Shown: positions 1 through 64,000 of the stretch, piece after piece
Layout of the letters: each line of letters opens with the position of its first letter
How positions within the stretch are numbered: the stretch's first letter is position 1
Assembly (NCBI GenBank): GCA_963708065.1
Contig: CAVPRZ010000009.1
Span: 28,702-92,701 of the forward strand
Length of the DNA stretch: 64,000 nucleotides
Reading direction: 5' to 3'
Source of the DNA: an uncultured Chloroflexia bacterium
Lineage (GTDB): Bacteria > Chloroflexota > Limnocylindria > Limnocylindrales > CSP1-4
Notes under the pieces: generated by a model
What the model was told of the DNA's origin: nothing
The model's database searches: none
Seen by the model: only the letters and a program-made list of their open reading frames with translations
Position numbers and translations under genes: made by a program

Positions 1-67
1 CCTGGCCGAGATCAGCCGGCCACACCGGCTCTGAGGCGCCTGGAGGCCACAGCGAAGGAGAACGACG

Positions 68-460
68 ATGACGACGAACGGACCGGGCGCGGCCACGACC
101 CGCGAACGAGCGACCAGCGCGCCGGCCGGCGACGACTCGGGGCTGCGAGCCCTCGTTGCCGGCGCCGGCGAGCGGGCAACCGAGGTGGCGGACGTCGTGC
201 GTGCGACCGCCGATCGGGCCGGGGAGCAGATCCCGCCGATCGTCGAGGGCGTCCGCGATGGCGCGCTCGAGGGCGCACGCACGATCCAGGCCCTGCCGGA
301 TCCAAGCCAGCGGCTGCTCGCCGCGTTCTCGCTCGGGCTCGGCGTCGGCCTGTCGATCGCCGGCGCACCGCGCCTGGTCGTGGCGGCGACCGTCGCACCA
401 GCGATCCTCGTCGCCGCCACGATCGTCGTCCGCGAGGGCGGCGCCGACCGGACGTCCTGA
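68..460 (+). CDS. hypothetical membrane protein
   Basis: 130-aa ATG ORF. C-terminal hydrophobic stretches (LAAFSLGLGVGLSIAGAP, VAATVAPAILVAATIVV). No family recognised. Confidence 0.4.
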   Translation: MTTNGPGAATTRERATSAPAGDDSGLRALVAGAGERATEVADVVRATADRAGEQIPPIVEGVRDGALEGARTIQALPDPSQRLLAAFSLGLGVGLSIAGAPRLVVAATVAPAILVAATIVVREGGADRTS

Positions 461-634
461 ACGGCCCGACGTCAGCGTCCTGAGGCCCACCGGCTGCAAG
501 GCACCTGCAACCGGGAAGGTGAGGCCGGCCGCACGACTGCAGCGTGGCCCTCCCTATCGTCGGAGGACCGAGCCAAACGGGCAACGGCCCCACGGCCGCC
601 AGGACGCAAACCGATACCAGCCCTGAGGTGAACC

Positions 635-814
635 ATGATCCGCCGCGCACTGTTCACCCTGTCGCTCGCCCTGACCGTCGGGGTCGCTGCCGCCGCCTGC
701 AACTCGACGCCGTCATCGACGACAGCACCCACCCTCGAGCCGACGACGGCGCCGACCGAGGTACCGTCCGAGGCGCCCTCCGCACCGGCGAGCGAGAGCC
801 CGGCGGCGTCCTAG
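635..814 (+). CDS. small putative lipoprotein (59 aa)
   Basis: Not in the ORF track (below its length cut-off). ATG at 635; translates MIRRALFTLSLALTVGVAAAAC..., a signal peptide plus lipobox Cys followed by a Pro/Thr/Ser-rich tail; TAG at 812-814. Confidence 0.45.
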   Translation: MIRRALFTLSLALTVGVAAAACNSTPSSTTAPTLEPTTAPTEVPSEAPSAPASESPAAS

Positions 815-1064
815 CGCCATCTCCCAGCCCAGTCGACGGCGAGGTTCCCCGCTCGGAGCCTCGCCGTCGATCCGCGTCCGGAAGCGGATCGCGGGCCGAC
901 TGCGATGCGGTTGGCATGCCTCGCAACCGGCAGGCAAGGCCAGTCCAACCCCGGTCCGGCCACCATGTCGGGTAGCGGTCGCGACCCGGTCCGGGGGATC
1001 GAGCTCTGCTCGAAGGGTCGTGCCGCTCTAGCCGTTCCCGGAGCCCGACCAAGGAGCACGAGCC

Positions 1065-1667
1065 ATGACAACAGCAACGAGTCAGCCCGCCGGCTTCGCC
1101 GCCGGCCTGACCGCCGGTCTCGCTCGCATGGCGCGCAGCGCCCGCGAGGCCGATCTGCCGGATCCGATCGAGATCGCCCGGGCCGTCGATCTCGCCGGAC
1201 GCGTGGAGGTCGGTCGCGAGCTGGCGACCGACGCCGCGGCCACGGTCGCCGAGAGGGTGACCGGAGCCCAGGCGCGTCGCCGCGGCTCCCGCCGTCGCCG
1301 GCTCCTCACCGCGCTCGCGGTCGGGCTGGTCCTCGCGACGACGATGACGGCGTGGCGGACGTGGCGCCGGATGTCCGAGCGGGCGTCGCGCGAGCGCACG
1401 CTCGACCGGATGGCGGTCGACCGGGCCGCCGGTGAAGGGATGGGCACGACGATCGGGTCGCGGGCCTCGCAGCCGTACCCCGAGCGCATCGCGGTGGCGA
1501 TGGACATGGCCGCAGCCGAAGAGCCTGCCGCGACGACCGAGCCAGTCTCCCCCTCGTCTCACGCGGCGAGCGCGGGTGACCCTGCGACCGACGACATCCG
1601 CGGCGAGCGACTCGGTCGAACGGTCATCGACCAGTCGAAGGTCGGGATCGGGGTGCCGCGCGCCTGA
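1065..1667 (+). CDS. hypothetical protein with one central TM segment
   Basis: 200-aa ORF. RRRGSRRRR followed by LLTALAVGLVLATTMTAW (TM). No family recognised. Confidence 0.4.
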   Translation: MTTATSQPAGFAAGLTAGLARMARSAREADLPDPIEIARAVDLAGRVEVGRELATDAAATVAERVTGAQARRRGSRRRRLLTALAVGLVLATTMTAWRTWRRMSERASRERTLDRMAVDRAAGEGMGTTIGSRASQPYPERIAVAMDMAAAEEPAATTEPVSPSSHAASAGDPATDDIRGERLGRTVIDQSKVGIGVPRA

Positions 1668-1679
1668 TCGCGAGATCGG

Positions 1680-2481
1680 TCAGGGGAACGGCGTCCCCAT
1701 CGTCTGCCCCCCGTCGATGACGAGCAGGTGGCCGGTGATCCACGCGGCGTCGTCCGAGACCAGGAAGGCCACCGCAGCCGGCGACGTCGGCAGGGGAGCC
1801 GAAGCGGCCCATCGGGATCTGGCGCAGGTAGGCGCGCGGCCCGCTCGGGGTCGTCGACCAGGTCGCGGGTCAGCTCGGTGGCGATCAGCCCGGGACCGAC
1901 CGCGTTCACGGTGATCCCATACGGGGCGAGCTCCATCGCCGCCGTCCTCACGAGTCCCACGACGCCCGCCTTCGACGCGTTGTAGGCGGCAAGGTCGGTC
2001 TCGACCCAGAACGCGTTCGTGGACGACGTCGACGACGATCCTGCCCCCGCCCAGCTCGCGCATCGCCCGGCCGGCGACCTGGATGGCGAGGTAGACGCCG
2101 CGCAGGTTGACCGCCATCGTCCGGTCCCACAGCTCGTCGGGCATGTCGAGCAGCGGGGCGATCCGACCGATCCCCGCATTGGCGACGAACACGTCGAGGC
2201 GGCCGAGCCGGTCGCGACACAGCTCGACCAGCCGCTCGACGGCCGCGCGCTCGGAGCAGTCGCCGGCGAACGCCGACCACCGGCTGATCGGGACCCGCCA
2301 GTGCCATCAGGTCGTCGACGGCCGTGAGTGCCGCGGCCTCGTCGATGTCGGCGATGACGACGCTCATGCCGTCCCGCACGAACCGCTCCGCGATCGCCCG
2401 GCCGATCCCGCGCGCGGCACCGGTGACGACGGCGACCCGCCCGGCACCGGCCCGGGGCGAGTCGCCGCCGATGGGGCTCAC
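1680..2481 (-). pseudogene. SDR-family oxidoreductase, multiply frameshifted
   Basis: RVAVVTGAARGIGRAI (TGxxxGxG), VFVANAGIG, AYNASKAGVVGLVRTAAMELAPYGITVNAVGPG (YxxxK) and FLVSDDAAWITGHLLVIDGG lie in colinear order but in four different minus-strand frames. Confidence 0.75.
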
Positions 2482-3604
2482 CGGGATCGACCTCGCGCGT
2501 CGACCGGCCAGACGTCGACGACCTCGCCACCGCGGATCACGATCGTCTCGGCGTGGTGGTCGACGACCGGGCAGACGTGGTTCGGGGCGATCGGCAGGAC
2601 CTGGCCGAGGCGGCCCCGTTCCGCGCCGACCGGCTCGACGTAGCCGTGGTAGTCGTTGACCGTCCGGACGATCCCCGGCAGGGTCGGCAGGAGCCCGAGA
2701 CCGGGCGCCATGCGCAGCGTGTCGCGTCCGAAGGCCTTCGCGCCGGCGTCGACGATCGCCTGGCCGGGCACGGCCAGGCTGGTGATCGTCCCGGCGACCC
2801 AGAACGCGATATCGGTTGGCTCGCACGATCCCAGCCAGACCTGGCCCCGGTCGTGAGTAGGCGTATGTCCCGGGTCGCATCTCGGTCGCCGGGGCGGTGA
2901 CGCCGCGCGATGCGGTCGGCGTCGAGCCGACGCTCAGGACCGAGACCTCGAACCCGGCGGCACGGAGCGCCGTCGGCGGCCGCGTCGACGACCCGGATCT
3001 CGTCGGCCGCCGCGCCGGCCACGAGGCCCGCCTCGTAGGCGTGCCCACCATGGGTGTAGACGCCGATCGGCCGGAGCCCGGCGCGGTCGGCGGCCCGCGC
3101 GACCGCCACCGACTCGTCGGGCGTCACGCCGGCCCGATGCTCGCCGCTGTCGAGCTCGACGAGCACCTCCAGCGGCCGGGCGGACCCGGCGACGGCGCGA
3201 CCGAGGAGCTCCGCCCCCTCGGCCGAATCGACCCCCACCCGGAGCGCGATCCGCTCGTGGAGCGCACGGAGCCGGCGGCCCTTCTCGCCTTCGGCCCAGA
3301 CGGTATAGGCGAGGAAGAGATCGTCGAACCCCGCGTCGGCGAAGACCTCGGCCTCGCCGATCGTGCCGACGGTCAGCCCGCGGGCCCCGGCCGCCCGTTG
3401 GAGCGCGGCAACGCGGACGCTCTTGTGCGTCTTCGCGTGCGGCCGGAGCGCGACGCCGCCCCGATCCGCAAGCGCCTGCATCCGGGCGATGTTCCGCTCG
3501 AGCCGGTCGAGGTCGACGATCGCGCATGGCGTCTCGAGGCCGTCCGGGAGGTCCGGCGCGGTGATGAGCGAGTCGGGCGGCGACAGGGCGGCGACGGCGG
3601 TCAT
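2478..3604 (-). pseudogene. PLP enzyme, alanine-racemase N-terminal domain / D-serine-deaminase(DSD1)- or D-threonine-aldolase-like, frameshifted
   Basis: N-terminus LRPHAKTHKS (PLP lysine motif) in the frame of ORF 2537..3604. The middle segment (FEVSVLSVGSTPT...EMRPGTYAY) and C-terminus (AIVDAGAKAF...APNHVCPVV) sit in two other frames. Confidence 0.7.
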
Positions 3605-3705
3605 CGGGACCCACGATATCCGGTCGCGAGTCGGCGGACCGGGCGATGCCGCGGGCCCTGGCGCGCCACCGGTTGGGGTACCTCCGACGCGCTAGGCTGT
3701 CGCGC

Positions 3706-4212
3706 ATGACGATCGAGCGGCAGGCGGCGATGACGACGCTCGAGGAGGGGCACCGGTCGGTCCGGGCGTTGGTCGCTCGGTTGACCACGGCCGAGCTCGA
3801 GCGCCCGGCCACGATCGGCGGCGGCGACTGGTCGGCCCGCGACCTCGTCGGCCACCTCACGGCCTGGGAGGAGCACGCGCTGGCGGCGCTCGACGCCTGG
3901 CGGGTTGGCCGGGGGGCCCCAATCCAGCGGGCGCTCCGTGAGCAGGGTCTGAACGCCGTCAATGCCGCCACGGCCGCCGCCGACCGACGTCGCGCGACCG
4001 GCGACGTCCTCCGCCGCTCGGACGCGATCCACGCCGGCCTGATCGCGGCGCTCCAGGCCATCCCGGACGGGACGTGGCTCGAGCCGCCCACGCGGCGGTC
4101 GCGGAGACCGCTCGGCGAGGTCGTCGGGTCGATCCTCGGCGGGCCCACCGGGCCGTTCAGCCACGCGGCGGCGCACCTGCCCGATCTCGAGCGCTACGTC
4201 CAGGGGCGATGA
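3706..4212 (+). CDS. DinB-like / mycothiol-dependent-enzyme N-terminal domain protein
   Basis: Internal ATG at 3706 of ORF 3646..4212. WSARDLVGHLTAWEEHAL and a C-terminal H-containing helix are typical of DinB-fold four-helix proteins. Confidence 0.6.
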   Translation: MTIERQAAMTTLEEGHRSVRALVARLTTAELERPATIGGGDWSARDLVGHLTAWEEHALAALDAWRVGRGAPIQRALREQGLNAVNAATAAADRRRATGDVLRRSDAIHAGLIAALQAIPDGTWLEPPTRRSRRPLGEVVGSILGGPTGPFSHAAAHLPDLERYVQGR

Positions 4213-4727
4213 CGGCAGCCGGGAGCCGGAGCCGAGGCGCGGAGCGCCAGCTGTGGGCCTGCCCGCGCTGCGGGAAGCGCTTCGTTACGCCGAACATGGC
4301 CCACTCGGAGGGATTTGCCCGGGTCGACTTCTACGGTCAAGACGACTGGGTCTCCACGATCGATCTCCGGGATGAGTCGGAGATCGATGCCGAGCTCATG
4401 AGCCTGCTCCGCGAGGCGCGCGCGGTCGGCGACCAGGAGCACCTGCGGGGACGCAGCCGGGAGGTCTCGAGACAGGCCGCACGATCGGCCGACCCACCCT
4501 GGGCCGGGCCGCTGCGACGCCGAGGCGGGGCGCCGGCGAGTCAGGCCCGACCGACGAGGGTGGCTCCCCAGGCGACGGCCCGATCCTCCTCGCCCGGGAG
4601 GAGCGGCCCCTCGCTGTGCTCGATGAAGAAGCTTTCGCCGGGAACGACCGGCTTGGCACCGTGGCGCTGGAGGCCCTCGGCGATGACGCCGGACGCCGCC
4701 CCGGTCAGCCAGCGCGGCTTGTCGTAG
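4209..4727 (+). pseudogene. DUF5655-like remnant (internally deleted?)
   Basis: ATGA overlap with the upstream DinB gene. WACPRCGKRFVTPNMAHS matches the N-terminal zinc-ribbon-like start of DUF5655 proteins (compare the intact copy at 38966). It jumps directly to the C-terminal ...DLRDESEIDAELMSLLREA motif. The tail overlaps the flavodoxin gene and is probably not coding. Confidence 0.3.
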
Positions 4728-4981
4728 CGCGTGTCGAAGGTCGCAACCTTCGTCCCGGGCAGGTCGGGCAGGCGTGCGAGGAACTCCTTCATCGCCGGGC
4801 TCGCCCCGTGAGCCTGGGTGGGTCCACCGACGATCATGAGGTCGACGGTCCGGTCGATCTCCTCGGTGCCCGTGGTGGCCTCGACCGTCACGTGGTTGGC
4901 CGGGCCGAAGCCGGCCGCGATCGACCGGGCGATCCGCTCCGTGTTGCCGAACTTGCTGTCAAAGACGACGAGAATCTTCAT
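4541..4981 (-). CDS. flavodoxin family protein
   Basis: MKILVVFDSKFGNTERIA... is a typical flavodoxin FMN-loop start; 146 aa. Confidence 0.8.
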   Translation of the reverse strand: MKILVVFDSKFGNTERIARSIAAGFGPANHVTVEATTGTEEIDRTVDLMIVGGPTQAHGASPAMKEFLARLPDLPGTKVATFDTRYDKPRWLTGAASGVIAEGLQRHGAKPVVPGESFFIEHSEGPLLPGEEDRAVAWGATLVGRA

Positions 4982-5079
4982 TGGCGACCTCCCGGAGCAT
5001 CGTGCCGGTCGCGTGGCCGAGCCCGCATCGGCCGGATGGCCCCAAGTCGGCGGCCCGGTCGGCCCCGACGCATGGACGG

Positions 5080-8000
5080 TCAGGACCGGCCGGCGACCTC
5101 CCGGTCGCTCGTCTCCGGGGTCGAGGCGGTCGCGCTCCCTCCCGGCCGGTCCCGGGTCGCGGCCGCGAGCCAGTCGACGTACGGCCGGGCGCGGACGCGC
5201 TCGAAGACGGCCCGCGCATGGTCGGCGGCAGCGCGCAGCTCCGGCGCGTCCGTCCCGAGGAGCAGGATCGCGTCGAGCTCGACCTGGGCGAGCGCGAACT
5301 CGTAGCCGAGGGCCGCATACCGCTCGAACGCGTCGCGGTAGCCGGCCAGGGCCTCCTGCCGCCGGCCCTCCAGGGCGGCCAGCCCGGCACGGGTTGCGAC
5401 CCGGACGGCGAGCGTCGCAGCCCGGTCGGCGTCGGGAGTGGCGTCGAGCTGGGCCAGCACCTGCCGAACGAGGTCCGGGTCCCGGCTCCAGAGGGCAGGA
5501 CGCGCGGCCTCGGTCTGGTAGATGCTGGCGAGGCCGCGGAACTCGGCGGCGGACATGAACTCCCCGAACGCCGTCCGGTTGTCGCCTCGAACGAGCGCCC
5601 GATCGCCCTTCAGCGCGTGCACCTGGGCTGGATTGAGCGGATCCGACAGCTGCTCGGCGGCCGACTCGAGGATCCGCAATGCGTCGTCCGTCGGCTCTCC
5701 TCGGGCAGCGCGGATCAGGCAGATCGACGAGAGGATGCTCGCCTCCTCGGACACGTCGCGAACGGTCGCGAGCGCCTCATCGGCCTTCGCAAGCACCGCG
5801 TCCCAGTCGCCGCCGTTCAGCCAGGTGCCCGCCACGAGGGACTGGATGATCCAGTTCGCCATCTGGCGGTTGCCGACCCGGCAGGCGAGCTCGTAGTTGG
5901 CGGCCTGCATCTCGATCACCCGCCGCGGCTCGCTCGACCAGAGCGTGCTGGCCAGGTTGCTCCGGGCACGCAGCTCGGTCGAGATGTCACCGCTCTCGTG
6001 GGCGATGACGATCGCGGCCTCCATGAGTGCGCTCGCCTCGCGGACCCGACCCAGGTACGAGAGCGACGAGGCCTTGTTGTTGAACGCGTCGGCGATGACG
6101 ACCGTCAGGTCGAGCCGCTCGGCGATCGGCAGGGCCTGGTCGGCAACCTCGACCGACCGCTCGAACCGGTCGGTTCGCATGTACGCCCGCGACAGGTTCG
6201 CCAGCAGCCTCGCCCGGACATCGTCGGGAACGTCGGCCGGCAGGCTCGCCAGGGCGGACTCGAGAACCTGGGTTGCCTCGCGCGGGTCGAGGGCGTTGAG
6301 CAGGATCGCGCCGAGCTCGGCCGTGGCCCGGGCGGCCCCCGCCCCGTCGCCTGACCGCTGGAGCTCGTCGATCGCGCGGCGGGCGAAGGCAACCGCCGCC
6401 TCGTGGTCGGAGGCGTCGGAGGCCGACAGGGCGGCACGCTCGAGGAGCGGCCCACGTTCGGCCGGATCTGCGGTGACGTCGAGGCCCTGGACGAGGTAGG
6501 CGACGGCCTGATCGTGAGCGCCGAGCGTCGCCGCCCGGGCGGCCGCCCCGCTGAGCGCGAGCCGGGCCTGGATGGCCACGGCGGAGGCCTCGGGCCCCTC
6601 GCTCGACGCCCGGTAGGCCTCGACGTAGTGGGTCGCAAGCGCGCCGGCCAGCTCGTCCTCGCCGAGCGTCTCGAAGAACCGGGCGACCGCGAGGTGGCGG
6701 GCCCGTCGCTCGGGTCGGGCGAGCATCCCGTAGGCCACCTCGCGGATGAGCGACTGGACGAAGCCGTACTGCCCGCGCTCGGGTGACCGCGGATCGACCT
6801 CGAGCTCGAGGAGCTCGCGCCGGATGAGAACGCGAAGCCGGCCCTCGAGGTCCGCCTCGTCGCGCCCGGTGACCGCGGCCAGCCCGGCCAGGGTGAACGT
6901 CTGGCCGAGGACCGCCCCATCCTGGACGAGGCTCCGGTCGGCCGGGTCGAGGGCGTCGAGGCGCGACGCGATGAGCGAGCGGAGCGTCTCGGGGATGGCC
7001 AGGTCGCCGAGCTCTCCCACCGGCCGGTAGGCACCGTCGACGAGCTCGAGGCGACGATCGGCCACGAGCGCCCTGACGGTCTCGACCGCGTAGAGCGGCA
7101 CGCCGTCCGCCCGGGCGAGGATCGCCCCGACCGCGGCCGGCGGGAGTCCCGGCACGAACCCGTCGAGCAGCTCCCGCATCGCCTCGTCCGACAGCGGCTC
7201 GAGCGCGACCGCCGTGAAGTTGCGCGAGCCGACGCCCCAGTCCGGGCGCTTGTCGAAGAGCTCCGGGCGGGCGAGGGTCACGACCAGGATCGGCACGCCG
7301 CGCGACCACTCGACGAGATGGTCGATGAAGTCGAGCAGGCCGCTGTCGGCCCACTGGAGGTCCTCGAACAGCAGGATCGTCGTGCCCCGGGTGGCGATCC
7401 GCTCGAAGAAGGTTCGCCACGCCCCGAACAGCGCGTCGCGCCCGCCCGGCGGCGGGGGCTCGAGGCCGAGCAGGGTGAGGAGCGCCGGCTCGACCCAGCG
7501 CCGGTCGTCGGCGTCGGACACGAAGTCGGCCACCGTCTCGGCGATCCGTCGCCTGGTCGTCGCCTCGTCGTCGGTCTCGGCCAGGCCGGCCCGCCGGCGG
7601 ACCATCTCGCCGAGCGCCCAGAACGTGATCCCGTCGCCGTAGGCGGGCGACCGGCCGCGATGCCAGTAGACGTCGTCGACGAGGCCGTCGATGTACTTCT
7701 CGAGCTCCCAGGCGAGCCGGCTCTTGCCGATCCCGCCCGGCCCCGTCACCGAGACGAGGCGCGTCCGCCGGTCGCGTCCGGCCGCACCGAGCACGTCCTT
7801 GAGCAGGCGGAACTCCTCGTCGCGTCCGACGAACGGCGGCTCGGGCAGGTCCGTCCGACCCTGGCCACCGCGCTGGGCGACGACCCGCAGCGCGCGCCAG
7901 GCGGGGACGGGGGCGCTCTTGCCCTTGAGCGACTGGTCGCCGACCGCCTCGAACGCGATCGCCGACGCCGCCGCCCGATGGGTCGAGTCGCCGACGAGCA

Positions 8001-8665
8001 CCCAGCCGGGCAGGGCGACCGACTGGAGGCGCGCGGCGGTGTTGACCAGGTCGCCGGCGACCATGCCCTGGTTCGCCGCGCCGAGCGTGACCGCGGCCTC
8101 GCCGGTCAGGACGCCGGCGCGCGCCTCGATCCCCGGCCCGAGCCCCCGGACCGCGTCGACCAGCTCGAGCCCGGCCCGGACGGCCCGCTCCGCGTCGTCC
8201 TCCTGCGCGGTCGGGGCGCCCCAGACGGCCATCACCGCGTCGCCGATGAACTTCTCGATCGTCCCGCCGTAGCGCCCGATGACGTCGCTGGCGAGCTCGA
8301 AGTAGCGGGTCAGCGTGTCGCGGACGTCCTCGGCGTCGCGCTCCTCGGCGAACGGCGTGAACCCGACCAGGTCGGCGAACAGGACCGACACGAGCCGTCG
8401 CTCGGCGGTCGGACCCGGACCGGTCCGAGCCGGCCCCGAGCCGTAGGGGCCGGCCGATCCGCCGGATGTCACCGCGACGGCCGCGGTTGCGCCGGCCTGG
8501 AGCGGCTGACGCGCACTCGCCGCAGAACTTGGCGTCGGCGCCGTTGGCCGCGCCGCAGCTGGGGCAGGTCACGGCCAGCCGCGTGGCGCATTCCTTGCAG
8601 AACTTGCGCCCGGCCTCGTTCTCGGTCCCGCAGCTCGAACAGATCACGACCGTTGACTCCGGCAC
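5080..8665 (-). pseudogene. double zinc-ribbon / class III adenylate-guanylate cyclase / AAA (STAND) ATPase / TPR multidomain protein, one frame break near 8505-8515
   Basis: 1130-aa ORF: VSVLFADLVGFT...KFIGDAVMAVWG (cyclase), VTGPGGIGKSRLA (P-loop), then a long helical-repeat C-terminus. The upstream segment VICSSCGTENEAGRKFCKECATRLAVTCPSCGAANGADAKFCGEC is colinear but in another frame. Confidence 0.85.
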
Positions 8666-8726
8666 GAACTCGGTCGCAAGAGGGTAGCCGACCGCGGCCG
8701 GCCGCGGAAGGATCGATGTCGGCGCC

Positions 8727-9731
8727 TCAGGCGCCGGCCCAGCGCCAGTGGTCGGTCCAGTGCTCGCCGCGGGCGAGACCCTCGAGCTCCGCGGCGAAGC
8801 GCGCCCGGTCGGCTCGCCAGGCGTCGCGGGCCTCGGGGAGCGTGATGACCTCGAAGCGGACCTGGTCGCCCGGCGCGAGCTGGCCCACGACCGGCAGGTC
8901 GGCCCGGATGGCGACCGCCAGGACGGGATACCCGCCAACGGTCTGGTGGTCGGCGAGCAGCGCGATCGGAGTCCCGCCCTCGGGCACCTGGATCGCGCCC
9001 CAGGTCATCGGCACCGAGACGAGGTCGCCGGCGCCCGGACGGCGCGGGATCGTCGCGCGGGCGAGGCGGATGCCCATCCGGTCGCTGTCCGGGCGGACGC
9101 TCCACTCCGTCCCGGCGAACCTCGTGAGGGCATCGGGCGGGAACTGGTCACCATGCGGGCCGGCGATCACCCGGACCACCGAGACGGCAGGGTTCGCCGA
9201 CGGCCCTTGGCCCGACGGCCAGCTCCGCCCGGCCAACGTCGGATCGCTCGGCCGGCGGGCGCGCAGGACGTCGCCCGGCTGAAGCCGGCGCCCGTCGAGA
9301 CCGCCGAACCCGGCGACGAGGCAGGTCGCGGCGGAGCCCATCACCTCGGGGACGTCGAGGCCGCCGGGGACGGCGAGATAGGCCCGGACGCCCGCGCCGG
9401 CGCCGGATGCGCGTCCGGCGAACCGGATCGTCTGACCGGCCCACGCGACGTGACTGCCGTCCGGCGCGAGGGCCCGGCCCTCCTCCACGACCAGCGCGCC
9501 GAGGTCCGCCCCGCCGAGCCCGATCACCGTCCGCTCGCGGATCGCGATCTCGAAGCCGCCCGCGGTGATCTCGATCGCCGGCGCATCCAGGGCGTTGCCC
9601 AGCAGCGCGTTGGCGATCGCCAGGCCGCGCGGGTCGCAGGCACCCGAGGGCGGCACCCCGAAGCGCTCGAAGCCAGGCCGGCCGCCGTCCTGGACGGTGG
9701 CGAGGACGCCCGACGCGAGGACCTCGATCAT
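8727..9731 (-). CDS. pxpC: 5-oxoprolinase subunit C (allophanate hydrolase subunit 2 / KipA family)
   Basis: MIEVLASGVLATVQDGGRPGFERFGVPPSGACD... and DHQTVGGYP motif. The ATG at 9731 overlaps the pxpB stop (ATGA). Confidence 0.85.
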   Translation of the reverse strand: MIEVLASGVLATVQDGGRPGFERFGVPPSGACDPRGLAIANALLGNALDAPAIEITAGGFEIAIRERTVIGLGGADLGALVVEEGRALAPDGSHVAWAGQTIRFAGRASGAGAGVRAYLAVPGGLDVPEVMGSAATCLVAGFGGLDGRRLQPGDVLRARRPSDPTLAGRSWPSGQGPSANPAVSVVRVIAGPHGDQFPPDALTRFAGTEWSVRPDSDRMGIRLARATIPRRPGAGDLVSVPMTWGAIQVPEGGTPIALLADHQTVGGYPVLAVAIRADLPVVGQLAPGDQVRFEVITLPEARDAWRADRARFAAELEGLARGEHWTDHWRWAGA

Positions 9732-10394
9732 CGCCGTCCCGGCCGCTCGATGGGGACGAAGCGGACGCGGTCGCCGGGCGCCAGGCGGGCCGGCGGGTCT
9801 GCCTCCGGGTCCCACAGTGGGAGGTCGGTCCGCCCGATGAGATGCCAGCCGCCGGGCGTCGCGACCGGGTAGACCGCGGTCTGCGTGGCGGCGATCCCCA
9901 CGCTCCCGGGCGGGACCGTCGGCCGGGGAGTCGGGCGGCGCGGCAGGACCAATCGCTGGGGCAGCGTCCCGAGGTAGGCGAAGCCCGGGACGAAGCCGAG
10001 GAGGTAGACCCGGTAGGTCCGGGCGGCATGGGCCCGGACGACCGCCTCGACGTCCAGCCCAAGCCGCTCGGCGACCTCCGACAGGTCGGGGCCGTCCGGG
10101 CCGCCGTAGCGGACCGGGATCTCGACGAGCCGCCCACCCCGGTCCGGTCCAAGCGGGAGGCGGCTGGTCGTGGCGACGACGGCCTCCAGGCGCTCCCGCG
10201 CGGCCGCGGGATCGAGCCGCTCGGGGTCGAACGGCACGAGCAGGCTGGCGTAGGCCGGGACCGAGTTCTCCCCAGCCGTCCGCCGCCGGCAGCTCGGTCC
10301 GCACGGCCGCGTCGAGGGCGTGCGTCCGCCGGTTGAGCGGGACCGAGATCCGCTCGCCGAGGACGACGAGGAAGGCGGCCTCGCCGAACGGCAC
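9728..10394 (-). pseudogene. pxpB: 5-oxoprolinase subunit B (KipI family), frame break near 10262-10275
   Basis: N-terminus VPFGEAAFLVVLGERIS in one frame. The rest (YLLGFVPGFAYLG...GSVGIAATQTAVYPVATPGGWHLIGRT) is in the frame of ORF 9728..10237. Confidence 0.8.
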
Positions 10395-10431
10395 GACCTT
10401 CGCGCGTCGGCCCCGCCATGTCGGGTGGGCC

Positions 10432-11215
10432 TCAGTCGGCCGATCCGGGCCGACCCGGCGCCGCGATCGCGACCCCGGCCGCCTCGAGGCCGATCCGGAC
10501 GGCCCGGGCAATCGCCGCGGCGCCGGGCGTGTCCCCGTGGAGGCAGATCGTGTCGGCGCGGATCTCGACGATCGAGCCGTCGTGGGCGGTGACCCGGCCG
10601 TCACGGACGATCGCGACCGCCTGGGCCGCCGCCGTCGTCGGGGTCGGTATGGACGGCGCCCGGGAGCCGTCGCGGACGGAGCCGGCCGTCCGGCTCGTAG
10701 GCCCGATCGGCGAACGCCTCGGCGGCGACCGACAGCCCGGCCGCCCGCCCGGCGTCGAGCATCACCGAGCCGGCCAGTCCCACGAGGATCAGCTCGCGCG
10801 ACAGGCGCCGGACCGACCGGGCGATCGCCTCGGCCACCGACGGGTCGATCGCGGCCCGGTTGTAGAGCGCCCCGTGCGGCTTGACGTGGCGGATCTCCGA
10901 GCCCGCGGCCCGGGCGAACGCCGCGAGCGCGCCGACCTGGTAGACGATCGCCGCCTCGAGCTCGGCTGCGGTCATGTCGAGGTCGCGCCGGCCAAAGCCG
11001 GCCAGGTCGGGGTACCCGGGATGCGCCCCGATCGCCACCCCGGCCGCGACCGCCAGACCGACCGTCCGCTCCATGACGAGCGGATCGCCGGCATGGAAGC
11101 CACAGGCCACGTTCACCGAGCTCAGGAGCGGGATGAGCGCCGCGTCGTTGCCCATCGTCCAGGCCCCGAAGCCCTCGCCGACGTCGCTGTTGAGGTCGAT
11201 CCGACGGTCGCTCAT
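10432..11215 (-). pseudogene. pxpA: 5-oxoprolinase subunit A (LamB/YcsF family), frame break near 10640
   Basis: MSDRRIDLNSDVGEGFG...ACGFHAGDP...KPHGALYN. The C-terminus VTAHDGSIVEIRADTICLHGDTPGAAAIARAV continues in another frame to the TGA at 10432-10434. Confidence 0.8.
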
Positions 11216-11323
11216 GGTCGGATGGTAGGACTCGATTGGAAGCCCCGAGAGCGACGATGCGCGTCGCGGCCGGATCAGGTGCGCCTGGCTGAGGCGTCGG
11301 TCGGGGTCACCCGAGCTGAGGAT

Positions 11324-11399
11324 TGGAGCGGGAGACGGGTCTCGAACCCGCGACATTCAGCTTGGAAGGCTGACGCTCTACCGACTGAGCTACTCCCGC
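11324..11399 (-). tRNA. tRNA-Gly (anticodon UCC), CCA encoded
   Basis: Reverse complement reads GCGGGAGTAGCTCAGTCGGTAGAGCGTCAGCCTTCCAAGCTGAATGTCGCGGGTTCGAGACCCGTCTCCCGCTCCA. The acceptor stem pairs 7/7 and the anticodon loop is CTTCCAA. Confidence 0.9.
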
Positions 11400-11442
11400 C
11401 CGCCAGCCATGGTAGTCGAAGCCGGCAGACATCTGACGGGAA

Positions 11443-12366
11443 TCACTCGGCCGCGGTGATCGGCAGCGCCCGCGGGATGAGCTCGGGAATCCGCTCGAGA
11501 AGGTCCCACAGGGTCGTCGAGAAGGGTGAGGTGGGGCGAGCGCCCGACCGCTCGACTGCGACAATCTGCCGTCGGATGGTGGCGGCTCCGTCGAGCCCGA
11601 CCTCGCGAAGCGAGCCACCCTCAATGGCGTCGGCGATCGCCGTGCCGGGGAGGAGCGCCACGCCGAGCCCGCGTTCGACCATTCGCTTTGCCGCCTCGAT
11701 GTTGTCGACCTCGGTGACCCCGCGAGGGACGACGCCGGCAACTCGGAAGAGGGCATTCGTCAGGTCGTAGTAGCTCGACGTTCGGTCGAACAGGATCAGC
11801 TGTGCGTGCTTGATCTCCGATACGTCGACCGTGCCCGCCACGGCGAACGGGTGGTCCGGACGGGCAACGAGGACGAGCTCGTCCTCATAGAGCGGGCGGC
11901 TGCGGACGCGCACGTCGCGGAGCTGGCGGACGATTCCGAGTTCGACCTCGCCACGAACCACGAGGTCGACGATCTCCTCCGAATGCCCGGTCCTCACGCG
12001 CAGCCGAACGTCAGGGTGTCTCTCCGTGAAGCGGACCAGGATCTCCGGCAGGACGTAGGCGCTGACCGCCGGAGCAACCGCCAGCGCGAGCTCACCGACG
12101 ACGCCGTGTTCGAGTTCGCGGACGAGCGAACCGCCGCTCCGGATCGCCTCGATCGCGCGGTCGGCGTGGGGAAGGAAGGCGCGACCGGCCGGCGTCAGGA
12201 CCATCCCCGTGTGCGTCCGCTGGAAGAGAGCTGCAGCGAGCTCCTCCTCGAGCGCCTGGAGCCGCGCCGTCAGCGCCGGCTGGCTGATCGAAAGGGCATC
12301 CGCTGCGCGCCGCATGTTCCCCAATCGGGCGATCTCGACGAAGCCTTCGATCTGGGCGAGGAGCAT
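11443..12366 (-). CDS. LysR family transcriptional regulator
   Basis: HTH MLLAQIEGFVEIARLGNMRRAADALSISQPALTARLQALEEEL plus a LysR substrate-binding domain. The ATG at 12366 is preferred over the TTG at 12381. Divergent from isocitrate lyase. Confidence 0.85.
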   Translation of the reverse strand: MLLAQIEGFVEIARLGNMRRAADALSISQPALTARLQALEEELAAALFQRTHTGMVLTPAGRAFLPHADRAIEAIRSGGSLVRELEHGVVGELALAVAPAVSAYVLPEILVRFTERHPDVRLRVRTGHSEEIVDLVVRGEVELGIVRQLRDVRVRSRPLYEDELVLVARPDHPFAVAGTVDVSEIKHAQLILFDRTSSYYDLTNALFRVAGVVPRGVTEVDNIEAAKRMVERGLGVALLPGTAIADAIEGGSLREVGLDGAATIRRQIVAVERSGARPTSPFSTTLWDLLERIPELIPRALPITAAE

Positions 12367-12391
12367 CGGCACCGTCTCCAAGAGACTTCAG

Positions 12392-12410
12392 TGATCAGTA
12401 GGATTGATCA
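12392..12410. promoter_or_regulatory. TGATCA-N7-TGATCA dyad in the AT-rich LysR/ICL divergent intergenic region (candidate operator)
   Basis: Seen directly. The flanking ATCATATATTCGAT imperfect palindrome lies in the only conspicuously AT-rich patch of this region. Confidence 0.25.
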
Positions 12411-12481
12411 AACACTATCATATATTCGATTGGACTGATGGACGGGAAGGTCGTAGAGTTGGCCCCCCAACGCGATGAAGG

Positions 12482-12682
12482 GTGTTTCCTATGGAACTCA
12501 ATGTCGACATGCGTCAGCCAGCGCACCAAACGACCGGCTCAGCGGAGCCTTCGCATCCGTGGGTCTTCGGCCCGAACGCGGTCGTCGACAGGCCACGCGT
12601 CACGGCGGGCGGGCTCCCCTACAGCTCCTGGGCCGAGTGCGAGTGCCCCGACGATTGCCCGAGAGACCACGAGAACGAATGA
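12482..12682 (+). CDS. small Cys-rich protein upstream of and overlapping the ICL start (candidate)
   Basis: 66-codon ORF ending ...[17 protein letters not shown]. The third-position G/C of its last ~40 codons is far higher than in the alternative frame. Its TGA (12680-12682) overlaps the ICL ATG (12679-12681). Confidence 0.35.
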
Positions 12683-15030
12683 CACCAGCGCTCAGTCAGA
12701 CCGCGGCGCCGGTGGCTTCGGACGCGGATCCTGCGACGCCGATAGCCGCTGAACGCGTGGGGATCGCGACGGACTCATTCGAAACGCAAGTCGCGGCGGC
12801 CCGCGAGTGGTTCGCAATGCCGCGGTTCGAAGGCATCGTTCGCCTCCATACCGCGCGGGAGGTCGCCGCCCAACAGGGCTCGATCCAGCCGGACTACACC
12901 GTCGCCCGAACAGCGGCGGAAGCGTTCTATGCCCGACTTCGCGAACTGTTCTCCCGGGGCGAGCAGATCACGACCTTCGGCCCGTATTCACCCGGCCAGG
13001 CCGTGGTGATGAAGCGGCTGGGAATCGAAGCGATCTACCTCGGCGGCTGGGCAACCTCTGCGAAGGGGTCGAAGACGGAGGACCCCGGTCCGGATCTTGC
13101 GAGCTACCCGCTCGGCCAGGTCCCCGACGAGGCGGCCGGACTGGTCCGCGCGCTCCTCGCGGCGGACAAGAATCAGCATTTCGCTCGCGCGAACATGGAC
13201 GACGAGCAGCGACGAGCCGCGCCGGAGGTCGACTTCCGCCCGTTCATCATCGCCGACGCCGATACCGGCCATGGCGGCGACGCCCACGTTCGGAATCTCA
13301 TCCGTCGATTCGTCGAGATCGGCGTCCCGGGCTACCACATCGAGGACCAGAAACCGGGCGCCAAGAAATGCGGCCACCAGAGCGGCAAGGTCCTGGTGGC
13401 CCAGGACGAGCAGAACAAGCGGCTCAATGCGGCGCGCCTGCAGCTGGACATCATGCGGGTGCCGGGCATCATCGTCGCCCGGACCGATGCCGAGGCCGCG
13501 ACGTTCCTCGACAACCGCAGCGACGAGCGGGACCAGCCGTTCATCCTCGGGGCGACGAACCCGGACCTGCCGAGCTACCGAGTCGGCTTTCTGGCGATCC
13601 AGAAGTCCCTCCGCGATCTCGGGCTGGACGATATCCGGGGTCACCTCCTGTTCGCGGTGCCCGACGACGACCTGCGGAAGGCCATGGCCTGGCTCGCCCA
13701 GGTCGGGCTGATGTCATTGATCGAGCGGACCGCTCGCGAGGCCGAAGGCGAGGCTCGGGTCGAGAAACTGCTTGACGCAATCGACACCCGGTACGCCGAG
13801 ATCTGGCAGGCGGAAGCGGGCCTCAAGACCTATGGCGAGGCAGTTGCCGACGTCCTGGAACTCCGGATCAGCGAGGGCGAACGGTTCGACCTGACCCTCG
13901 AGGATTGGCACGCGTTCGCCACCGGCGCGTCCTTCTCGGAAGTCCGTGCGAAGGCGGACGCACTCGACGTCCGGGTGACCTGGGATCCCGAGGCGCCGAA
14001 GACCCCGGACGGCTACTACCAGGTCCAGGGCGGGATCGACTACGCGATCGCCAAGTCTCTTGCTGCGGCGCCGTTCGCCGACCTGCTCTGGATGGAGACG
14101 AAGACCGCTGATCTCGAGGACGCACGACGATTCGCGAAGGCGATCCATGCCGAGTACCCGGACAAGATGCTCGCGTACAACCTGTCGCCGTCGTTCAACT
14201 GGGACACCACCGGCCTGGGCGACGACGAGATGCGGCGCTTCCCCGAGGACCTCGGCAAGCTTGGCTTCGTCTTCAACTTCATCACCTACGGAGGCCACCA
14301 GATCGACGGCCTCGCCGCCGAGGAGTTCGCCACGGCGCTTCGAGAAGACGGAATGCTCGCCCTCGCCCGCCTCCAGCGCAAGTTCCGACTGCTCGAATCT
14401 CCCTACCGGACGCCCCAATCCCTCGTCGGTGGAGACCGGCTGGACGCGGCTCTGATGGCCGCTTCCGGGCGGACCGCAGCGACGAAGGCGATGGGCAAGA
14501 GCTCAACCCAACATCAACACCTCGTCCAGACCGAGGTGCCGACGAAGCTGCTCGAGGGATGGCTCGCGGCATGGGCGAACCAGTGGGATCGGCCGGGAAG
14601 GATTCACGTCGAGCTGCGGCCCCACACGGCAGGCTCCGACCTCCTGGAGCTTCGAGTGCTCGACGACTCCGATGCCCTCCTCGCCAACATGATCTTCGCG
14701 AGTATCGCGGACCGTCGGGGCCGGAGCATCCTCTCGATCCGTGATCAGAACACGGCGCCATCGATCCGCCGAAGACGGCTGATGACACTCGTCCAGCTCT
14801 TCCTGATCCATCGCTACCGTGCTGACTCGCTGCACTATCTCACCCCAACCGAGGACAACCGGTTGCAGACGCAGGGGATGCAGGATCTGGGCATCTTCAC
14901 GGTCGTGCGGACCGAGATCGGTCAGATCATCGTCGCGGAGGTCGACCGGGAACGGGTCGGCCAGCTGATCCGGCCCGAAGCCGACTCCCTCGCGGAGCTG
15001 ATCCGGAAGCCGATGCCACAGCCCGCGTAG
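12679..15030 (+). CDS. aceA: isocitrate lyase, long actinobacterial ICL2-type
   Basis: Catalytic [10 protein letters not shown] motif, [20 protein letters not shown]. About 784 aa with an extra C-terminal domain, as in mycobacterial AceAb/ICL2. Confidence 0.9.
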
Positions 15031-15118
15031 CGTCGAGGCTTGGGTCTCGTCGGCCGTGTGAACGGCGGCCGTTCCGGTCACCGCCCGCTCAGATGATGCG
15101 GGTGCTTCGGCACCGCCA

Positions 15119-16456
15119 TCAGTCGCCAGGCGGCACCTCCAGCGCGTCGCGTGCCGCCTCGACCGCCGCCACCACGAAGCCGTCGACGTCGGCCTCGTCG
15201 AGCGGCGTCATCAGCGCGCCCATCCCGCGCGGGGCGGTGAGGTAGCCCGCGACGAGCATGCCGAGATGGAACCGCGCGGCGCGGGCCTTCGACGCGGCCG
15301 CAACCACGGGATCGCCCTCGGTCCGGCCCGTCGCCAGGCTGCCGGCATCCTCGGCTCCCGACCCGAGGTGGACCTGGAACAGGGACGCCAGCCCGGTGAC
15401 CCGGGCGTCGAGCCCGGCCGTCGCGAAGCCCCCTGTCAGGCCGTCGCGCAGCCGGTCGCCGAGGGCGGCCAGCCGCTCGTAGACGGGTGGAGTGAGCTGG
15501 CGGAGCGTCGCGAGCCCGGCCGCCATCGTGATCGGGTTGCCGTTGAACGTCCCGCCGTGGACGAGCGCGTCGGGCCGGCGCGCGTCGAGCCGGTCCATGA
15601 TCTCGGCGCTCCCGCCGAACGCGCCGACCGGGTGGCCGCCGCCGATGATCTTGCCGAGCGCCGTCAGGTCCGGCTCGATGCCGTAGACGCCCTGGGCACC
15701 ACCCGGCCCGACCCGGAACGTGATGACCTCGTCGAAGACGAGGAGCATCCCGTGGCGCCGGGTGTACGCCCGCAGGTCGGCCAGGAAGCCGGGATCCGCC
15801 GGGACCATCCCGGCGACCCCCTGGATCGGCTCGACGATGATCGCCGCGACCTCCCGCTCCCGGCCGGCCAGCGCCCGCTCGACACCGGCCATGTCGTTGA
15901 ACGGCAGGTCGATGACGAGCTCGCCGAGCCGGGCCGGCACCCCGAGCGAGCCGGCCATCGCCAGGTCATGCGTCCCGTGGTACGCCCCCGCGAACCGGGC
16001 GATCACGTCGCGGCCGGTGTGCGCCCGGGCGAGGCGGAGGGCGAACATCGTCGCCTCGGTCCCCGAGTTGGTGAACCGGACCCGCTCGATGGACGGGACG
16101 CGCCCGACGATCTCCTCGGCCAGCTCGATCTCGAGCTCGGTCGGCGCGGCGAAGGCCGACCCGCGCCGGAGCTGCGCCTCGACGGCGGCGACGACCGCCG
16201 GGTGGGCGTGACCGAGGATGAGCGACGTGTAGTTGCCGAGGAAGTCGAGGTACGTGTTGCCGTCGACGTCGGTCAGGGTCGCCCCAGCGCCCGAGACGAT
16301 GTACGGCGGGTAAGGCTCGCTGAACGTCGTCGTCCGAGTCGAGCCGCCGGGCAGGACCCGGGCTGCCCGATCGAGCAGGACGGCCGACCCGGGTGTCCGG
16401 TCGGCATACCGATCGATGACGGACTGTCGCGCGTGACGCTCGACGGGGGCGGTCAT
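15119..16456 (-). CDS. class III (aspartate aminotransferase fold) aminotransferase / glutamate-1-semialdehyde aminomutase-like
   Basis: 445 aa; VRFTNSGTEATMFALRLARAHTGR and LVFDEVITFR motifs. Confidence 0.85.
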   Translation of the reverse strand: MTAPVERHARQSVIDRYADRTPGSAVLLDRAARVLPGGSTRTTTFSEPYPPYIVSGAGATLTDVDGNTYLDFLGNYTSLILGHAHPAVVAAVEAQLRRGSAFAAPTELEIELAEEIVGRVPSIERVRFTNSGTEATMFALRLARAHTGRDVIARFAGAYHGTHDLAMAGSLGVPARLGELVIDLPFNDMAGVERALAGREREVAAIIVEPIQGVAGMVPADPGFLADLRAYTRRHGMLLVFDEVITFRVGPGGAQGVYGIEPDLTALGKIIGGGHPVGAFGGSAEIMDRLDARRPDALVHGGTFNGNPITMAAGLATLRQLTPPVYERLAALGDRLRDGLTGGFATAGLDARVTGLASLFQVHLGSGAEDAGSLATGRTEGDPVVAAASKARAARFHLGMLVAGYLTAPRGMGALMTPLDEADVDGFVVAAVEAARDALEVPPGD

Positions 16457-16504
16457 CGCTCTCCTCGCAGGGTTCTTGCGGCCTCGGCTGTCGCCTGTCC
16501 GACG

Positions 16505-17488
16505 TTACCTTGGCACGAACTTCTGGATGCTGCGATTGCCGCGATCGAGCCCGGACCACGACTCTGCGGCTTCCGCGACGTAGAAGGACCCTGCGGAGTC
16601 GACCGCGATCCCATGAGGCATGCAGAACAGGCCGGCTCCCGGCTCGTTGCGGACCCGTCCCCTGACCATCGGATCGCGCGCCGGCGCGTCGGGCAGGGCC
16701 GCGGCCGCGCCGCCGTCGGAGTCGTCGACCTCGACGCCATCGCCCCACCGGGCCAGCACCGCGCCCGTCCGGTCCAGGACGGTCACCCGGTGCGGGAGCT
16801 CGGCGACGTAGAACGCGCCGTCGGGGCCCTTCCGGACGCTCTGCGGCATGCTCAGGTTGGCCCACTCGCCAAGGTACGCGCCATCGGGCCGGAAGAACTG
16901 GACCCGGTTGTTGAACCGGTCGGCCGCGTAGATCGTGTCGCCGTCGGCATGGTCGATGTAGACGCTGTGGACGGTGTCGAACTCGCCGGGGCCATGGCCG
17001 GGGGCGCCCCACGAGAACTTGAGCGTTCCGTCGGGGCCGAAGCAGTGGATCCGCGCCCCGCCGTGGCCGTCGCTGACGTAGATGTCGCCGTTGGATCCGA
17101 CCGTCGCGTGGGACGGTCGGTTGAACGGCTTCCCGGTCGCGATCGGGGCGGGCTGGTAGGCCGTCCCGAGGGTCATGACGAGCTTGCCGTCCCTGGTCCA
17201 CTTGCGGACCGTGTGGTCGCGGCTGTCGGCGGTGTAGACGAAGCCGTCGATCCCGACGCTGAGCCCGTGCGGGAAGGTGAAGTAGTTCGGGCCAAACTCG
17301 CCCCAGGCGTCGAGGAAGCGGCCGTCCTTGTCGAAGATCATCACCGGGTGCGTGCCCCGGCAGAAGACGTAGACGTTGTCGTCGCCGTCGACGCCGACGT
17401 CGGCGACCTCGACGAAGGTCCACCCTTTTGGACGCTGGAAGAAGCCGTCGACGACCTGGTATCGGTCGCGCCCGATCTCGACGTTCAT
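16505..17488 (-). CDS. NHL-repeat beta-propeller protein (peptidylglycine-amidating-lyase-like)
   Basis: Start MNVEIGRDRY at 17488, preceded by GGAGG. Repeated units of the form ...DGNIYVxD / FxxPHGIAVD. Confidence 0.75.
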   Translation of the reverse strand: MNVEIGRDRYQVVDGFFQRPKGWTFVEVADVGVDGDDNVYVFCRGTHPVMIFDKDGRFLDAWGEFGPNYFTFPHGLSVGIDGFVYTADSRDHTVRKWTRDGKLVMTLGTAYQPAPIATGKPFNRPSHATVGSNGDIYVSDGHGGARIHCFGPDGTLKFSWGAPGHGPGEFDTVHSVYIDHADGDTIYAADRFNNRVQFFRPDGAYLGEWANLSMPQSVRKGPDGAFYVAELPHRVTVLDRTGAVLARWGDGVEVDDSDGGAAAALPDAPARDPMVRGRVRNEPGAGLFCMPHGIAVDSAGSFYVAEAAESWSGLDRGNRSIQKFVPR

Positions 17489-17636
17489 GGAGCCTCCACT
17501 GACCTGCTTCGAGTGGAGCGTAGCGCCGGTGCGACGGCTCCGGAGACGCGTCTTCCGGCCGTGACCGGCTGCTCGTTGCTGGGGCGCACCGGGACTATCG
17601 ACGGTTAACCCCAGGACCATTGACAGGGGCCCGGCC

Positions 17637-19457
17637 ATGCCGCTGTATTGGCTGACCCACCCAAACCGAGGAGGCCTCGCCATCGCCACGCCAGTCGCCG
17701 CCGATACCGCTGCAACCGTGTCCATTGTCGCCACCGCGCCGGCTGGCACCGTGCCCACCGCAACCGTCACGGCGACTGCCGTCGCCCTCGAGCTCAAGGC
17801 GCTCGGCGTCGAGCACCTCTTCCTCATGACCGGCCGTGACAACAAGCTCTGGATCGCCCTCGAGTCGGTCGGGATCCGTCACGTCCTGGCCCGGAGCGAG
17901 GCGACCGCGGTCTACATGGCCGACGCGTACGCCCGGCTGCGCGGCCGGCCGGCCTTCGTCTACGGCGCCTACGGCCCGGGCGCGGCGAACGTCGCCGGTG
18001 CCCTGGCCGAGCCGTACTGGTCCGGCAGTCCGGTCGTCGCCCTCACCTCCGCGATGCGGCGAGCCGAGCGCTCGCGCAAGGAGTACCAGGAGCTCGACCA
18101 GGGACCGCTGTTCTCGTCGGTGACGAAGTGGGGAGTCGAGGCCTCGGTGCCGGTCCAGGTCCCGCGCCTCGTCCGGGAGGCTGCCCGGCGCGCGGTCAGC
18201 GGCGCCCCGGGCCCGATCTACCTCGGCATTCCCGGTGACCTGTTCGAGACGGACATCGCCGACTACCGCGCGCCCGACGAAGGCGCCACGCCGGTCGAGC
18301 TGCCCCTGACGAGACCCGCCCCGACAGCCTCGGACGCCGAGGCAGTGATCCGGATCCTCAGCGGCGCCAGCCGACCGATGATCCTCGCCGGCAGCGGGAT
18401 CCACTGGTCGGGGGCCCACGCCGCCCTCCGCGCCGTCGCGGAGCGGCTCGCGATCCCGGTCGTCACGAGCAACGCGGGCAAGGGCAGCATCGCCGAGACG
18501 CACGACCTCGCCCTCGGCAGCGTCGGCCGCTACTCGCGCAACTACGCCAACGCCGCGCTCCGCGACGCCGATGCGATCCTGGCGATCGGGACCCAGCTGG
18601 GCGGGCTCGTGACCGACTCCTACAAGCTCGTCAGCCCGGAGGCTGCGCTCATCCACGTGTCGATCGATCCCGACGTCGTCGGCCTCAACTTCCCGACCCA
18701 CCTCGGTCTCGTGGCGGACGCCCGGACCTTCCTCGAGGCGATGCTCGACGCCTGCGACCGGCTGGAGGCCGGCCCGTCACCTGCCTCGGAGGCGCAGGTT
18801 GCCCGCCTGGCCGGCGAACGCGCCGCCTGGCGCGAGCGGCGCGACGCCCTGGCGGCCCAGGACGGCAACGGCGGCGGCGCGATGCGGCCAGAGGCGATCA
18901 TGGCCGAGATCGAGGCCCAGATGGCCGACGACGCGATCATCGTCGCCGACACCGGCTACGCGGCCGCCTGGGCCGGCGCCCTCGCCGAGATCCGAACGGC
19001 CGGCCGGAACTTCCTCCGCGCCGACGGGTCGCTCGGCTGGGCGTTCCCGGGCGCGCTCGGGGCCCAGCTGGCCGAGCCCGACAAGCAGGTGATCTGCGTC
19101 ATCGGCGACGGCGGCTTCGGCTACCACATCGGCGACATCGAGACGGCCCTCCGCCTCCAGCTCCCGGTCGTGGTCGTCATCCTCAACAACCAGACGCTGG
19201 CGTTCGAGGAGCACGTCCAGACCCTGCTCTACGGCCACGTTGTCCCCGAGGTCAACGAGTTCCGCGACGTCGACTACGGCGGGGTTGCCCGATCGTTCGG
19301 CGCCCAGGGCATGCGGGTCACCAACGCCCAGGACTTCGGCCGCGCGCTGGCGATCGGCCTCGAGCGGCGCGCCCCGACGATCATCGACGCGGTCATCGAC
19401 CGCCAGGCAATCGCCCCGGTCACCCGGTACGACCGCGTCCGAATCCGCGAGCTATGA
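17637..19457 (+). CDS. thiamine-diphosphate-dependent enzyme (acetolactate synthase-like)
   Basis: GVEHLFLMTG...SEATAVYMADAYARL...GPGAANV and the ThDP-binding GDGGFGY...NN motif. The true start may be downstream of 17637 because the N-terminal 50 aa are atypical. Confidence 0.85.
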   Translation: MPLYWLTHPNRGGLAIATPVAADTAATVSIVATAPAGTVPTATVTATAVALELKALGVEHLFLMTGRDNKLWIALESVGIRHVLARSEATAVYMADAYARLRGRPAFVYGAYGPGAANVAGALAEPYWSGSPVVALTSAMRRAERSRKEYQELDQGPLFSSVTKWGVEASVPVQVPRLVREAARRAVSGAPGPIYLGIPGDLFETDIADYRAPDEGATPVELPLTRPAPTASDAEAVIRILSGASRPMILAGSGIHWSGAHAALRAVAERLAIPVVTSNAGKGSIAETHDLALGSVGRYSRNYANAALRDADAILAIGTQLGGLVTDSYKLVSPEAALIHVSIDPDVVGLNFPTHLGLVADARTFLEAMLDACDRLEAGPSPASEAQVARLAGERAAWRERRDALAAQDGNGGGAMRPEAIMAEIEAQMADDAIIVADTGYAAAWAGALAEIRTAGRNFLRADGSLGWAFPGALGAQLAEPDKQVICVIGDGGFGYHIGDIETALRLQLPVVVVILNNQTLAFEEHVQTLLYGHVVPEVNEFRDVDYGGVARSFGAQGMRVTNAQDFGRALAIGLERRAPTIIDAVIDRQAIAPVTRYDRVRIREL

Positions 19458-20452
19458 CCCTCATCGCGCCGGACGTCGCCATCCCGGATCGGCCCGGGGT
19501 GGAGACCGTCCGCCGGCTCGCCGAGCGCTGCTCGAACTGGGGCCGATGGGGCGCGGACGACGAGCTCGGGACGCTCAATCACATCGGCCCGGACGAGGTC
19601 GCGGCAGCCGCCGGCCTCGTGCGAACCGGCCGGGTGTTCTCGCTCTCGATCCCGGTCGACGAGAATGGCCCGCAGACCGGCGGGTTCGGTCGGTTCAACC
19701 CGATCCATCTGATGATCCGCGACGGCAACGGCGCGGCAACGGGGACGACGGTCCGCGACTTCTATGGCGGCCGGGACCGCTGGATCCGCGGCACCGACGA
19801 CCTGCTCATCCTGCCGCTCCAGTCCGGGACCCAGTGGGATTCGCTCGCCCACATCGTGTTCGATAACCGGATCTACAACGGCTACGACGCGACGTCGGTG
19901 GGGAGCAAGGGGGCGATCCGCAACGACATCGCCAACGCGCGCGACCGTGTCGTCGGACGAGGGGTCCTGCTCGACATCCCACGAGCCAAGAGCCGGCCGT
20001 GGCTCGAGCCCGGCGAGGCCATCCACGCCGAGGATCTCGAGGCCTGCGAGCGCGCCCAGGGGGTGACCGTCGGTCGTGGCGACATCGTCCTGGTCCGGAC
20101 CGGCCAGGTCGCCCAGTGTCGCGACGCCGGGAGCTGGGGTGCGTACGCCGGAGGCCCGGCCCCGGGGCTGGCCCTCGACGCCGCGCCGTGGATCTTCGAT
20201 CGCGAGCTGGCCGCGGTCGCGACCGACACCTGGGGGATGGAGGTCCTGCCGAACCAGACGGAGGACGTCTTCCAGCCGCTCCACATCATCCTGATCGTTC
20301 ACACCGGCCTGCTCGTGGGCGAGATCTTCGATCTCGAGGCCCTGGCCGAGGATTGCGCCGCGGACGGGCGCTACGAGTTCCTGATCTCGGCCGCGCCGCT
20401 CCCGATCACAGGCGGCGTCGGCTCGCCCGTGAACCCACTCGCGATCAAGTAG
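19454..20452 (+). CDS. cyclase-family protein (arylformamidase/kynurenine-formamidase-like)
   Basis: 332 aa. The start overlaps the upstream stop (ATGA). SNWGRWGADDELGTLNHI signature of the putative-cyclase family. Confidence 0.8.
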   Translation: MTLIAPDVAIPDRPGVETVRRLAERCSNWGRWGADDELGTLNHIGPDEVAAAAGLVRTGRVFSLSIPVDENGPQTGGFGRFNPIHLMIRDGNGAATGTTVRDFYGGRDRWIRGTDDLLILPLQSGTQWDSLAHIVFDNRIYNGYDATSVGSKGAIRNDIANARDRVVGRGVLLDIPRAKSRPWLEPGEAIHAEDLEACERAQGVTVGRGDIVLVRTGQVAQCRDAGSWGAYAGGPAPGLALDAAPWIFDRELAAVATDTWGMEVLPNQTEDVFQPLHIILIVHTGLLVGEIFDLEALAEDCAADGRYEFLISAAPLPITGGVGSPVNPLAIK

Positions 20453-20455
20453 CCC

Positions 20456-21670
20456 TCAGGGCTGCGGGGCCGCCGTCCGCCGGAGCCGGGCACGGGACCG
20501 GTCCAGGCGCCGCCCGACCGAGTGCCAGACCGCCGCCGCCGCGGGCATCGGGTCCCGCCACCAGAAGAGACAGCGGTCGCCACGCAGCCACGGCCTGAGG
20601 ACCGGTCCCTCCGGCTGCCGGATCGAGCGCCAGGCGCGAGCGATGGCGGTGGCGTCGAGGATCTCGTACATGCCGTACCGGCCGACCTGCAACGAGGTCG
20701 AGGCCGGCACCGGGAGGCCCTGGGCGTCGTGGTAGCTCATCCACGGCAGGTCCAGCCCGGACCGAACGACATGGCTGATAAGCCAGAACGGCCGGGCGTT
20801 GACCTCGATGATCTTGTACACGCCATCCCGGTCGTCACGCTTGAACTCGACCATGAAGATGCCCCGGTACCGAACCTCGGCGAGGAGCTTCCGGAGGGCC
20901 GGGACGGCGTCCTCGACCTCGGCCAGCGGGATCGTCACGTCGAGGCAGGTGTTGGCGATCCTCGGCGGGTCCATCCGGACCCGCCGCCGGGCGTCCATCG
21001 ACACGATCGCCCCGCTGCGGTCCACGAAGCCGTCGATGATGATCGTGTTGCCGAGGCCTCCCGGGATCCAGTCCTGGAGCATGAAGGTGATCCCTGCCCC
21101 GCGCGCCTGCTCGATCCGCTGGACGGCCTCCGCGCGGGAGTGCACGAAGAACCCCTTCGTGCCGAAGCGGCGGTTGTGGAGGTGGGACTCGGTGGGCTTG
21201 AGGAAGCCGGACACGAGCTCCTCATCGGTGACCCCGTCGAGGTCTCCCGGCTCGCTGATCAGGTGCGTCCGCGGTCGCGGGATGTCGAGGCGCTCGACCA
21301 GGGCCCGGAATCGGTCCTTGTCGACGAGCTGCTCGATCACCTCGCGAGAGGCGATGCTGGCAGGAAACCGCTCGCGGAGCTCCTCCGGCAGCCCGGCGAC
21401 CGCGAGGGCCCATTGGTCGCTGCAGGCGATCAGCACGGCTCGCGGCAGGCTGAGCGACTCGAGGAACGCGGCCAGCGCGCCGCTGTCCGGAGACTCGATC
21501 AGCGTGTGTTCGGTCGGCCGGTACCAGCGTGACCGGACGATGATGTTCGAGGTCTCATCCGCGACGTAGCACTCGACTCCATGACGGGCAAGGACGCGCA
21601 GGACGCCGAGCGCGGCGAGGTGGGCGCCAAAGATCAGGACGGGCACGCGCGGGCTGGGGCTCATGGGCAC
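20456..21670 (-). CDS. ATP-grasp domain protein (carboxylate-amine ligase-like)
   Basis: 404 aa; DKDRFRALVERLDIPRPRT...FLKP...FMLQDWIPG...GIFMVEFKRD...YKIIEVNARP. Confidence 0.75.
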   Translation of the reverse strand: MPMSPSPRVPVLIFGAHLAALGVLRVLARHGVECYVADETSNIIVRSRWYRPTEHTLIESPDSGALAAFLESLSLPRAVLIACSDQWALAVAGLPEELRERFPASIASREVIEQLVDKDRFRALVERLDIPRPRTHLISEPGDLDGVTDEELVSGFLKPTESHLHNRRFGTKGFFVHSRAEAVQRIEQARGAGITFMLQDWIPGGLGNTIIIDGFVDRSGAIVSMDARRRVRMDPPRIANTCLDVTIPLAEVEDAVPALRKLLAEVRYRGIFMVEFKRDDRDGVYKIIEVNARPFWLISHVVRSGLDLPWMSYHDAQGLPVPASTSLQVGRYGMYEILDATAIARAWRSIRQPEGPVLRPWLRGDRCLFWWRDPMPAAAAVWHSVGRRLDRSRARLRRTAAPQP

Positions 21671-21991
21671 GGCCCGATTATGGCCCGCCGTGACCCGTCA
21701 TTTCGTCGTCGGAAGATGAACGACCTGTGATTTGGGCAGATCCTGGCGCGCCGCCGCACCGTTCATCCAACCGAAAGGTTCGACGGCCGACACTCGGGCC
21801 ATGACATCGCGAGCCGACCGCAGCGCTGACTCCCGGCGCCGGTCGCCCGGGTTCTCCCACCCGGCGACCGGGCCGGCCGTGCTCTCCTCCACGCGGTCCG
21901 GTGGCGGCGGTTCGCGATGTCGACCACCCGCCCCGATAATCCGGCCCATGATCTGCCCAGATCGCCCCCGGAACCGCGCCGCGGCCTGACG

Positions 21992-22661
21992 ATGCGCGTG
22001 CTCGTGGCCGAGGACGACCCGGCGCTCCGCGACGTCCTCGTCCTCGGGCTCGAGGACCAGGGCTACAACGTCGATGCCGTCGAGCGCGGCGACGACGCGA
22101 TCGACCAGCTCAAGTGGTACGACTACGACGTCGCGATCGTCGACTGGCGGATGCCCGGCGCGCCGGGGATCGACGTGGTCGCCTGGGCGCGCAAGCACGA
22201 CAAGCCGACCGCGATCCTCATGCTCACCGCCCGCGACACCCACTCCGACCGGATCCAGGGGCTCGACGCGGGCGCCGACGACTACCTCGTCAAGCCGTTC
22301 GACTTCGGCGAGCTGCTCGCCCGGATCCGGGCCCTCCAGCGCCGCCCGCGCGGGGTCGACGCGCCGGTCATCACCCGGGGCCGGATCGCGCTCGACCCGG
22401 TGCGCCGCGCGGTCGCGGTCGGCGGCGAGCCGCTCAACCTGACCCCGACCGAGTACCAGATCCTCGAGCTGCTCATGCGTCGCTCGCCGGCGGTCGTCGA
22501 CCGCAAGGCGATCGCCGAGCACGCCTGGCAGGACGAGACCGACCCGCTCGGCTCGAACGCGATCGACGTCCAGCTGAGCCGGCTCCGGGCGAAGCTGCCG
22601 ACGCGCGGACGTCCGGATCGTGACCGTTCGCGGTGCCGGCTACCGGCTGGAGGAAGCGTGA
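21992..22661 (+). pseudogene. OmpR-family response regulator, frame break near 22600-22612
   Basis: MRVLVAEDDPALRD...DVAIVDWRMPG...DDYLVKPFDFGELLARI. The expected end VRIVTVRGAGYRLEEA-stop is in another frame and ends at TGA 22659-22661. Confidence 0.85.
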
Positions 22662-23894
22662 CCGGCGCGCCGCCCGTCGCCCCAGCTCCGCTCCGTCCGG
22701 ACCAGCTCGATCCGGGTCGCGCTGGCGACGACGGCGATCGTCGCGATCGCCTACCTGCTGATCTCGATCGCCGTCGTGGTGATCGTCACGAGCGGGCTGA
22801 CCCGCGAGATCGACCGGCGCCTCGCCGACTCGCTCGCCCACATCGGGAACGAGCCCCCGCCACCCGACCACGGGTACGACGCGCCACCGGGCGGCCCGAA
22901 GTTCGGGCCGCAGCTGCTCGTCTGGACGGTCCGTCCGGATGGCTCGGTCGCCTCGAACGCGACCGATGCGACGCTGCCCGCCGCGTTCCTGACGGCCGTC
23001 GGCCCGACGACGGTCACGATCGGCGACGAGAGCGTCCGGATCCAGGGCTCGCCGACCCAGTCCGGCTACGTCATCGTCGGCCAGACGACCGCCGCGGTCG
23101 ACCAGGCCAGGACCACGGTCATCCTGGCCGAGCTGATCATCGCCCCGATCCTGCTCATCGTCGTCTTCCTCGGCGCGGTCGCGATCGGGCGCCGGGTCGC
23201 CGCGCCGATCGAGCAGGCCCGGGTCCGCCAGCTCGAGTTCACCGCCGACGCGTCGCACGAGCTGCGGACGCCGCTGTCGGTCATCGAGGCGCACACGAGC
23301 CTGGCCCTGGCGCAGGAGCGCGACGCGGCCTACTACCGCACCGCCTTCGGCAAGATCGACGTCGAGAACAAGCGGATGCGCAAGCTGGTCGAGGACCTCC
23401 TCTGGCTGGCCCGGTTCGACGCCACGATCGACCCGCCGGACGCCCAGCCGGTCGACCTCGGCGTCCTCGCCACCGAGACCGTCGACCGCTTCCGGGTCGT
23501 CGCCGAGGCGCGCCGGCTCCGCCTCGACCTGCGGGTCGAGCCCGGCGATCACATCGTCCACGTCCCGCCGGAGTGGCTCGATCGGCTCCTCGGGGTCCTC
23601 CTCGACAACGCCTGCAAGTACGCCCCGGCCGAGAGCGCGGTGGTCGTCTCGGTCGCGACCGATGGCGGCCGGGTGAGGCTCACGGTCGACGACGCCGGGC
23701 CCGGAATCCCCGAGGAGGAGCGCGGCCGGATCTTCGACCGCTTCCACCGGGCGACCGACTCGACCGGCGGCGCCGGGCTCGGGCTGGCGATCGCCGACGC
23801 GATCGTCCGCACGACCGGCGGTCGCTGGCGGGTCGGCGCCTCGCCGGCCGGCGGCGCGAGCCTGTCGGTCGCCTGGAAGCGCGAGGCCGCGTAG
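22658..23894 (+). pseudogene. HisKA/HATPase sensor histidine kinase; 5' end needs a frame correction near 22668
   Basis: FTADASHELRTPLS (H-box), LDNACKYAP (N-box), DDAGPGIP, GGAGLGLAIA. TM1 (SIRVALATTAIVAIAYLLISIAVVVIV) is open upstream of the first in-frame start. The only start codon is the GTG at 22658 (GTGA overlap with the RR stop), in another frame. Confidence 0.8.
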
Positions 23895-24004
23895 CCCAAC
23901 CGAAGCGCGTAACCGATCCGACAGGCGGTCCGGCCGACAGTCGGTCCAGCAGGTCGATCCCAGCCGCGGATCGCGCAGCAGATGGACCACGAGGCAGCCC
24001 CCAG

Positions 24005-24505
24005 ATGACCGTCAGCCAACCTTCCCGGCTCGCGCGCCGCCTCGGCGACCGCCTGACCGAGCCGTCCGACACCGTCCGCCGGATCGCGACGTTCGCCGGG
24101 ATCGGCGTCGTCAGCACCGTGGCCTACGTCGTCCTCTACGCCCTCCTCCGGGGCGCCGTCCCGGCCCAGGTGGCGAACGCCGTCGCCCTGGCCGCCACCG
24201 CGGTCGGGAACACGACCGCGAACCGGCGGCTGACGTTCAGCGTCCACGGCCGATCGGGCTTCCTCGCCGACCAGGCGGCCGGTCTGGCCGCCTTCGCGAT
24301 CGCCCTGGCGATCACCTCCGGCTCGATCGGCCTGCTCCAGGCGCTCGTCCCGCGGGCCGGCCTCCGACTCGAGATCGCCGTGATCGTCGCGGCCAACGTC
24401 ATCGCGACCGTCGTCCGTTACCTCGTCCTGCAGTCCTGGATGGACCGTCGCCATCCACCGACCCGACAACGATCCCACGGCGTCCCGGAAGGAGCCCCCC
24501 AGTGA
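24005..24505 (+). CDS. GtrA-family membrane protein
   Basis: RRIATFAGIGVVSTVAYVVLYALL...NTTANRRLTF...VRYLVLQSW; four TM segments. Confidence 0.8.
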   Translation: MTVSQPSRLARRLGDRLTEPSDTVRRIATFAGIGVVSTVAYVVLYALLRGAVPAQVANAVALAATAVGNTTANRRLTFSVHGRSGFLADQAAGLAAFAIALAITSGSIGLLQALVPRAGLRLEIAVIVAANVIATVVRYLVLQSWMDRRHPPTRQRSHGVPEGAPQ

Positions 24506-26488
24506 CCACCGTCGTCAGCCCCCGGCTCGGCCTGCCCGAGACCGGCGAGGACGCCCGGAACCCGCTCGCGCGAGCGATCCTCGGCCCGCTCGACCAGGCC
24601 GCCTGGGTCCGGCCCGCGTTCCTCGGGGTGACCCTCCTCGCGGCCGTCGTCTACCTCTGGGGCCTCACCGTCAGCGGCTACGCCAACACGTACTACTCGG
24701 CTGCGGCGCTGGCCGCGTCCCAGAGCTGGAGCGCCTGGTTCTTTGGCTCGTTCGACGCCGCCAACTTCATCACCGTCGACAAGCCGCCGCTCGGCACGAT
24801 GATCATGGGCCTCTCGGTGCGCCTGTTCGGGCTGAGCTCGTGGAGCATCCTCCTGCCCCAGGCGCTGGCCGGCGTCGCGACCGTCGCGCTCCTGTTCTGG
24901 ACCGTCCGCCGCCAGTTCGGCCCGGTCGCGGCGACGATCGCCGGGGTCGTCATGGCGCTCACCCCGGTCGCCGTCCTGATCTTCCGCTACAACAACCCGG
25001 ACGCGATCCTGACCCTGCTCCTGGTGGCCGGCGCCGCCGCCCTCGTCCGCGCGCTCGAGACCGGCCGGCTGCGCTGGGTGATCCTGGCCGCGGCGTTCGT
25101 CGGCCTCGGCTTCGACGCCAAGTACCTGCAGGCCTATCTCGTGCTCCCGGCGTTCGCGCTGACCTATGCGCTCGCGGCGCCCGGCGGCGTGCGACGCCGG
25201 ATCGCCGGCCTCGTCGTGGCCGCGCTCACCGTCCTCGTGACTTCGCTCTGGTGGGTCGTCATCGTCGAGCTCATCCCGACCGACCTCCGCCCGTACATCG
25301 GCGGGAGCACGACCGACTCGGCCGTCCAGCTCCTCCTCGGCTACGACGGCCTCGGGCGGATCTTCGGGTCGGGGGCCGGCCCGGGCGGTGGCGGGGCGAG
25401 CTTCTCCGGCGCCGTCGGGATCCTGCGCCTGTTCAACGCCGAGTTCGGCGGGCAGATCGCCTGGTTCGTGCCGTTCGCGCTGATTGCCCTCGCCAGCGGG
25501 CTGTGGATCCGCCGCCGGAGCCGGCGGACCGACGCCGGCCTCGCCGGCTACCTGCTGTGGGGCGGCTGGTTCGCCACTCACGCGATCGTGTTCAGCTTCA
25601 TGTCGGGCATCGTCCACACCTACTACGCGGTGGCGCTGGCACCGGCGGTCGCCGCGCTCGTCGGCGCCGGGGCGGTCGACCTGTGGCGGCTCCGCGAGCG
25701 AAGCCGCTTCGGCGGGCTGCTCCTTGCCGGGGCCGTGGTCATCACCGCCTGGCTCGCCTACGAGCTGCTCGACCGAACGCCCGACTTCCTGCCCGGGCTC
25801 GGGATCGGCCTGCTCGTCGTCGGGATCAGCGCCGCGGTCGTCCTCGCACTCCCGATGGCGGCCGCCGGCCGGCGGCCCTCGCTCGCCGCAGGCTGCGCTC
25901 GCAGCGGTCGTCCTGCTGGCCGCTCCCGCGGCCTACGCCGCCGACACGATCGCGTCGGCGCTCGGTGGCGGCGACCCGTCGGCTGGTCCGGCGGTCGCCG
26001 GCGGGCAGGGCGGCCCCGGGTTCGCCGGTGGCGCGGGCTTCACCCCGCCCGGCAACGGCCAGGTCGGCACCGGACCGGGCGCCGACGGCCCGGGTGCGTT
26101 CGGCGGCGGGTTCGGGGGCGGCGGGTCGGTCGACCAGGCCGCGATCGACTACCTCGTCGCCAATCGCGGCGAGGCGACCTGGATCGTCGCCACCCCCGGC
26201 TCGGGCAGCGCCGGCTCGATCGAGCTCGCGACCGGCCAGCCGGTCATGGCCATGGGTGGCTTCACGGGCTCGGACCCCACCCCGACGCTCGCCGAGCTCC
26301 AGGCCTACATCGCGTCCGGCCAGCTCCGGTTCGTCATCCTGAGCGGAGGCGGCAGTGGCGGGCCGGGTGGTGACGGCTCAGGCGTGGCGACCGAGCGGGA
26401 CGCCTGGGTCCAGTCGAGCTGCACCGTCGTCGACCTCGGTTCGAGCTCGAGCGCGACGATCTACGACTGCCAGGGCGCGGTCCACTGA
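24502..26488 (+). pseudogene. glycosyltransferase family 39 (ArnT/PMT-like), frame break near 25875-25890
   Basis: ANTYYSAAALAASQSWSAWFFGSFDAANFITVDKPPLG is typical of actinobacterial GT39. The C-terminal periplasmic part (AAYAADTIASA...GFTGSDPTPTLAELQAYIASGQLRFVIL) continues in the frame of ORF 25484..26488. Confidence 0.85.
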
Positions 26489-26595
26489 GCGCGGCCCTGG
26501 CCGGAGCCCCGGGCCTGGCAAACGCGGCCCCGATCAGGGCCGGGAGCGGATGGTCATCCGGCTCCCGGACCCCGATGGGGAGACCGCGAAGAGAC

Positions 26596-27507
26596 TCAGC
26601 CCGGGTTGGTCGTGGCGCCCGGCGACGCGTTCGGCTTGGCGTTCGGGCCGAACTTCCAGCCCGGACCGGGGCCGCGGAACATCCCGCCGACGCCCGCGTG
26701 GACCGACGTCGCATCGAGCGAGCCATCGGAGCGCTGGGTGCCGCTGGCGACGATCCACGAGCCGACGGTCACGTCGGACAGGGCCGCGTCGGTCTTGCCG
26801 GCCACCGTGTAGGCGGTGCTGCCGCTGACGTGGACGGTCGATGTCGTGCCGCCCGGAAGGGTGATCGTGATCGTGTCGCTCGTCTTGGCCGTGACCTGTC
26901 CGGCGACGGTGGGCAGGATCACGTCGATCGAGGTGACGGTGTAGGTCCCGTCGCTGGCCCGATCCTGGCCGAGCCGGACGGTGTCGCCGACCTTGATGTC
27001 ACTCACCGTGGCCGGGGCGCCGCCGCGGGTGACCTTCGTCGAGTCGCCGACCGTGATCGTGCGGGTCCAGCCGTCGGCCGTCTTGAGCGAGACGTTGGAG
27101 CCGTTGACCGCAGTGACCGTGATCGGGCCGACGGCCGAGCCGCCGCCGCGACCGCCGAACGGCCCTCCGCCAAAGCCAAACCCGAAGCGGAACCCGCCGA
27201 TGGAGGGCAGCTTCTTCGTCCCGTCGCTCGGCTGCTGGGTCGAGGTGTTCGGCGTCGGCGCGGTGGTTGCGGCGGGGGCGTTCGGCGAGGCGTCGGTCGG
27301 TGACGGCGACCCGGTGGTCGGCGTCGGGGCGGTTCCTGCCGATGCGTCGGGCGAGGCGCCGGACGGCGACGGGGACGGCGACGCGGCGAACGCCACGGCG
27401 ACGCTGCAGACGGCGACGAGGACGGCCCCGGCGATCAGGCCGATCCGGACGCGGTCGGACCGACGGATCGTCTCGCTGAACCGGACTTCGGGCTCGGATG
27501 GGTCCAT
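26596..27507 (-). CDS. secreted DUF5666-like repeat protein
   Basis: N-terminal TM/signal, Pro/Ser/Thr linker, then three similar beta-units (ITVTAVNGSNVSLKTADGWTRTITV.., TVTSIDVILPTVAGQVTA.., VSGSTAYTVAGK...). Confidence 0.7.
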   Translation of the reverse strand: MDPSEPEVRFSETIRRSDRVRIGLIAGAVLVAVCSVAVAFAASPSPSPSGASPDASAGTAPTPTTGSPSPTDASPNAPAATTAPTPNTSTQQPSDGTKKLPSIGGFRFGFGFGGGPFGGRGGGSAVGPITVTAVNGSNVSLKTADGWTRTITVGDSTKVTRGGAPATVSDIKVGDTVRLGQDRASDGTYTVTSIDVILPTVAGQVTAKTSDTITITLPGGTTSTVHVSGSTAYTVAGKTDAALSDVTVGSWIVASGTQRSDGSLDATSVHAGVGGMFRGPGPGWKFGPNAKPNASPGATTNPG

Positions 27508-27681
27508 GGAGTCCTCCGTGAGACTTGGGCACGCAAGGGGAGGCGGGGCGGATGCGGTGCCCCACCGTCCAAGCGTGCCGCCCGATCCTTCGAAGGTCCT
27601 GAGAAGGTCCGTAACCCGCCCGACAGGCGAGCCAGCGCAGAGTCGCCTGAAGCCCGACTATTACGCCACGGAGGCGACCCG

Positions 27682-28491
27682 ATGGACCAGCGACCAAACC
27701 ACGCCACCGCCCGGATCATGCTCGCCGCCGGAGTCCTGTCGGCGTTCATCGCCTCCATCTCGACCGTTGCACTGGTGGCCCTTGCCCCGACGGGTGCTGG
27801 GGGCGACACCGGAGCGGCCGCCGCGCCGGCCGCGACGAGCACGTCGACCGGAGGGACCGGCTCGCTGACCAGCTCGGGCGTCGTGCTCGACGACCCGGCG
27901 ATCGTCGCGGCGGCCGACCCGTCGGTGGTCACGATCGCAACCGACGCGGGGCGGTCGAGCGGGGTCGGCTCCGGGATCGTTCTCACCTCGGACGGGCTCA
28001 TCCTGACCAACGACCACGTGATCGCCGGCGGCGGCGCGCTGAGCGTCGCGCTGTCGGACGGACGGACGCTCGACGCGACCGTCGTGTCGGAGGACGCCGC
28101 GAACGACCTCGCCATCATCCGCGTGGCGGCGACCGGCCTCACCCCGGCCAGGCTCGGCGACTCGACGAAGGTCCAGGTCGGCGAGAGCGTCCTGGCGATC
28201 GGCAGCCCGCTCGGGACCTACACCGAGTCGGTGACGAAGGGGATCGTGTCCGGGCTCGACCGCGAGATCACCGTCCGGAGCGAGACCACCGGCCGCCCGA
28301 TCCACCTGACGGGCCTGATCCAGACCGACGCCGCGATCAACCCCGGCAACAGCGGCGGCCCGCTCATCGACGAGACCGGCGCGGTCATCGGGATCACCAC
28401 CGCCACCTCGGCGAACGCCGAGGGCCTCGGCTTCGCGATCCCGATCGAGACCGCGAAGGCGCTCATCGCCGCCGCCGAGGGCAGCGCCTGA
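27682..28491 (+). CDS. trypsin-like serine protease (S1C/HtrA-like, no PDZ)
   Basis: TNDHVI (His), NDLAIIRV (Asp), GNSGGPLID (Ser); N-terminal TM anchor. Confidence 0.85.
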   Translation: MDQRPNHATARIMLAAGVLSAFIASISTVALVALAPTGAGGDTGAAAAPAATSTSTGGTGSLTSSGVVLDDPAIVAAADPSVVTIATDAGRSSGVGSGIVLTSDGLILTNDHVIAGGGALSVALSDGRTLDATVVSEDAANDLAIIRVAATGLTPARLGDSTKVQVGESVLAIGSPLGTYTESVTKGIVSGLDREITVRSETTGRPIHLTGLIQTDAAINPGNSGGPLIDETGAVIGITTATSANAEGLGFAIPIETAKALIAAAEGSA

Positions 28492-28586
28492 TCCGCATCC
28501 CCCAGCGCCCTCGTCCATGAGCACCTGCGATCGGGCACCCCGGGTCGTGGAGCCTGCCCACGGTCCCAAGTCGCCTAGGACACGCT

Positions 28587-28785
28587 GGATATCAGCACCA
28601 TTGCTATCGGGCGCACTTCCCGACCCGCGTTCCTCCCGCCGCTGAATGAGACAGACGTCTGTGCCGCCTGATATGAGCGTCACTGCGTAGCGAGGGTGGA
28701 TAACCGGCGGATCTCGGGGCGGCCGAAGGGTTCCTGCTCGCCAGGCTGCCGCCACAGCGGTCTGCTAAGAATGGTGCTGATATCC
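28587..28785. other. 199-nt element closed by a perfect 16-nt inverted repeat (candidate structured RNA or MITE-like element)
   Basis: GGATATCAGCACCATT at 28587-28602 and its exact complement AATGGTGCTGATATCC at 28770-28785. Internal palindrome ACAGACGTCTGT. No credible ORF. Lies between the protease gene and msrA. Confidence 0.5.
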
Positions 28786-28888
28786 GGGGCCAGCACAGAC
28801 AGCGTTCGGAGTCGCGTCTGTCGCCTCGGTGGCGGACGCCGGACGAGGCGCGGTGGACAGGACGTCGGCCGTGATTACCATCAAGTGC

Positions 28889-29575
28889 ATGCGTTTCCTG
28901 TTCAAGGCTCCGGCCATGCCAACGCCGACCGAGGCTCTGCCCGGCCGGCCCGACCCCATCGACATCCCCGAGCGGCACTACGTCAACGACGCCCGCCTCG
29001 CCCCGCCGTGGCCGGACGGGACGCGGACCGCGGTCTTCGGTTTCGGCTGCTTCTGGGGCGCCGAGAAGACGTTCTGGCAGACACCCGGGGTGATCTCGAC
29101 GGCCGTCGGCTACGCCGGCGGGTCGACGCCCAACCCGACCTACGGCGAGGTGTGCAGCGGGAAGACCGGCCACGCCGAGGTCGTGCTCGTCGCCTACGAC
29201 CCGGCGAGGGTCTCGTACGAGGAGCTCCTCCGGGTCTTCTGGGAGGACCACGACCCGACCCAGGGCATGCGCCAGGGCAACGACGTCGGGACCCAGTACC
29301 GCTCGGTCATCCTCGTCGGGAACGAAGCCGAGCGACGGATCGCCGAGGCCTCACGGGCCGCCTACGCGGAGCGCCTCAAGGCCGCCGGCTTCGGCGACGA
29401 TCACGACCGAGATCGTCGACGCCGCGCTCGACGCCGTTCTACTACGCCGAGGACTACCACCAGCAGTACCTGGCGAAGAACCCGAGGCCCGGCTTATTGT
29501 CCTGACCACGCGACCGGCGTGAAGTTGCCGGACGACTTCGCCATTCCGGTCACGCCGTTGCAGTACGTCGACTGA
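28889..29575 (+). pseudogene. msrA: peptide-methionine (S)-S-oxide reductase MsrA; three frame breaks in the last 200 nt (net zero)
   Basis: [14 protein letters not shown] active site, [36 protein letters not shown]. The segments [25 protein letters not shown] and [12 protein letters not shown] lie in three successive frames. Confidence 0.85.
29479..29575 (+). repeat. R0: msrA 3' end in place (..[34 protein letters not shown])
   Basis: Read directly. It has two extra codons relative to the other copies. Confidence 0.9.
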
Positions 29576-29697
29576 GCCCGACGCTTCGACGTCACGTCCT
29601 GATAGGAACCGACTCCGACGCAGGGGCCGCTGACATCACGGACTCACCGGGTGATGCCCTTGCGACCTCGGGTGCCTCAGGGCACTATCCCGTTGAG

Positions 29698-29982
29698 ATG
29701 GGACCGTTACGAAGCAGATGGGCGCGGGGGGCCGTGCTCTGGACGCTCGCCCTGTTGGTCGTCGCAATCGGGCTTGCCATCTTTGCGTCCGCGAGTCTCG
29801 TTGACGCTCAGCAGAGGTGCTTCGTCGAATTCCCGTCCGTCGCCTGCCCTGACGGACAGGATTGGCGGGTGGGGCTCCTGACCTTCGCGTTCCTCGGCGT
29901 TCCCCTCGTCTGGGTCGTCGGACTGGTCGTGGCCATCGCCGGTCGCGCTGCCTCGAAGCGGCGGCCGGAGCGCCGCCGGTAG
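29698..29982 (+). CDS. cassette 1 cargo: small two-TM membrane protein (94 aa)
   Basis: AVLWTLALLVVAIGLAIFA and LLTFAFLGVPLVWVVGLVVAIAG flank a Cys-containing loop. The basic tail ends 31 nt before R1. Confidence 0.5.
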   Translation: MGPLRSRWARGAVLWTLALLVVAIGLAIFASASLVDAQQRCFVEFPSVACPDGQDWRVGLLTFAFLGVPLVWVVGLVVAIAGRAASKRRPERRR

Positions 29983-30013
29983 TCTCGGGCAGTACGCTGA
30001 CTCGTATCTTCGA

Positions 30014-30109
30014 GAGAACCGAGGCCCGGGAGCGTATTGCCCGGACCACTCGACCGGCGTGAAGCTGCCGGATGACTTCGTGGTCACCCCACTGCAGTAC
30101 GTCGACTGA
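30014..30109 (+). repeat. R1: msrA 3'-end copy ([34 protein letters not shown])
   Basis: Direct alignment to R0; differences are mostly at third codon positions. Confidence 0.9.
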
Positions 30110-30225
30110 CTACGGGCCCGAGCTAGAATTCGCGTGCGCTCCTGCAGAAGCGGAAGCCGACGTGCGGCCACATGGGCTTCATGCCCACCACCGCCGGGTT
30201 CGGCCGGACCGCGAGGTCACGACGG

Positions 30226-30900
30226 TTACTGGCGCCGGAGCACGATGGCTACGCGGGTCCCCGACATGACACATCGCGCAGGTAGCTCCGGCGCAACCGG
30301 GCAGGCGTGGGCATTGCCACCAGGGTGCGTCGCGAGGAAACGAGTCAGCGACCGCGGGCTGGTCATGGCCGTCGGCCTCTGCTCATTCTCGCTGGGCGGC
30401 TGCACGCGGTCCGAGCGCACGTAGTTGAGGAACACGTGGTCCCGGAGCTTCCGGGCAAGGAGCGCGTTCTCATCGTCTCCGATGGCCGCGAACACGGTCT
30501 CCAAGATGTAGGCGTACATCGAGGTCGCGATGGCCTCGATGTCCTCGGGATGCCACGGGCTCTTGTCGCCTACCCACTCCCACTCGCTCGGGCCGATCTC
30601 ATCGGCGGTCGCCTTGAAGCTCGACGCATCTGTGTGCTCCCACGGGCTGAAGGTCTTGTAGGCGTACACGTAGGCGTCGTTCATCACGATCTTGTGGCCG
30701 GGGTACTTGGTGATGACCTCGTTCGCCATACGTCGGAGGTTCGGGAGGATGCGGTCCTTGCCGTAGTTCTTCCCCAGCTCCTTCAGCTTCGCGAACGCGG
30801 CGTCACGGGTGGCCTCCTTGATGGGGGTCGGGTCCTTGGGGTCAACCGGGATGGACGAGCCACGGTCCTTCGCGTGTTCGCGGATGTCGACACCCGGCAG
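30226..30900 (-). pseudogene. cassette 2 cargo: 5'-truncated gene of unknown function
   Basis: The frame is open, with coding-like third positions, from 30945 downward. There is no ATG/GTG/TTG before the internal Met at 30729. The coding-like sequence starts abruptly at the edge of repeat A1. Confidence 0.45.
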
Positions 30901-30903
30901 CCG

Positions 30904-31026
30904 CGGAGACCGTCCCGTCGGTCGCCTTCCGATGGGTCTGCTGATTTAGACTCCCGGCGGGCTACTCTCCTGACCGCCGGATGGGCAGGGCTCCGCCGTC
31001 CGTTCGCATGGTCGTCACGAGCAGCA
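30904..31026 (+). repeat. A1: about 120-nt imperfect direct repeat, copy 1
   Basis: Shares with A2 CGGAGACCGTCCC, CTCCCGGCGGGCTACT and a 34-nt identical block CCGCCGGATGGGCAGGGCTCCGCCGTCCGTTCGC. Contains the small dyad CCGGCGG..CCGCCGG. Confidence 0.8.
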
Positions 31027-31126
31027 GCCTCATCACGCGACTCGCGTGCCGTACGTTGAGCACTCTGACGGCCAATCGTCGCCGCCGGATGCGCAGGATG
31101 GACGCCTCCCCGGACCCCGGTCAGCC

Positions 31127-31244
31127 CGGAGACCGTCCCATCGCCTCCGCCTTCCGATTCGGTGCAATTCAACTCCCGGCGGGCTACTTCCCGCCGCCGG
31201 ATGGGCAGGGCTCCGCCGTCCGTTCGCTGGTCGTACGACGCAGC
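31127..31244 (+). repeat. A2: about 120-nt imperfect direct repeat, copy 2 (offset 220-224 nt from A1)
   Basis: As for A1. Confidence 0.8.
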
Positions 31245-31601
31245 GTGCCGGCTCGCGAAGTCGGCTGAGTCGAGGTAACGCCGGACGGTCATTTCGATGG
31301 CCTCGACTGGTTCGTCCGCATTGCGTCTCAGGTCTTCGTAGTACTCAAACCCCTCAGGCGTTACATCGAAGAGTCGGTCACCGCTTCGGTTGTAGTGGAG
31401 ATTGACGAGGCCGTAGCGCGCGAGCATGTCCACGTCTGAGGCGAGGATGCGTGGCTGAACGGAGCTGTGGGGGTGCATCAGGAAGTCGCCCGCGCTTGTC
31501 TCAACCACGAGGAAGCTGTCGCGCTCCTCTCTCGGCAGGCCGCGTATCGCCTCAACGGCGGTGACGAGGAGGCCCTCCTGCGCTTGTTCGAGTCGAGCCA
31601 T
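31245..31601 (-). CDS. cassette 2 cargo: hypothetical protein (3' end uncertain)
   Basis: ATG at 31601 (MARLEQAQEGLLVTAVEAIRGLPREERDSFLVVETSAGDF...). The ORF stays open through A2 and A1 down to 30783, but beyond about 31245 it becomes low-complexity, so the real stop is unclear. Confidence 0.4.
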
Positions 31602-31708
31602 TAGGAAAGAATAGGGGTGAGCCCGGTCACAAAGAACGCGACGACGTCTGTCGGGTAGCGGTTGGTCTTGCCGAGGTCGTTGTGAACGAGCAATACCCTG
31701 ACCTGTCT

Positions 31709-31796
31709 GAGAATCCCGGGCTACTGCCCGAACCACGCGACCGGCGTGAAGTTGCCGGACGACTTCGTGGTCACACCTTTGCAGTACGTGGACTAA
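31709..31796 (+). repeat. R2: msrA 3'-end copy (..[29 protein letters not shown])
   Basis: Direct alignment; TAA stop. Confidence 0.9.
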
Positions 31797-31982
31797 GCGT
31801 CCCTACTTGATCAGCGCTGGATCTCGCGAGGCTCCTCGAAGAGTTCCGTCGACGTCGGCCCTTCCGAACTTACGAGCGCACCGATGAGTCAGACGGCAAG
31901 TCACCAGCCGCCGAGACTACCGGATCAGGGTGCGCGTCCGCGGCCGGCGAGGGAGACGAGGTCGCCTACCCGTCATCGAGGA

Positions 31983-32915
31983 CTACGTGCCGAAGACGAG
32001 CGTCCCGCCCTCCCCGAGCCTCAGCGTCAGCTGGCCGCCCTCGATCGCGTAGCTCGATGCGTTGCCGAGCCCGACGACGTAGAGATCGCCCATCGAGCCG
32101 GGCGGGCAGGCGGCCAGCGTCGACGGTCCGGGCAGGATCGAGATCGACCCGCCTCCCGGTTCGAGGCCTATATCCGTGCGACCATCGCCGCGGTGTACCT
32201 CGTACGTCCCGCTGACCTGGTTGCAGTCGGCCTTTGCGTTGAACGTCCCGTCCGCCTGGAACTCGATCGTGTATTTCGACTGGTCCGCCTCGGGGACCAC
32301 GCCCTGGAACGCCGGCGTCGTCTCCGTGATCCCGGTCAGCTTCCACGTCTTGCCGAGCAGCTCGGCGGGCGGGCTCGCGCCCGGGGCCAAGGACGCCTCG
32401 GCGCTCGACTGGGCGCTCGACGGAACGGCCTGCAGCGGGCCGAACGTCATCGTGCCGCCGTCGGTCAGCGCGATCGTCAGCGTGTCGTTCGTCACCGCGT
32501 ACGTGGCGGCCTCGGTCAGCGAGTGGGCGAAGATCGATCCGAAGTCGCTGTCGGGACAGAACGCGAGCGTCGGCGCACCCGCGGTGATCGTCAGACCGTT
32601 TCCGCTCGTCTTGTAGGTCCCGGCGATCTGGTTGCAGGCGGCGGTGCCCGAGTACGTGCCGTCCGTGTTGATCGTGATCGTGTAGTCCGGCTGTTGGTAG
32701 GCCGGGACCACGCCCTGGAACGCCGGCGTCTTGCTGGTCACCGCGGTCAGGGCCCACGGCTTGCCGGTCAGGGTCGGTCCGCTCTGCTTGTCGGCGCTTG
32801 CTCCGCTGGCAGCGGGCGCCGACGCGGTCGTCGCTCCGGACGATCCGGCGCCGCAGGCGGTGAGGAGCGTCGCGGCAATCGCGAGGGCGATGCCGAACGG
32901 TGCGGTGAGTTTCAT
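31983..32915 (-). CDS. cassette 3 cargo: lipoprotein with two META (HslJ-like) domains
   Basis: MKLTAPFGIALAIAATLLTAC lipobox with AAGGGGGA 7 nt upstream. Two units of the form W.LT....P.FQGVVP......YTI.F..DGT..G.A.CN...GTY.... Confidence 0.8.
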   Translation of the reverse strand: MKLTAPFGIALAIAATLLTACGAGSSGATTASAPAASGASADKQSGPTLTGKPWALTAVTSKTPAFQGVVPAYQQPDYTITINTDGTYSGTAACNQIAGTYKTSGNGLTITAGAPTLAFCPDSDFGSIFAHSLTEAATYAVTNDTLTIALTDGGTMTFGPLQAVPSSAQSSAEASLAPGASPPAELLGKTWKLTGITETTPAFQGVVPEADQSKYTIEFQADGTFNAKADCNQVSGTYEVHRGDGRTDIGLEPGGGSISILPGPSTLAACPPGSMGDLYVVGLGNASSYAIEGGQLTLRLGEGGTLVFGT

Positions 32916-33107
32916 GCGGGACGTCCCCCTTGGCGGGTGGCGTTGTCGGTCGAGCCGACCGGGTCGGCGAACGCTGCCGATTGTCTGGGCGCCCGCCACG
33001 GCGCGCGATGGTGCCACTGCTCTAGCTGAGAATCCACTCTGAGCCCTCAAATCGCGTGCATGGATACGAGCATATATGGCCCACTCGAACGGCAGCCTGA
33101 CTTGCCT

Positions 33108-33197
33108 GAGAATCCCCGGGGCTACTGTCCGAACCACGCGACCGGCGTGAAGCTGCCAGATGACTTCGTGGTCACGCCGCTCCAGTACGTCGACTAG
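33108..33197 (+). repeat. R3: msrA 3'-end copy ([32 protein letters not shown])
   Basis: Direct alignment; TAG stop. Confidence 0.9.
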
Positions 33198-33277
33198 TCC
33201 TGCCCGCCCGAAGACGATGAGACCCTCCCGACGCCGGGAGGGTCTCTGTCATTCGGTCGAACGTTGGGGAACAAGGG

Positions 33278-34111
33278 TTGGACCAGGAATCGTTGCGCCG
33301 CGACATATGCTGGGATGAGATGACCGCGGCCCCGGATCCCGGACCAGACAACGAGGAGTTCTGGCGCAACTTCCTCACGCGTGGCGATGCGATGGAGCGC
33401 AAGGTCAGGCGTGTCTTCAAGCGCATCCCCCAGGGGCCGCGCTGCAAGTTGTGCGCGGCACCCTTCGCCGGCGTCGGTGCGCCACTCATGCGCATGATCG
33501 GGAAACGGCCCTCCGACAAGAATCCGACCATGTGCAATTCCTGCTTCGCCTTCATGGTTCGACACCACGGCGGTGCTGAGATCGAATGCAGCTTCCTGTT
33601 CGCTGACGTGCGCGGCTCGACCACCATCGCCGAGGGCATGTCCGCGACCGACTTCCGCAGCCTATTGGACCGTTTCTACTCGACGGCGTCTGCAGTCGTT
33701 TTCGATCACGACGGCAGCGTAGACAAGTTCGTTGGCGACGAGCTCGTGGCGATGTTCTTTCCGCTCCTTAGTGGTGAGCAGCATGCAGCGCGCACGGTGG
33801 AAGCCGCCCAGGCCCTGCTGGTGGCCACAGGACACGCCGATCCGGGTGGGCCGTGGCTGCCACTCGGCGCGGGGGTGCATACCGGTCCCGCGTGGGTCGG
33901 AACGGTGGGTGACAGGGCGCACGTCGAGCTGACCGCGCTGGGCGACACCGTCAATACGACGGCCCGGCTCGCATCGGTCGCCAAGGTCGGCGAGATCCTG
34001 GTCACTAAAGCCGCTGCCGATGCTGCTGGCCTAGATCCCGCGCTCGAACACCGATCTCTCGAGCTCAAGGGCAAGGAATTCCCCACACAGGTCGTTGTCG
34101 TCCGAACTTGA
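33278..34111 (+). CDS. cassette 4 cargo: class III adenylate/guanylate cyclase with N-terminal Cys4 zinc-ribbon-like segment
   Basis: CKLCAAPF...CNSCFAF, then ECSFLFADVRGST...KFVGDELVAMF...GVHTGPAWVG...LGDTVNTTARL. TTG at 33278; alternative ATG at 33320. Confidence 0.8.
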   Translation: MDQESLRRDICWDEMTAAPDPGPDNEEFWRNFLTRGDAMERKVRRVFKRIPQGPRCKLCAAPFAGVGAPLMRMIGKRPSDKNPTMCNSCFAFMVRHHGGAEIECSFLFADVRGSTTIAEGMSATDFRSLLDRFYSTASAVVFDHDGSVDKFVGDELVAMFFPLLSGEQHAARTVEAAQALLVATGHADPGGPWLPLGAGVHTGPAWVGTVGDRAHVELTALGDTVNTTARLASVAKVGEILVTKAAADAAGLDPALEHRSLELKGKEFPTQVVVVRT

Positions 34112-34185
34112 TATGACCGAGAGTGCGGGCGAGCCATACGAAAGCAGCTCTGCTAGCCCCAAGGCTGGCCATAATCTGACGCGCT

Positions 34186-34275
34186 GAGATTCCCCGGGGG
34201 TACTGCCCGGACCATCGGACCGGCGTGAAGCTGCCCGATGACTTCGTGGTCACGCCGCTCCAGTACGTGGACTGA
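34186..34275 (+). repeat. R4: msrA 3'-end copy ([32 protein letters not shown])
   Basis: Direct alignment. Confidence 0.9.
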
Positions 34276-34322
34276 ACCAACACCGCTCAACCGTGAGCCG
34301 GCCGGCCGGTTGACCGACTACG

Positions 34323-34943
34323 ATGCCGGGAGGAGGGCGTGAGATAACCGACCCGATCGCGGACATCATCGGCGACTACCGAGCGTTCGCGGCCCAGCAG
34401 CGCGACCGGTTGCTGGCGCGTGGCATCGACATCGCCCTGTACGCGCTCAGCCACCTCGCATACCGGGTGCCCGAGTGGGACCAGTACGTCCAGGTCCGGA
34501 CGCTCCTCGAGCGCCACGCGACCTCGAATCGGGAGAACGTCTGGAACGGCCGCCCGATCTCCTTGATCGTTCCCGCCAAGCCGCTCGAAGTCCTGGAAGG
34601 CCAGGTCGTCCCGCTCATCGAGCTCATCCCGCCCGTCCACCAGCGCGTCTACAAGATGGGGCTGGAGCACCTCGGCGTCGTGGTCGGCGACACGTTCGAC
34701 ACGTTCGTCGGAGCCCACAAGCCCGTCCTGACGGGCCAGCAGTTCCAAGGCCCGAACAGCACACCCGACCCTGTCTACATCCTGTTCGAGGACTTCACCC
34801 ACGTGAAGTTCTATCGACTGTCACTGCAGGCATCCGTCGAGATCGATGGTGGCCGGTTCGAGGACGGGTTCCACCACGTCGACGACTGGGTGCCCCAGCG
34901 GCTGGTCACGGCGACCGGCCCCAACCCCCTTCCCCGGGACTGA
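34323..34943 (+). CDS. cassette 5 cargo: VOC-fold, YecM-like metalloprotein
   Basis: LSHLAYRV, GLEHLGVVVGD and THVKFY are spaced as in YecM/VOC proteins. The assignment is from memory of the family, not a search. Confidence 0.55.
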   Translation: MPGGGREITDPIADIIGDYRAFAAQQRDRLLARGIDIALYALSHLAYRVPEWDQYVQVRTLLERHATSNRENVWNGRPISLIVPAKPLEVLEGQVVPLIELIPPVHQRVYKMGLEHLGVVVGDTFDTFVGAHKPVLTGQQFQGPNSTPDPVYILFEDFTHVKFYRLSLQASVEIDGGRFEDGFHHVDDWVPQRLVTATGPNPLPRD

Positions 34944-34978
34944 CGTGGCCGGGTGACCGACGCGACAGTAGTCTCGCG

Positions 34979-35074
34979 GAGAACACAGGCCCGGGAGCGT
35001 ATTGCCCGAACCACGCGACCGGCGTGAAGTTGCCGGATGACTTCGCGGTCACGCCGCTGCAGTACGTGGACTGA
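34979..35074 (+). repeat. R5: msrA 3'-end copy ([34 protein letters not shown])
   Basis: Direct alignment. It is the distal-most copy, so under an integration model it is the candidate ancestral 3' end. Confidence 0.9.
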
Positions 35075-35255
35075 CGCCTATCGGCGGGGTCCTGATCGCT
35101 GTCGCGCTGCTCAGCCAGCTGGCATAGCCGACCGGGCTTCGTCGGACCGTTCATGACACTCGATCCGTTTGACGGGCCGACCCCGCGGCGCCTAGGCTCA
35201 GGTCACGGGCGCTGCGCCGCATGCGCCAGGTTGCCCGAGGGATGGAGGGCTCGCA

Positions 35256-35513
35256 ATGATTCGGCGGATCACCGGGATCATCCTTGGAGTGGTGGCCTTC
35301 TTGATCGTGTACTGGCTCTCTGGCGGGACGGCGACACCGGCCACGCCGAACTGGGCACTGGCGATCCTCGTCGGGCTGGTGGTGGCGCTCATCTGGCCGT
35401 GGATCATGGGCCTGATCGTGGTCAGGCGCACTCGGCAGCGCCGCCAGAACGAGATCGACCAGGAGGTCCAGAAGCAGCTCGCGCAGCAGCAGAACAACCC
35501 ACCACCCTCCTGA
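35256..35513 (+). CDS. small two-TM membrane protein (85 aa)
   Basis: ITGIILGVVAFLIVYWL and ALAILVGLVVALIWPWIMGLIVV, followed by a basic/Gln-rich tail. Confidence 0.5.
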   Translation: MIRRITGIILGVVAFLIVYWLSGGTATPATPNWALAILVGLVVALIWPWIMGLIVVRRTRQRRQNEIDQEVQKQLAQQQNNPPPS

Positions 35514-35862
35514 TCCCCGGGCCAGGCGCGCCGCACAGCAGCCCCACCTGGCGGTCGAAGGTCGGCGCGTCGAACGGCTCGCGGTCGAGCGGCGAGGGCG
35601 CGAACGAGATGCCCCAGAAGTCGGTCGAGCCGACCCCCGGGTACCGGCCGATGATGTCGAGGTCGGTCTGGGTCGCGAGCTCCGAGCCCAGCCGGACGCG
35701 CCTCGCGACCGGGAGGTATCGCGGCACGTAGCGGGCGAGCTTCTCGACCGCCTCGTCCTCCGTCTTGCCGCCCCGTTCGAGACCCGGCCAGTCCGCCGCG
35801 ACGGCGACCCAGCGCTTGCCGCGCGTGGGCTGTTCGATGAGCACGCGAAGCCGGGACGTCAT
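35422..35862 (-). pseudogene. hypothetical protein, probably 3'-truncated or frameshifted
   Basis: The N-terminal 100 aa look protein-like (MTSRLRVLIEQPTRGKRWVAVAADWPGLERGGKTEDEAVEKLARYVPRY...). The last 45 aa are low-complexity and overlap the opposite-strand TM ORF. Confidence 0.35.
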
Positions 35863-35868
35863 CCCGCG

Positions 35869-36687
35869 TCACGCCCCGGTCGAGTCGCGCTCCCACGCGC
35901 GCCCGAGGACCCACAGCGCGATGTTCAGGGCGAGCACCCAGATGAAGAGCACGCTCAGGGCGATGGCGGCAAGCAGCAGGATCGAGCGGATGCTGTCGAC
36001 CGTGCTGTCGGCCTTGGCCTGCAGAGCGGCGAGGCTGGCCGACAGGCCGCGGACCGCCGTGGCACCGCCCGAGATCGCGTCCTTCACCGGGGTCGCGCGG
36101 CCCGCGAGGGCCTCCGCAACGGCGGCGCCCGGCTGGGCGTCCGCGAGGCTCGTCCACGTCGAGACGATCGCGTCGTCGATCGCCTGGATCTTGGCGTCAA
36201 CGGCGGCCAGCGTATCTCCCGCACCTTCAGGGACCCTTGTTCCGGGAATGATCCGGGCGATCTGCTGGAGCGTCGACATGACGCCGACCACGTTCTCGCG
36301 GGCCTCGGCGTAGCTGACGCGCGCCTCGAGATACCGGTCCGAGATCTGCCCCAGGCGGGCCTGCAGGTTCGACAGCCGGGCCAGGTCGGGGGTGCTGCTG
36401 GCAGCCAGCGCGGCGGCGTCCGCCCGCATCGTGTCGATCGCGGCGACGGCCTCGTCGAGCCGGCCCGCAACCGCATCGGTCGCCGTGATGGCCCGGCCGA
36501 ACCCGCTGTTGACGTCGTTGCCGAGGTCGTCCACGGCCCGGGAGACGGTCCCGAGCCCGAACCACACGGCGACGATGATCAGGGCGCAGATGACGACGCC
36601 GATGATGCCTGCGACCTTGGCCGCGACGGCCTTCCGCGGCGCGCGCTGGGAGGTGACGGGCCTGAACATCGGCGAGGTCTCGGACAT
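35869..36687 (-). CDS. membrane protein with N- and C-terminal TM segments and long Ala-rich helical ectodomain
   Basis: Internal ATG at 36687 of the 702-aa composite ORF. Contains VAGIIGVVICALIIVAVWFGLG and LLLAAIALSVLFIWVLALNIALWVLG. Confidence 0.6.
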   Translation of the reverse strand: MSETSPMFRPVTSQRAPRKAVAAKVAGIIGVVICALIIVAVWFGLGTVSRAVDDLGNDVNSGFGRAITATDAVAGRLDEAVAAIDTMRADAAALAASSTPDLARLSNLQARLGQISDRYLEARVSYAEARENVVGVMSTLQQIARIIPGTRVPEGAGDTLAAVDAKIQAIDDAIVSTWTSLADAQPGAAVAEALAGRATPVKDAISGGATAVRGLSASLAALQAKADSTVDSIRSILLLAAIALSVLFIWVLALNIALWVLGRAWERDSTGA

Positions 36688-36809
36688 GGGACGGTCTCGG
36701 ATGGGAGTTGGTGGGGCGATGATGACAGGTCCGGGCAATCGTCCGGCCCAGGCTGTCAGGCCCCGGGAGAGCAGCCTCCCGGGGCCTTGTTGACGCCCCC
36801 AGTCGGACG

Positions 36810-37977
36810 CTACTTGCGGCTGTTGTAGCTCGCGAGCCCTTGCCAATCGCCCCGAACCGCGTACGACGCCTGGGTCGGCCATGTATCGAGGCTCGAGGGT
36901 GGCAGCGCCCCGCCCTGCGCGATGATCTTGCGCAGATCCGAGGGATCGGTGTGCTCGAGCTCGGCGTAGGTCGTCACGCCGCCGTCGGACAGGATCGAGG
37001 AGATCCGTGGCCCGATCCCGTTGAGCTGGGTCAGGTCGTCGGGCGCCGCGGCCTTGGCCGCCTTCGACTTGCGTCGCGCCGCGGTGGCTCGGCTCGGAGC
37101 CTCGCTTGTTGTACTTCATCAGGCCCTGCCAGTCGCCCTTCGCGGCATAGGTCGCCTGCATCGGCCACGACGCCACATTGGCGGGCGGCACCATGTCCGC
37201 CTCGTGCAGCGCATGCCTGAGTTGCGGCTCGTTGGCCTCGGCCAGCGCCGCATAGGTCGTGATCCCCGCCGTCGCCAGCGCGTCGCTGGCCTTGGGCCCG
37301 ACGCCGGAGAGCTGGGTCAGGTCGTCGGCGGTCGCGGCTGGCGCCGCAACCGCAGCGGGCGCCGCCGCCGCGGCCGGCGTGGCAGCCTCAGCCGGCGCCT
37401 CCTCGGGAACTTCCACCTCGTAGTCCGACACGACCTCGGCGCCGCCGAGCTGCTCCACCGCCGGGTCGACGAGCGCCTTCAGCGCGGCTGCCTTCTCAGG
37501 GGGCAGCGTGCTCGAGATCAGGAGGGCCTTATCGGTCGTGAGGGCCTGCTCGATCATCCCGATGGATCCGGCCCAGTTGCCTTCATACAGGATGAAGAGG
37601 GCGCTCTTCCCCTTGTCGAGCTCCTTCGTGACCTGCCGCATGAACTTGTCGTCGATCCCGATGTCGTGCATGCGGTTTCGCAGCCCATTCAGGACGCCAC
37701 CCGCGGCGCCGCCGACGACCGCACCGGCCGGCCCGAGGACGATCGCGCCGACGATGACACCGAGCCCGGCGCCACGGGCGGCGCCCTTCGCGCCGCCGAG
37801 ATCCGCGGTCTGATGAACCTTGACCCGGAACCTGGTCCGGTCGGCGATCGCCGCATCGACGATCTTGACGTTGGGGTCGACCTCGTCGATCTCCTGGATC
37901 CGCTTCAGGAGTCGCCTCGACTGCTTGCCCGTGTCCAGCACGAACGCGGCAAGGGTCTGACCGTACTCGTCGCTCAT
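36810..37977 (-). pseudogene. DUF1269-like membrane protein fused to two helix-hairpin-helix repeats, frame break near 37090-37100
   Basis: Gly-zipper GAARGAGLGVIVGAIVLGPAGAVVGGAAGG. Repeat 1 is DDLTQLSGVGPKASDALATAGITTYAALA...WPMQATYAAKGDWQGL. Repeat 2 (DDLTQLNGIGPRISSILSDGGVTTYAELE...WPTQASYAVRGDWQGL) is in another frame and ends at TAG 36810-36812. Confidence 0.7.
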
Positions 37978-38346
37978 CTATCCAGTCTCCTCTCAGCAGG
38001 GACTGTAAGGCCCCACAGTTGTGGTTACGTGCATCTTGTCTCGGCTGGAATCAACGCATCGGACTCCACCAGTCGGATCTCGCCCTCGGGGTCGGCTTTG
38101 ACGAGGGCTGCGGGAGGTCAGTCACGTCGTGATCAGGGTGTTCGTGGCGCTGAGGCGCCCATCAACGGACAGTGACCGAGCCTTCAGACACCTCCTCCCT
38201 CGAGCCTGCCGGATGGCCATCTCCGAGGTGCGTGAGGCCCTCGAAAAGGTGCCAGGCGGACGTCCGACGATGCTAGGCTTCGGCGGCCCGCCATGCAACC
38301 ACGATCGGGCGCTCGGATCGGAGCGGGCATCGCACCGAACGGAGGG

Positions 38347-38883
38347 TTATCCGCCGGCCGCGGCAAGGATCGCCGCGAGATCGTCGACGTGGTCCTCGTA
38401 GTGCGCGGTCGTCTCGCTGAGGAAGAAGCGCTGGTGATCGGCGTGCTTGAGCCAGCGACTCTCGGGCACGACCGTGAGGTAACCGCGGAGCTGTCCCGGC
38501 AGCGTGCCGAATTGGGCGCGCAGGTCAGCCATCGAGAGCGCCGCCCAGCGTGCATCGATCTCGGCGTTCACGACCTCCCCGCCTCGCGTATCCCAGTCTG
38601 CGTCCGCGCGCTCCTTGGCGGGACTCGTCTCGTTCACTGCCAGCTCCGTGGCGACGGCGAGGGCGACATCGTGCCCGGAGAGCAGATGTCCCATCAGCTG
38701 GCGACCCGACCAGCCGTGAGCGCCGGCGACGGGGACGCCGAGTTGTTCGTCGCTCAGGTCCGCGAGCGCCTCGAAGGGCCGGAAGGCCTCGCGCTCTTCG
38801 TCGAGGAAGTCGAGTGCGTCGAGATACATGCGGTGCATCGTAGCCGCCACGACCCGGACCACCCTGACGGCGATGAATCCCAA
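38347..38883 (-). CDS. DinB-family protein
   Basis: WSGRQLMGHLLSGHD ... TTAHYEDHVDDL. The start is more likely the Met at 38838. Confidence 0.7.
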   Translation of the reverse strand: MGFIAVRVVRVVAATMHRMYLDALDFLDEEREAFRPFEALADLSDEQLGVPVAGAHGWSGRQLMGHLLSGHDVALAVATELAVNETSPAKERADADWDTRGGEVVNAEIDARWAALSMADLRAQFGTLPGQLRGYLTVVPESRWLKHADHQRFFLSETTAHYEDHVDDLAAILAAAGG

Positions 38884-38965
38884 CGACTATGGATCCACAT
38901 CGCGACGGGCGTGACGTGTCCGATCGGAGTCGGGGTGGATCCCGGGGCCACCTAGACTCGACGCC

Positions 38966-39322
38966 GTGGAACCTGCGGACTTCCTGGCTGATCATCCGGT
39001 CGCGTTGGCCGTCTTCGACCGAGTGCGATCGGTCCTTGAAACGCTCGGACCGGTCGAGATTCGTACGTCGAAGAGCCAGGTCGCGTTTCGGCGCAAACGC
39101 GGTTTCGCATACCTGTGGCTTCCCGGTCAGTATCTTGCCAGGCCTGGAGCGGAGGTCGTCCTGTCGATCGCGCTCGGCCGACACGACTCCTCGCCGCGCT
39201 TCAAGGAAGTCGCCCACCCGTCCCCGAACCACTGGATGCATCACCTCGAGATCACCGATGCCCGCGACGTCGACGACGACGTGGTCCGCTGGCTTCGCGA
39301 GGCGGCCGAGCGGGCGGACTGA
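38966..39322 (+). CDS. DUF5655 domain protein
   Basis: 118 aa; EIRTSKSQVAFRRKRGFAYLW...SPRFKEV...HHLEITDARDVDDDVVRWLREA. Confidence 0.7.
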   Translation: MEPADFLADHPVALAVFDRVRSVLETLGPVEIRTSKSQVAFRRKRGFAYLWLPGQYLARPGAEVVLSIALGRHDSSPRFKEVAHPSPNHWMHHLEITDARDVDDDVVRWLREAAERAD

Positions 39323-39414
39323 TCATTCGGCCCGGCAGCTGCACGGGACGTCAACGAGCGATGCCGTGTCGTCGTGGTCCACGGCCGAGTGTGGTGGTCG
39401 AGGGGGTCGAGGCG

Positions 39415-40929
39415 CTAGGAGATCGTCCGGAGGCTCGGCCAGATCGTGCTCCACGGGGCGCGCAGGCCCGTGCACACGGACACGGCCTTTCCCTGCTCGC
39501 CGTTGTCGATGCCGAGCCCGTTGTCGATGTGCGCGACGTCTCGACAGCCCACGAAGAACTGACTCCAGTCGGCCGGTCTCCAGTCCCCCACGTGCACCAC
39601 GACCGTTCGATCGTCCGGCGGAGGTCCCCAGTCCCAGAACGCGTTGTGGCCCGAGTAGACCGGGGGCAGCCCCGTGCCGAGCAGCACGAGCGGGCTCGCC
39701 TCGCTGTAGTCGTTGGTCAGGATCACCGCGTGCGCGCGCTGGTCGGCAGGTAGCGAGGCCACCACCTGCTCCACCGTCGCGACGAATTCCGGCCAGCCGA
39801 TCTGGTTGGCCGTATCAGGGACGGTGGCCGGGAGTGAGGTGTTGGCGTACGTCGCCACCGGCAGGATCGGCAGGGTGAGCAGCACGATGAGCGCGCTCGA
39901 GAGCACGGCGGCGGCGGCGAAGCCGACGGCCTTCAGAACCGCATGACCACGGGCCAGCCAGCCGTCGAGGAGGATCGCGCCGGCCGCCATGAACACGGGC
40001 ACCGTGCCGACGGCGTAGTAGGCCTTGCCACCCGAGATGGTGACAAGGGCGAGCGCGACGACGGCGGCGATCCCGATCGCACGCCACGGCGCGGCGTTGC
40101 GCGCGAACAGCACCCAGGCCAATCCGGCGGCGCTGATCGGGAACAGCAGCGGCCCCGTGAACAGCCACAGCAGCGGCACGATCTGAGCACGGTTGTCTGC
40201 TGCGTAGCCCGAGATCTGGGCCGCCATCGTGAGCTGCGGCCAGCCATGGGTCGCCTGCCAGGCGAGGTTGGGCGCCCAGAGCAACAGCGCGATCCCGATC
40301 GCCCCCCATGCCCATGGTGAGCGCACGACGTCCCAGCGTCGGGCGAGCACGAGCCCAACCGCGAGCCCTGCGCCCAGGAACAGGAGCGTGGCCTTGTTCT
40401 CGAGCCCGATCCCCGTCACGACGCCCAGGGCGAGCCATAGCCGCCGGTTGCCGCCGTCCAGCAGCTTCACCAGCAGCCACAGGATGATCGCCCAGGCCAG
40501 CAGGTCGGGCTCAGTGGTGGTGTCAAGATGGCCCGCCCCGAGGTAGCCCGAGAGCGCGGCGGTGATCGCCGCGAGGACCTGCGCCCGTCGCGACCCGCCA
40601 AGGTCACGCGCGATGAGGGCGATCAGGACCACGACCAGCGCCATCTCGATCGCGGGCAGCAAGCGGACCGCGGTCGGCGAGACACCGAGCAGGGCCACGG
40701 ACGCGGCCGACAGGAGCGGGGTCAGCGGCGGCTGGTCGACGTAGCCGAAGGCCGGGTGCTGGCCCGCCACGACGTAGTACATCTCGTCGCCGTGGAAGCC
40801 GTAGGCGCCGGACACCGCCAGCAGCCCGGCGATCATGAGACCGGCAACGAGGAGCACGGGCCAGGGGACGGCGAGCGGCGGGGAGCGGCGGCTGGAAGTC
40901 TCGGCTGTCAAGCCGTCGAGCTCGAGCAC
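39415..40929 (-). CDS. glycosyltransferase family 39 (ArnT-like) membrane protein
   Basis: 504 aa, multi-TM; FHGDEMYYVVAGQHPAFGYVDQPPLTPLL motif. Intact. Confidence 0.85.
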   Translation of the reverse strand: MLELDGLTAETSSRRSPPLAVPWPVLLVAGLMIAGLLAVSGAYGFHGDEMYYVVAGQHPAFGYVDQPPLTPLLSAASVALLGVSPTAVRLLPAIEMALVVVLIALIARDLGGSRRAQVLAAITAALSGYLGAGHLDTTTEPDLLAWAIILWLLVKLLDGGNRRLWLALGVVTGIGLENKATLLFLGAGLAVGLVLARRWDVVRSPWAWGAIGIALLLWAPNLAWQATHGWPQLTMAAQISGYAADNRAQIVPLLWLFTGPLLFPISAAGLAWVLFARNAAPWRAIGIAAVVALALVTISGGKAYYAVGTVPVFMAAGAILLDGWLARGHAVLKAVGFAAAAVLSSALIVLLTLPILPVATYANTSLPATVPDTANQIGWPEFVATVEQVVASLPADQRAHAVILTNDYSEASPLVLLGTGLPPVYSGHNAFWDWGPPPDDRTVVVHVGDWRPADWSQFFVGCRDVAHIDNGLGIDNGEQGKAVSVCTGLRAPWSTIWPSLRTIS

Positions 40930-40935
40930 GACCGG

Positions 40936-42330
40936 TTACGGCTCGACGTTGTGGTTCAGGTGGAAGACGTTGTCCGGATCCCAGGCCCGCTTGAGCGACG
41001 CGAGCCGGGCGAGCTTGGCATCGCCATAGCTGATCCGGCTCTCCTCGGGTCCCGACTCGGCGATCTCGTTGACGTAGCGGCCCGTCACGGTGTCCGGCTC
41101 GACGATCGCCATCGCCCGTCGGACCCAGTCACGGTAGGTCGCGTCGAGAGCGGGGTCGTCCCAGTCCGCGTCGGCGCTGACGTCGAAGCGCGCCTCGCGA
41201 CCGGTGTAGGCCATGGCGTCGTCCGGCACCCGCCCGATGGCCCCGCCCTGGACGGTGATCGAGAACGAGCTCGCACCGGGCGCGCGGGCCGCGTGGTCGA
41301 CGAGCGCGTCGAGGGTCGCCGGGCGGATGTCGTTCGCGTAGGCGCCCATGATGTACGACCGGTGACCCCAGCCCATGACCAGGTCGTGCGCGGTCTGGAC
41401 CTCGAGGTACGGCTGGCTGCCGTCCGTGCTCGAGGCCGGCTCGGGTCCCACACGCAGCGGGGCGACGTCCCGGTCGACCGCCGCGGCGTCCCCGCTGTGG
41501 TTGTAGGCCACGATCACCACCGGCTCGCCGGCGACCGACGCCGGGTAGTCTGCCTCGGGCTCGGCGCGGCCGATGGCCACGATGAGCGCGAGCGCATCCG
41601 GCGCGACCGGCGCGAAGTCGCGCACCATCTGCCAGACCTCGTGGACCCGGGCGGCCGGGTAGATGCGGACCCCGCGATGGAGCAGCGGTCCGAACTCGCG
41701 GAGGTCGAACTCGAAGGAGGTCACGACGCCGAAGTTGGCGCCGGCGCCCCGGATGCCCCAGAAGAGGTCGGGCTCCTCCGATTCGCTCGCGCGCACCGTG
41801 CGGCCATCCGCGGTCACGAGCTCGACTGCGCGCAGGTTGTCGATCGTCAGGCCGAACTGCCGCTGGAGCCGGCCCACGCCTCCGCCGAGCGTCAGCCCGG
41901 CGACGCCGGTGTGACCGATGACGCCGACCGGGCAGACGAGGCCGTGCGCCTGCGCGGCCACGTCGAGCTCACCGAGGAGCGCGCCGCCGTTCGCGTAGGC
42001 GATGCGGCGGACGGGGTCCACGGTCACGCCGCGGAGCCGCGAGAGGTCGATGACGAGCCCGCCGTCGGTGGTCGAGTGCCCCGAAGCGCTGTGGCCGCCC
42101 GACCGGACGGCGATCTCGAGGTCGCGCTCACGTCCGAACCGAATGGCGGTCGCGACATCCTCGCGGTCGGTCGGGCGGACGAGGATCGCCGGTCGCCGGT
42201 CGAACACCGCGTTCCAGACCCGACGGGCATCGTCGTACGCGTCGTCGCCCGGGGTGATGACGTCGCCGCCGAACGTCTCGCCCAGGTGATCGATGTGTCC
42301 GCGTGTGAGCCCAGCCAGCGCGTCCGCCAT
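40936..42330 (-). CDS. FAD-binding (PCMH-type) oxidoreductase with BBE-like C-terminus
   Basis: AVRSGGHSASGHS, CPVGVIGHTGVAGLTLGGGVG; C-terminal YVNE...L..LK..WDPDNVFHLNHNV. Confidence 0.85.
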   Translation of the reverse strand: MADALAGLTRGHIDHLGETFGGDVITPGDDAYDDARRVWNAVFDRRPAILVRPTDREDVATAIRFGRERDLEIAVRSGGHSASGHSTTDGGLVIDLSRLRGVTVDPVRRIAYANGGALLGELDVAAQAHGLVCPVGVIGHTGVAGLTLGGGVGRLQRQFGLTIDNLRAVELVTADGRTVRASESEEPDLFWGIRGAGANFGVVTSFEFDLREFGPLLHRGVRIYPAARVHEVWQMVRDFAPVAPDALALIVAIGRAEPEADYPASVAGEPVVIVAYNHSGDAAAVDRDVAPLRVGPEPASSTDGSQPYLEVQTAHDLVMGWGHRSYIMGAYANDIRPATLDALVDHAARAPGASSFSITVQGGAIGRVPDDAMAYTGREARFDVSADADWDDPALDATYRDWVRRAMAIVEPDTVTGRYVNEIAESGPEESRISYGDAKLARLASLKRAWDPDNVFHLNHNVEP

Positions 42331-42459
42331 TGACCTCGGCCTCCCATGCGTCGCCGGTGCCAGATCGTCGTGACGACCTTACCCGGTGCGGCGCTCGTCG
42401 AGGTCGCCATCGGCGCTTCCGCCCACGGGGGCCGCCATCCCGGACAGGGCGTCGAGCCG

Positions 42460-42801
42460 TCAGCCCCCGATCGGTGTTCCCTGGTGGAAGCGCAGCTGCC
42501 ATCGGCCGTCGCGCCGGACCCAGACTGAGGAGCGGTTCGCCAGCGCCGCTCGATAGGTGACGAGCGCCACGCCGTCGCCGAGCTCGGCGACCTCGAACCG
42601 GTCGATCGGCACCGGCGGACCCGGCGAGCCCTCGAGTAGCTCGCGAATCGAGTCGCGCGTCCAGACCCGTCCGCTGCGCCCGAACTCGACGAAGTCGTCG
42701 GCGATCAGGCTCAGCAGGCCGCCGTCGATGCCGTCGGGATTGCGCGCCGCCAATGCCGCCTCGAAGCGGAGCAGCACCTCGCGCAGCTCTGCATCGCTCA
42801 C
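42460..42801 (-). CDS. NTF2-like (SnoaL/DUF4440) protein
   Basis: 113 aa with the typical ...DDFVEFGRSGRVW...SSVWVRRDGRWQLRFHQGT pattern. Confidence 0.7.
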   Translation of the reverse strand: MSDAELREVLLRFEAALAARNPDGIDGGLLSLIADDFVEFGRSGRVWTRDSIRELLEGSPGPPVPIDRFEVAELGDGVALVTYRAALANRSSVWVRRDGRWQLRFHQGTPIGG

Positions 42802-42844
42802 GCCGGCGAGTATGACTCGGACCGGACGCGTGTCGACGCAGGCG

Positions 42845-43603
42845 TCATACGAGACCGCGTGCCGCCCAGGCCCGGGCGGTGAGCACGAACGGTCCCGGCG
42901 GGACCATGGACCGACACGTCTCGCGCAACTCGGCCTGGCGCTCTATGTCGAGGCCGGCGACGTAGGATCCGGCTGGGCCGACGCCGAGGGTGAACGGTTC
43001 CCACCACGCCTCGAAGCTCGAGTGCTCGCGACGGACCGAGAGTGCCATCTCCTCGATCTCGCGCAGGCCGGCGGCCTGGAGCAGCTCGGCGAGGTGGCCC
43101 TCCCGCACGCCCGCGAGCTGCGACTCATCGTCGACCTCGGGATCGAGGACTCGCGCTGCCTGCCAGAACAGGCTGAGCGGGCCCTGATCGCCGGCGTGAT
43201 CCCAGACGCAGGCGGCGATGACACCGTCTCGCCGGGTCACCCGCGCCATCTCCGCCAGGCCCGCGACCGAATCCGACATGAGATGGACCACGAGCTGCGC
43301 AAGCGCGGCGTCGAATGAACGGTCCGGAAACGGCAGTCGCTCGGCCGGAGCCTGGGAGACCTCCACGCCGGGGTAGCGGGCCCGCACGGCAGCGACGAAG
43401 GGCGGCGAGGGGTCGACGGCAGCTACGGCTGCGGCCCCGAGGCGCGTGACGAGCTCGGCCGTGAGTGCGCCGGGGCCACAGCCGACATCGAGCACGCGCT
43501 GGCCTGCTCGCACCCGGGCGATGTCGGCCATCTGCGGGGCGAGCAGGACCGAGTACCGGCCCATGAACTCGTCGTACGCCTCCGCGGCAACCTCGAAGCT
43601 CAT
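42845..43603 (-). CDS. class I SAM-dependent methyltransferase
   Basis: Start MSFEVAAEAYDEFMGRY at 43603; motif I VLDVGCGPG. Confidence 0.85.
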   Translation of the reverse strand: MSFEVAAEAYDEFMGRYSVLLAPQMADIARVRAGQRVLDVGCGPGALTAELVTRLGAAAVAAVDPSPPFVAAVRARYPGVEVSQAPAERLPFPDRSFDAALAQLVVHLMSDSVAGLAEMARVTRRDGVIAACVWDHAGDQGPLSLFWQAARVLDPEVDDESQLAGVREGHLAELLQAAGLREIEEMALSVRREHSSFEAWWEPFTLGVGPAGSYVAGLDIERQAELRETCRSMVPPGPFVLTARAWAARGLV

Positions 43604-43608
43604 GGCCG

Positions 43609-44007
43609 CTAGGTCGCGATCTCCCAGATGTGGCCGCCGGGATCGACGAAGCTGGCGGTCCGGACACCCCACGGCCGATCCAGTGGACCGTTCAGGAGCT
43701 CCACTCCGCGACGGGCCAGCTCGGCGCACGTGGCGTCCACGTCAGCGACGTTGACCGTGAGCTGGAAGCGCGAGCCGACCCCGCGAGGCGCCACGGCGGC
43801 GGGCTCGATGAGCTCCCCTGCCGCGGTCGCTCTCAGCAGGTTGACCAGCGTCCCGCCGAAGGCGAAGACCGCCGAGTCGTCGTCCTCGAACGTGACGGGC
43901 AGGCCGAACACGTCCTGGTAGAACTGCTTCGCGGCCGCCAGGTCCTCGACGAACAGCGTGATGGCGCCGATCCCCGTCGGCCACGGAGCGACTTCCGACC
44001 CAGCCAT
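43609..44007 (-). CDS. VOC (glyoxalase/bleomycin-resistance) family protein
   Basis: 132 aa; ITLFVEDLAAAKQFYQDVFG...FVDPGGHIWEI. Confidence 0.8.
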   Translation of the reverse strand: MAGSEVAPWPTGIGAITLFVEDLAAAKQFYQDVFGLPVTFEDDDSAVFAFGGTLVNLLRATAAGELIEPAAVAPRGVGSRFQLTVNVADVDATCAELARRGVELLNGPLDRPWGVRTASFVDPGGHIWEIAT

Positions 44008-44108
44008 GAGGCCCTCCCAAGTGACAACGGCAGTGTGCCGCGTCGGAACGATCTCACGTGGTCCGCATCCGTCGCCAGCCACCGCCGGAGGGATCGGCAG
44101 CGGGAGGG

Positions 44109-45689
44109 TCAGGCGGTCTGCGGCCCGCCGACGACAACCGGCGGTCGCCGGTGGGCGTATGCCACGACAGCCAGGCCGGCCAGACCAAGCACGCACAGGT
44201 AGACGAGGACGTCGCCGAGGCGGCTGTAGATCGTCACGACTCCACTCGTCGGGATGTGGGCCAGCAGGATCCCGCCGCCACCGACGTCGTCGCGGCTTGC
44301 GAGCGTCCGTCCCTCCGGATCGAGGATGAGCGACGGCCCGTTGCCGGTGGCACGCACCAGGACGAATCCGTTCTCGACGGTCCGGAAGGTGGCCTCGGCA
44401 GCGTCGGCCGCGGCCCAGACCGGAAACATGCTGTGCGTGGGCGCGAACAGGACATCGGTGTCGTTCGTGCCGGCCTGGTGCAGGAGGCCAGGGAACCCCA
44501 TGTCGTTGCAGATCGCCGTGCTGAGCCGGCCATAGGCGGTGTCCGCAAGTGGCAGCACGCCGGGACCGGCGGCCGTGACGATCGACTCGCCGGGGAAGAC
44601 CGGCTTCGTCTTGTCGTAGGTCCACACGACCGCACCGCTCGGGTCAACGAGGATCGCCTGGTTGCGCAGGTAGTCCAGACCGGGCACACGGGTCAGCACG
44701 CCAAATGTCACCTCCAGGTAGGCGCCGTACCGATCCGCCAGGGTGGCGGCGCGGTCGATCGCGCCCTGCCTGTCTTCCTCGAGCACCCAGGTCGACCCCT
44801 CCGGCCAGGCGACGACCTTCGCGCCCTGGCGCAGGGCCGATTCGGTCCGCGCGAGCATCGCGTCGACCGTCGCGGCGAGCCTCGTCCGGACGGCCGCGCG
44901 CTGCTCGTCGGTCGATTGGTTGAACGTCGCCCAGTCGATCCCCTGGGTCGCGCCATCCACGAACGCGCCGTCGGCGGTGACCATCGCCACGTCGAGTTCC
45001 GGCGTCGCGGGGGCGGGAACGTTCAGGCGAAGGACACCGAACAGGAAGACGCCTGCCAGCGCCGCCCCCAACAGAGCGACCGGGCCGCGGACCTCCCGCC
45101 AGTGGAGCCCGTGCTCCCACACCGCATTGACGGTCGACGCGAACCAGGCCATGAGGAACGTCAGGCCCCACATGCCGGTCACGGAGACGATCTGCATGAG
45201 GGCGAGGTCACCTGCCTGCGAGTAGGCGGGCGAGCCGAAGGTCCCGGTGGCGCTGAGCGATCCCAGCCAGTCCGCGGCGACGAAGGCCATCGGGAAGACG
45301 AACAGGCGTGGCCACGTGCCGAGGCGAGCGCCGATCAGCCGGTCGGCCGCATACGGCAGCGTGTAGAGCACGCCACGGACGAGCGGATATCCGGTCAGAC
45401 CCCAGATCAGGGCGATCGAGGTCCCCGTCGTGCCGCGCTCGTCGATGAGCACACCCGCCGCGTACGCCACCAGGACCACGAGGAGCGCGGTCCGCCCGCG
45501 CTCGCAGGTCCGGACGAACCGCAGCAGGAAGACCGGCGCGATCCAGGCCGCGAGCGGGACGACGGCCTGGTAGGCGGCGAAGGGCAGGAGCACGAACCCG
45601 ATGACCAGCCACAACCAGGGAAGCTGTCCGGCCGGGATTCGCATCACGCCGGTCCTCCGGGTCACGCTCCGACCAGGGCGCGGCTCCAC
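44109..45689 (-). CDS. apolipoprotein N-acyltransferase-like (multi-TM N-terminus + carbon-nitrogen hydrolase domain)
   Basis: VAWPEGS (Glu), DKTKPVF (Lys), TAICNDMGFP (Cys) catalytic triad context; N-terminal TM bundle. Confidence 0.8.
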   Translation of the reverse strand: MEPRPGRSVTRRTGVMRIPAGQLPWLWLVIGFVLLPFAAYQAVVPLAAWIAPVFLLRFVRTCERGRTALLVVLVAYAAGVLIDERGTTGTSIALIWGLTGYPLVRGVLYTLPYAADRLIGARLGTWPRLFVFPMAFVAADWLGSLSATGTFGSPAYSQAGDLALMQIVSVTGMWGLTFLMAWFASTVNAVWEHGLHWREVRGPVALLGAALAGVFLFGVLRLNVPAPATPELDVAMVTADGAFVDGATQGIDWATFNQSTDEQRAAVRTRLAATVDAMLARTESALRQGAKVVAWPEGSTWVLEEDRQGAIDRAATLADRYGAYLEVTFGVLTRVPGLDYLRNQAILVDPSGAVVWTYDKTKPVFPGESIVTAAGPGVLPLADTAYGRLSTAICNDMGFPGLLHQAGTNDTDVLFAPTHSMFPVWAAADAAEATFRTVENGFVLVRATGNGPSLILDPEGRTLASRDDVGGGGILLAHIPTSGVVTIYSRLGDVLVYLCVLGLAGLAVVAYAHRRPPVVVGGPQTA

Positions 45690-45835
45690 AGGGTGCAGGA
45701 GCTCTCGCGGTCATCGTGGTCCTGCGCCGGACCGGTGCGAAGAGGCCGTGGTCCCAATCGGCGGGTGCCGTTCGGCCGAGGGCCATCGTCGGGCTCGGCT
45801 GGCGACCCCGTCCCGGCCAGAGTAGATTGGCCCGC

Positions 45836-46186
45836 ATGCTTCGTGTCGGTTCGATCGTCATCCGCGTCGATGACCTGCAGCGCCAGGCCGACTTCTGGGA
45901 GGCGGCGCTTGGCTACGAGCGCCGCCAGGGCGACGACGACTTCATCCTGTTGCGTCCGAAGGACGGCGTCGGGCCGAATGTCTCACTCGACCAGGTTCGC
46001 TCGACCGTCCAGGTGCCGCCGCGCATCCACCTAGATCTGTATGCCGACGACCAGGCGGGCGAGGTCAAGCGCCTGATCGCGCTCGGTGCGACCGAGGTCC
46101 ACTGGGACAAGCGCCCGCCGGACGCCGACTACGTCATCCTGGCCGACCCCGAGGGCAACCGCTTCTGCGTCGTGGACGTCAGCTAG
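45836..46186 (+). CDS. VOC family protein
   Basis: Start MLRVGSIVIRVDDLQRQADFWEAALGY at 45836; ...HLDLY...LADPEGNRFCVV. Confidence 0.75.
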   Translation: MLRVGSIVIRVDDLQRQADFWEAALGYERRQGDDDFILLRPKDGVGPNVSLDQVRSTVQVPPRIHLDLYADDQAGEVKRLIALGATEVHWDKRPPDADYVILADPEGNRFCVVDVS

Positions 46187-46381
46187 TCCTCGTGTCCACG
46201 CACGGTTACGGGTCGCCCCAGCTCAGGCTCGCCCGCTCCGTCGCGGAGAGCAGGAGCGCGCTCGACCGCCGGGGCGACGATCCGGCTCCCGCAGGACGAA
46301 ATCCAGTCGGTGAGTTCCGGCCGTAGACGCCGCCGGGGCGCCAGCATCCCCGCGTATGGCGCACGTAACGAGGAGCAGCCC

Positions 46382-46630
46382 ATGCCCACGTACCTGGACA
46401 TCCACGACATCCCAGGCGTCAAGGCCACCGACGTCGCCGGGGCCCACGAGGCGGACGTCAGCGTCCAGAGCCGCTTCGGGGTGAACTACCGGCACTACTG
46501 GGTCGACGAGGAGGCCGGCAAGGTCTTCTGCCTGGTCGACGCGCCCAACCGCGCCTCCGCGGCGCAGGTCCATCGGGAGGCCCACGGCCTCGAGGCCCAC
46601 ACGCTCTACGAGGTCGAGCAGGGCGCCTGA
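46382..46630 (+). CDS. DUF4242 (SCO4226-like) small protein
   Basis: MPTYLDIHDIPGVKATDVAGAHEADV...KVFCLVDAPNRASAAQVHREAHG. Confidence 0.65.
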   Translation: MPTYLDIHDIPGVKATDVAGAHEADVSVQSRFGVNYRHYWVDEEAGKVFCLVDAPNRASAAQVHREAHGLEAHTLYEVEQGA

Positions 46631-46712
46631 GCCTGGCCGATCCGGCGGCCGCCAACCACCCCGGGAGTCGGACCGGCGCGCGACACGTGCGCCGGTCCGA
46701 CCTGACCACCGC

Positions 46713-47156
46713 CTACGTGGCCGGCTCCGCGCCCACGGCAGCGTCTCCCGATCGGCCGCGCAGCCGGACGTCGGTGCCGCGACGGAGCGAGTTCGGAATC
46801 TCGGCGATCTCGTCGACGTAGGCCACCAGGCCGGCGAGCGCCTCCGCCGGCGCGTCGCCCGACAGCTCGACCTCGTACTCGATCGGCGTCGACGTGGCCG
46901 GGCTCCCGACGTAGTCGCTGTCGGCGATGACCCGGACGCGATCGAGCCGGATGCCGCGCTTTGCGGCCTCGCGGAACAGGTCGTTCGAGACGCACCCGGC
47001 GACCGCGAGGTTGAGCAGCTGGCCGCCGTTGAAACCGAGTCCGCGCCCGCCTCCCTCGACGGGCCGGTCGATGACGACGGTCACCGAGCCTCCCCAGCCG
47101 AGTGCCGTCGGTCCACCGTCGACGGACCGGACCTCGACCCAATACGCGTCAGACAT
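46713..47156 (-). CDS. OsmC-family protein
   Basis: Start MSDAYWVEV at 47156; GGGRGLGFNGGQLLNLAVAGCVSND. Confidence 0.75.
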   Translation of the reverse strand: MSDAYWVEVRSVDGGPTALGWGGSVTVVIDRPVEGGGRGLGFNGGQLLNLAVAGCVSNDLFREAAKRGIRLDRVRVIADSDYVGSPATSTPIEYEVELSGDAPAEALAGLVAYVDEIAEIPNSLRRGTDVRLRGRSGDAAVGAEPAT

Positions 47157-47796
47157 CGCTCGTTCCTCCGCTGCGGAGCAGGTGCTGCTCGAACTCGTCG
47201 GGCGTTCGGATCCCATGGTCGAGCACGGCCTCGTAGATCTCGTAGCTCCGGACCGTCGTTCCGTACGCCGGGCGGTCGCGCCAGGCATCCTTGATGCGGA
47301 GGATCGCGAGCCGGGTCTCCGGGGTCAGCCGCGGCGGGAGCGACTCGAGGTGGTCAAGGTCGAACTGGCGGGTCCCCTCGAGCAGGAACCACAGGTCCAG
47401 GCTCCACGGCTCCCCGCCGGCGGCGCGGTACTCGAGGCCCCAGTACAGGCCGTCGGGGTAGTCGGGGTCGACGTTCCAGCGGCCGGTGTCGTTTCGGAAC
47501 CCGAGCCGGCGCAGCCGCGGATGCGCGGCCAGCGGACGACCGAGGGCGAAGACCGACCCCACCTCGAGAGCCGGGCACAGTGTCGTGATGTCGATGTCCC
47601 GCCGGACCATCAACCCGAGGGCGACGCTGCCGGTGAGGACGGGCCGCCCGACGGTGCCCAGGCGCTCGAGCAGGTCCAGGTCCGCCAGCACATCCGCCGC
47701 CTCGGACTGGAGCGAGGCCTCGCGGGCGAGCAGCTCGTGGTCGGTCGGCGGGACGTGCTCGGGCACGGCGCCACGATAGCGGAGGCGAGCCGGCAC
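47149..47796 (-). CDS. nucleotidyltransferase-fold protein
   Basis: GSVALGLMVRRDIDI fits the NTase G[SG]-x(9-13)-[DE]h[DE]h motif; 215 aa. Confidence 0.55.
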   Translation of the reverse strand: MPARLRYRGAVPEHVPPTDHELLAREASLQSEAADVLADLDLLERLGTVGRPVLTGSVALGLMVRRDIDITTLCPALEVGSVFALGRPLAAHPRLRRLGFRNDTGRWNVDPDYPDGLYWGLEYRAAGGEPWSLDLWFLLEGTRQFDLDHLESLPPRLTPETRLAILRIKDAWRDRPAYGTTVRSYEIYEAVLDHGIRTPDEFEQHLLRSGGTSDV

Positions 47797-47830
47797 GGAT
47801 CGCGGCCGGACGGGTCGCGGCGGATCGGCG

Positions 47831-48229
47831 TCAGTCGGTCGGGGCGTTCAACCCAAGCGCCTGGTCGATGGCCTCGGCGAGTCGCTCACCGGTCGGCTGA
47901 CCCACGAGCGGAGTCACGCCGTGGAGCCCGGCGGTCTCGATCCACGACGGCTCCATCCCGCTCGCAGTGAGCACGACCGGGGTGTCCGGGTGGATCTCTC
48001 GGATGCCCTCGATGAGCCGCTGGGCGCCCTCCGGCTCGCCGGTCACCCAGGCGTCGTAGACGAGCACGTCGGCGTTCTCGGCCATGTCGCACACCCGACC
48101 GGACAGGATCGGGCAGCTCGAGCCGATCGGACCCATGCATTGCTGGACCTCGAAGCCGCGGCGCCGGAGCGCATCCGTCTCCTGGTCGGCGAGATCGATG
48201 TCGTGGTGGACGAGAAGCACCCGGGTCAT
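47831..48229 (-). CDS. receiver(CheY)-like single-domain protein with Cys-containing insertion
   Basis: MTRVLLVHHDIDLADQE..., (beta-alpha)5-like periodicity, insertion CMGPIGSSCPILSGRVC. Whether a phospho-acceptor Asp is present is not certain. Confidence 0.45.
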   Translation of the reverse strand: MTRVLLVHHDIDLADQETDALRRRGFEVQQCMGPIGSSCPILSGRVCDMAENADVLVYDAWVTGEPEGAQRLIEGIREIHPDTPVVLTASGMEPSWIETAGLHGVTPLVGQPTGERLAEAIDQALGLNAPTD

Positions 48230-48233
48230 CGCG

Positions 48234-48950
48234 TTACCTCCTCCCGGTTCGATGGACGAGGTCCCGCGGCTCGGGTTGCACGTCGTGATCGTCGAACCGC
48301 CAGGACAACCGGTCGTCGACCGCGACGACCCCGTCGACTTGCCCCGCCAGCCGCTCCAGGATCCGGGCGGTCGAGCGGCGATCGACCTGCCCCTCGAGGC
48401 GGACGACCCCGTCGGTCACCGCGACCTCGAGGTCGGCCGGGTCGATCCACATGGTCCGGACGACGATCTCGTCACGGACGATCGCTGCGATCTCGGCGTC
48501 AGGTCGCGCGAATGCCCGGACCACGTCGGCGCGGGTCACGATCCCGACGAGCCGTCCGGCCCGCCCGACGACCGGCAACCGGTTGACCCGCTCGCGGATC
48601 ATCAGGTCGGCCGCCTCGCGGAGCGGTCGGTCGGGCGCGATGGTGAGCGCCGGCCTGGTCATGGCGTCATGGGCGGCGACCGCCTTGATCTTGACCAGCT
48701 CGCGCTCGGCGGTCCTCGACTCGCCGAGCAGCCACGCCAGCGGGCGTCGCGAGCGGCCGTCCTCGCCGCGCTCCTTGACCAGGAGATCCGCCTCAGAGAC
48801 GACCCCGACGACGAGCCCGGTCGGGTCGACGACCGGGATCCCGCTCACGCCGTACTCGATCATCAGCCGGGCCACATCCTTGAGCGGCGTCTCGGGCTCG
48901 ACCGTGACGACCTCCGGCGTCATCACGTCGCGAACCTTGAGGCTGATCAT
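48234..48950 (-). CDS. CBS-pair + BON domain protein
   Basis: Start MISLKVRDVMTPEVVTV at 48950; second CBS HDAMTRPALTI...; C-terminal BON (VTDGVVRLEGQVDRRSTARILERLAGQVDGVVAVDDRL). Confidence 0.8.
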   Translation of the reverse strand: MISLKVRDVMTPEVVTVEPETPLKDVARLMIEYGVSGIPVVDPTGLVVGVVSEADLLVKERGEDGRSRRPLAWLLGESRTAERELVKIKAVAAHDAMTRPALTIAPDRPLREAADLMIRERVNRLPVVGRAGRLVGIVTRADVVRAFARPDAEIAAIVRDEIVVRTMWIDPADLEVAVTDGVVRLEGQVDRRSTARILERLAGQVDGVVAVDDRLSWRFDDHDVQPEPRDLVHRTGRR

Positions 48951-49063
48951 CGTCGGGCTCCGGCTGGGACGGGTCGGTATCGACTCATCCTGGGCGGCCG
49001 ACGCCTGGAGGGGACGGACCGTTCGGCCCGAAAGGACCCCCCGATCGGCACCCATCGCCCCGC

Positions 49064-49918
49064 TCATGCGAGCGGCCAGTAGTGCTCGCTGACGATGGCG
49101 TCGAGCCCGAAGCCGCGCCGGGCCAGGATCTGCTCGGCAGTCGCGATCATCTCGGGATGGCCGCACAGGTAGGCGACGCTGGCTGCCGGGGCGAGCCGAT
49201 GCGTATCGCACACCGCGTCGAGCTGGGCGTCGAGCCGGCCGGTCAGGCCGCCCCAGCCGGCATTGTCGGGGTGGCTCGGTCGCGACACGACGGGCAGGTA
49301 GCGCAGTCCGGCCGACGAGGCTGCCAGCCGCTCGAGCCGGTCGCGGTAGGCCAGCTCGGCGACGTGGGAGACGCCGTGGACGACGATCGCCCGTGGCGCG
49401 GCCGGGGCGGTCCCGGCGGGCCCACTCGGGAGCCAGCCTGCGTCGTACCCGAGGAGGGTCTCGAGCATCGACACGAACGGCGCCAGGCCCGTTCCCGTCG
49501 CCACGAAGAGGTGCGTCCGCGGGTCGCCCGTCCTGAGCGTGAAGAGGCCCTTCGGCCGGCCGATCCACAGCCGGTCGCCGACCCGGAGCTCCCACAGGTG
49601 CGGGGTGAACGCCCCACCGGGCACGAGCCGGATGAGGAACTCGAGCTGGCGCCCCGACCCAGGCGACGAGGCCGTCGAGTAGGGTCGCAGGAGCGGCCGG
49701 CCGTCGACGCTCAGCCCCAGGGCGAAGTACTGCCCCGGCTGGAACAGCGCCACACCGTCGTCCGGGACGACGACGAGTCGGGCGACGGTCGGCGTGAGGT
49801 CCTCGCGGGCGCCGAGGCGGGCGTTCGGCTCGAGGGCGGGCCGAGGCCGGGCAATCGGCGAATCACCCGGTACGGCGGGGGTGCCGGTCACCGTCCGGCG
49901 CGTCGCGAGCACGTCCAC
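49064..49918 (-). CDS. ferredoxin-NADP(+) reductase-like FAD/NAD-binding protein
   Basis: RPYSTAS (FAD RxYS motif), LFVATGTGLAPF (NAD(P) GTGxAP). GTG start at 49918, immediately after the ferredoxin stop. Confidence 0.8.
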   Translation of the reverse strand: MDVLATRRTVTGTPAVPGDSPIARPRPALEPNARLGAREDLTPTVARLVVVPDDGVALFQPGQYFALGLSVDGRPLLRPYSTASSPGSGRQLEFLIRLVPGGAFTPHLWELRVGDRLWIGRPKGLFTLRTGDPRTHLFVATGTGLAPFVSMLETLLGYDAGWLPSGPAGTAPAAPRAIVVHGVSHVAELAYRDRLERLAASSAGLRYLPVVSRPSHPDNAGWGGLTGRLDAQLDAVCDTHRLAPAASVAYLCGHPEMIATAEQILARRGFGLDAIVSEHYWPLA

Positions 49919-49920
49919 CG

Positions 49921-50211
49921 TCAGGCCGCCGCGACGGCGCCGTCCACCGCCGCCCGCGCGGCGTCCGGGTCGCGGTACCAGGTCGCGTCGATCCAGGCGA
50001 AGTCGACCCACGCGCGGGGCAGCTGGTCCGCCCGGAAGATCGCCTGGTTGGGACAGGCCGACTCGCATGATCCGCAGTCGATGCAGCCGTCGGGGTCGAT
50101 GTAGAACTTGCGATCGACTGCGGGGTCGGCCGTGATGCAGTCGACCGGGCAGACCTCGACGCATGACTGGTCGGTGTTGTCGATGCACGGCTCGGCGATG
50201 ACGTAAGCCAT
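49921..50211 (-). CDS. fdxA: 7Fe-type ferredoxin
   Basis: MAYVIAEPCIDNTDQSCVEVCPVDCI...CIDCGSCESACP. Confidence 0.85.
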   Translation of the reverse strand: MAYVIAEPCIDNTDQSCVEVCPVDCITADPAVDRKFYIDPDGCIDCGSCESACPNQAIFRADQLPRAWVDFAWIDATWYRDPDAARAAVDGAVAAA

Positions 50212-50370
50212 GAGTGGCGCCTCCGGAACGATCTGGCCGGCCGCGCTGCCGGTGGACGTCACCGGCACGCGGCCTGACCCGACCTTGGCGTCCGCCGATG
50301 AGACCGTCATGTGGCCCGGATGTGAGTTCGCCCATCGCGGGCGAACTCTCAGGCGAGGGCGGTCGCGGCC

Positions 50371-51678
50371 TCAGCCGGCGGCGGTCGGCCCGACGGCCGG
50401 CAGCGTGACCGCGAACCGCGCCCCGCCGCCCGGCGCGTCGTCGACGCCGATCGTCCCGTCGTGGGCGGTCACGATCCGGCGGGCGATCGCCAGCCCGAGT
50501 CCCGTCCCCCCGGCGCGGTCCCGGGCCACGCCCGGCAGCCGGGCGAAGGGCTCGAAGACGCGTGCTCGATCGGCCATCGGGATCCCGGGTCCCTCGTCGG
50601 CCACGGTCAGGGCGACGGCCCGGCCAGAGGCCCGGACGGCCACGCGGACCGTCGAGCCGTGCGGGGAGTGGTCGAACGCGTTGTCGAGGAGGATGAGCAG
50701 GAGCTGCATCAGGCGGTCGCGGTCGCCTGAGACGACGGTCCGGCCGCCGGACTCGGACGAGTCCATCCTGAGGCTCACGCCCCGTTCGGCGGCCAGGGCC
50801 TCCGCCTGGCGCACGGTGTCCGTGGCGATCCCGGCCAGGTCGACCGGCTGGCGGTCGAGGACCAGGCCGGTGGCATCGGACGACGCGAGCTGGAGCAGGT
50901 CGCCAACGAGACGACCCAGGCGGTCGGACTCGGCCACGATATCGCCGACCAGGGGGCGCCCTTCGTCGGTCACCAGGTCCTCCCGTTCCAGCACCTCGGC
51001 ATTGGCCCGGATCAGGGCGGCCGGCGTCCGCAGCTCGTGCGATGCATCGGCGACGAAGCGGCGCTGGGCGTCGAACGACTGGCGGATCGGGATGAGCGCG
51101 TCGCCGGTGACGACGAGCGTGACCACTGCGGCGCCGATCAGGCCGACCGCCCCGACCAGGGCGATCGCGGCAACCAGGCTGTTCGACTGGGCGTCGTGGA
51201 GCTTCAGGATGAAGCCGCCCTGGACGAACCCCTTCATCGACCCGTCCTCGGCCCGGACCGGAACCGTGAGCAGCCGGACCTCGACGCCGTTCACGTCGAC
51301 CGTCCGGAGGTCACGGCCCGTCGCCGCGGCCGCGGCGAGCGCCGCGGTGTCGGGCAGCCCCGGAAGCGCCAGCCGGGACGGGTTCGCGAGCTCCTTGCCG
51401 GTCGGGTCGAGGTAGAGCACGACCGTGTCGGACGATGCCGGGAGCGTCTCGTCCGCGTCGGCTTCCTCCTGGGCCTGCGGCAGCTCCCCGCCCAGCCCGG
51501 CCACCGCGGCATCGACGCTGGCCGCGAGGGCCCGGTCGACGTCGGCGTCGAGCGCGCGGAGGCCGACGAACGCCGTCGCCGCCCCGATCCCGATGACGAG
51601 CAGGGCGATCAGCCCGAGGGTCACGACGATGAGCCGGCGGCGCGTCGAGCGGAGCAGCCTGGCGGTCGGGTCGGTCAT
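50371..51678 (-). CDS. sensor histidine kinase (HAMP-less, HisKA/HATPase)
   Basis: Start MTDPTARLL at 51678; two TM segments; FVADASHELRTPAA, LDNAFDHSP, DEGPGIP, GGTGLGLAIA. Confidence 0.85.
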   Translation of the reverse strand: MTDPTARLLRSTRRRLIVVTLGLIALLVIGIGAATAFVGLRALDADVDRALAASVDAAVAGLGGELPQAQEEADADETLPASSDTVVLYLDPTGKELANPSRLALPGLPDTAALAAAAATGRDLRTVDVNGVEVRLLTVPVRAEDGSMKGFVQGGFILKLHDAQSNSLVAAIALVGAVGLIGAAVVTLVVTGDALIPIRQSFDAQRRFVADASHELRTPAALIRANAEVLEREDLVTDEGRPLVGDIVAESDRLGRLVGDLLQLASSDATGLVLDRQPVDLAGIATDTVRQAEALAAERGVSLRMDSSESGGRTVVSGDRDRLMQLLLILLDNAFDHSPHGSTVRVAVRASGRAVALTVADEGPGIPMADRARVFEPFARLPGVARDRAGGTGLGLAIARRIVTAHDGTIGVDDAPGGGARFAVTLPAVGPTAAG

Positions 51679-51689
51679 CCGGCGACGAT

Positions 51690-52364
51690 TCAGGTCTCGG
51701 ACCGGAGCGAGTAGCCGACACCGCGGATCGTCCGCAGCCGGTCGGCCCGTCCGAGCTCGCCGAGCTTGCGGCGGAGGTAGTGGATGTACAGGTCGACGAC
51801 GTTCGAGTACACGTCGGGCTCCGCGCCCCAGACCGCGTCGAGGATCTGCTGACGGGTCAGCACCTGGCCGGCGTGCCGGATGAGGTAGCCGAGCAGGGCG
51901 AACTCGCGGGCCGACAGGTCGACCGTCTGATCGCCCACCTGGGCGACGTGGCGGAGCTCGTCGAGCGACAGGTCGCCGGCCCGGAGGCGTTGATCCGGGG
52001 CGGCCGACGAGCGGCGGCCGAGGGCGCGGATCCGAGCCAGCAGCTCGGCGAAGGCGAAGGGCTTGGGCAGATAGTCGTCCGCCCCGGCATCGAGCCCCCC
52101 GACGCGATCCTCGACCGCCCCGAGGGCGGTCAGCATCAGGACCGGCGTCGCCACGCCCTTCGACCGGAGGACCCTCAGCAACGTGGCGCCGTCGATGTCC
52201 GGGAGCATGCGGTCCAGGATGATGACGTCGTAGGGCCCGGCCTGGGCCAGCGCCGCGCCCGTCAGGCCGTCGGGCGCCACGTCGACCACGTGACGCTCCG
52301 CGGTCAGGACGCGCTTGACGAGCGCCGCCATCTTGGCCTCGTCCTCGATCACCAGGATCTGCAT
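51690..52364 (-). CDS. OmpR-family response regulator
   Basis: MQILVIEDE...VIILDRMLPDIDG...DDYLPKPFAFAELLARI...LRTIRGVGYSL. Confidence 0.9.
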   Translation of the reverse strand: MQILVIEDEAKMAALVKRVLTAERHVVDVAPDGLTGAALAQAGPYDVIILDRMLPDIDGATLLRVLRSKGVATPVLMLTALGAVEDRVGGLDAGADDYLPKPFAFAELLARIRALGRRSSAAPDQRLRAGDLSLDELRHVAQVGDQTVDLSAREFALLGYLIRHAGQVLTRQQILDAVWGAEPDVYSNVVDLYIHYLRRKLGELGRADRLRTIRGVGYSLRSET

Positions 52365-52509
52365 CGCCGGCGCATTCTGCGGGCCGGGAGCCTCCGCGTC
52401 GAGGTTCCAACGGCCTGTCTTTGAAGCTTCTCATCGGGGCCACAGGGCGATCCCATCGGGCGGCCCGATGCTCGGGTCATCGCCATCCATCCGATGAGGT
52501 CGACCAACC

Positions 52510-52788
52510 ATGCTCCACAAGACCGCGCTGCTCGTCGCCTCGCTGGCGGCATCGCTGACCCTCGCCGTCGCGCTCGCCCTGGCCGGCTTCGCGCCGGGGA
52601 CGACGAGCGCTCCGGCCGCGACCGGAGCGACCAGCGCCAATGCGGCCGACGTCGTTGCGCCTCCGCCGGTCCAGGTCGACAAGGTCTACGTCGCTCCCCC
52701 GCCGCCACAGAAGACGGTCACCGTCCACAACGTCGTCGCGTCGGGTGGCGGCGAGAACGAGTCCGAGGGCTCGGAGGGCGGCGACTGA
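52510..52788 (+). CDS. small secreted protein
   Basis: Signal-like MLHKTALLVASLAASLTLAVALALAG; Pro-rich; acidic tail. Its stop overlaps the next start (ATGA-type). Confidence 0.5.
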   Translation: MLHKTALLVASLAASLTLAVALALAGFAPGTTSAPAATGATSANAADVVAPPPVQVDKVYVAPPPPQKTVTVHNVVASGGGENESEGSEGGD

Positions 52789-53189
52789 TGTTCGAGTCCC
52801 AGGAGCGCGGCGCCCAGAAGCCGCCGCGACCGGCGCCGGAGGCTCGACCACCGGCCGCCCGATCGACGGCGTCGGCCCGACCGGTGATCGCGGCCAAGCC
52901 GCGACCCGACGCGCGTCCGCTGCGGATCGCCTACGGGATGGGGGCGGTCGCGGCCGCCAGCGCGCTGGCGACGGCCCTCGTGACCCCCGGCAGCTCGGCG
53001 CCGACGGCCCCGATCTCGCAGGTCGTGACCGTGCCCGCCGATGCGACTCCGCTCGTCCGGCACGTCACCCAGTACGTCAAGCTCAAGCCCGGCCAGACCG
53101 CACCGCCGCAGGCCGTCGTCAAGCAGGCGCCGGCGCCCAAGCCCCGCGTCGTCGTTGTCACGACCCGCCAGTCGGGCGCCAAGCCATGA
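52788..53189 (+). CDS. membrane-anchored/secreted hypothetical protein
   Basis: ATG at 52788 in the frame of ORF 52494..53189. Basic N-terminus, hydrophobic GMGAVAAASALATALV, Pro-rich C-terminus. Confidence 0.45.
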   Translation: MFESQERGAQKPPRPAPEARPPAARSTASARPVIAAKPRPDARPLRIAYGMGAVAAASALATALVTPGSSAPTAPISQVVTVPADATPLVRHVTQYVKLKPGQTAPPQAVVKQAPAPKPRVVVVTTRQSGAKP

Positions 53190-54205
53190 GCGCGGTCGCG
53201 ATGCTGTCTTCGGATCCGGCCGCGGCACCGGCGAACGGCACCGGCCGACTCCGCACGGTCGGGCTCGACGCGGTCGAGCCGCCGATCGTCTCGGCGACCG
53301 ACGCCCTGATGGGTGGCACGGTCGGGGTCCATCTCCGGCCGGTCGATGGCCGGATGGACGCCGCGCTTCGGGCCCGCCGCTCGGCCTGGTCGACGCTCCG
53401 TCGGATCGAGGCCTGGGCCGACCGGCTCACCCGCTTCTCGACGACGTCCGACCTGGCCCGTCTGAACGCGTCGCCTGCCGACCGCGTGCCCGTCCGCCCG
53501 ACGCTGGCCGCGACCCTCGACTGGGCCCGCCAGGCCCAGAGCCTGAGCGGCGGGATCGTCGACGTCGCGCTCCTCGACGCCCGGCTCGCCGCCGAGGCGG
53601 TCGGTGCCCGGGTGCCTGACGCGTCGCCGGTCGACCGCGGCTGGTCGATGGACCGCGGCCGGCGCGGCTCTCACATCCGCCGCTCGCCGGGACTTCGATT
53701 CGACCTCGACGGGGTCGCGAAGGGCTGGCTCGCGGATCGCGCGCTGGCCCGGCTCGACGAGTTCCCGGGGGCGGTCGTCGATGCCGACGGCGACGTCGCG
53801 ATCCGCCTCGGGCACGGTCAGCGCTGGCGGTTCGGCGTCGCGGATCCACGGTCGCGCGGCCAGGACCTGCTCGTGCTCGACCTCGTCGGGTCGGATCGAG
53901 CCGGCGGTCACCGGTTCGGACTGGCCACGTCGGGAACCAGCATCCATCGCTGGATGCGCGACGGCCGGATCGCTCATCACCTGATCGATCCGCGGACCGG
54001 CGCGTCCGCCCGGACCGACGTCGTCCAGGCGACGGTCCTGGCGCGGACGGCACGCGAGGCCGAGACCCTGGCCAAGGCGGCGGTGATCCTCGGCTCGGAG
54101 GCCGCGCTCGAAGCGCTCGACCGGCCCGGGGTCGACGGCGCGATCCTGCTGACCGAGGCCGGCGACTTGCTCCTCACCCCCGGCACCCTGCGCTGGCTGG
54201 CATGA
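53186..54205 (+). CDS. FAD:protein FMN transferase (ApbE family)
   Basis: FDLDGVAKGWLADRA, LATSGTSIHRW, HHLIDPRTG, AETLAKA motifs. ATG at 53186 overlaps the upstream stop. Confidence 0.8.
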   Translation: MSAVAMLSSDPAAAPANGTGRLRTVGLDAVEPPIVSATDALMGGTVGVHLRPVDGRMDAALRARRSAWSTLRRIEAWADRLTRFSTTSDLARLNASPADRVPVRPTLAATLDWARQAQSLSGGIVDVALLDARLAAEAVGARVPDASPVDRGWSMDRGRRGSHIRRSPGLRFDLDGVAKGWLADRALARLDEFPGAVVDADGDVAIRLGHGQRWRFGVADPRSRGQDLLVLDLVGSDRAGGHRFGLATSGTSIHRWMRDGRIAHHLIDPRTGASARTDVVQATVLARTAREAETLAKAAVILGSEAALEALDRPGVDGAILLTEAGDLLLTPGTLRWLA

Positions 54206-54927
54206 CGTTCCGCGGTCTCGATCCCCGAACCCAGTACGTGCGCTGGGGGCTGTTCGCCGTTGCGGTCGGCATCGTCATCGGGGCCACCGGCCCGGCCGCC
54301 GTTCGCGCGCTCGCGCTCGCCTGGGAGACGAACCGGTCGAGCCTGCCCTGGGTCCTCGAACGCGGTTTCGCCTTCGCCGCCTACGGCGCGATGGCCGGCT
54401 CCGTGGTCTACGGCCTGCTCCTGTCGACGAAGATCCTCGACGCGATCGCCCACCGGCCGATCACGTTCAACCTCCACCAGGACCTCGCCTCGTTCGGGGT
54501 CGCCTTCGCCGGCGTGCACGGCATCCTGCTGGTCCTCGACAAGAGCGTTCCGTTCAGCCTGGGCCAGGTCGCCGTCCCCGGGCTCGCGCCGTACGCGCCC
54601 CTGTGGGTCGGCGCGGGGCAGGTCGCCTTCTACCTGATGGCCGCGGTCGTCGCGAGCTTCTACGTCCGGCGCCGGATCGGCCAGCGGGCCTGGCGGCTCC
54701 TCCACTACCTGACCTTCCTCGCGTTCGTCGGCGCGACGGCCCACGGCCTGGGGGCCGGCACCGACAGCGGGAACGCCTGGGCGTGGTGGCTGTACGTCGG
54801 GGCGTCGGTCGCCGTCGTCTTCCTGTTCGGCTATCGGGTGACGACGGCCATCGCGGCCCGCCGCGGGCGTCGCGCCACGCAGTCGCCCGTCTCGACCCGA
54901 CCGCCCAGGGAGGCGATCGCAGCCTAG
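54202..54927 (+). CDS. ferric-reductase-like transmembrane domain protein
   Basis: Six TM segments with paired His (HQDLASFGVAFAGVHGILL; LHYLTFLAFVGATAHGL). Its start overlaps the ApbE stop. Confidence 0.7.
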   Translation: MTFRGLDPRTQYVRWGLFAVAVGIVIGATGPAAVRALALAWETNRSSLPWVLERGFAFAAYGAMAGSVVYGLLLSTKILDAIAHRPITFNLHQDLASFGVAFAGVHGILLVLDKSVPFSLGQVAVPGLAPYAPLWVGAGQVAFYLMAAVVASFYVRRRIGQRAWRLLHYLTFLAFVGATAHGLGAGTDSGNAWAWWLYVGASVAVVFLFGYRVTTAIAARRGRRATQSPVSTRPPREAIAA

Positions 54928-55313
54928 GGCTTGCGCTCGAGGATCGGCCGGGCGACGTCGGGCTTGTCGACGACGAACGTGAACATCGCCCGGTCCCCCC
55001 AGCGGCCGAGGAACAGGTGACCCTGGATGTTCACCCCGGCGTCGGCCAGCTCGCGCGCGATCGCGGCCATCCCGCCCGGCCGGTCGCCGACCTCGGCCAG
55101 GATCGCCTCGCCCTCGACGTAGGTGTACTCGCCCTCGTCGAGGACCGCCTTCGTCGTGTCGTCGTCGGCGGTCGTCATGATCACGTGGCCCGAATCGCCG
55201 ATGCTCCCGCCGCCGATCGCGCGCAGGTCGACCCCGCGGCTGGCGAGCTCCTCGGCAAGGACGGCAAGCGCTCCCGGCTGGTTCTTGAGCTGGACGACGA
55301 ACTGCCTGGCCAT
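54924..55313 (-). CDS. ACT-domain protein
   Basis: Two ACT-like units (QLKNQPGALAVLAEELASRGVDL; VGDRPGGMAAIARELADAGVNI). Confidence 0.7.
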   Translation of the reverse strand: MARQFVVQLKNQPGALAVLAEELASRGVDLRAIGGGSIGDSGHVIMTTADDDTTKAVLDEGEYTYVEGEAILAEVGDRPGGMAAIARELADAGVNIQGHLFLGRWGDRAMFTFVVDKPDVARPILERKP

Positions 55314-55470
55314 GCCATCCTCCGTGGCGCCGCCGATCGGGCGAGCAGGGCCGATTCTAGCCGCCCGCCATCGGCCGGAGCGGCCCGCGATGCTGTGCTA
55401 GGGTCGGGCCCGATCCGCCGTCCCGGCGGGACGACCCACCGCCTCGACCACCGTACGGACCGAAGACTTC

Positions 55471-56391
55471 GTGGCTGCACCGACCCCGACCTCGTTCCCC
55501 GCACCGATCCGGGCGACGCTCGACGACCTGCCGCCGGCCGCGGCCGAGGCGATCCGCTCGGCGCGCGCCCAGCCGGAGAGCGGCCGACGAACGACGATCG
55601 AGGCGGCCGGGATCCGGTTCTCGACCCTCGAGTGGGGCGCCGGCAGCGGCCGCCCGCTCCTGCTCGTCCACGGCGTGATCGGGTCGGCCAGGACGTTCTG
55701 GCTCGTTGGTCCCGCGCTCGCCGCGACCGGCTTCCGGGTCGTGGCTCCCGACCTCCCCGGCCACGGTCGGACCGGCGGCGGAGAGGACGGGCGCGGGTTC
55801 GCGTTCCAGGAAACGGCGGGCGTCGTCGCCGCGTTCGCCCGGATCGCCTTCGCGGGGCATCGCCCAGGCGATGTCGCGGTGGTCGGGCACAGCTGGGGTT
55901 CGATGCTCGCCTCCCGGCTTCCGGCCGCCGGCTACCGGCCGGCCCGGATCGTCCTGCTCGACCCGCCGGTCATGGGCCGGGCCAGGATCGAGCAGATGAT
56001 CGCCGAGGAGCGCCCGCACGCCTCGCAGGAGAGCGCGCTGGCCGCCGTCCGGGCGGCAAACCCCGACTGGCCCGAGGCCGAGCACGTCGTCGAGGCCGAG
56101 TCGCTCACCCAGTTCGTGCCGGCCGCCGCGCTGGCCGTCCTGCTCGGCAACGGCGACTGGGACGGGGCCGTCTCGGCGGTCGAGGACCCGGCGCTGGCCG
56201 GGATCCCGGTCTGGATCGTGCGCGGCGAGCCGGCCAGCGGGAGCCTGACCCCGGATGGCACGCTCCCGCGCCTTGCCGCGGTCGCGGGCCCGGACCACGT
56301 CCTCACGATCGCGGGCGGCCCGCACTCCCCCCAGCGCACCCACATCGAGGCCACGACCCTGGCCGTCCTCCGGGCCCTGGAGGCCGACTGA
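55471..56391 (+). CDS. alpha/beta-fold hydrolase
   Basis: LLLVHGVIGSARTF, nucleophile elbow VVGHSWGS, C-terminal GGPHSPQ. Confidence 0.8.
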   Translation: MAAPTPTSFPAPIRATLDDLPPAAAEAIRSARAQPESGRRTTIEAAGIRFSTLEWGAGSGRPLLLVHGVIGSARTFWLVGPALAATGFRVVAPDLPGHGRTGGGEDGRGFAFQETAGVVAAFARIAFAGHRPGDVAVVGHSWGSMLASRLPAAGYRPARIVLLDPPVMGRARIEQMIAEERPHASQESALAAVRAANPDWPEAEHVVEAESLTQFVPAAALAVLLGNGDWDGAVSAVEDPALAGIPVWIVRGEPASGSLTPDGTLPRLAAVAGPDHVLTIAGGPHSPQRTHIEATTLAVLRALEAD

Positions 56392-56395
56392 CCCG

Positions 56396-57912
56396 CTACC
56401 CCCAGACGACGGCCCGGCGGATTTCGACCGCTCGATCGTAGGCGAGCGCGTAGCGCGGCGCGGAGCCCGTGTCCCAGTCGAAGTCGAGGGCCATGCCCCG
56501 CTCGACGAGAGCCAGCCAGTCGTCCGTCGAGCCGTCGCGGCCGCGGAGGGCGAACGCCCGCCGGCAGGCCGCCAGGAGCGCCGTCGGCGTCGGGTCGTCG
56601 AAGACGAAGCCGGTCCCCTCCCCCGGTCGCTCGGACGCGTCGATGACCGTGTCGCCGAGGCCCCCGGTGCGACGGACGAGCGGCGGCGTCCCGTAGCGCA
56701 GCGCGATCATCTGGCCCTGCCCGCACGGCTCGAACCGGGACGGCATCAGGAACAGGTCCGACCCGGCGTAGATGCGCCGAGCGTTCGCCCGGTCGAACCG
56801 CTCGACGAGCGCGACCGACTCGGGCTGGGCGGCGGCCAGCGCGCGGAACGGATCGGCCAGGTGGGCGTCGCCGCTGCCCTGGACGATGATCCGGGCACCG
56901 AGCTCGACGAGCGCCGGCGCGGCGTCGGCCAGGATGTCGAAGCCCTTCTGCGGGTCGAGCCGTCCGATCATCCCGAGGACCGGCCCCGCATCGTCCGGGT
57001 CCATCCCGTGGCGGGCGAGCAGGTCGGCCCGGCAGGCGGCCTTGCCGGCCAGGTCGCCGGCCGAGTAGCGGGCTGTCGAGGTCGAAGTCCGTCGCCGGGT
57101 TCCACAGCTCGGTGTCGAGCCCGTTGAGGATCCCGACGAAGCGGGACGCGCCGTCCGGAGCGGACTGGGCCGCCTTGTGCCGGAGGGTCGTGTCGAGGCC
57201 CATCCCGAACTCCGGGGTGAGCGCCTCGGCGGCGTAGCCGGGGCTCACCGTGTTCGCGATCTCGGACCGCTCGATCGCCAACCCGGAGCAGGTCCATCCC
57301 GGCCGGGTCGGCGGCGGCGAGCGGGTCGCCCGGAGCCAGCCCCAGCTCGCGCAGCCGGTCGCGCGGGACCCAGCCGTGGTAGGCCAGGTTGTGGATGGTC
57401 AGGAGCGCCGCCGCCTGGCCGACGATCGGGTCGTCGCGGTAGAAGCGGTCACGGAGCACGACCGCCGGCGCGGCATGCCAGTCGTGGAGGTGGATCACGT
57501 CGACCGGCCGACCGTCGGCCCGGAGCATCTCGAGCGCCGATCGGCAGAGCAGCCCGAACCGCCAGGCGTTGTCGGGGTAGTCGCCGCCGCTCGGCTCGCC
57601 GTAGTAGCCGGCTCGATCGAACGCGGGCGGATGGTCGACCAGCCGGAGCCGATACCCGTGGCTGACGACGTCGACGACGGTGACCTCGGTCGAGCCGATC
57701 GGCGAGACCGGGTCGGGGACCCGGATCCGGCGGCGTGGGTGCTCGCCATCGGGCAGGGTCATCGCCCGGTAGCGCGGGAGGAAGACGTCGACCGGGGCGT
57801 CCAGCCCGGCGGCGATCCGCCCGAGCGCGCGGGCCAGCGCGTCGACGACGTCGCCCAGGCCACCGGTCTTCGCCCACGGCTCGCACTCCGCGGCGATCAT
57901 CGCGACGCGCAT
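56396..57912 (-). pseudogene. glgA: glycogen synthase GlgA (GT5), two frame breaks (about 57275 and about 57075)
   Basis: MRVAMIAAECEPWAKTGGLGDVV..., then IERSEIANTVSPGYAAE in a second frame, then GMIGRLDPQKGFD...MPSRFEPCGQGQMIALRYGTPP in a third. Confidence 0.85.
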
Positions 57913-57962
57913 CGCCTGATGGTAGCCGGACGGACCCTCCGCGGCCGGTATGATGCGCGGAG

Positions 57963-60180
57963 ATGGAGTCCATCGTCCACGTTCCGACGTTGGCCGGCGT
58001 CCCGTTCCGGATCCCTCCTCAGCTCGACGGCCTGCGCCGGCTGGCCTACAACCTGTGGTGGACCTGGCATCCGGGCGCGCGCGCCCTGTTCAGCCGGCTC
58101 GACGGGGCGGCCTGGGCGCGCTACCGCAACCCGATCCCGCTCCTCGAGGGCCCGGTCGGCTGGGCCGAGGCACTCGAGAACCCGGACCTCCTCGCCGAGT
58201 ACCAGTCGATCCTGCGCGAGTTCGATTCGTACCTCGACCAACGGATCCGACCACTGGTTCCACCGCCAGTACGCGGCCGCCCTCGACGGCCCGATCGCCT
58301 ACTTCTGCGCGGAGTACGGGTTCCACGAGTCGCTCGGGATCTACTCGGGCGGCCTCGGCGTGCTTGCCGGCGACCACATGAAGTCGGCCAGCGACATGGC
58401 CCTCCCGGTCATCGGGGTGGGCCTGCTCTACCGCAAGGGCTACTTCCGCCAGACGATCGACGCCGACGGACACCAGGAGCACGCCTACCCCGACTACGAC
58501 CTCAACCGCCTGCCGCTCCTCCGGGCGGCCGACGCGAACGGCGACCCGCTCCGGGTGACGGTGCCGCTGCCCGACCGGGACCTGACCGTCGCGGTCTGGG
58601 TCGCCCAGGTCGGACGCGTCCCGGTCCTCCTGCTCGACACCGACGTCCCGGACAACTCCGACGCCGACCGGCCGATCACCGCGATCCTCTACGTCCGCGG
58701 CCGCGAGATGCGCCTCCACCAGGAGCTCGTCCTCGGGGTCGGCGGCGTCCGCGCGATCCGGGCGCTCGGTCTCGCGCCCGCGGTCTGGCACCTCAACGAG
58801 GGCCACTCGGCGTTCCTCCTCGCCGAGCGTGCCCGTGAGCTCGTCGCCACCGGGGCGAAGCTCGACGCCGCGCTCGAACGGGTCCGCGGCTCGAGCGTCT
58901 TCACGATCCACACCCCGGTCTCCGCCGGCAACGAGCGGTTCGAGGCCGATCTCGTCCGGCGCGTCGCCGGACCGCTCCTCGACGGCGACGGCCGGCCGAC
59001 GACCGGCGGTGTCCCGGTCGAGCGGATCCTCGAGCTCGGGCGAGGCGTCGACGGCGACCCGAACGTGTTCGACATGACGGCCTTCTCGCTGCGCCAGACG
59101 AACGGCGCAAACGCGGTCAGCCAGCTCCATGCCGAGACGGCCAACGCGACCTGGGCCGGCGTCCTCGATCGCCCGATCCTGGGGATCACCAACGGCGTCC
59201 ACTCCCCGACCTGGGTCGGCACCGCGATGTCGTCGCTCTACCGACGCTACCTCGAGGCCGACCTCGACGATCTCGACCCGCAGACCGAGCGACGCCGGTT
59301 CTGGGAGCGGATGTCGCGCGTCCCGGAGGCGGAGCTGTGGCGCGCCCACCAGCGCCAGAAGCTCGAGCTGGCGATCTTCGCCCGTGGCCGGCTGCGCAAC
59401 CAGTTCGCCCGCCACGGCGAGGCGCCGGCTGTCCTCGAGGAGCTCGAGACGGCGCTCGACCCGGACATCCTGACGATCGGCTTCGCCCGCCGGTTCGCGA
59501 CCTACAAGCGGGCCGCGCTCCTGTTCAGCGACATGGACCGCCTGGCCCGGCTGCTGTGGGACAAGGACCGCCCGGTCCAGGTCGTGTTCGCCGGCAAGGC
59601 CCATCCGGCCGACCGGCCCGGCCAGCGGGTCATCCAGGACATCTTCACCCGGTCACGCTCGCCCGAGCTCCGCGGCCGGGTGTTCATCCTCGAGGACTAC
59701 GACATGCGGATCGCCCGCTTCCTGGTCCACGGGGTCGACGTCTGGCTCAACAACCCGCGCCGGCCGCTCGAGGCGAGCGGGACCTCGGGGATGAAGGCGG
59801 CCCAGAACGGGATCGTCAACCTGTCGGTCCTCGACGGCTGGTGGGACGAGGGCTGGACCGGCGACAACGGCTGGGCGATCGGCGGTCGCGAGACGAACCC
59901 GGACGAGGGTGCCCAGGACTGGGCCGACGCGCAGGACCTCTACCGGATCCTCGAGGACGAGGTCCTCCCGCGCTACTACCAGCGCGACAAGACCGGCGTG
60001 CCGCGCGGCTGGACCGAGCTCATGCGCAACGCGATCGCGAGCACGATCTGGCGGTTCTCGGCGACCCGGATGCTCCACGAGTACACCGAGCAGCTCTACC
60101 TGCCGGCGGCCGGGGTGCCGCGAACGGCGGAGACCCCCGGCCGGCGCAAGCGCGAGCCGATCGTCACCGAGGCCGGCTGA
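57963..60180 (+). pseudogene. glgP: alpha-glucan phosphorylase (GT35, GlgP-type with DUF3417 N-terminus), frame break about 58235-58245
   Basis: The N-terminus LRRLAYNLWWTWHP is in one frame. The main body (YFCAEYGFHESLGIYSGGLGVLAGDH...EASGTSGMKAAQNG) is in the frame of ORF 57250..60180. Confidence 0.85.
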
Positions 60181-60249
60181 GCCCACGGGCCGAACGGCGG
60201 GTCGGCTCGCCAATCCGGACGAGCCGAACGGCTGCACGGCGCTGGTTTG

Positions 60250-60327
60250 CCGGGGCAGTCGACCCGACCGGAAGGCGAGCTCGGCGCGAAGTGCCGGTCG
60301 AGCCGAACGGCGGGTCGCCTGCCCCGG
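60250..60327. terminator. long imperfect hairpin between convergent glgP and GH13 genes (possible bidirectional terminator / REP-like element)
   Basis: CCGGGGCAG (60250-60258) pairs with CTGCCCCGG (60319-60327). Inner CGACCCG/CGGGTCG pairing. No U-tract. Confidence 0.3.
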
Positions 60328-60337
60328 TTTCCGCCCG

Positions 60338-61814
60338 TCAGTCGTCGACGAGGACGAGCGCGCTCTGCGGCGGGAGATCGACCGAGCCCGACCAGGCGGA
60401 GCCGCCGGCGAGGCCCGGGAGGGCCAGGGACCGGAATGCCTCCGGCTCGTCGCGCGGGAGGGCGAGCGTCGCGTGCGCCCGCCCAGCGTTGAGCGCGACG
60501 ATCGCCCGGTGGCCCTCGGCCTCGCGCAGGTAGGCGACGCCGGTGCCGGCCGCCGAGAGCACCCGAACCGAGCCCCGACGGAGCGCGACGTGGTCGCGCC
60601 GGGCGGCGGTCAGCGCGGTCACGAACGCTCGAAGGTCACGGTCACCCGCCTTCGGGTCGGCCGGATAGGCGCGCCGGCTGTCGGGGTCGTGGTCGCCCTC
60701 CATCCCGATCTCGTCGCCGTAGTAGATGCACGGCGCGCCGGGGAGCGTGAACTGGAGGACCATCGCCAGGCGGAGCGACGTCCGGTCGCCGCCGAGGACG
60801 GTCAGCGCGCGGGGCGCGTCGTGGCTGCCGATGAGGTTGAGCTCGACGGCGGTGACCTCCGGGTCGTAGATCGTCATCAGCGCCTCGAGCCGGCGACCGA
60901 ACGCCGCGCCGTCGAGCGGGTGGAGCATCCGCCGGTACGAGTCATGACCGGCGATGACATCGAGGGCGAGGTGATCGCCACCGGCAAACCCGAGGATCGC
61001 CGTCCCGAGCGGGTAGTTCATCGTGCGCGTCGAAGCGGTCACCCTCGACCCACTCCGGCGCCTCGTCCCACAGCTCGCCGACGAGGTAGGCCTCGCGGTT
61101 CACCGCGCGGCAGCGGTTGCGGAACTCCTGCCAGAATCCCCGGTCGTCGATCTCACCCGGGACGTCGAGCCGCCAGCCGTCGATCCCGAAGCGGAGCCAG
61201 TGCTCGCCGACACCGAGCAGGTACTCGCGGGTCGGCGGATGGTCGGTGTTGAACTTGGGCAGCGCGGGCAGCCCCCACCAGGCCCGGTAACCGAGCGGAG
61301 CACCGCCTCCCCCGCCTCGCTCCGGGTAGGCGTTCAGCTCGGCGGTCCCGGCGAGGACCGCCGGGTCGAGGAGGAACCAGTCGCGGTACGGCGAGGCGGC
61401 CCCGTTCTCGAGGACGTGGTGGAACGGCCAGAAGCCGCGGCCGCAGTGGTTGAAGACGCCGTCGAGGATCACCCGCATCCCACGCTCGTGGGCCCGATCG
61501 AGCAGCTCGCGCAGGGCGGCGTTGCCGCCGAGGAGCGGGTCGACCTCGTGGTAGTCGTAGGCGTGGTAGCGGTGGTTGGAGGCCGAGCTGAAGACCGGGT
61601 TCAGGTAGAGCGCCGTGACCCCCAGGTCGCCCAGCTCGCCGAGCCGATCGGCGATCCCGTACAGGTCGCCGCCCTTGAACCCAAGGACGGTCGGCGGCGC
61701 GTCCCACGCCTCGTACGGCCCGGCCGGCGCGAGTCGTGCGCTCCGGGCGAACCGGTCCGGGAAGATCTGGTAGAAGACGGCGTCGGGGACCCAGGCAGGC
61801 GTGTCGATCGGCAT
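60338..61814 (-). pseudogene. GH13 alpha-amylase-family glycoside hydrolase, frame break about 61025-61035
   Basis: VFYQIFPDRF, GVTALYLNPVF, RVILDGVFNH, GWRLDV, LVGELW in one frame. MNYPL... and GSHDAPR, PCIYYGDEIG in the next. Confidence 0.85.
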
Positions 61815-61873
61815 CGCGACGGACGATACCCGCTCGGGCCACCGTCCGATGCGCCGCCGCGTACGCTTTGCCC

Positions 61874-64000
61874 GTGACCGACCGGATCTCGCTCGCCCTC
61901 GTCCTCCACAACCACCAGCCCGTCGGCAACTTCGGGTGGGTCATCGCCGAGTCGTACGAGCGGGCGTACCTGCCGATGCTCGACGCGCTCGAACGCCACC
62001 CGGCGATCCGGGCCGGCCTCCACTACAGCGGCCCGCTCCTCGACTGGCTGCAGGCCGAGCGGCCGGCCTTCGTCGATCGGCTGACGGCGCTTGCCGCGAG
62101 CGGCCGGGTCGAGCTCCTCGGGGGCGGCTACTACGAGCCGATCCTGCCGTCGCTGCCCGAGCGCGACCGGGTCGCCCAGCTTCTCCGGATGGCCGACGAG
62201 ATCGAGCGGCTCGGCGGCCGCCGGCCGGCCGGGGCCTGGCTGGCCGAGCGGGTCTGGGAGCCCGACCTGCCGATGTCGATCGCCGAGGCCGGCTACGCCT
62301 GGACGATCCTCGACGATTCCCACTTCCGGGCGGCGGCGCTCGACGACGACGACCTGTGGGGCCCGTACACGACCGAGGACCAGGGCCGCCTCCTGACGAT
62401 CTTCGGCTCGGACAGGCGGCTGCGCTACGGCATCCCGTTCGGCCGGGTCGAGGACATGATCGATCACCTCGTCGCGAACGCCACCCCGGGCGGAGACCGG
62501 CTCGCCTGCATGGGCGACGACGGCGAGAAGTTCGGGGCCTGGCCCGACACGTTCGAGCACTGCTGGGGCGCCAACGGCTGGGTCGACCGCTTCTTCGCCG
62601 CGCTCGAGGCGGAGCCCGCGATCGCGACCGTGACCCCGTCCGACTGGCTGTCCGGGCATCGACCGATCGGCCGGATCTACCTGCCGACGTCGTCCTACTT
62701 CGAGATGGGCGAGTGGGCCCTCCCGGCCGACCAGGCGCCGGTCTTCGAGGAGGCCGTTCGGTCGGGCCAGGAGCGTGGCGAGCCGTGGGTCCGCTGGCTG
62801 CGCGGTGGCTTCTGGCGCAACTTCCAGGTCAAGTACCGCGAGATCAACGACCTCCACAAGCAGATGCTCCGGGCCTCTGCGGCGGTCGCGGCGATGCCCG
62901 ACGGACCGGCTCGCGGGCTGGCCGCCGATCACCTCCACCAGGGCCAGTCGAATGACTGCTACTGGCACGGCGTGTTCGGCGGGATCTACATCCCGCACAT
63001 GCGGCTCGCGACCCACGAGCACGTGATCGCGGCGCAGGACCTGGCCGACGCGGTCGCCCGGACGTCGGGCAGGCCGGCCGACGGGGCGGCGGCGATCGAC
63101 ACGGACCTCGACGGGATCGACGAGGTCCTCGTCACGACGCCCGGCCAGGTCGTCGTCATCGATCCGGCTGAGGGTGGCGGCATCGGCGCATGGGACATCC
63201 GGGCCGTCCGCCACGCGCTGGCTGCAGTCATTCGCCGCCGCCCGGAGGCATACCACGCGCGGCTCCTGGCGTTCGCGGCGGACGAGGTGCCGGGGAACGG
63301 CGAGGGCGGGCACCATAGCGCCGAGGAGGGCGGTGGCGGTCAGGGGCCGGCGACGATCCATTCGCTGGTCCGGAGCCGGGAGCCGGGGCTGGCAGAACGG
63401 CTGCGCTACGACGCCTACGAACGCCGATCGGGGCTCGTCCACCTGCTCGCGCCGGGCTCGACCGCGAGCGCCTTCGCAGCTGGGGAGGCGGCCGAGCTCG
63501 GCGACGCCGTCGACGGGCCATACGAGATGGTCGCGCTGGAGCCGGGCGTCGTGAGGCTTGCGCGCGACGTGGCGCTGGACGGCGGGCCGCGGGTCGTCCG
63601 GGTCATGAAGCGGCTCGTGGTTGGCGGCGATCGGCGCCGCCCTGCGCTCGACCTCGAGGTGACCGTCGAGAGCCGGGCTGGCGTGGCGGTCCGCTTCGAC
63701 CTGACCGTCGAGTGGGCCCTCATGATGCTCGGCGGCGGCGCGAACCCGGCGGCGTACTACCAGATCGACGCGGAACGCCTGCCCCACGACTCCACCGGTG
63801 AGCGCGCGGACCTGGCGGCGATCGTCAGCGGGAACAGCCACGTCGGCATCGAGCTGACGACGACGGCCGACCCTCCAGCGGTGGCCTGGTGGTCCCCGAT
63901 CGAGACGGTCTCGAACTCGGAGGCCGGCTTCGAGCGCGTCTACCAGGGCAGCGCGCTGGTCTTCGTCTGGCCGGTCGAGCTGGGCCCCGGCGAGAGCCGG
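61874..64000 (+). CDS. GH57-family alpha-amylase/4-alpha-glucanotransferase-like protein with DUF1926-type C-terminus (3' partial)
   Basis: Not in the ORF track because it runs off the window. GTG at 61874, then ISLALVLHNHQPVGNF, GRVELLGGGYYEPIL, AWLAERVWEP, HLHQGQSNDCYWHGVFGGIY, ...WWSPIETVSNSEAGFERVYQGS. The segments I translated by hand (61874-62410, 62942-63040, 63842-64000) are open in one frame; its absence from the track implies no in-frame stop before the window end. Confidence 0.8.
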   Translation, partial: MTDRISLALVLHNHQPVGNFGWVIAESYERAYLPMLDALERHPAIRAGLHYSGPLLDWLQAERPAFVDRLTALAASGRVELLGGGYYEPILPSLPERDRVAQLLRMADEIERLGGRRPAGAWLAERVWEPDLPMSIAEAGYAWTILDDSHFRAAALDDDDLWGPYTTEDQGRLLTIFGSDRRLRYGIPFGRVEDMIDHLVANATPGGDRLACMGDDGEKFGAWPDTFEHCWGANGWVDRFFAALEAEPAIATVTPSDWLSGHRPIGRIYLPTSSYFEMGEWALPADQAPVFEEAVRSGQERGEPWVRWLRGGFWRNFQVKYREINDLHKQMLRASAAVAAMPDGPARGLAADHLHQGQSNDCYWHGVFGGIYIPHMRLATHEHVIAAQDLADAVARTSGRPADGAAAIDTDLDGIDEVLVTTPGQVVVIDPAEGGGIGAWDIRAVRHALAAVIRRRPEAYHARLLAFAADEVPGNGEGGHHSAEEGGGGQGPATIHSLVRSREPGLAERLRYDAYERRSGLVHLLAPGSTASAFAAGEAAELGDAVDGPYEMVALEPGVVRLARDVALDGGPRVVRVMKRLVVGGDRRRPALDLEVTVESRAGVAVRFDLTVEWALMMLGGGANPAAYYQIDAERLPHDSTGERADLAAIVSGNSHVGIELTTTADPPAVAWWSPIETVSNSEAGFERVYQGSALVFVWPVELGPGESR

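Follow-up and report, generated by a model that had tools for sequence, protein, structure and literature searches.

The window analysed here, a stretch of DNA of 64 kb, sits on a 584-kb contig (C9) of a MAG from a soil Chloroflexota. The assembly comprises 3.58 Mb in 11 contigs, with a completeness of 72.6% by marker genes; the underlying reads are probably long reads, and frame-breaking indels are numerous. The relatives used for comparison are Ca. Limnocylindrales MAGs. A total of 87 non-redundant related msrA loci were compared (about 90 genomes, all MAGs, 61-92% estimated completeness), and PF00589 was surveyed in 43 whole genomes.

The locus begins with a gene for an HtrA-like serine protease (27682..28491, plus strand; Pfam Trypsin_2, 3.7e-35), the conserved left neighbour of msrA, which is syntenic in relatives at 73-80% identity. 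The target gene, msrA (28829..29575, plus strand; Pfam PMSR, 3.2e-49), has a PMSR domain that is whole up to residue ~182. Comparison of the frames shows that the reading frame is disturbed from there to the repeat, and a conserved 16-residue msrA stretch was found in a different frame; we attribute this to indels or assembly errors. Six direct copies of the final ~100 nt of msrA follow one another, ending at 29575, 30109, 31796, 33197, 34275 and 35074. They are 85-95% alike, and the repeat is absent from the rest of the 3.58-Mb assembly. The first copy, R0 (29455..29575, plus strand; nhmmer 1.9e-26, tblastn), lies within msrA, encodes 26 residues and is attL-like. The other five, all on the plus strand, are displaced msrA ends; R1, R2, R4 and R5 were recovered by repeat search, tblastn and nhmmer, and R3 by nhmmer.

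Five cassettes lie between these copies, with their cargo in the orientations +, -, -, + and +. Cassette 1 (29576..30012) carries an ORF for a 94-aa protein with two TM segments (29698-29982, plus strand) and a right-end arm at 29984-30012, followed by R1 (30013..30109). Cassette 2 (30110..31688) has two minus-strand ORFs (30226-30729 and ~30786-31640) without a Pfam family, an internal duplication of ~220 nt and an arm at 31685-31712; it is followed by R2 (31689..31796), which ends in TAA. Cassette 3 (31797..33090) contains a META-domain lipoprotein gene (31983-33137, minus strand; Pfam META, 2.7e-30), a solo arm/core copy at 33017-33035 and the arm proper at 33084-33111. R3 (33091..33197), which ends in TAG, matches the in-gene msrA end of the relative L016, together with the following 146 nt, at 97.5-100% identity. 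Cassette 4 (33198..34178) carries a gene for a zinc ribbon and a class III nucleotide cyclase (33278-34111, plus strand; Pfam Guanylate_cyc, 5.6e-13), with its arm at 34159-34186 and R4 at 34179..34275. Cassette 5 (34276..34976), with a YecM-like gene of the VOC fold (34323-34943, plus strand; Pfam YecM, 1.7e-15) and an arm at 34953-34985, also occurs in L009, L012 and L021 at 80-92% identity. It is followed by R5 (34977..35074), the last well-kept displaced end.

The preliminary description had set the right border of the array at 35.9 kb. This is too short, because cassette-like modules run on to ~38.9 kb. Comparison with relatives resolves a decayed distal part (35075..38868, no strand assigned) into five modules. 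The first (35153-35535) has an 85-aa ORF with two TM segments and ends in a truncated repeat start (~35516-35535). The second (35531-35862, minus strand) holds a 146-aa ORF, the third spans 35861-36740, the fourth (36797-38339, minus strand) carries a DUF1269/HhH gene, and the fifth (38339-38872, minus strand) a 179-aa ORF. Relatives carry each of these modules separately behind msrA, in changed order or inverted, at 83-97% identity. Next to them lies a degenerate msrA end of the old type (38869..38945, plus strand), which ends in ATGVTCPIGVGVDPGAT and a stop and gives a weak nhmmer match on the right strand. Judging from its sequence, it is probably the original msrA end, displaced to the array's distal limit; comparable relics, YCPDHSTGVSCPVGLGV, were found by tblastn in distal positions in L010, L016 and L024. 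A PMT_2 glycosyltransferase gene (39418..40935, minus strand; Pfam PMT_2, 7.7e-23) forms the hotspot's conserved right-hand limit, and in L023 it lies ~1.3 kb from msrA.

At its left end, each cassette supplies a replacement msrA end, namely the last ~33 codons from AGAAYCC (Lys-Asn-Pro) to the stop, so that msrA stays whole after insertion, as in gene-end replacement. The right end is a conserved arm of ~25 nt that does not belong to msrA (consensus GGCAGTACGCTGACCTGTCTG). This arm sits upstream of displaced repeats only, where conservation is 0.62 against a background of 0.37, whereas the in-gene copies examined read CAGTACCTSGMSA directly before AGAAYCC. Each repeat moves as a unit with the cargo on its right, each arm with the cargo on its left. 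The arm resembles msrA's own GCAGTAC..CTG...AGAA plus a 6-nt insertion; the GCTGAC insertion and a G instead of A before AGAA are features of displaced copies, seen in none of the in-gene copies examined. The distinct arm of the displaced copies places the putative junction at or next to AGAAYCC, as would be expected for an attP x attB event, a placement to which few informative cassette pairs contribute. Among the in-gene copies 71 of 80, and among the displaced ones 38 of 50, retain an open frame of 24 codons with its stop. Each of the three stop codons occurs, and variation falls mainly on third codon positions (161 vs 55 and 42). The open frames and the third-position variation identify the displaced copies as former working gene ends. 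One in-gene repeat, that of L024, is chimeric and contains an internal crossover: its right ~27 nt match a cassette of another genome at 99%, and its left part belongs to a different subtype.

Cassettes turn over rapidly between genomes. Copies of the msrA end number from one to at least 7-8 per locus, and 51 of the 87 loci hold 2-7. The cassettes measure 0.4-1.7 kb here and have a median of 684 nt (IQR 457-1077 nt, n=99), most of the 99 carrying one or two intact genes. Their cargo is diverse, with 46 Pfam families in 150 ORFs, and encodes small enzymes as well as membrane proteins (VOC/glyoxalase, SnoaL, YecM). The same small cassettes with the same limits recur across species, often at 91-100% identity against 70-86% for msrA, and in 180 genome pairs the cassettes are over 10 points more alike than msrA is. 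Even the closest pair, L019 and L020 (msrA 96.6% identical), differs in copy number, content and order. These differences, together with the excess of cassette over msrA identity, leave practically no room for the view that the segments are fixed in place beside msrA and conserved there, with repeats that arose by old local duplication, even though all arrays occupy one locus in one orientation.

The absence of any recombinase or transposase gene in or beside the array and in the rest of the window, as claimed in the preliminary description, was borne out by every search. In a six-frame profile search of the whole genome, contig C9 gave no match to PF00589, PF00239, PF07508, PF01548, PF00665, PF12835, PF01797 or PF01609; tyrosine and serine recombinases, IS110, rve, DDE and HUH families were detected neither in the array nor in the 64-kb window nor on the 584-kb contig. 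At the ORF level, the search covered every stop-to-stop ORF between 28.7 and 40.9 kb, 106 in total. No mobility family is among the best 25 of the 34 Pfam families matched at E<=0.05 (the other nine are all weaker than E 0.012), and the seven PHROGs families matched at E<=0.001 are unnamed. A genus-specific tyrosine-recombinase HMM, made from 20 local integrases, retrieved the three tyrosine recombinases of the source genome on C4 and C11 and had no match at E<=1 in the six frames of the 64-kb window; beyond the array, the window contains housekeeping genes. The three PF00589 matches of the source genome are two Xer-type genes (C4) and one divergent gene (C11:462332-463570), which travels with a serine recombinase.

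The same holds for the relatives. The genus HMM and two local serine recombinases gave no match at the 87 loci, phmmer with the local CcrB-like protein as query had no match at the array loci either, and none of the PF00589 matches in the 43 whole genomes lies within ~100 kb of any array. No integrase or recognisable integrase fragment was found in the array ORFs or at the 87 loci. The lack of a recombinase is a real, clade-wide property rather than a local deletion. Genome-wide absence from the source genome is a weaker statement than absence at the locus, because the source is a MAG of 72.6% completeness with indels. A co-occurrence of recombinase matches with arrays across genomes, as envisaged in the preliminary description, did not emerge: array size and recombinase content do not vary together. 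XerC/XerD are the only tyrosine recombinases detected in the array-bearing G002, G003, G005, G013 and G017, serine recombinases (PF00239, PF07508) were not found in the array-bearing G003, G013, G017 and G018, and G013, G018 and G003 have arrays and only XerC/XerD, while no repeat copy was detected in the recombinase-rich G012.

Taken together, the data are best read as an insertion hotspot between msrA and the PMT_2 gene that is filled by small cassettes moved in trans via an attP-like site; we give this reading a probability of roughly 55%. A cassette would be circularised, joining arm and repeat into an attP-like site of ~125 nt. Recombination with the matching msrA site would then place the cassette's own gene end on msrA, and each insertion would shift the previous end downstream, so that the ends stack in the order seen. 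As no enzyme was found at the locus here or in about 90 related genomes, the mover would act from elsewhere; it may be encoded by a helper element that is non-resident or not binned with the MAGs, or be a host enzyme. Mobility of the segments and movement in trans had been proposed before, and both agree with the shuffling across species and with the lack of an integrase at the 87 loci; however, the enzyme itself did not come to light. No candidate trans-acting enzyme was found, searches for an attP-like unit in viral contigs and metagenomes returned chance or short matches only, and no helper element integrated at msrA was seen in the 87 loci, which is odd if a helper exists. More tentatively, the array may represent a separate integron-like gene-capture system, whose cassettes, each with a ~125-nt element of arm and spare msrA end, would be inserted and excised at the conserved msrA coding motif by unlinked XerC/XerD or by a recombinase invisible to current profiles.

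The preliminary description had offered two options, movement in trans or relics, to which exchange by homologous recombination has to be added as a live rival. RecA-type recombination between the ~100-nt repeats would loop out cassettes and return them to msrA, or insert there DNA acquired from relatives; the arm, passed on to all cassettes, would be no more than the worn left margin of a longer duplication of ancient date. The locus without a recombinase, the genomes with nothing beyond XerC/XerD, the 85-95% likeness of the repeats, the one chimeric repeat (L024) and the likeness of the arm to msrA's own sequence with a 6-nt insertion all agree with this. However, RecA works poorly on a stretch of ~100 nt with 85-90% identity, and neither the dozens of unrelated cargos between the same two boundaries nor the arm features confined to displaced copies are explained. 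We consider recombinase-free turnover unlikely.

It is more doubtful still that the host XerC/XerD move the cassettes in the manner of IMEX elements and Acinetobacter pdif modules. These enzymes were found in 43 of 43 genomes searched and are the sole recombinases detected in several that bear arrays; against this, no canonical dif-like 11-6-11 site is visible in the repeat, and the cassette-bounding sites are direct, not inverted. No canonical dif motif occurs in the repeat or the whole assembly, although the canonical pattern may not be the clade's own dif, and GC skew is too weak to place the terminus. Known Xer-dependent modules are, like the msrA cassettes, small and without their own recombinase, and depend on host enzymes in trans, but have 28-bp dif-like XerC/XerD sites, often inverted, as borders (PMC9947245, PMC11705084), and judged by canonical dif only, no such site is visible at the msrA array.

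The second earlier option, which derives the segments from full-size integrative elements (phage, ICE, IME) that were each stripped of the integrase and most genes, appears improbable. Distal decay is visible in the truncated repeat and the degenerate end, and such units exist among the Dehalococcoides ssrA islands (PMC3146451). However, an integrase or recognisable fragment was found in 0 of 87 loci, which makes the loss of a separate integrase from every cassette implausible and upholds the earlier judgement that five such deletions are less parsimonious; in addition, the sizes are tight and small, and the same cassettes with the same limits occur in different species.

Among known systems, the closest are integrase-less units in tandem accretion arrays, that is, CIMEs and the Dehalococcoides ssrA islands. 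Like CIMEs, of which those related to ICESt1/ICESt3 at the 3' end of fda in Streptococcus thermophilus are an example (PMC5704250), the msrA units are tandem, are flanked by attL/attR-type direct repeats that copy the 3' end of a protein gene, and lack recombination and transfer genes. However, CIMEs measure a few kb to tens of kb and derive from a known ICE beside which they lie, whereas the msrA units carry one or two genes in 0.4-1.7 kb, up to 7-8 per locus, and no cognate integrase-bearing ICE or IME was seen at the msrA site in the 87 loci. The Dehalococcoides islands, in the same phylum, are likewise arranged in tandem downstream of a single-copy gene that is conserved, and every island finishes with a direct repeat of that gene's 3' end. 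A short conserved non-target motif just before the repeat shows where insertion took place; the msrA arm occupies the equivalent position. Their integration module is missing in 15 of 31 islands (McMurdie et al. 2011, PMC3146451), and 16 have the DsiB/DsiA module with a CcrB-like serine recombinase. In contrast to the msrA array, with ~100 nt of coding sequence as its repeat and no unit with an integration module, they are large, target tmRNA with a 20-bp repeat and carry rdhA genes.

The comparison with integron cassettes or CALIN arrays fares less well: movement in trans fits the comparative data, but the analogy itself fails. Shared features are an array of small cassettes, most with a single gene, at one site of the chromosome, a cassette-borne element of ~100-130 nt, cargo made up of small enzymes and membrane proteins, and the lack of an integrase in the array. 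On the other hand, no IntI-type recombinase lies near the locus, the genes face both ways, the repeat is a functional gene end rather than an attC palindrome, and insertion restores the end of a housekeeping gene, where an integron would use an attI behind a promoter. Five arm-plus-repeat units folded as ssDNA on both strands gave no common long hairpin (z -2.8 to +0.75), covariation was not seen in the one candidate stem, GCARTA / TAYTGC (Fisher p=1), and the msrA recombination site has no Rfam match at E<=0.1. An integron or CALIN identity was therefore rejected.

Gene-capture arrays are usually accounted for by an adjoining recombinase, whereas the msrA array is well formed and fast-changing without one at the locus in about 90 genomes, some of which have detectable chromosome-dimer resolvases alone. 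If an unlinked or host enzyme is responsible, this would be a second general route, beside integrons, for collecting single genes at a fixed site, at work in abundant, uncultured soil Chloroflexota, and mobile-DNA surveys that start from integrases would overlook such arrays. If homologous recombination alone is responsible, a conserved gene end would act as a mobile stretch of homology through which genes are exchanged.

Contig C9 also holds a classical half-site array at tRNA-Gly(CCC), with a conserved arm of ~90 nt and again no integrase, and integrase-less att arrays thus are a habit of the clade. Since its core is unrelated to the msrA core, one enzyme for both arrays is unlikely, which also weighs against XerC/XerD. 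This array is nearer than the msrA array to the tycheposon islands of Prochlorococcus, in which repeated site-specific integration at one conserved gene moves older units inward (bioRxiv 10.1101/2020.12.28.424599). Tycheposon islands share with the msrA array this pattern of build-up and the partial target copies scattered through the cargo, but each tycheposon encodes a tyrosine or large serine recombinase itself, and the genes targeted are those for tRNA or tmRNA. The source genome has one CcrB-like gene, at tRNA-Glu on a different contig.

The last ~100 nt of msrA (28829-29575; PMSR, 3.2e-49), the gene directly after that of an HtrA-like protease, are present as six direct copies, which end at 29575, 30109, 31796, 33197, 34275 and 35074. 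The repeat is absent from the rest of the 3.58-Mb assembly, a MAG of 11 contigs with 72% GC. Every copy in the window, both the in-gene copy (R0) and the displaced copies (R1-R5), retains the frame YCP(D/N), followed by 18 further residues, and the stop codon. The five segments between the copies (cassettes) carry, in order, a 94-aa membrane ORF, two ORFs without a Pfam family, a META lipoprotein, a class III nucleotide cyclase and a YecM-like protein.

The right border of the array, previously set at 35.9 kb, is too short, since five further modules were found between 35.1 and 38.9 kb. They occupy 35153-35535 (ending, by comparison with locus L011, in a truncated repeat start), 35531-35862, 35861-36740, 36797-38339 (with DUF1269 and HhH domains) and 38339-38872, and relatives have each of them on its own behind msrA, with 83-97% identity. 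An msrA end that is degenerate and of a different type, terminating in ATGVTCPIGVGVDPGAT and a stop, follows at 38869-38945; relics of this type also lie at distal positions in three relatives' loci (L010, L016 and L024). The conserved right frame of the hotspot is a PMT_2 gene (39418-40935), which in locus L023 is located ~1.3 kb from msrA. In addition, a 702-aa ORF (35869-37977) reads through the modules 35861-36740 and 36797-38339, which are apart from each other in relatives; so long a frame is artefactual, produced by high GC or by loss of a stop codon.

In agreement with the preliminary description, no recombinase or transposase was detected in the array or the window at any level searched (six frames of the genome, array ORFs and local HMM). 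In the whole-genome six-frame search, tyrosine recombinases comprised two Xer-type genes on contig C4 (one frame-broken) and one weak match on contig C11, serine recombinases and rve were all on C11, and IS110, Integrase_1, HUH Y1 and DDE_Tnp_1 had no match; contig C9, which holds the window, gave zero matches to any recombinase or transposase family searched. Mobility families were likewise not found by Pfam or PHROGs among the 106 stop-to-stop ORFs of 28.7-40.9 kb (25 of the 34 families matched in Pfam at E<=0.05 are among the matches listed, the other nine being all weaker than E 0.012; PHROGs at E<=0.001 returned seven unnamed families). A six-frame search of the entire window with a tyrosine-recombinase HMM, trained on 20 sequences from the genus, had no match at E<=1; as a positive control, the model picked up each of the genome's three tyrosine recombinases. 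The remainder of the window encodes housekeeping functions, among them glucan phosphorylase, isocitrate lyase, HemL and PxpA. In essence, the result confirms that a recombinase is absent, and its significance hangs on which enzyme acts.

The best-supported reading, to which we give a probability of about 0.55, is site-specific insertion of cassettes with a replacement gene end, by a putative recombinase supplied in trans. In-gene copies (roughly 70 copies tabulated) are preceded by msrA sequence, CAGCAGTACCTSGMSA, which abuts AGAAYCC, the start of the repeat, and displaced copies by a distinct common arm of ~25 nt, with the consensus GGCAGTACGCTGACCTGTCTG next to AGAAYCC. Over 66 displaced copies, conservation is 0.89 in the repeat, 0.62 in the arm and 0.37 in the cargo further upstream. 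Cargos that recur in more than one context show the repeat, from around AGAA through the stop, linked to the right-hand cargo and the arm linked to the left-hand cargo. Judged from the sequences, this partition is what an exchange between an attP-like site (arm and repeat) and the attB-like site in msrA, at or beside AGAAYCC, would leave; the insertion point of the Dehalococcoides ssrA islands was placed by the same logic (PMC3146451). Frame and stop are kept in 38 of 50 displaced copies, with variation mainly at third codon positions, and the displaced copies still look like coding ends. Recombinase-free exchange, that is, homologous recombination between the repeats, is a less likely but live alternative route to such arrays, in favor of which one chimeric repeat was seen. 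Aggregate identity profiles did not place the crossover: with a repeat this conserved they were without power, and in one set an in-gene copy had been misclassified and contaminated the data.

The junction lies between short inverted boxes, GCAGTA ... TACTGC, with a spacing of 22 nt in msrA and of 28 nt in the cassette site. A hairpin or attC-like site was considered and rejected, as the stem GCARTA/TAYTGC showed no covariation, either against the adjacent repeat or against the cassette's own repeat, and the folds were inconsistent, so that a functional hairpin is unsupported. A lone copy of arm and core (CTGCTCTAGCTGAGAATCC) at 33017-33035, 80 nt upstream of the arm preceding R3 and followed by unrelated sequence, may be the scar of an aborted or deleted cassette. 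The conserved msrA frame is lost just before the repeat (29390-29500), where 16 residues lie in a frame other than that of the ORF. Since Xer and other genes in the assembly are also split, assembly indels are the likely cause; given several frame changes within ~100 nt, msrA could also be a real pseudogene here. Immediately upstream of msrA lies a 199-nt element (28587-28785) with 16-nt terminal inverted repeats. It has one copy in the genome and is missing from the related loci fetched, and is therefore no multi-copy MITE.

As to the enzyme, the XerC/XerD pair is a candidate mover of the cassettes, with a rather low probability. This pair was all that a PF00589 search revealed in G002, G003, G005, G013 and other related genomes, and PF00589 had no match within ~100 kb of any msrA array across 43 genomes (19 from the genus and 24 others with arrays). 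A dif site for comparison with the repeat was sought with canonical and relaxed patterns, which had no match in the assembly, and its terminus could not be located by GC skew, which is too flat. Serine recombinases were not found in G003, G013, G017 and G018. The only non-Xer recombinases of the source genome lie together beside tRNA-Glu(TTC) at C11:458540-463570 (L111:3540-8571): a CcrB-like large serine recombinase and a divergent tyrosine recombinase (462332-463570; 23 bits with Pfam, 53 bits with the genus-built model). This pair is also present in G001, G012 and G014 and is probably one integrated element. Its tyrosine recombinase was rejected as a hidden mover, having homologues only in these three genomes and not in the array-rich G013, G018, G003 and G005. 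G012 is recombinase-rich, yet no repeat copy was detected in it. The comparison of recombinases and msrA-end arrays across genomes, proposed earlier, was carried out; recombinase content does not match the arrays (Xer-only genomes with arrays, G012 without), and co-occurrence therefore names no candidate. Searches for carrier elements with repeat and arm patterns gave 0-1 chance matches on viral contigs, in contigs of 56-58% GC, and one metagenome scan yielded three short contigs, all without recombinases.

That the segments are relics of full elements is given only a small chance. A degraded integrase fragment in one of them, named previously as a result that would refute the absence of a mobility gene, was sought by profile searches of genome, array ORFs and window, and none was found.

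The relatives, mostly Microflora Danica (MFD) MAGs, point to turnover. Of 36 genomes of the family (60 relatives searched), 16 have the repeat at msrA, each with one to eight matches, and a pattern scan of species-representative genomes added 84 loci. Two to seven copies lie within the fetched stretch in 51 of the 87 non-redundant loci. Across the 99 cassettes, length has a median of 684 nt (IQR 457-1077); the cassettes are reordered, sometimes inverted, and common to different species. Their cargo consists of small enzymes and membrane proteins (VOC/glyoxalase, SnoaL, YecM, SRPBCC, TMEM175, F420H2-dependent reductases). Among 572 genome pairs with a common cassette segment, the cassette is more alike than the msrA core: the median excess in identity is 6.9 points, and in 180 pairs the excess is >10 points (e.g. 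95% versus 69%). R3 together with the following 146 nt matches the in-gene msrA end of L016 at 97.5-100% identity, against 85% for msrA of L016 itself. Copy number, order and content thus vary among relatives, and that the segments are fixed neighbours of msrA, raised in the preliminary description as a refutation, is very improbable. At locus L075 (CAVVCZ010000004.1:136001-144000), one msrA-end copy is opposite in orientation to the other two, which suggests an inversion inside the array.

The closest known systems, likewise integrase-less units in tandem accretion arrays, are CIMEs and those Dehalococcoides ssrA islands, 15 of 31, in which the integration module is missing (PMC3146451). In contrast to these, the msrA units are miniature and single-gene, the ~100-nt repeat is coding and rebuilds msrA, and no integrase-bearing partner occurs at the site in 87 loci. 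The integron/CALIN analogy drawn before has to be given up: the msrA array works somewhat alike, yet it failed every integron membership test. Among the papers searched, nothing relevant turned up on msrA as an integration site or on msrA-end arrays.

Outside the window, at C9:299304-305861 (L109:3304-9860), three partial copies of the 3' half, starting in the anticodon loop, lie behind tRNA-Gly(CCC). A conserved arm of ~90 nt precedes every copy, the units are 1.0-3.5 kb long, and contig C9 has no integrase. Arrays of this type also occur in G003, G004, G012, G013 and G018. Integrase-less att arrays are thus common in the clade, which favours helpers that are non-resident or unbinned with the MAGs over a single host enzyme. 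The msrA arm (TACGCTGAC) and the tRNA-Gly array arm (TACGCTCAC) resemble each other, by estimate, no more than expected by chance, and the likeness was dropped. Other multi-copy repeats (C4:584 kb, C8:86 kb, C9:434 kb, C11:377 and 692 kb) resemble protein or low-complexity repeats and were rejected as att arrays. In the window, tRNA-Gly(TCC) (11324-11399, minus strand) is next to a stretch of lower GC (65-68%) that contains an 857-aa ORF, the whole spanning 11324-15027; the window holds no partial copies of this tRNA gene. In G012 and G015, a tyrosine integrase adjoins a tRNA-Gly-like sequence.

Follow-up and report, generated by a model that had tools for sequence, protein, structure and literature searches.

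The window analysed here is a 64-kb stretch of DNA from an uncultured Chloroflexia bacterium of soil. It carries msrA, which encodes peptide methionine sulfoxide reductase, followed by further copies of the msrA 3′ end with unrelated segments (cassettes) between them. The upstream flank has the order histidine kinase, GT39, DUF5666, protease and msrA, as it does in L174, L151, L212 and L170. The features of the region are listed below.

27682–28491, plus strand: trypsin-like serine protease (Pfam Trypsin_2, 3.7e-35), a conserved member of the upstream flank
28916–29575, plus strand: msrA, the anchor gene (Pfam PMSR, 1.1e-49)
29477–29575, plus strand: copy R0, the gene-attached msrA end, attL-like, with a K-type tail (repeat finder, start at 29479/29488; profile)
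29576–30013: cassette 1, with a two-TM ORF of 94 aa at 29698–29982 (plus strand); no Pfam match
about 30014–30109, plus strand: copy R1, subtype ENxGPGAYCP, 91% identical to R5 (repeat finder, translation)
30110–31700: cassette 2, with two ORFs at 30226–30945 and 31270–31604 (both minus strand); no Pfam match
about 31701–31796, plus strand: copy R2, of the cassette-arm subtype CCTGAC..TCTGAGAATCC (repeat finder)
31797–33101: cassette 3, with a two-META lipoprotein at 31983–32915 (minus strand; Pfam META, 1.1e-30, two stretches)
about 33102–33197, plus strand: copy R3 (repeat finder, profile), within which Logan contig L001 begins
33198–34179: cassette 4, with a class III nucleotidyl cyclase at 33278–34111 (plus strand; Pfam Guanylate_cyc, 5.6e-13)
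about 34180–34275, plus strand: copy R4 (repeat finder, profile)
34276–34978: cassette 5, with a YecM-like protein at 34323–34943 (plus strand; Pfam YecM, 1.7e-15)
about 34979–35074, plus strand: copy R5, the last intact K-type copy, crossed by Logan contig L273, which runs into the flank to 35172
35075–38861: distal part of the island, with minus-strand genes (Pfam) and no intact copies
35185–35868, minus strand: broken DinB-like gene (Pfam), distal part
35872–36780, minus strand: unknown gene, distal part
36810–37115, minus strand: HHH_5 gene (Pfam), distal part
37123–37977, minus strand: DUF1269 + HHH_5 gene (Pfam), distal part
38350–38886, minus strand: unknown gene, distal part
about 38862–38955, plus strand: decayed seventh copy with a classical MsrA tail, ..IATGVTCPIGVGVDPGAT and stop (nhmmer E 0.02, model positions 3–68)

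An earlier note, made from the sequence alone, had described six copies of the msrA end. The repeat finder (families D1, D2 and D4) and a profile search agree on their coordinates, and all six lie on the plus strand. A profile built from the six scores each of them at nhmmer E-values of 1.8e-20 to 6.4e-27, and since the next-best match across the window reaches merely E 0.02, chance is excluded for these copies. Translation confirms the common tail, every copy encoding ..YCP[DN]H[ASR]TGVKLPDDF[VA]VTPLQYVD followed by the stop codon, and all five spacers are mutually unrelated, as had been claimed. The copies differ by 9–30% among themselves, with R1 and R5 (91% alike) forming one subtype and R2–R4 another. 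The proposed repeat length of ~90 nt holds for the msrA end, but cassette-borne homology reaches ~45 nt further upstream. Likewise, Pfam recovers the two META domains, Guanylate_cyc and YecM among the cargo identities put forward in the note, but returns nothing for cassettes 1 and 2. Cassette 2 contains an internal perfect direct repeat of 34 nt (families D8 and D12). Three-frame translation shows that the in-place msrA shifts frame three times between 29397 and 29500 (+1, +1 and −2 nt relative to its relatives). Because similar breaks affect further genes of the window as well as other MAGs from the same project, these are most likely long-read consensus errors.

A decayed seventh copy, at about 38862–38955, had been overlooked. 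It aligns with R3–R5, including the CCCTGAC arm, and carries a frameshift. Its tail is the classical, Cys-containing one of MsrA, and the copy probably represents the original end of the gene, which was moved downstream and persists as an attR-like relic. With this displaced end as its boundary, the island extends from about 29.6 to 39.0 kb.

Similar arrays recur in other genomes. Of 79 species-level Ca. Limnocylindrales genomes, 41 carry 2 to 7 copies directly 3′ of msrA; across the 79 loci, 38 have one copy, 20 two, 10 three, 2 four, 5 five, 2 six and 2 seven. The first copy is always at msrA, and the orientation is always that of msrA. Loci with the exact pattern (n = 52) all belong to Chloroflexota/Limnocylindrales MAGs, from several projects and assemblers, and soil metagenome contigs carry up to 6 copies. 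Logan contigs agree with the window at 100% and 99.8% identity (for L001, 100% over 33161–34268) and independently reproduce R3–cassette 4–R4 and R4–cassette 5–R5–flank. The window is thus no concatenation of strain variants, an outcome that the earlier note had envisaged, and neither are the same five segments fixed in the same order, as relatives differ in array content.

The segments between copies are small, with a median of 964 nt (n = 89; interquartile range 511–1266 nt) and 7 of 89 measuring at least 2 kb. In the 41 arrays, 129 cargo ORFs fall into 76 families, 23 of which occur in at least two genomes; 75 ORFs lie on the plus and 54 on the minus strand, in keeping with the claim that cargo is found on either strand. 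A given cassette occupies different array positions in different genomes, and cargo is 94–97% identical at the amino acid level in comparisons in which msrA reaches 71–87% and the neighbouring protease about 68%. Cassette 3 is 94.5% identical (aa) in L178, where msrA is 73% identical, and the corresponding figures for cassette 5 in L153 are 94.5% and 71%. Cassette 1 is also first in the L009 array (87% identity). These comparisons show that cassettes are exchanged horizontally. The cassette 5 module lies inside the arrays of L036 (c2), L051 (c1), L033 (c4) and L034 (c2), and about 10 other loci have it just past the final copy. Genes of the distal part of the island are found within the arrays of L151, L189, L146, L033 and L024 at 88–97% amino acid identity. 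Since several modules that are inside arrays in one genome sit past the last detectable copy in another, array boundaries have often been lost.

The junctions indicate how cassettes are delimited. Cargo travels with the 3′ part of its left copy and the 5′ part of its right copy; the identity between L040 c3 and L034 c1, for example, begins ~30 nt before the left copy ends, runs through the cargo and stops ~55 nt into the right copy. On average, cargo linkage switches between alignment columns ~58 and ~85 (34–90 left pairs, 8–23 right pairs). In the close relative L216, cassettes 1 and 2 are absent and cassette 3 directly follows msrA at 97.5% nucleotide identity, the two loci being 94% identical upstream and 97.5% identical downstream. 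The single copy in L216 is an exact hybrid, R0-like on the 5′ side and R2-like on the 3′ side of a 34-nt core identical in all three. Segments that are present in one relative and absent from another, with breakpoints inside the repeat, are what the earlier note had suggested looking for. The nearly invariant core limits placement of the crossover to ~15–30 nt, and the inferred position coincides with the longest identical tract, where RecA too would act. Hybrid copies, the L216 polymorphism, the displaced original end and the small integrase-less units, a description that held wherever examined, together lend support to the attL/attR logic originally proposed.

Cassette-borne 5′ arms share a signature absent from resident msrA, consisting of a 6-nt indel plus substitutions. 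It is kept across unrelated cargo, in K-arrays and in the S-array L275, although the arms are never translated with the gene. In a search of 185,579 species genomes, the signature pattern was found only at these msrA arrays. Conservation of the untranslated arm over ~65–70 nt next to unrelated cargo suggests a protein-binding site. The tails are of two types, which coexist in single arrays: the S-type is the classical tail with a recycling-type Cys (SCPxGxGV.. to the stop; defined from 12 other displaced classical-tail copies), which the K-type lacks. S-type relics lie at array ends, and the frameshifted copy at 38.9 kb in the window is one of them. No DNA homology is detectable between K and S tails (z −0.7 to 3.2), so K × S events had at most ~40–55 nt of imperfect homology, all of it 5′ of GGCGTG. 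This is a poor substrate for RecA, yet it is what is expected of a defined core site. In the 3′ half, mismatches to the consensus at codon positions 1/2/3 are 0.08/0.08/0.23 for inner copies and 0.02/0.02/0.16 for gene-attached copies. The constraint on inner copies is coding-like but relaxed, as expected if every tail once served as the msrA end before it was displaced. An 8-bp inverted repeat, CGGCGTGA..21 nt..TCACGCCG, surrounds the inferred crossover; folding z-scores of the site are only −0.6 to −2.9, and a GTTRRRY core is absent.

The earlier note had also proposed a search for a co-occurring tyrosine or serine recombinase, and here the result was negative. None was found in the window (41 ORF translations by eye, 17 proteins by Pfam), among 52 cargo family representatives (10 pseudo-proteins by Pfam, the others by eye), within ±10 kb of about 130 loci by motif search, or in three further contexts of 12–20 kb by their precomputed Pfam annotation. 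No phage or viral contigs carrying the site were found.

We favour, with moderate confidence, a reading in which integrase-less mini-cassettes that restore the msrA end are moved site-specifically by an unlinked recombinase; site-specific recombination at the msrA end is what we infer from the evidence above. The region from 29.6 to 39.0 kb would then be an array in the chromosome whose units, small mobile cassettes that mostly hold one or two genes, were inserted serially into the msrA 3′ end, the median distance between copies being about 0.7–1 kb. A free cassette would presumably be a circle with one attachment site of about 110–130 nt. The site would consist of a cassette-specific arm (GGCAGTAsGCTGACCyGTCTGAGAAyCC), a core identical to msrA coding sequence (..TAYTGYCCSrAYCACnnnACCGGCGTG..), and a complete replacement tail with its stop codon, either K-type or classical S-type. 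Conservative recombination would join the cassette site to the msrA end, or to any copy already in the array, by a crossover within about CACGCGACCGGCGTG(AAGyTGCC). As a result, msrA would keep its own 5′ part and gain the cassette tail, and the previous tail would be displaced behind the cargo. Repeated insertion, probably for the most part at the msrA-proximal copy, would enlarge the array, and the reverse reaction would delete cassettes. The catalyst would be a site-specific recombinase dedicated to this reaction, its gene lying at another place in the genome or on a helper element. Given the negative recombinase search, this catalyst is hypothetical, which counts against the reading, as do the absence of phage or viral carriers, the imprecise crossover and the lost boundaries. 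Neither circular forms nor excision junctions were seen. In addition, some neighbouring copies are only 15–50 nt apart, and as circles of that size are impossible, a secondary explanation such as cargo deletion is needed.

The main rival, which we regard as possible but distinctly less probable, is that general homologous recombination (RecA) built and reshuffled the same architecture without a dedicated recombinase. DNA of the form msrA end–cargo–msrA end, or a repeat-excised circle, could integrate through the ~90-nt homology (Campbell type), or a double crossover could use the msrA body as left arm and a copy as right arm; after the first duplication the process would feed itself. Such a route would account for the lack of a recombinase near about 140 arrays, and the inferred junctions, including that between L216 and the window, fall in the longest perfectly shared tract (34 nt), the likeliest place for a RecA exchange. 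Highly conserved msrA would offer a long anchor of interspecies homology, and some excess of third-position variation in the 5′ halves of inner copies (odds 2.2) fits crossovers that sometimes lie further upstream. The available homology is short, however, at about 90 nt of 77–91% identity and merely ~40–55 nt for K × S events, and the cassette arms have not been homogenised with resident msrA but retain a signature of their own. Moreover, the phenomenon is limited to one gene end, though any gene that is conserved would do as an anchor, and the conserved untranslated arm is suggestive of protein binding.

It is unlikely that the segments, themselves non-mobile, are the decayed remains of larger elements (ICE, IME or prophage) that carried an integrase, inserted in succession at msrA and later lost their integration and transfer modules by deletion, a history parallel to that of cis-mobilizable remnants in tandem-accreted islands. 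Decay of this kind is documented at Dehalococcoides ssrA, with no integration module in 15 of 31 islands (PMC3146451), and for islands at tRNA genes that contain degenerate elements (tycheposon preprint, bioRxiv 10.1101/2020.12.28.424599); copies have also been lost from some distal array parts, such as 35.1–38.9 kb of the window. Yet no integrase, intact or fragmentary, and no phage, conjugation or replication gene was found among the 129 cargo ORFs of the 41 arrays or in further contexts, and the units are uniformly tiny. Single-gene units also recur with the same boundaries at different positions in distant genomes at 94–97% identity, a pattern that independent decay would not give.

We consider it very improbable that the copies act as silent cassettes from which the C-terminus of MsrA is varied in a programmed manner, akin to pilS or orphan toxin-tip arrays, with the genes between them incidental. 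S and K tails, with and without the recycling-type Cys, do alternate in arrays, and inner tails keep coding-like constraint, but K-type tails are near-identical in protein, so that a swap changes nothing, and both the diversity (76 families) and the high-identity exchange reside in the cargo and not in the tail. Least probable of all is an assembly artefact in which variants of one msrA end, each strain having its own downstream flank, were strung together: the window does contain consensus-type frameshifts and the copies are break points of short-read contigs, but the 9–30% divergence between copies precludes collapsed identical repeats, arrays turn up in dozens of MAGs that differ in study, technology and assembler (on contigs of up to about 2.9 Mb and on k141 short-read scaffolds), Logan contigs reproduce the window junctions, and the hybrid-copy logic agrees between genomes.

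The earlier note knew of no system that uses msrA in this way, and no description of msrA as such a target was found in the literature. The general principle is nevertheless known from other targets, namely ssrA of Dehalococcoides (PMC3146451), rlmH (SCC), fda (ICESt1–CIME) and tRNA genes (tycheposons). Dehalococcoides ssrA-GIs lie in tandem directly downstream of single-copy ssrA (tmRNA), each bounded by a 20 bp direct repeat; they are multi-gene, spread over up to 100 kb and vary in number between strains (McMurdie et al. 2011, PMC3146451). A serine-recombinase module (DsiB/DsiA) next to attL is carried by 16 of 31, and about half, without an integration module, were proposed to be cis-mobilizable (PMC3146451). 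The msrA arrays share with them the phylum Chloroflexota, a tandem arrangement behind a conserved single-copy gene, direct repeats of the target end, variable number and module-less units. They differ in their protein-coding target, longer repeat (~90–130 nt versus 20 bp), small units and, in about 140 loci, the lack of any recombinase module found.

ICESt1/ICESt3 and CIMEs at the fda 3′ end of Streptococcus thermophilus have been described by a model of accretion (Pavlovic et al. 2004, as cited by PMC3146451; PMC5704250). These elements likewise use a protein-gene 3′ end, att sites with a replacement end, and tandem integrase-less att-flanked units, but the CIMEs number one or two, are kilobases long and lie beside a mobilising ICE, whereas msrA arrays reach at least 7 units of about 1 kb and no ICE accompanies them. 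In tycheposons and tRNA-adjacent islands of Prochlorococcus, successive integrations at one tRNA site push older elements inwards (bioRxiv 10.1101/2020.12.28.424599). Serial integration, partial target copies between units and adaptive accessory cargo are common to both; tycheposons, however, target tRNA genes, carry tyrosine recombinases and replication modules, and number only 1–2 per genome.

SCC and pseudo-SCC composite islands of staphylococci integrate into the 3′ end of rlmH (orfX) and restore the gene end. Their elements, of 3–60 kb, lie in tandem between direct repeats of ~15–20 bp, and some lack recombinase genes and depend in trans on the well-characterised CcrAB/CcrC, encoded on the island or in the population. 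The restored 3′ end of a conserved protein gene, tandem elements, direct repeats and recombinase-less elements are shared with the msrA arrays; the shorter repeats and larger elements of SCC are not, and no counterpart of CcrAB/CcrC was found at msrA.

In sedentary chromosomal integrons and CALINs, cassettes are about 0.5–1.3 kb, mostly of one gene, with one recombination site each. The integron resemblance drawn in the earlier note stands for scale, cargo and the single site per cassette: single-gene units form long arrays that vary between close relatives, and cargo in both includes VOC/glyoxalase, GNAT, small membrane proteins, regulators and immunity-like proteins. It fails in that intI is not adjacent to the msrA array and in that the msrA site is sequence-conserved and mimics a gene end, whereas attC is a structure-defined hairpin; with cargo on either strand, msrA arrays also follow no common Pc-type promoter logic. 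The msrA arrays are thus gene-end-targeting islands like ssrA-GIs, SCC and CIMEs, but integron-like in scale and cargo.

All six copies of the msrA 3′ end described in the earlier note were recovered, on the + strand, by a repeat finder, which grouped them into families of 97, 53 and 29 nt. They are designated R0 (attached to msrA) to R5, and the DNA between them cassettes 1–5. Together with other repeats of the region they are:

29479/29488-29575, + strand, R0, msrA-end copy attached to msrA
30014-30110, + strand, R1, msrA-end copy
30893-31007 and 31116-31227, ~115-nt duplicated segment, 220 nt apart, inside cassette 2
31701-31797, + strand, R2, msrA-end copy
32199-32360 and 32610-32771, 162-nt internal direct repeat (72% identity) matching the pair of META domains in the cassette 3 lipoprotein
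33102-33198, + strand, R3, msrA-end copy
34180-34276, + strand, R4, msrA-end copy
34979-35075, + strand, R5, msrA-end copy
38862-38955, decayed copy with the classical (S-type) tail; arm CCCTGAC.., then ..IATGVTCPIGVGVDPGAT and a stop, with 1 nt deleted within the YCP codons

Pairwise identity to a reference copy was 70–91%, and 61 columns of the six-copy alignment were invariant, concentrated in ..CCACnnGACCGGCGTGAAGyTGCCnGAyGACTTCG..GGTCACnCC..CAGTACGTsGACTrr. A stop codon closes every copy (6/6), and the translation, ..YCP[DN]H[ASR]TGVKLPDDF[VA]VTPLQYVD, is as previously given. A profile HMM built from the six detected its own copies at E values of 1.8e-20 to 6.4e-27, the runner-up in the 64-kb window having an E value of 0.02. 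The spacers showed no similarity to one another, as had been claimed, and Pfam backed the earlier calls of two META domains, Guanylate_cyc and YecM among their cargo. Cassettes 1 and 2 gave no Pfam match, and a look-up found no exact-protein record for the cassette 1 protein. The anchor gene matched PMSR, with a trypsin-like protease upstream. No tRNA, tmRNA or Rfam family was found at the site or in the region, and a tRNA, tmRNA or known RNA at the site was rejected. R0 alone carries an in-frame 6-nt insertion in its tail (ATTCCG, Ile-Pro; 29540-29547). The duplicated segment of cassette 2 includes a 34-nt perfect direct repeat, CCGCCGGATGGGCAGGGCTCCGCCGTCCGTTCGC, and may have arisen by a small tandem duplication or be a miniature element.

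The msrA frame is broken three times between 29397 and 29500 (+1, +1 and −2 nt when compared with five relatives). Frames are likewise broken in genes at 35.2–37.1 kb and in msrA of several MAGs from the same project (MFD); a DinB-like gene is broken at 35185-35868, and at 35872-37977 three genes that are separate in another locus (L151) are merged into one 702-aa ORF. Because similar breaks affect other genes and MAGs, those in msrA are regarded as long-read consensus errors and not as biology.

A strict 29-nt core pattern was searched in 185,579 species, each represented by one genome. Its 52 matching stretches all belong to Chloroflexota / Ca. Limnocylindrales MAGs, which come from several projects. 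In every one of these loci a profile search placed msrA directly upstream of the first copy. Later copies have the same orientation as the first, the sole exception being a lone inverted copy at 563-644 of locus L034, of which no second case was seen. The msrA protein was rejected as a locus query, as its matches (at least 600) came from unrelated phyla and missed the closest relatives; a tail-only alignment was used instead for a second scan, giving 79 loci with 10-kb flanks. One copy was present in 38 loci, two in 20, three in 10, four in 2, five in 5, six in 2 and seven in 2. The pattern also occurred in 60 soil metagenome contigs, the largest arrays having six copies; many short soil metagenome contigs break off within a copy. 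Tail matches in a protein database numbered 392; the best 120 of the 392 are all 31–86-aa products, comprising orphan mini-ORFs and short msrA fragments with a PMSR Pfam match.

Two Logan contigs from run SRR28023191 reproduce copy–cassette junctions of the window, one being 100% identical to 33161-34268 (R3-cassette 4-R4) and the other 99.8% identical to 34239-35172 (R4-cassette 5-R5-flank). The array is therefore not an assembly artefact, and the concatenation that the earlier note had raised against its own reading is contradicted by these independently reproduced junctions.

Two kinds of irregular locus were seen. In soil metagenome contig Ga0299913_10006026 (L254, 4712-5271), a VOC/glyoxalase-like gene precedes a complete K-type copy (that is, one with the Cys-less MsrA tail) with the cassette arm, and neither msrA nor a left copy was found within 5 kb upstream; this could be a secondary-site insertion or a rearranged array. 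In six loci (L229, L218, L221, L137, L190 and L016), neighbouring copies lie just 15–50 nt apart. Such “empty cassettes” are too short for past circles and are probably cargo deletions.

Across the 79 loci and the window, 89 inter-copy segments had a median length of 964 nt (interquartile range 511–1266 nt), and 7/89 were at least 2 kb long. They encode 129 cargo ORFs belonging to 76 families, of which 23 recur in at least two genomes; within the window, minus-strand genes are carried by cassettes 2 and 3. Pfam assignments include ABM, Glyoxalase/VOC, zinc ADH, MarR, alpha/beta-hydrolase plus cyclase, TMEM175, SnoaL, esterase, DUF2652, DUF4259, Imm5-like, adenosine deaminase, aldo-keto reductase, nucleoside deoxyribosyltransferase, GNAT and RibD_C, and immunity-like proteins and small membrane proteins are further cargo types. 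Class III nucleotidyl cyclase domains recur, in cassette 4 (33278-34111) and in a hydrolase-cyclase cargo family (L206, 10279-11655). A 1199-aa DZR-cyclase-AAA_16 gene lies directly after the array of L279 (10333-13932), and a large cyclase-type ORF at 5083-8568 of the window has cyclase-like motifs by eye, in translation only.

Segment comparison revealed horizontal exchange, with one cassette at different array positions in different genomes (c1, c2 and so on denote rank in the array). Cassette 1 of the window matches L009 c1; the YecM module corresponds to L036 c2, L051 c1, L033 c4 and L034 c2, and lies directly beyond the last copy in about ten loci; L045 c3 matches L003 c1 and L032 c2; and L040 c3 is 95% identical to L034 c1. 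Cargo is far more alike than the surrounding core genes. The META lipoproteins of the window and L178 share 94.5% amino acid identity, whereas msrA shares only 73%; for YecM in the window and L153 the values are 94.5% and 71%. L174 and L189 both carry DUF1269 at 95% identity, with msrA at 87% and 77%, respectively, and, in L174, the protease at 68%. Upstream, the order histidine kinase, GT39, DUF5666, protease, msrA is kept among the closest relatives. Downstream families each occur in at most about 20 of the 79 loci, the recurrent ones at varying distances.

The clearest individual case is a soil contig closely related to the window, L216, which lacks cassettes 1 and 2 and has a single copy. 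Its identity to the window is 94% upstream (26502-28630), 91% in msrA and 97.5% downstream (window 31701-32805). The copy is a hybrid: its 5′ side is R0-like (TATTGTCCTG), and its 3′ side is R2-like, without the ATTCCG insert that is also missing from R1–R5, with ACACCTTT and the stop codon TAA. Between the two parts lies a 34-nt stretch, CACGCGACCGGCGTGAAGTTGCCGGACGACTTCG, identical in L216, R0 and R2. The presence/absence polymorphism with a breakpoint inside the repeat that the earlier note had proposed as a test is thus provided by this pair. Between L040 c3 and L034 c1, high identity takes in the cargo together with ~30 nt at the end of the left copy and ~55 nt at the start of the right copy. 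On average, excess identity starts at about alignment column 73–85 in left copies (34–90 pairs with a common cargo start) and stops at about column 58–60 in right copies (8–23 pairs with a common cargo end), although mapping by this route is no finer than ~15–30 nt because the core is almost invariant. The overall reading first proposed is supported, and the feature is real, widespread and dynamic.

Besides the K-type copies, the loci contain S-type copies, in which ACCGGCGTG is followed by AGCTGCCCGGTCGGGCTCGGGGTC, encoding TGV-SCP(V/I)G(L/V)GV.. and a stop, the classical Cys-containing MsrA tail. Some had appeared to be 5′ “half-sites” produced by recombination with pseudo-sites; this was rejected, since the apparent halves run on into the tail TGVSCPxGxGV and are therefore complete S-type ends. 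Twelve S-type copies were classified in loci, 5 of them last in their array and 7 internal. In L275 (SPCO01000022.1, labelled Thermomicrobiales; 5799-7999), an S-tailed msrA has two S-type copies behind it, and the second of these bears the cassette-arm signature. The system can thus occur without the K-type tail, and scans based on that tail under-sample it.

Because genes between R5 and the decayed S-type copy at 38862-38955 of the window occur inside arrays of other genomes, the island is read as extending from 29576 to about 38955, and this relic as the original msrA end, displaced downstream. At the DNA level K and S tails have no detectable homology (alignment z −0.7 to 3.2), and derivation of the K-type tail from a frameshifted S-type tail was unsupported (z −0.7 to 1.3 in 5/6 S-type tails, 3.2 in one). 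K × S crossovers must therefore lie at or 5′ of GGCGTG, which limits the exchange to ~40–55 nt of imperfect homology at most. Mismatch to consensus over the 3′ half, split by codon position (1/2/3), was 0.08/0.08/0.23 for inner copies and 0.02/0.02/0.16 for gene-attached copies. The constraint on inner copies is coding-like yet relaxed, which fits tails that formerly ended msrA. Codon positions gave no clear split between a never-translated 5′ and a translated 3′ half, the contrast differing only in degree (odds 2.2 versus 3.4).

On the 5′ side of GGCTACTGCCCG, the copies other than the gene-attached one have in common the sequence GGCAGTAsGCTGACCyGTCTGAGAAyCC, where resident msrA has CAGCAGT------ACCTsGmsAAGAAyCC. 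This distinct arm lineage accompanies cargo of unrelated kinds and occurs both in K arrays and in L275, whose array is of S type, and the gapped signature matched only 8 stretches in all species genomes, 8/8 of them Chloroflexota msrA arrays. Conservation of an arm that is never in a translated gene suggests a function at the DNA level. Predicted folds repeatedly contain an 8-bp inverted repeat (CGGCGTGA..21 nt..TCACGCCG). Single-strand folding of the copies was unremarkable (z-scores −0.6 to −2.9), and an attC-like folded site was rejected on account of these ordinary energies and of conservation in sequence and not in structure.

No integrase was found in cis, in line with the description of the units as integrase-less. 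Recombinases were absent from 41 window ORF translations that were read and from 17 window proteins searched with Pfam. Motif scans for tyrosine and serine recombinases at about 130 loci, with flanks of up to ±10 kb, found no recombinase, the single doubtful match being to a serine recombinase N-terminal motif in L040. No integrase turned up in the 52 cargo families whose proteins reach 110 aa, checked through representatives (from the 129 ORFs and 76 families; 10 pseudo-proteins by Pfam, the remaining translations by eye). Precomputed Pfam annotations of three further 12–20-kb contexts contained no recombinase, and neither these contexts nor the scanned pseudo-proteins had Resolvase or Recombinase matches. 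An autonomous element with an msrA-end site was not found in genome, metagenome or viral scans.

The most economical model would be conservative site-specific recombination between a cassette-borne site, consisting of arm, core and replacement tail, and either the msrA end or any resident copy. The exchange would fall within about CACGCGACCGGCGTG(AAGyTGCC), and the recombinase would be encoded elsewhere. We infer, beyond the enzyme itself, a circular intermediate and preferred insertion beside msrA. The main rival is RecA-mediated integration through the copy, of the Campbell or double-crossover type, which would generate an identical topology and dispense with an enzyme gene. It is disfavored by homology that is short and imperfect, most so in K × S events, by an arm signature that has not been homogenised, and by the restriction of the phenomenon to one gene end. 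That the cassettes are decay products of larger integrase-bearing elements is unlikely: remnants of mobility genes are completely absent from the cargo and contexts checked, and identical single-gene units recur. Phage origin was rejected, as three IMG/VR scans (core pattern, tail peptide and cassette-arm pattern) returned zero matches among viral contigs.

There is also a broader proposal, which we hold tentatively and with somewhat more doubt than conviction: that the arrays represent an undescribed chromosomal gene-capture platform of soil Chloroflexota, in which single-gene cassettes are moved by an unlinked recombinase, each cassette having a sequence-defined ~110–130-nt site that imitates, and takes the place of, the end of the housekeeping gene msrA. 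That enzyme may belong to a family not yet linked to cassette capture, and any exchange of an MsrA tail with Cys for one without would follow as a by-product. If so, the platform would be a functional parallel to integrons, with cassettes inserted, excised and exchanged between species. The arrays are long, differ between species and belong to an abundant, uncultured soil lineage (Ca. Limnocylindrales). The ~30-nt core and cassette-arm signature provide a sequence-defined handle for gene flow in soil Chloroflexota and for the hunt for the responsible recombinase, which, if compact and highly specific with a ~40-nt site, would be of interest as a tool. Whether similar mini-cassette arrays exist at other conserved gene ends, overlooked by the usual tools for islands and integrons because these are keyed to integrases, tRNAs or attC structure, is a question that these observations raise.

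Integration at a gene 3′ end that brings a replacement end is known from SCC and pseudo-SCC at rlmH and from ICESt1/CIME at fda. Like such elements, the msrA cassettes have direct-repeat flanks with one repeat completing the target, L216 being a direct example; gene-3′-end integrative elements carry their own integrase beside the att site, whereas none was seen in the msrA cargo representatives. CIMEs and pseudo-SCC are flanked by functional att sites, have no genes for integration or transfer, and are mobilised by a related autonomous element whose recombinase acts on a shared att site. The msrA units likewise lie between copies and are without mobility genes, and turnover suggests att function. 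ssrA-GIs and SCC have a large serine recombinase (DsiB/CcrB-like) and a small partner at attL, neither of which was found at msrA arrays, the doubtful L040 match aside. In Dehalococcoides, of the same phylum, ssrA-GIs have 20-bp repeats and a DsiB/DsiA module in 16/31 islands, those without it being proposed to be cis-mobilizable (PMC3146451). Tycheposons provide another case of gene-end integration, at tRNAs (bioRxiv 10.1101/2020.12.28.424599). Several systems thus already exhibit the principle: integration at a gene 3′ end that is replaced, accretion in tandem, and units without an integrase. In the literature, no report was found of msrA as an integration target, in keeping with the earlier note, or of cassette arrays in Limnocylindria.

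Xer-dependent elements (IMEX, pdif modules) use a 28-bp dif-like site with an AT-rich centre bound by XerC/XerD. By inspection, the msrA core TACTGCCCGAACCACGCGACCGGCGTGAAGCTGCCGGA is GC-rich and without a dif-like ATAATG..ATTATG centre.

Integrons are, to our knowledge, the only well-understood system that builds long arrays of single-gene cassettes. Their tyrosine recombinase, IntI, is encoded beside the attI end of the array; attC sites are imperfect palindromes conserved in structure, with R″/R′ cores (RYYYAAC / GTTRRRY); and cassettes are mostly promoterless and co-oriented with the platform promoter. At the msrA arrays, in contrast, no recombinase motif was found within ±10 kb in about 130 loci, the upstream genes encoding the protease, DUF5666, GT39 and histidine kinase; the copies are conserved in sequence, at the 61 invariant columns, with no GTTRRRY core visible; and cargo is found on both strands (75 +, 54 −). 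The integron likeness suggested in the earlier note thus fails for an adjacent intI, structured attC sites and co-oriented cassettes, and stands for unit size, array length and cargo spectrum, in which chromosomal integrons are alike. The msrA arrays therefore appear to reach an integron-like outcome via another route, with a gene-end-restoring att site on each cassette and no array-adjacent integrase.

Follow-up and report, generated by a model that had tools for sequence, protein, structure and literature searches.

Copies of the msrA 3′ end as candidate attachment sites of a cassette array in a soil lineage of Chloroflexota

Tandem arrays at gene ends

Housekeeping genes whose 3′ end collects integrative elements in tandem are known from Streptococcus thermophilus, where ICESt1, ICESt3 and integrase-less CIMEs accumulate at fda, and from staphylococci, where SCC and pseudo-SCC elements accumulate at the last codons of rlmH/orfX. 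The present study analyzes a window of 64,000 nucleotides in which the last 24–26 codons of msrA, the gene for peptide methionine sulfoxide reductase A, occur as six co-oriented copies at 29495–35074, all on the + strand, together with 131 related loci. The six copies are best explained, with a probability of roughly 0.55, as attachment sites for small mobile cassettes, which have grown into a tandem array at the msrA 3′ end. As in the ICE, CIME and SCC systems, each of the direct repeats includes the target gene's end, the gene stays intact through a replacement end brought by the element, several elements lie in a row, and members that lack a recombinase gene are presumably mobilised in trans. 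Unlike in those systems, no recombinase was found in any msrA-array element at ~130 loci, a unit is much smaller, with a median of 0.6 kb and one or two genes, the stretch of msrA that is replaced is long (31–33 codons), and arrays, which reach at least seven units, characterise an entire lineage of class rank.

The arrangement is integron-like with no recombinase gene adjacent, and arrays without an adjacent integrase are possible among integrons also, as in CALINs, where attC sites cluster with no integrase. Further shared features are the many small one-gene cassettes, each ending in a recombination site, insertion beside a fixed resident site with the newest cassette proximal, and a cargo of small enzymes, membrane proteins and unknowns. 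Unlike in integrons, the msrA-array site is a coding mimic of its target gene, no intI lies beside the resident site, cargo is found on either strand, and there is no attC-like folding (single-strand folding z-score ~−0.6 on both strands, the same as in native copies, with no excess folding energy) and no covariation among site copies; the site had no Rfam match.

Prochlorococcus tycheposons form arrays and islands at tRNA genes, target tRNA and tmRNA genes, are several kb long and encode recombinases of the tyrosine or large serine type, frequently together with replication genes (bioRxiv 10.1101/2020.12.28.424599). Resemblances to the msrA locus are that successive integrations at one site displace older elements deeper into the island, that partial target-gene copies and degenerate remnants are scattered through it, and that flexible genes with niche-adaptive cargo are concentrated at the site; the msrA target differs in being a protein-coding end that needs its frame, and its units consist of cargo only.

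The six copies and their cassettes in the window

A cassette unit comprises one or two cargo genes and a site of ~115 bp, and in the window five cassettes of 0.4–1.6 kb each are bounded by the six copies. The msrA gene (28889..29575, +; Pfam PMSR, E=3e-49) ends in the in-place site R0 (29462..29576, +; nhmmer 94 bits; Y-C-P to stop at 29495–29575), which has YHQQYLAKN as its native left arm, a loop similar to the long type of R1, a TGA stop and a tail two codons longer than those of R1–R5; its TATTGTCCTG part is common to the closest relative, locus L070, and its right half is not. Cassette 1 (29577..30000, +), as read from its ORF at 29698–29982, encodes a 94-aa membrane protein without a Pfam match, and a homologue in L012, there also the first cassette between two sites, has 88% DNA identity (msrA 78%). 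It is followed by R1 (30001..30110, +; 104 bits; tail 30035–30109), which like all of R1–R5 has a cassette-type left arm, with the long loop ENRGPGA and TGA. Cassette 2 (30111..31688, −) has two minus-strand ORFs, at 30226–30729/30945 and 31260–31604, neither with Pfam matches, and a ~120-nt unit in two copies (30893–31007 and 31116–31227). Between R2 (31689..31797, +; 104 bits; tail 31722–31796; standard loop, TAA) and R3 (33089..33198, +; 106 bits; tail 33123–33197; standard loop ENPRG in frame, TAG) lies cassette 3 (31798..33088, −), a lipoprotein with an internal duplication (ORF 31983–32916; signal peptide and lipobox in the translation, repeat D3) that has 98% DNA identity to L070, where it is directly 3′ of msrA. 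Cassette 4 (33199..34168, +; ORF 33278–34111) encodes an adenylate/guanylate cyclase-domain protein (Pfam Guanylate_cyc, E=6e-13) and precedes R4 (34169..34277, +; 100 bits and short-read contigs; tail 34201–34275; standard loop EIPRG, TGA), and cassette 5 (34278..34968, +; ORF 34323–34943), a YecM-like protein (Pfam YecM, E=2e-15), precedes R5 (34969..35075, +; 103 bits; tail 35000–35074; long loop ENTGPGA, TGA). Reading and comparison with relatives indicated that the flexible island continues without recognisable sites at 35154..37977, with an 85-aa membrane protein (35256–35513, +), a truncated 146-aa ORF (35422–35862, −) and a DUF1269/HhH protein (35869–37977, −). These genes have 94–97% DNA identity to loci with only 77–87% msrA identity; the 85-aa gene is in L039 a cassette followed by a site, and homology of the 146-aa ORF to a full-length 229-aa family begins only at 35532.

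A sequence-only reading of the window had proposed that the copies differ mostly at third positions, with few amino-acid changes, all three stop codons and two upstream types, and the analysis agrees on each point. There were 17 variable columns across 24 aligned sense codons, unevenly spread over codon positions 1/2/3 as 4/2/11 (binomial P=0.008), with two of the four first-position changes being synonymous CTG/TTG; pairwise differences summed to 35/13/84, and pS was 0.387 and pN 0.042, a ratio of 0.11 (Nei-Gojobori). Amino-acid changes were limited to N/D, A/S/R and V/A, and the stops are TGA in R0, R1, R4 and R5, TAA in R2 and TAG in R3. Upstream, R1 and R5 have GAGAAC..AGGCCCGGGAGCG, R0 a degenerate version of it, and R2, R3 and R4 have CTGAC-N-CTGAGA(A/T)TCCC(C)GGGG(C). 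The tails are 8–20% divergent from one another, with 34 identical nt common to R0 and R2, and ACCGGCGTGAAG is identical in 6/6 copies (at most one mismatch: 9 window matches vs 0.57 expected). A 12-nt block described as invariant is indeed exact in the six window copies but not in copies selected independently of the search pattern, where its third positions are conserved at 0.78–0.96.

The same reading had argued against recent local duplication or an assembler artefact, and it was right to do so. Contigs from an independent public short-read run match 29537–30109 (including R1, 0 differences), 33161–34268 (including cassette 4), 34239–35172 (including R5, 2 differences) and 35143–35700 with 0–2 differences, so that R1, R4 and R5 are distinct sequences that polishing could not merge and the array is no assembly artefact; a contig in run X1 omits 30110–31096. 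Single-base indel errors are clearly present, with 1-nt insertions relative to short-read contigs at 28684, 28793 and 28887, and the msrA frame is broken between ~29399 and 29494 as assembled, where comparison with L070 shows one additional G near 29399 and one near 29427, as well as an aberrant loop at 29483–29494. Since short-read contigs reveal insertions nearby, these frame breaks are likely, though not proven, to be long-read errors. That the copies themselves arose by tandem duplication of the msrA end or in a repeat-rich long-read assembly is scarcely credible; the indel errors speak for this explanation, which was rejected on the codon-structured divergence of the copies, the reproduction of R1, R4 and R5 with their flanks in short reads, and the same architecture in dozens of independent assemblies; the window tails also have closer relatives elsewhere.

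Site anatomy and the history of tails and cargo

The 131 loci and the window yielded 196 full-length site copies, 113 in place and 83 downstream, and cassette arrays behind msrA are frequent within a single soil lineage of Chloroflexota. In loci with recognisable msrA, 192 of 193 hits were co-oriented and 3′ of it; of the 49 Ca. Limnocylindria loci whose downstream sequence covers 3 kb or more, 59% had extra copies, reaching 7 copies in 8 kb, and the median cassette was 635 bp. The small enzymes in the cargo are of kinds such as VOC/glyoxalase, cupin and SnoaL, alongside membrane proteins and unknowns, and there were many truncated site copies with arbitrary end points.

The cassette left arm is non-coding, with the consensus CCGGCAGTA(C/G)GCTGACCTGTCTGAGAA, and is derived from the msrA codons Q-Q-Y..K-N but 6 bp longer. 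Its conservation has a sharp onset at CCGGCAGTA; the best-kept positions (GCA.TA, GAC and AGAA) are those common to native msrA, the rest has diverged to ~68% identity to the consensus, and many downstream copies have an in-frame TAG in it. The native arm is always in place and the cassette-type arm always downstream (0/113 in-place copies have the latter). Beyond the left arm is an in-frame replacement of the last 31–33 msrA codons, i.e. a variable loop and the stretch from Y-C-P to the stop, and from the K-N codons to the stop downstream copies resemble native msrA ends of many lineages. Loop-plus-tail types are common to both positions (in place/downstream: standard 78/37, VPNG 20/12, two +6-nt types 3–5/10 and 1/5). 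A single left-arm family is found in combination with each of the native loop types; the join always falls within ≤8 nt, with poor homology on its left and 75 nt of homology on its right. In the yecM and c15 families, cargo is linked with the left arm of the site that follows it downstream.

Judged by DNA identities, the data show horizontal exchange of cargo genes between divergent genomes: cargo had 88–97% identity where msrA had 71–79% in the same genome pairs (yecM 95–97% vs 71–77% for the msrA body), and the same cargo families occurred at different array positions, the YecM cassette in 16 loci. Tails were as similar within one array (0.849) as between genomes (0.856), with no homogenisation seen within arrays, and nearest relatives of the window tails elsewhere had 0.93–0.99 identity vs 0.88–0.92 in their own array. 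The proposal that the copies came from different donors does not hold for all of them: in R2, the right half together with the flank downstream of it is nearly identical to the msrA end that L070 has in place, and thus represents the lineage's own former native end. Because L070 has msrA and then directly cassette 3, comparison of the two loci indicates that the newest cassettes adjoin msrA. The further proposal, that the copies were selected as functional MsrA C-termini, is supported by their substitution pattern, which is that of sequences with a history as translated msrA ends and recurs, with all three stops, in the in-place ends of 113 related genes, yet selection on the copies is past rather than present: the nonsynonymous/synonymous ratio was 0.77 in 83 downstream copies vs 0.37 in place (P=2e-8), and 60% of tails were intact downstream vs 81% in place. 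By these measures downstream tails are relaxed but young.

Proposed exchange mechanism and alternative explanations

On the cassette-array explanation, the resident msrA end would recombine with the site of a cassette and exchange DNA just 5′ of the loop, at (A/G)AGAA of the K-N codons; msrA would then be completed by the cassette-borne tail, and the previous tail would be displaced to a position downstream of the new cargo, where it adjoins the left arm of that cassette. Tail replacement at each insertion would make every tail look selected as a coding end and would let stop codons and synonymous sites differ among copies, and displacement would account for slow decay downstream. We think that the exchange is carried out by a trans-acting site-specific recombinase encoded elsewhere in the genome, with the dyad CA(G)TA-N10/16-AA-N10/16-TAYTG as its possible target; spacing is N10/N10 in 98/113 native sites and N16/N10 in cassette sites. 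As in attB and attP of serine integrases, the dyad is ~40 bp in the host gene and 46–52 bp in the mobile partner (PMC3783163), the outer motif is nearer the centre in the host site (N10 vs N16 here), and the inferred exchange point falls at the central dinucleotide. The outer motif shift, however, is 6 bp here and 5 bp in the large serine integrase LI/A118 system (PMC3783163), the motif is partly dictated by Q-Y and Y-C codons, VPNG-type sites have central GT instead of AA, and the in-place site of most occupied arrays is symmetric and attB-like, a state that misfits the strict rule by which attP and attB yield attL and attR. Against a recombinase, none, serine or other, was seen in the window (translations read; Pfam on cassette and flanking ORFs, ~28.8–38 kb) or in array-side ORFs of the 131 loci (motif regex and translation reading), where the only transposase was an IS256-like gene in L131, and no free or element-borne site was found in IMG/VR, phage and plasmid collections. 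The data covered were assembled contigs, and these showed neither an excision circle nor an empty-site polymorphism.

Mapped junctions lie at different places in the site: at model positions 48–81 between the window and L070, at ~88–92 between L071 and L073 (P=6e-5), and immediately 3′ of the stop in L067/L127 and L023/L038, with a mosaic in L031. The 12-nt block had been suggested as a crossover core; one mapped junction falls within a 34-nt block containing it, the others elsewhere. Since junctions differ between close relatives, one fixed crossover is insufficient without extra homologous events, and homologous recombination between the ~75-nt conserved tails may delete and reshuffle cassettes, which would scatter junction positions. 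There is a serious rival, tentative but quite possible, in which no dedicated enzyme acts and the msrA tail is portable homology: donor DNA of the form (msrA)-tail-cargo-tail would enter by transformation or a similar route, RecA-type integration with both crossovers in msrA or tails would duplicate tails, unequal recombination would gain and lose cassettes, and the cassette-type left arm would be a mere relic of one founding duplication. It accords with the negative recombinase search in the 131 loci and the window, the variable junctions and mosaic tails, the truncated copies, and identical blocks of 30–45 nt in tails (34 nt in R0/R2), a sufficient length for homologous exchange. It leaves unexplained the origin of the first duplication and the acquisition of sites by hundreds of compact one-gene cassettes; moreover, precisely those blocks of the left arm that native msrA also has are kept, which looks like selection and not relic decay, one arm family is closely joined to every loop type, and frequent homologous exchange should homogenise tails that are in fact unhomogenised.

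Transposon-like staggered cuts ~45–90 bp apart, by which each insertion would copy the resident loop and tail into a long target-site duplication, are improbable, even though rare loop variants are common to in-place and downstream copies in some arrays: L031 has 50 identical nt including rare GGG and ATC, in L039 the in-place copy and four downstream copies have one +6 loop in common, and L050 behaves likewise. In-place and first downstream copies were on average only 87% identical and random pairs 86%, the divergent window tails match other genomes better, and the downstream left arm is no copy of the native arm. Function of the tails in situ, as short translated ORFs or as transcription or translation signals for neighbouring cargo, is more doubtful still. 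R3 does lie inside a 45-aa ORF with an ATG start, and there is a hairpin 3′ of some tails; most downstream copies lack a start codon, however, and, besides the in-frame TAG, the Rfam result and the ordinary folding energy already given, cargo can be on the same strand as the tail or on the opposite one, and 40% of downstream tails lack the stop or are interrupted by indels.

A tandem cassette array at the 3′ end of msrA

The msrA gene of the window (about 28889-29575, plus strand; Pfam PF01625 PMSR, E=3e-49, the match covering profile positions 1-116 of 153) carries at its 3′ end a tandem array of horizontally exchanged cassettes. The last 24-26 codons of the gene, from Y-C-P to the stop and called the tail here, are present six times in the window, all on the plus strand: once in place with two extra codons (R0, 29495-29575) and five times downstream (R1, 30035-30109; R2, 31722-31796; R3, 33123-33197; R4, 34201-34275; R5, 35000-35074). 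Between these sites lie five cassettes of 0.4-1.6 kb, each holding one or two genes, namely a 94-aa membrane protein in cassette 1, two minus-strand ORFs without a Pfam match in cassette 2, a minus-strand lipoprotein in cassette 3, an adenylate-cyclase-domain protein in cassette 4 and a YecM-like protein in cassette 5. Between the window and certain other loci, yecM reaches 95-97% DNA identity and the msrA body only 71-77%, and the 94-aa gene of cassette 1 shares 88% identity with its homologue in the related locus L012, where msrA shares 78%. YecM cargo was found in 16 loci, and recurring cargo families occupy different positions of different arrays (a search for contigs encoding YecM gave a single one of 934 nt); other recurrent cargo includes VOC/glyoxalase, RibD_C, DUF2652, SnoaL, cupin, Zn-dehydrogenase, TMEM175-like and small membrane proteins. 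In the well-sampled families (yecM and the 92-aa c15) cargo is linked to the left arm, i.e. the 5′ part, of its downstream site, and no clear linkage of cargo with the upstream tail was seen in the yecM family, whose flanks there were too diverged. The same discordance of identities extends beyond R5 to an 85-aa protein, a truncated 146-aa ORF and a DUF1269 protein, and since the 85-aa gene forms a cassette followed by a site in L039, the island continues beyond R5, where its sites have been lost.

Scanning one genome per species for an exact pattern yielded 66 loci, almost all of them in Chloroflexota MAGs labelled Ca. Limnocylindrales or Chloroflexia, and a metagenome scan added 65. The six window copies served to build a profile, with which 196 full-length, well-scoring copies were obtained for analysis, 113 in place and 83 downstream. 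In a separate count over loci with a recognizable msrA body, 192 of 193 hits were co-oriented and all arrays lay 3′ of msrA; the genes upstream of msrA varied among loci (peptidase, beta-lactamase-like, kinase). Of the 49 loci whose in-place copy is followed by 3 kb or more of sequence, 59% had one or more extra copies within 3 kb; the median interval between sites was 635 bp, and L032 and L039 held up to seven sites per 8-kb tile. We place the probability that the feature is a cassette array built by recombination at about 0.9. Such arrays appear to be undescribed, the searchable literature holding no description of msrA-end cassette arrays, of msrA as an integration site or of cassette arrays in Chloroflexota. 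For annotation, the array explains both the msrA-like fragments that litter these genomes and the breaks of short-read assemblies just behind msrA.

The sequence-only reading had argued against an assembler artifact, and for R1, R4 and R5 this is confirmed by short-read contigs of an independent public run, which match 29537-30109, 33161-34268, 34239-35172 and 35143-35700 with 0-2 differences, so that these copies and their flanks are distinct, real sequences. The window nevertheless looks like an unpolished long-read assembly and its frameshifts are for that reason not readable as pseudogenes without polishing; single-base insertions relative to short-read contigs occur at 28684, 28793 and 28887. 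Its msrA body is 93% identical in DNA to that of L070, the closest relative, against which it shows two extra G residues (near 29399 and about 29427) and an odd loop at 29483-29494, leaving about 95 nt (about 29399-29494) out of frame. This broken frame is likely a long-read assembly error, though possibly the mark of a pseudogene, and arguments from single-base frames in R0 and R2 are accordingly not pressed. Joints from 29485 to R2, R4 and R5 in public-run assembled contigs were considered as excision and rejected: their short side measures only 31-48 nt, they come from related msrA genes that have ordinary tails and map to the copy they match best, and joints in these contigs are explained by such genes together with repeat-induced graph branches. 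Elsewhere in the window a membrane glycosyltransferase-like gene (24502-26488, family assigned by reading the translation) is covered by three overlapping ORFs that suggest frame breaks.

State and origin of the tails

As had been noted from the sequence alone, the six window tails differ mostly at third positions (17 variable columns over 24 sense codons, with 4, 2 and 11 at positions 1, 2 and 3, P=0.008; summed pairwise differences 35/13/84), their codon alignment gives pS 0.387 and pN 0.042, a ratio of 0.11, and all three stop codons are used (TGA four times, TAA and TAG once each). Third-position differences still dominate among downstream tails across the lineage, where, however, the nonsynonymous to synonymous ratio is 0.77 in 83 downstream tails compared with 0.37 in 113 in-place ends (P=2e-8), second-position changes are about three times as many as in in-place ends, and frames are intact in 60% of downstream tails compared with 81% of in-place ends (P=0.001). 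In-place ends across the lineage terminate with TGA in 74 cases, TAG in 23 and TAA in 7. Tail identity is 0.849 within an array versus 0.856 between genomes, and each window tail has a closer relative elsewhere than in its own array. From the relaxed ratio, the fewer intact frames, the dominance of third positions and the dissimilarity within arrays, it follows that the downstream copies are former or foreign working msrA ends, now out of service, slowly decaying and not homogenized.

The original observation is real and its interpretation largely right, as one facet of a larger feature. Its view of the copies as selected MsrA C-termini holds for their past as working ends, as the third-position pattern indicates, but not for their present decay; its proposal of different donors agrees with the nearer relatives that the tails have elsewhere but not with the right half of R2, which is the lineage's own displaced end, since L070 carries the R2 right part and flank in place. 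The two upstream types that it distinguished among the window copies exist, but its subfamilies amount to two lengths of the variable loop that precedes the tail (standard in R2, R3 and R4, long in R0, R1 and R5), and the CTGAC…CTGAGA motif is part of the cassette left arm. The 12-nt block called invariant, ACCGGCGTGAAG, is exact in all six window copies; with at most one mismatch, it matches nine times in the window, where 0.57 matches are expected. A role as a specially constrained core was rejected: in copies outside the selection by search pattern its third positions are 0.78-0.96 conserved, a variability similar to that of other codons.

The site and its exchange

Each cassette's site mimics, and can replace, the last 31-33 codons of msrA. 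Upstream of in-place copies there is always native msrA (…YHQQYL[DA]KNP.GYCP…), and the left arm of downstream copies, the part 5′ of the loop, differs from it, with the consensus CCGGCAGTA(C/G)GCTGACCTGTCTGAGAA. This cassette arm aligns to native CAGCAGTACCTCGAC------AAGAA with six extra bases. Its conservation starts abruptly at CCGGCAGTA; overall identity to its own consensus is only about 68%, its variation is not synonymous in type, many examples contain an in-frame TAG (CAGTAGGCTGAC), and its best-conserved positions (GCA.TA, GAC, AGAA) are exactly those common to native msrA. From the K-N codons on, in-place and downstream copies share one layout, a variable loop followed by the tail. 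The standard x-P-x-G loop occurs 78 times in place and 37 times downstream and the VPNG loop 20 and 12 times; the N-R/T-G-P-G-A loop, which has two extra codons and includes R0, R1 and R5, occurs 3-5 times in place (with intact examples on short-read contigs in L068 and L122) and 10 times downstream, and a second two-codon-longer type, K-S-D-G-S-G, once in place and five times downstream. A cassette-type left arm was found in place in none of 113 copies. By comparison of these sequences, native and cassette left arms never swap contexts, whereas loops and tails do, a distribution that would demand repeated exchange within the few bases between left arm and loop, around (A/G)AGAA.

The site contains a dyad whose inverted repeats are CA(G)TA and TAYTG; of 113 native sites, 98 have them arranged as N10-AA-N10 with the AA of AAGAAC at the center, and cassette sites have a left spacing of 16 bp (N16). 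The central dinucleotide of the site varies, being AA or GT. It is conserved in sequence, and an attC-like folded site was rejected both on folding z-scores computed with DNA parameters (-0.59/-0.66 for the two strands of 60 downstream sites versus -0.50/-0.60 for 40 native ends) and on the lack of covariation between CA(G/A)TA and TA(C/T)TG (Fisher P=0.44). Rfam gave no match in 28.5-36 kb.

Close relatives allow individual junctions to be placed. In L070 cassette 3 directly follows msrA, whose tail joins the left part of R0 (with the rare TATTGTCCTG) to the right part and flank of R2, and the segment from the right part of R0 through cassette 1, R1 and cassette 2 to the left part of R2 is absent. 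The window segment is either an insertion adjoining msrA or a deletion in L070, and this is the one comparison supporting proximal insertion. The junction, at positions 48-81 of the profile, falls within a 34-nt block identical in R0 and R2; the 12-mer, once suggested as a crossover core, lies inside this block, but other pairs have their junctions elsewhere. That of L071 and L073 is at about positions 88-92 (5 differences in the last 25 nt against a background of 1.7%, P=6e-5), those of L067/L127 and L023/L038 immediately follow the stop, and L031 has 50 nt of loop and tail that are identical between its in-place copy and its first downstream copy, which diverge after that. Recent differences between close relatives are resolved, then, at scattered positions within the tail; with regard to a single fixed crossover, the arm and loop distribution points to (A/G)AGAA and the close-relative junctions to 48-81, about 90 and the site end. 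Locus L039 has seven sites in 6 kb (oriented 1833-7925), and a rare long loop, GAAGTCAGA(C/T)GGGTCAGGG, is present in its in-place and four downstream copies behind different left arms, perhaps because the resident loop and tail were reused locally or because conversion took place among the copies.

We propose that on insertion the resident msrA end and a cassette site would recombine just 5′ of the loop, that the incoming tail would then complete msrA and for this reason come under purifying selection, and that the old tail would shift behind the new cargo. The exchange would be carried out by a site-specific recombinase encoded in trans, as suggested by one left-arm family being joined to every native loop type within at most 8 nt, by the conservation of only those left-arm blocks common to native msrA and by the compact, sharply bounded units; homologous recombination between tails would produce scattered junctions, mosaics and truncated copies. 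For this full statement, including the dedicated enzyme and the exchange point, we judge the odds slightly better than even. The main rival is a purely homology-driven process, which fits the scattered junctions and also the missing enzyme. No recombinase was found by Pfam in the cassette and flanking ORFs (about 28.8-38 kb), by reading GC3-filtered translations of the rest of the 64-kb window, or by reading translations of 144 array-side ORF clusters from 131 loci, and regular expressions written for boxes I and II of tyrosine recombinases and the N-terminus of serine recombinases gave no genuine match in the window or the 131 loci, three matches being rejected as antisense artifacts; outside the ORFs of about 28.8-38 kb the search consisted of these motifs and translation reading, not a full profile scan. 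The sole exception is an IS256-like transposase, identified by eye, directly after the in-place tail of L131 (oriented 12106-13440). A homology-driven process, however, gives no account of a bounded site on so many one-gene units, and we regard it as the less likely of the two. The msrA-end site had no exact pattern match in IMG/VR and none in phage or plasmid collections, and a left-arm pattern match in L133 was rejected as a chance hit, since it falls within a terminase-like gene and is not followed by a tail.

Known systems offer partial likenesses. In integrons intI, a tyrosine recombinase gene, adjoins the resident attI, attC recombines as a folded single strand forming an imperfect hairpin whose structure is conserved and sequence is not, and the cassettes, small and mostly of one gene, form a co-oriented array that new ones enter beside the resident site. 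The msrA array resembles integron arrays and CALINs in unit size, cargo type and absence of a local integrase, with its 635-bp median and 192 of 193 sites co-oriented, but differs in having cassettes 2 and 3 of the window on the minus strand. No intI was found at the resident msrA site in the window or the 131 loci (motif pair, with translation reading for the window), and as there is no folded attC either, the array is not an integron. Elements without integrases also accrete at the ends of housekeeping genes, as CIMEs do at fda and SCC elements at rlmH, and the msrA array works in a similar way. Like elements that restore a gene's 3′ end, it has direct repeats with the gene end, and the reading frame of the tails is kept between the K-N codons and the stop (six window and 83 downstream sites). 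No integrase encoded by elements at the site was found in array-side ORFs of the 131 loci or in the window, so that, unlike the CIME, SCC and tycheposon families, the array is without their defining integrase-bearing members. Newcomers to the tycheposon islands at tRNA genes drive earlier elements inward and leave partial copies of the target behind (bioRxiv 10.1101/2020.12.28.424599), and in the msrA array, too, older units would be displaced and partial target copies left. Large serine integrases use a 40-bp host and a 50-bp mobile dyad with the outer motif shifted by about 5 bp and the central dinucleotide identical in both partners (PMC3783163). The same outer motif at N10 in native and N16 in cassette sites recalls the 5-bp shift of attB and attP, but this likeness is only a lead because the in-place sites of occupied arrays break the attL/attR rule; no N-terminal motif of a serine recombinase was detected in the window or the 131 loci.

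More tentatively, and at less than even odds, Ca. Limnocylindria may possess a gene-capture system of integron-like function and different build, in which the resident site is the coding 3′ end of msrA, the cassette carries a 46-52-bp double-stranded dyad with an in-frame spare tail, and a recombinase encoded elsewhere, possibly of the serine type, inserts and excises single-gene cassettes; msrA would then receive a new C-terminus with every capture. If true, this abundant, almost uncultured lineage of soil and freshwater Chloroflexota would gather a large part of its flexible genes into an integron-like array whose attachment site doubles as the spare end of a stress-protection gene, a second and structurally unrelated answer to the integron problem of ordered single-gene capture at one chromosomal site. 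Tail and left arm would provide a simple sequence tag to harvest the lineage's mobile cassettes from metagenomes, and the testable prediction of a recombinase, with two defined sites, one of 40 bp and one of 46-52 bp, could interest those seeking new site-specific recombination tools.

Further features of the islands

The 146-aa ORF beyond R5 (35422-35862, minus strand) is a truncated member of a 229-aa family common in these islands. Its family homology begins at 35532 (region 35524-35540), directly past the end of the 85-aa-protein cassette, where L039 has a site; a deletion seems to have removed a site and the 3′ part of the gene. Within cassette 2 a GC-rich unit of about 120 nt is present twice (30893-31007 and 31116-31227), the copies 220 nt apart and 85% identical; it occurs once in L029 (4584-4704, 91% identity) as almost the sole content of the first cassette, and it has no Rfam match. 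In public run X1 one short-read contig joins 30109 to 31097 and another leads from 31227 back to 31009, which marks the region as structurally polymorphic. GC-rich inverted repeats resembling terminator hairpins stand right after the stop and before the cargo at 33205-33250 and 34278-34320, and also in the yecM cassette leaders of L031, L043, L052 and L062, their sequence differing among copies of one cargo family.

In L111 (4712-5271) a VOC-family gene and, after it, a complete cassette-type site lie midway along a 10-kb contig, with no msrA body within 5 kb upstream and no second site detected; this site is either deep in a decayed island or at another chromosomal location. On the metagenome contig of L109 a 4.3-kb insert lies between two msrA-tail sites (443-4497), and its genes, by reading of the translations only an HTH/ImmA-like metallopeptidase, a neighboring 256-aa gene and an S1-type peptidase, may represent larger cargo of a defense or toxin-antitoxin type. 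Three resistance-like genes were seen by eye in islands of relatives: a chloramphenicol-acetyltransferase-like gene (L057), a Tet(M)/EF-G-like GTPase (L077) and an aminoglycoside-phosphotransferase-like kinase (L048).
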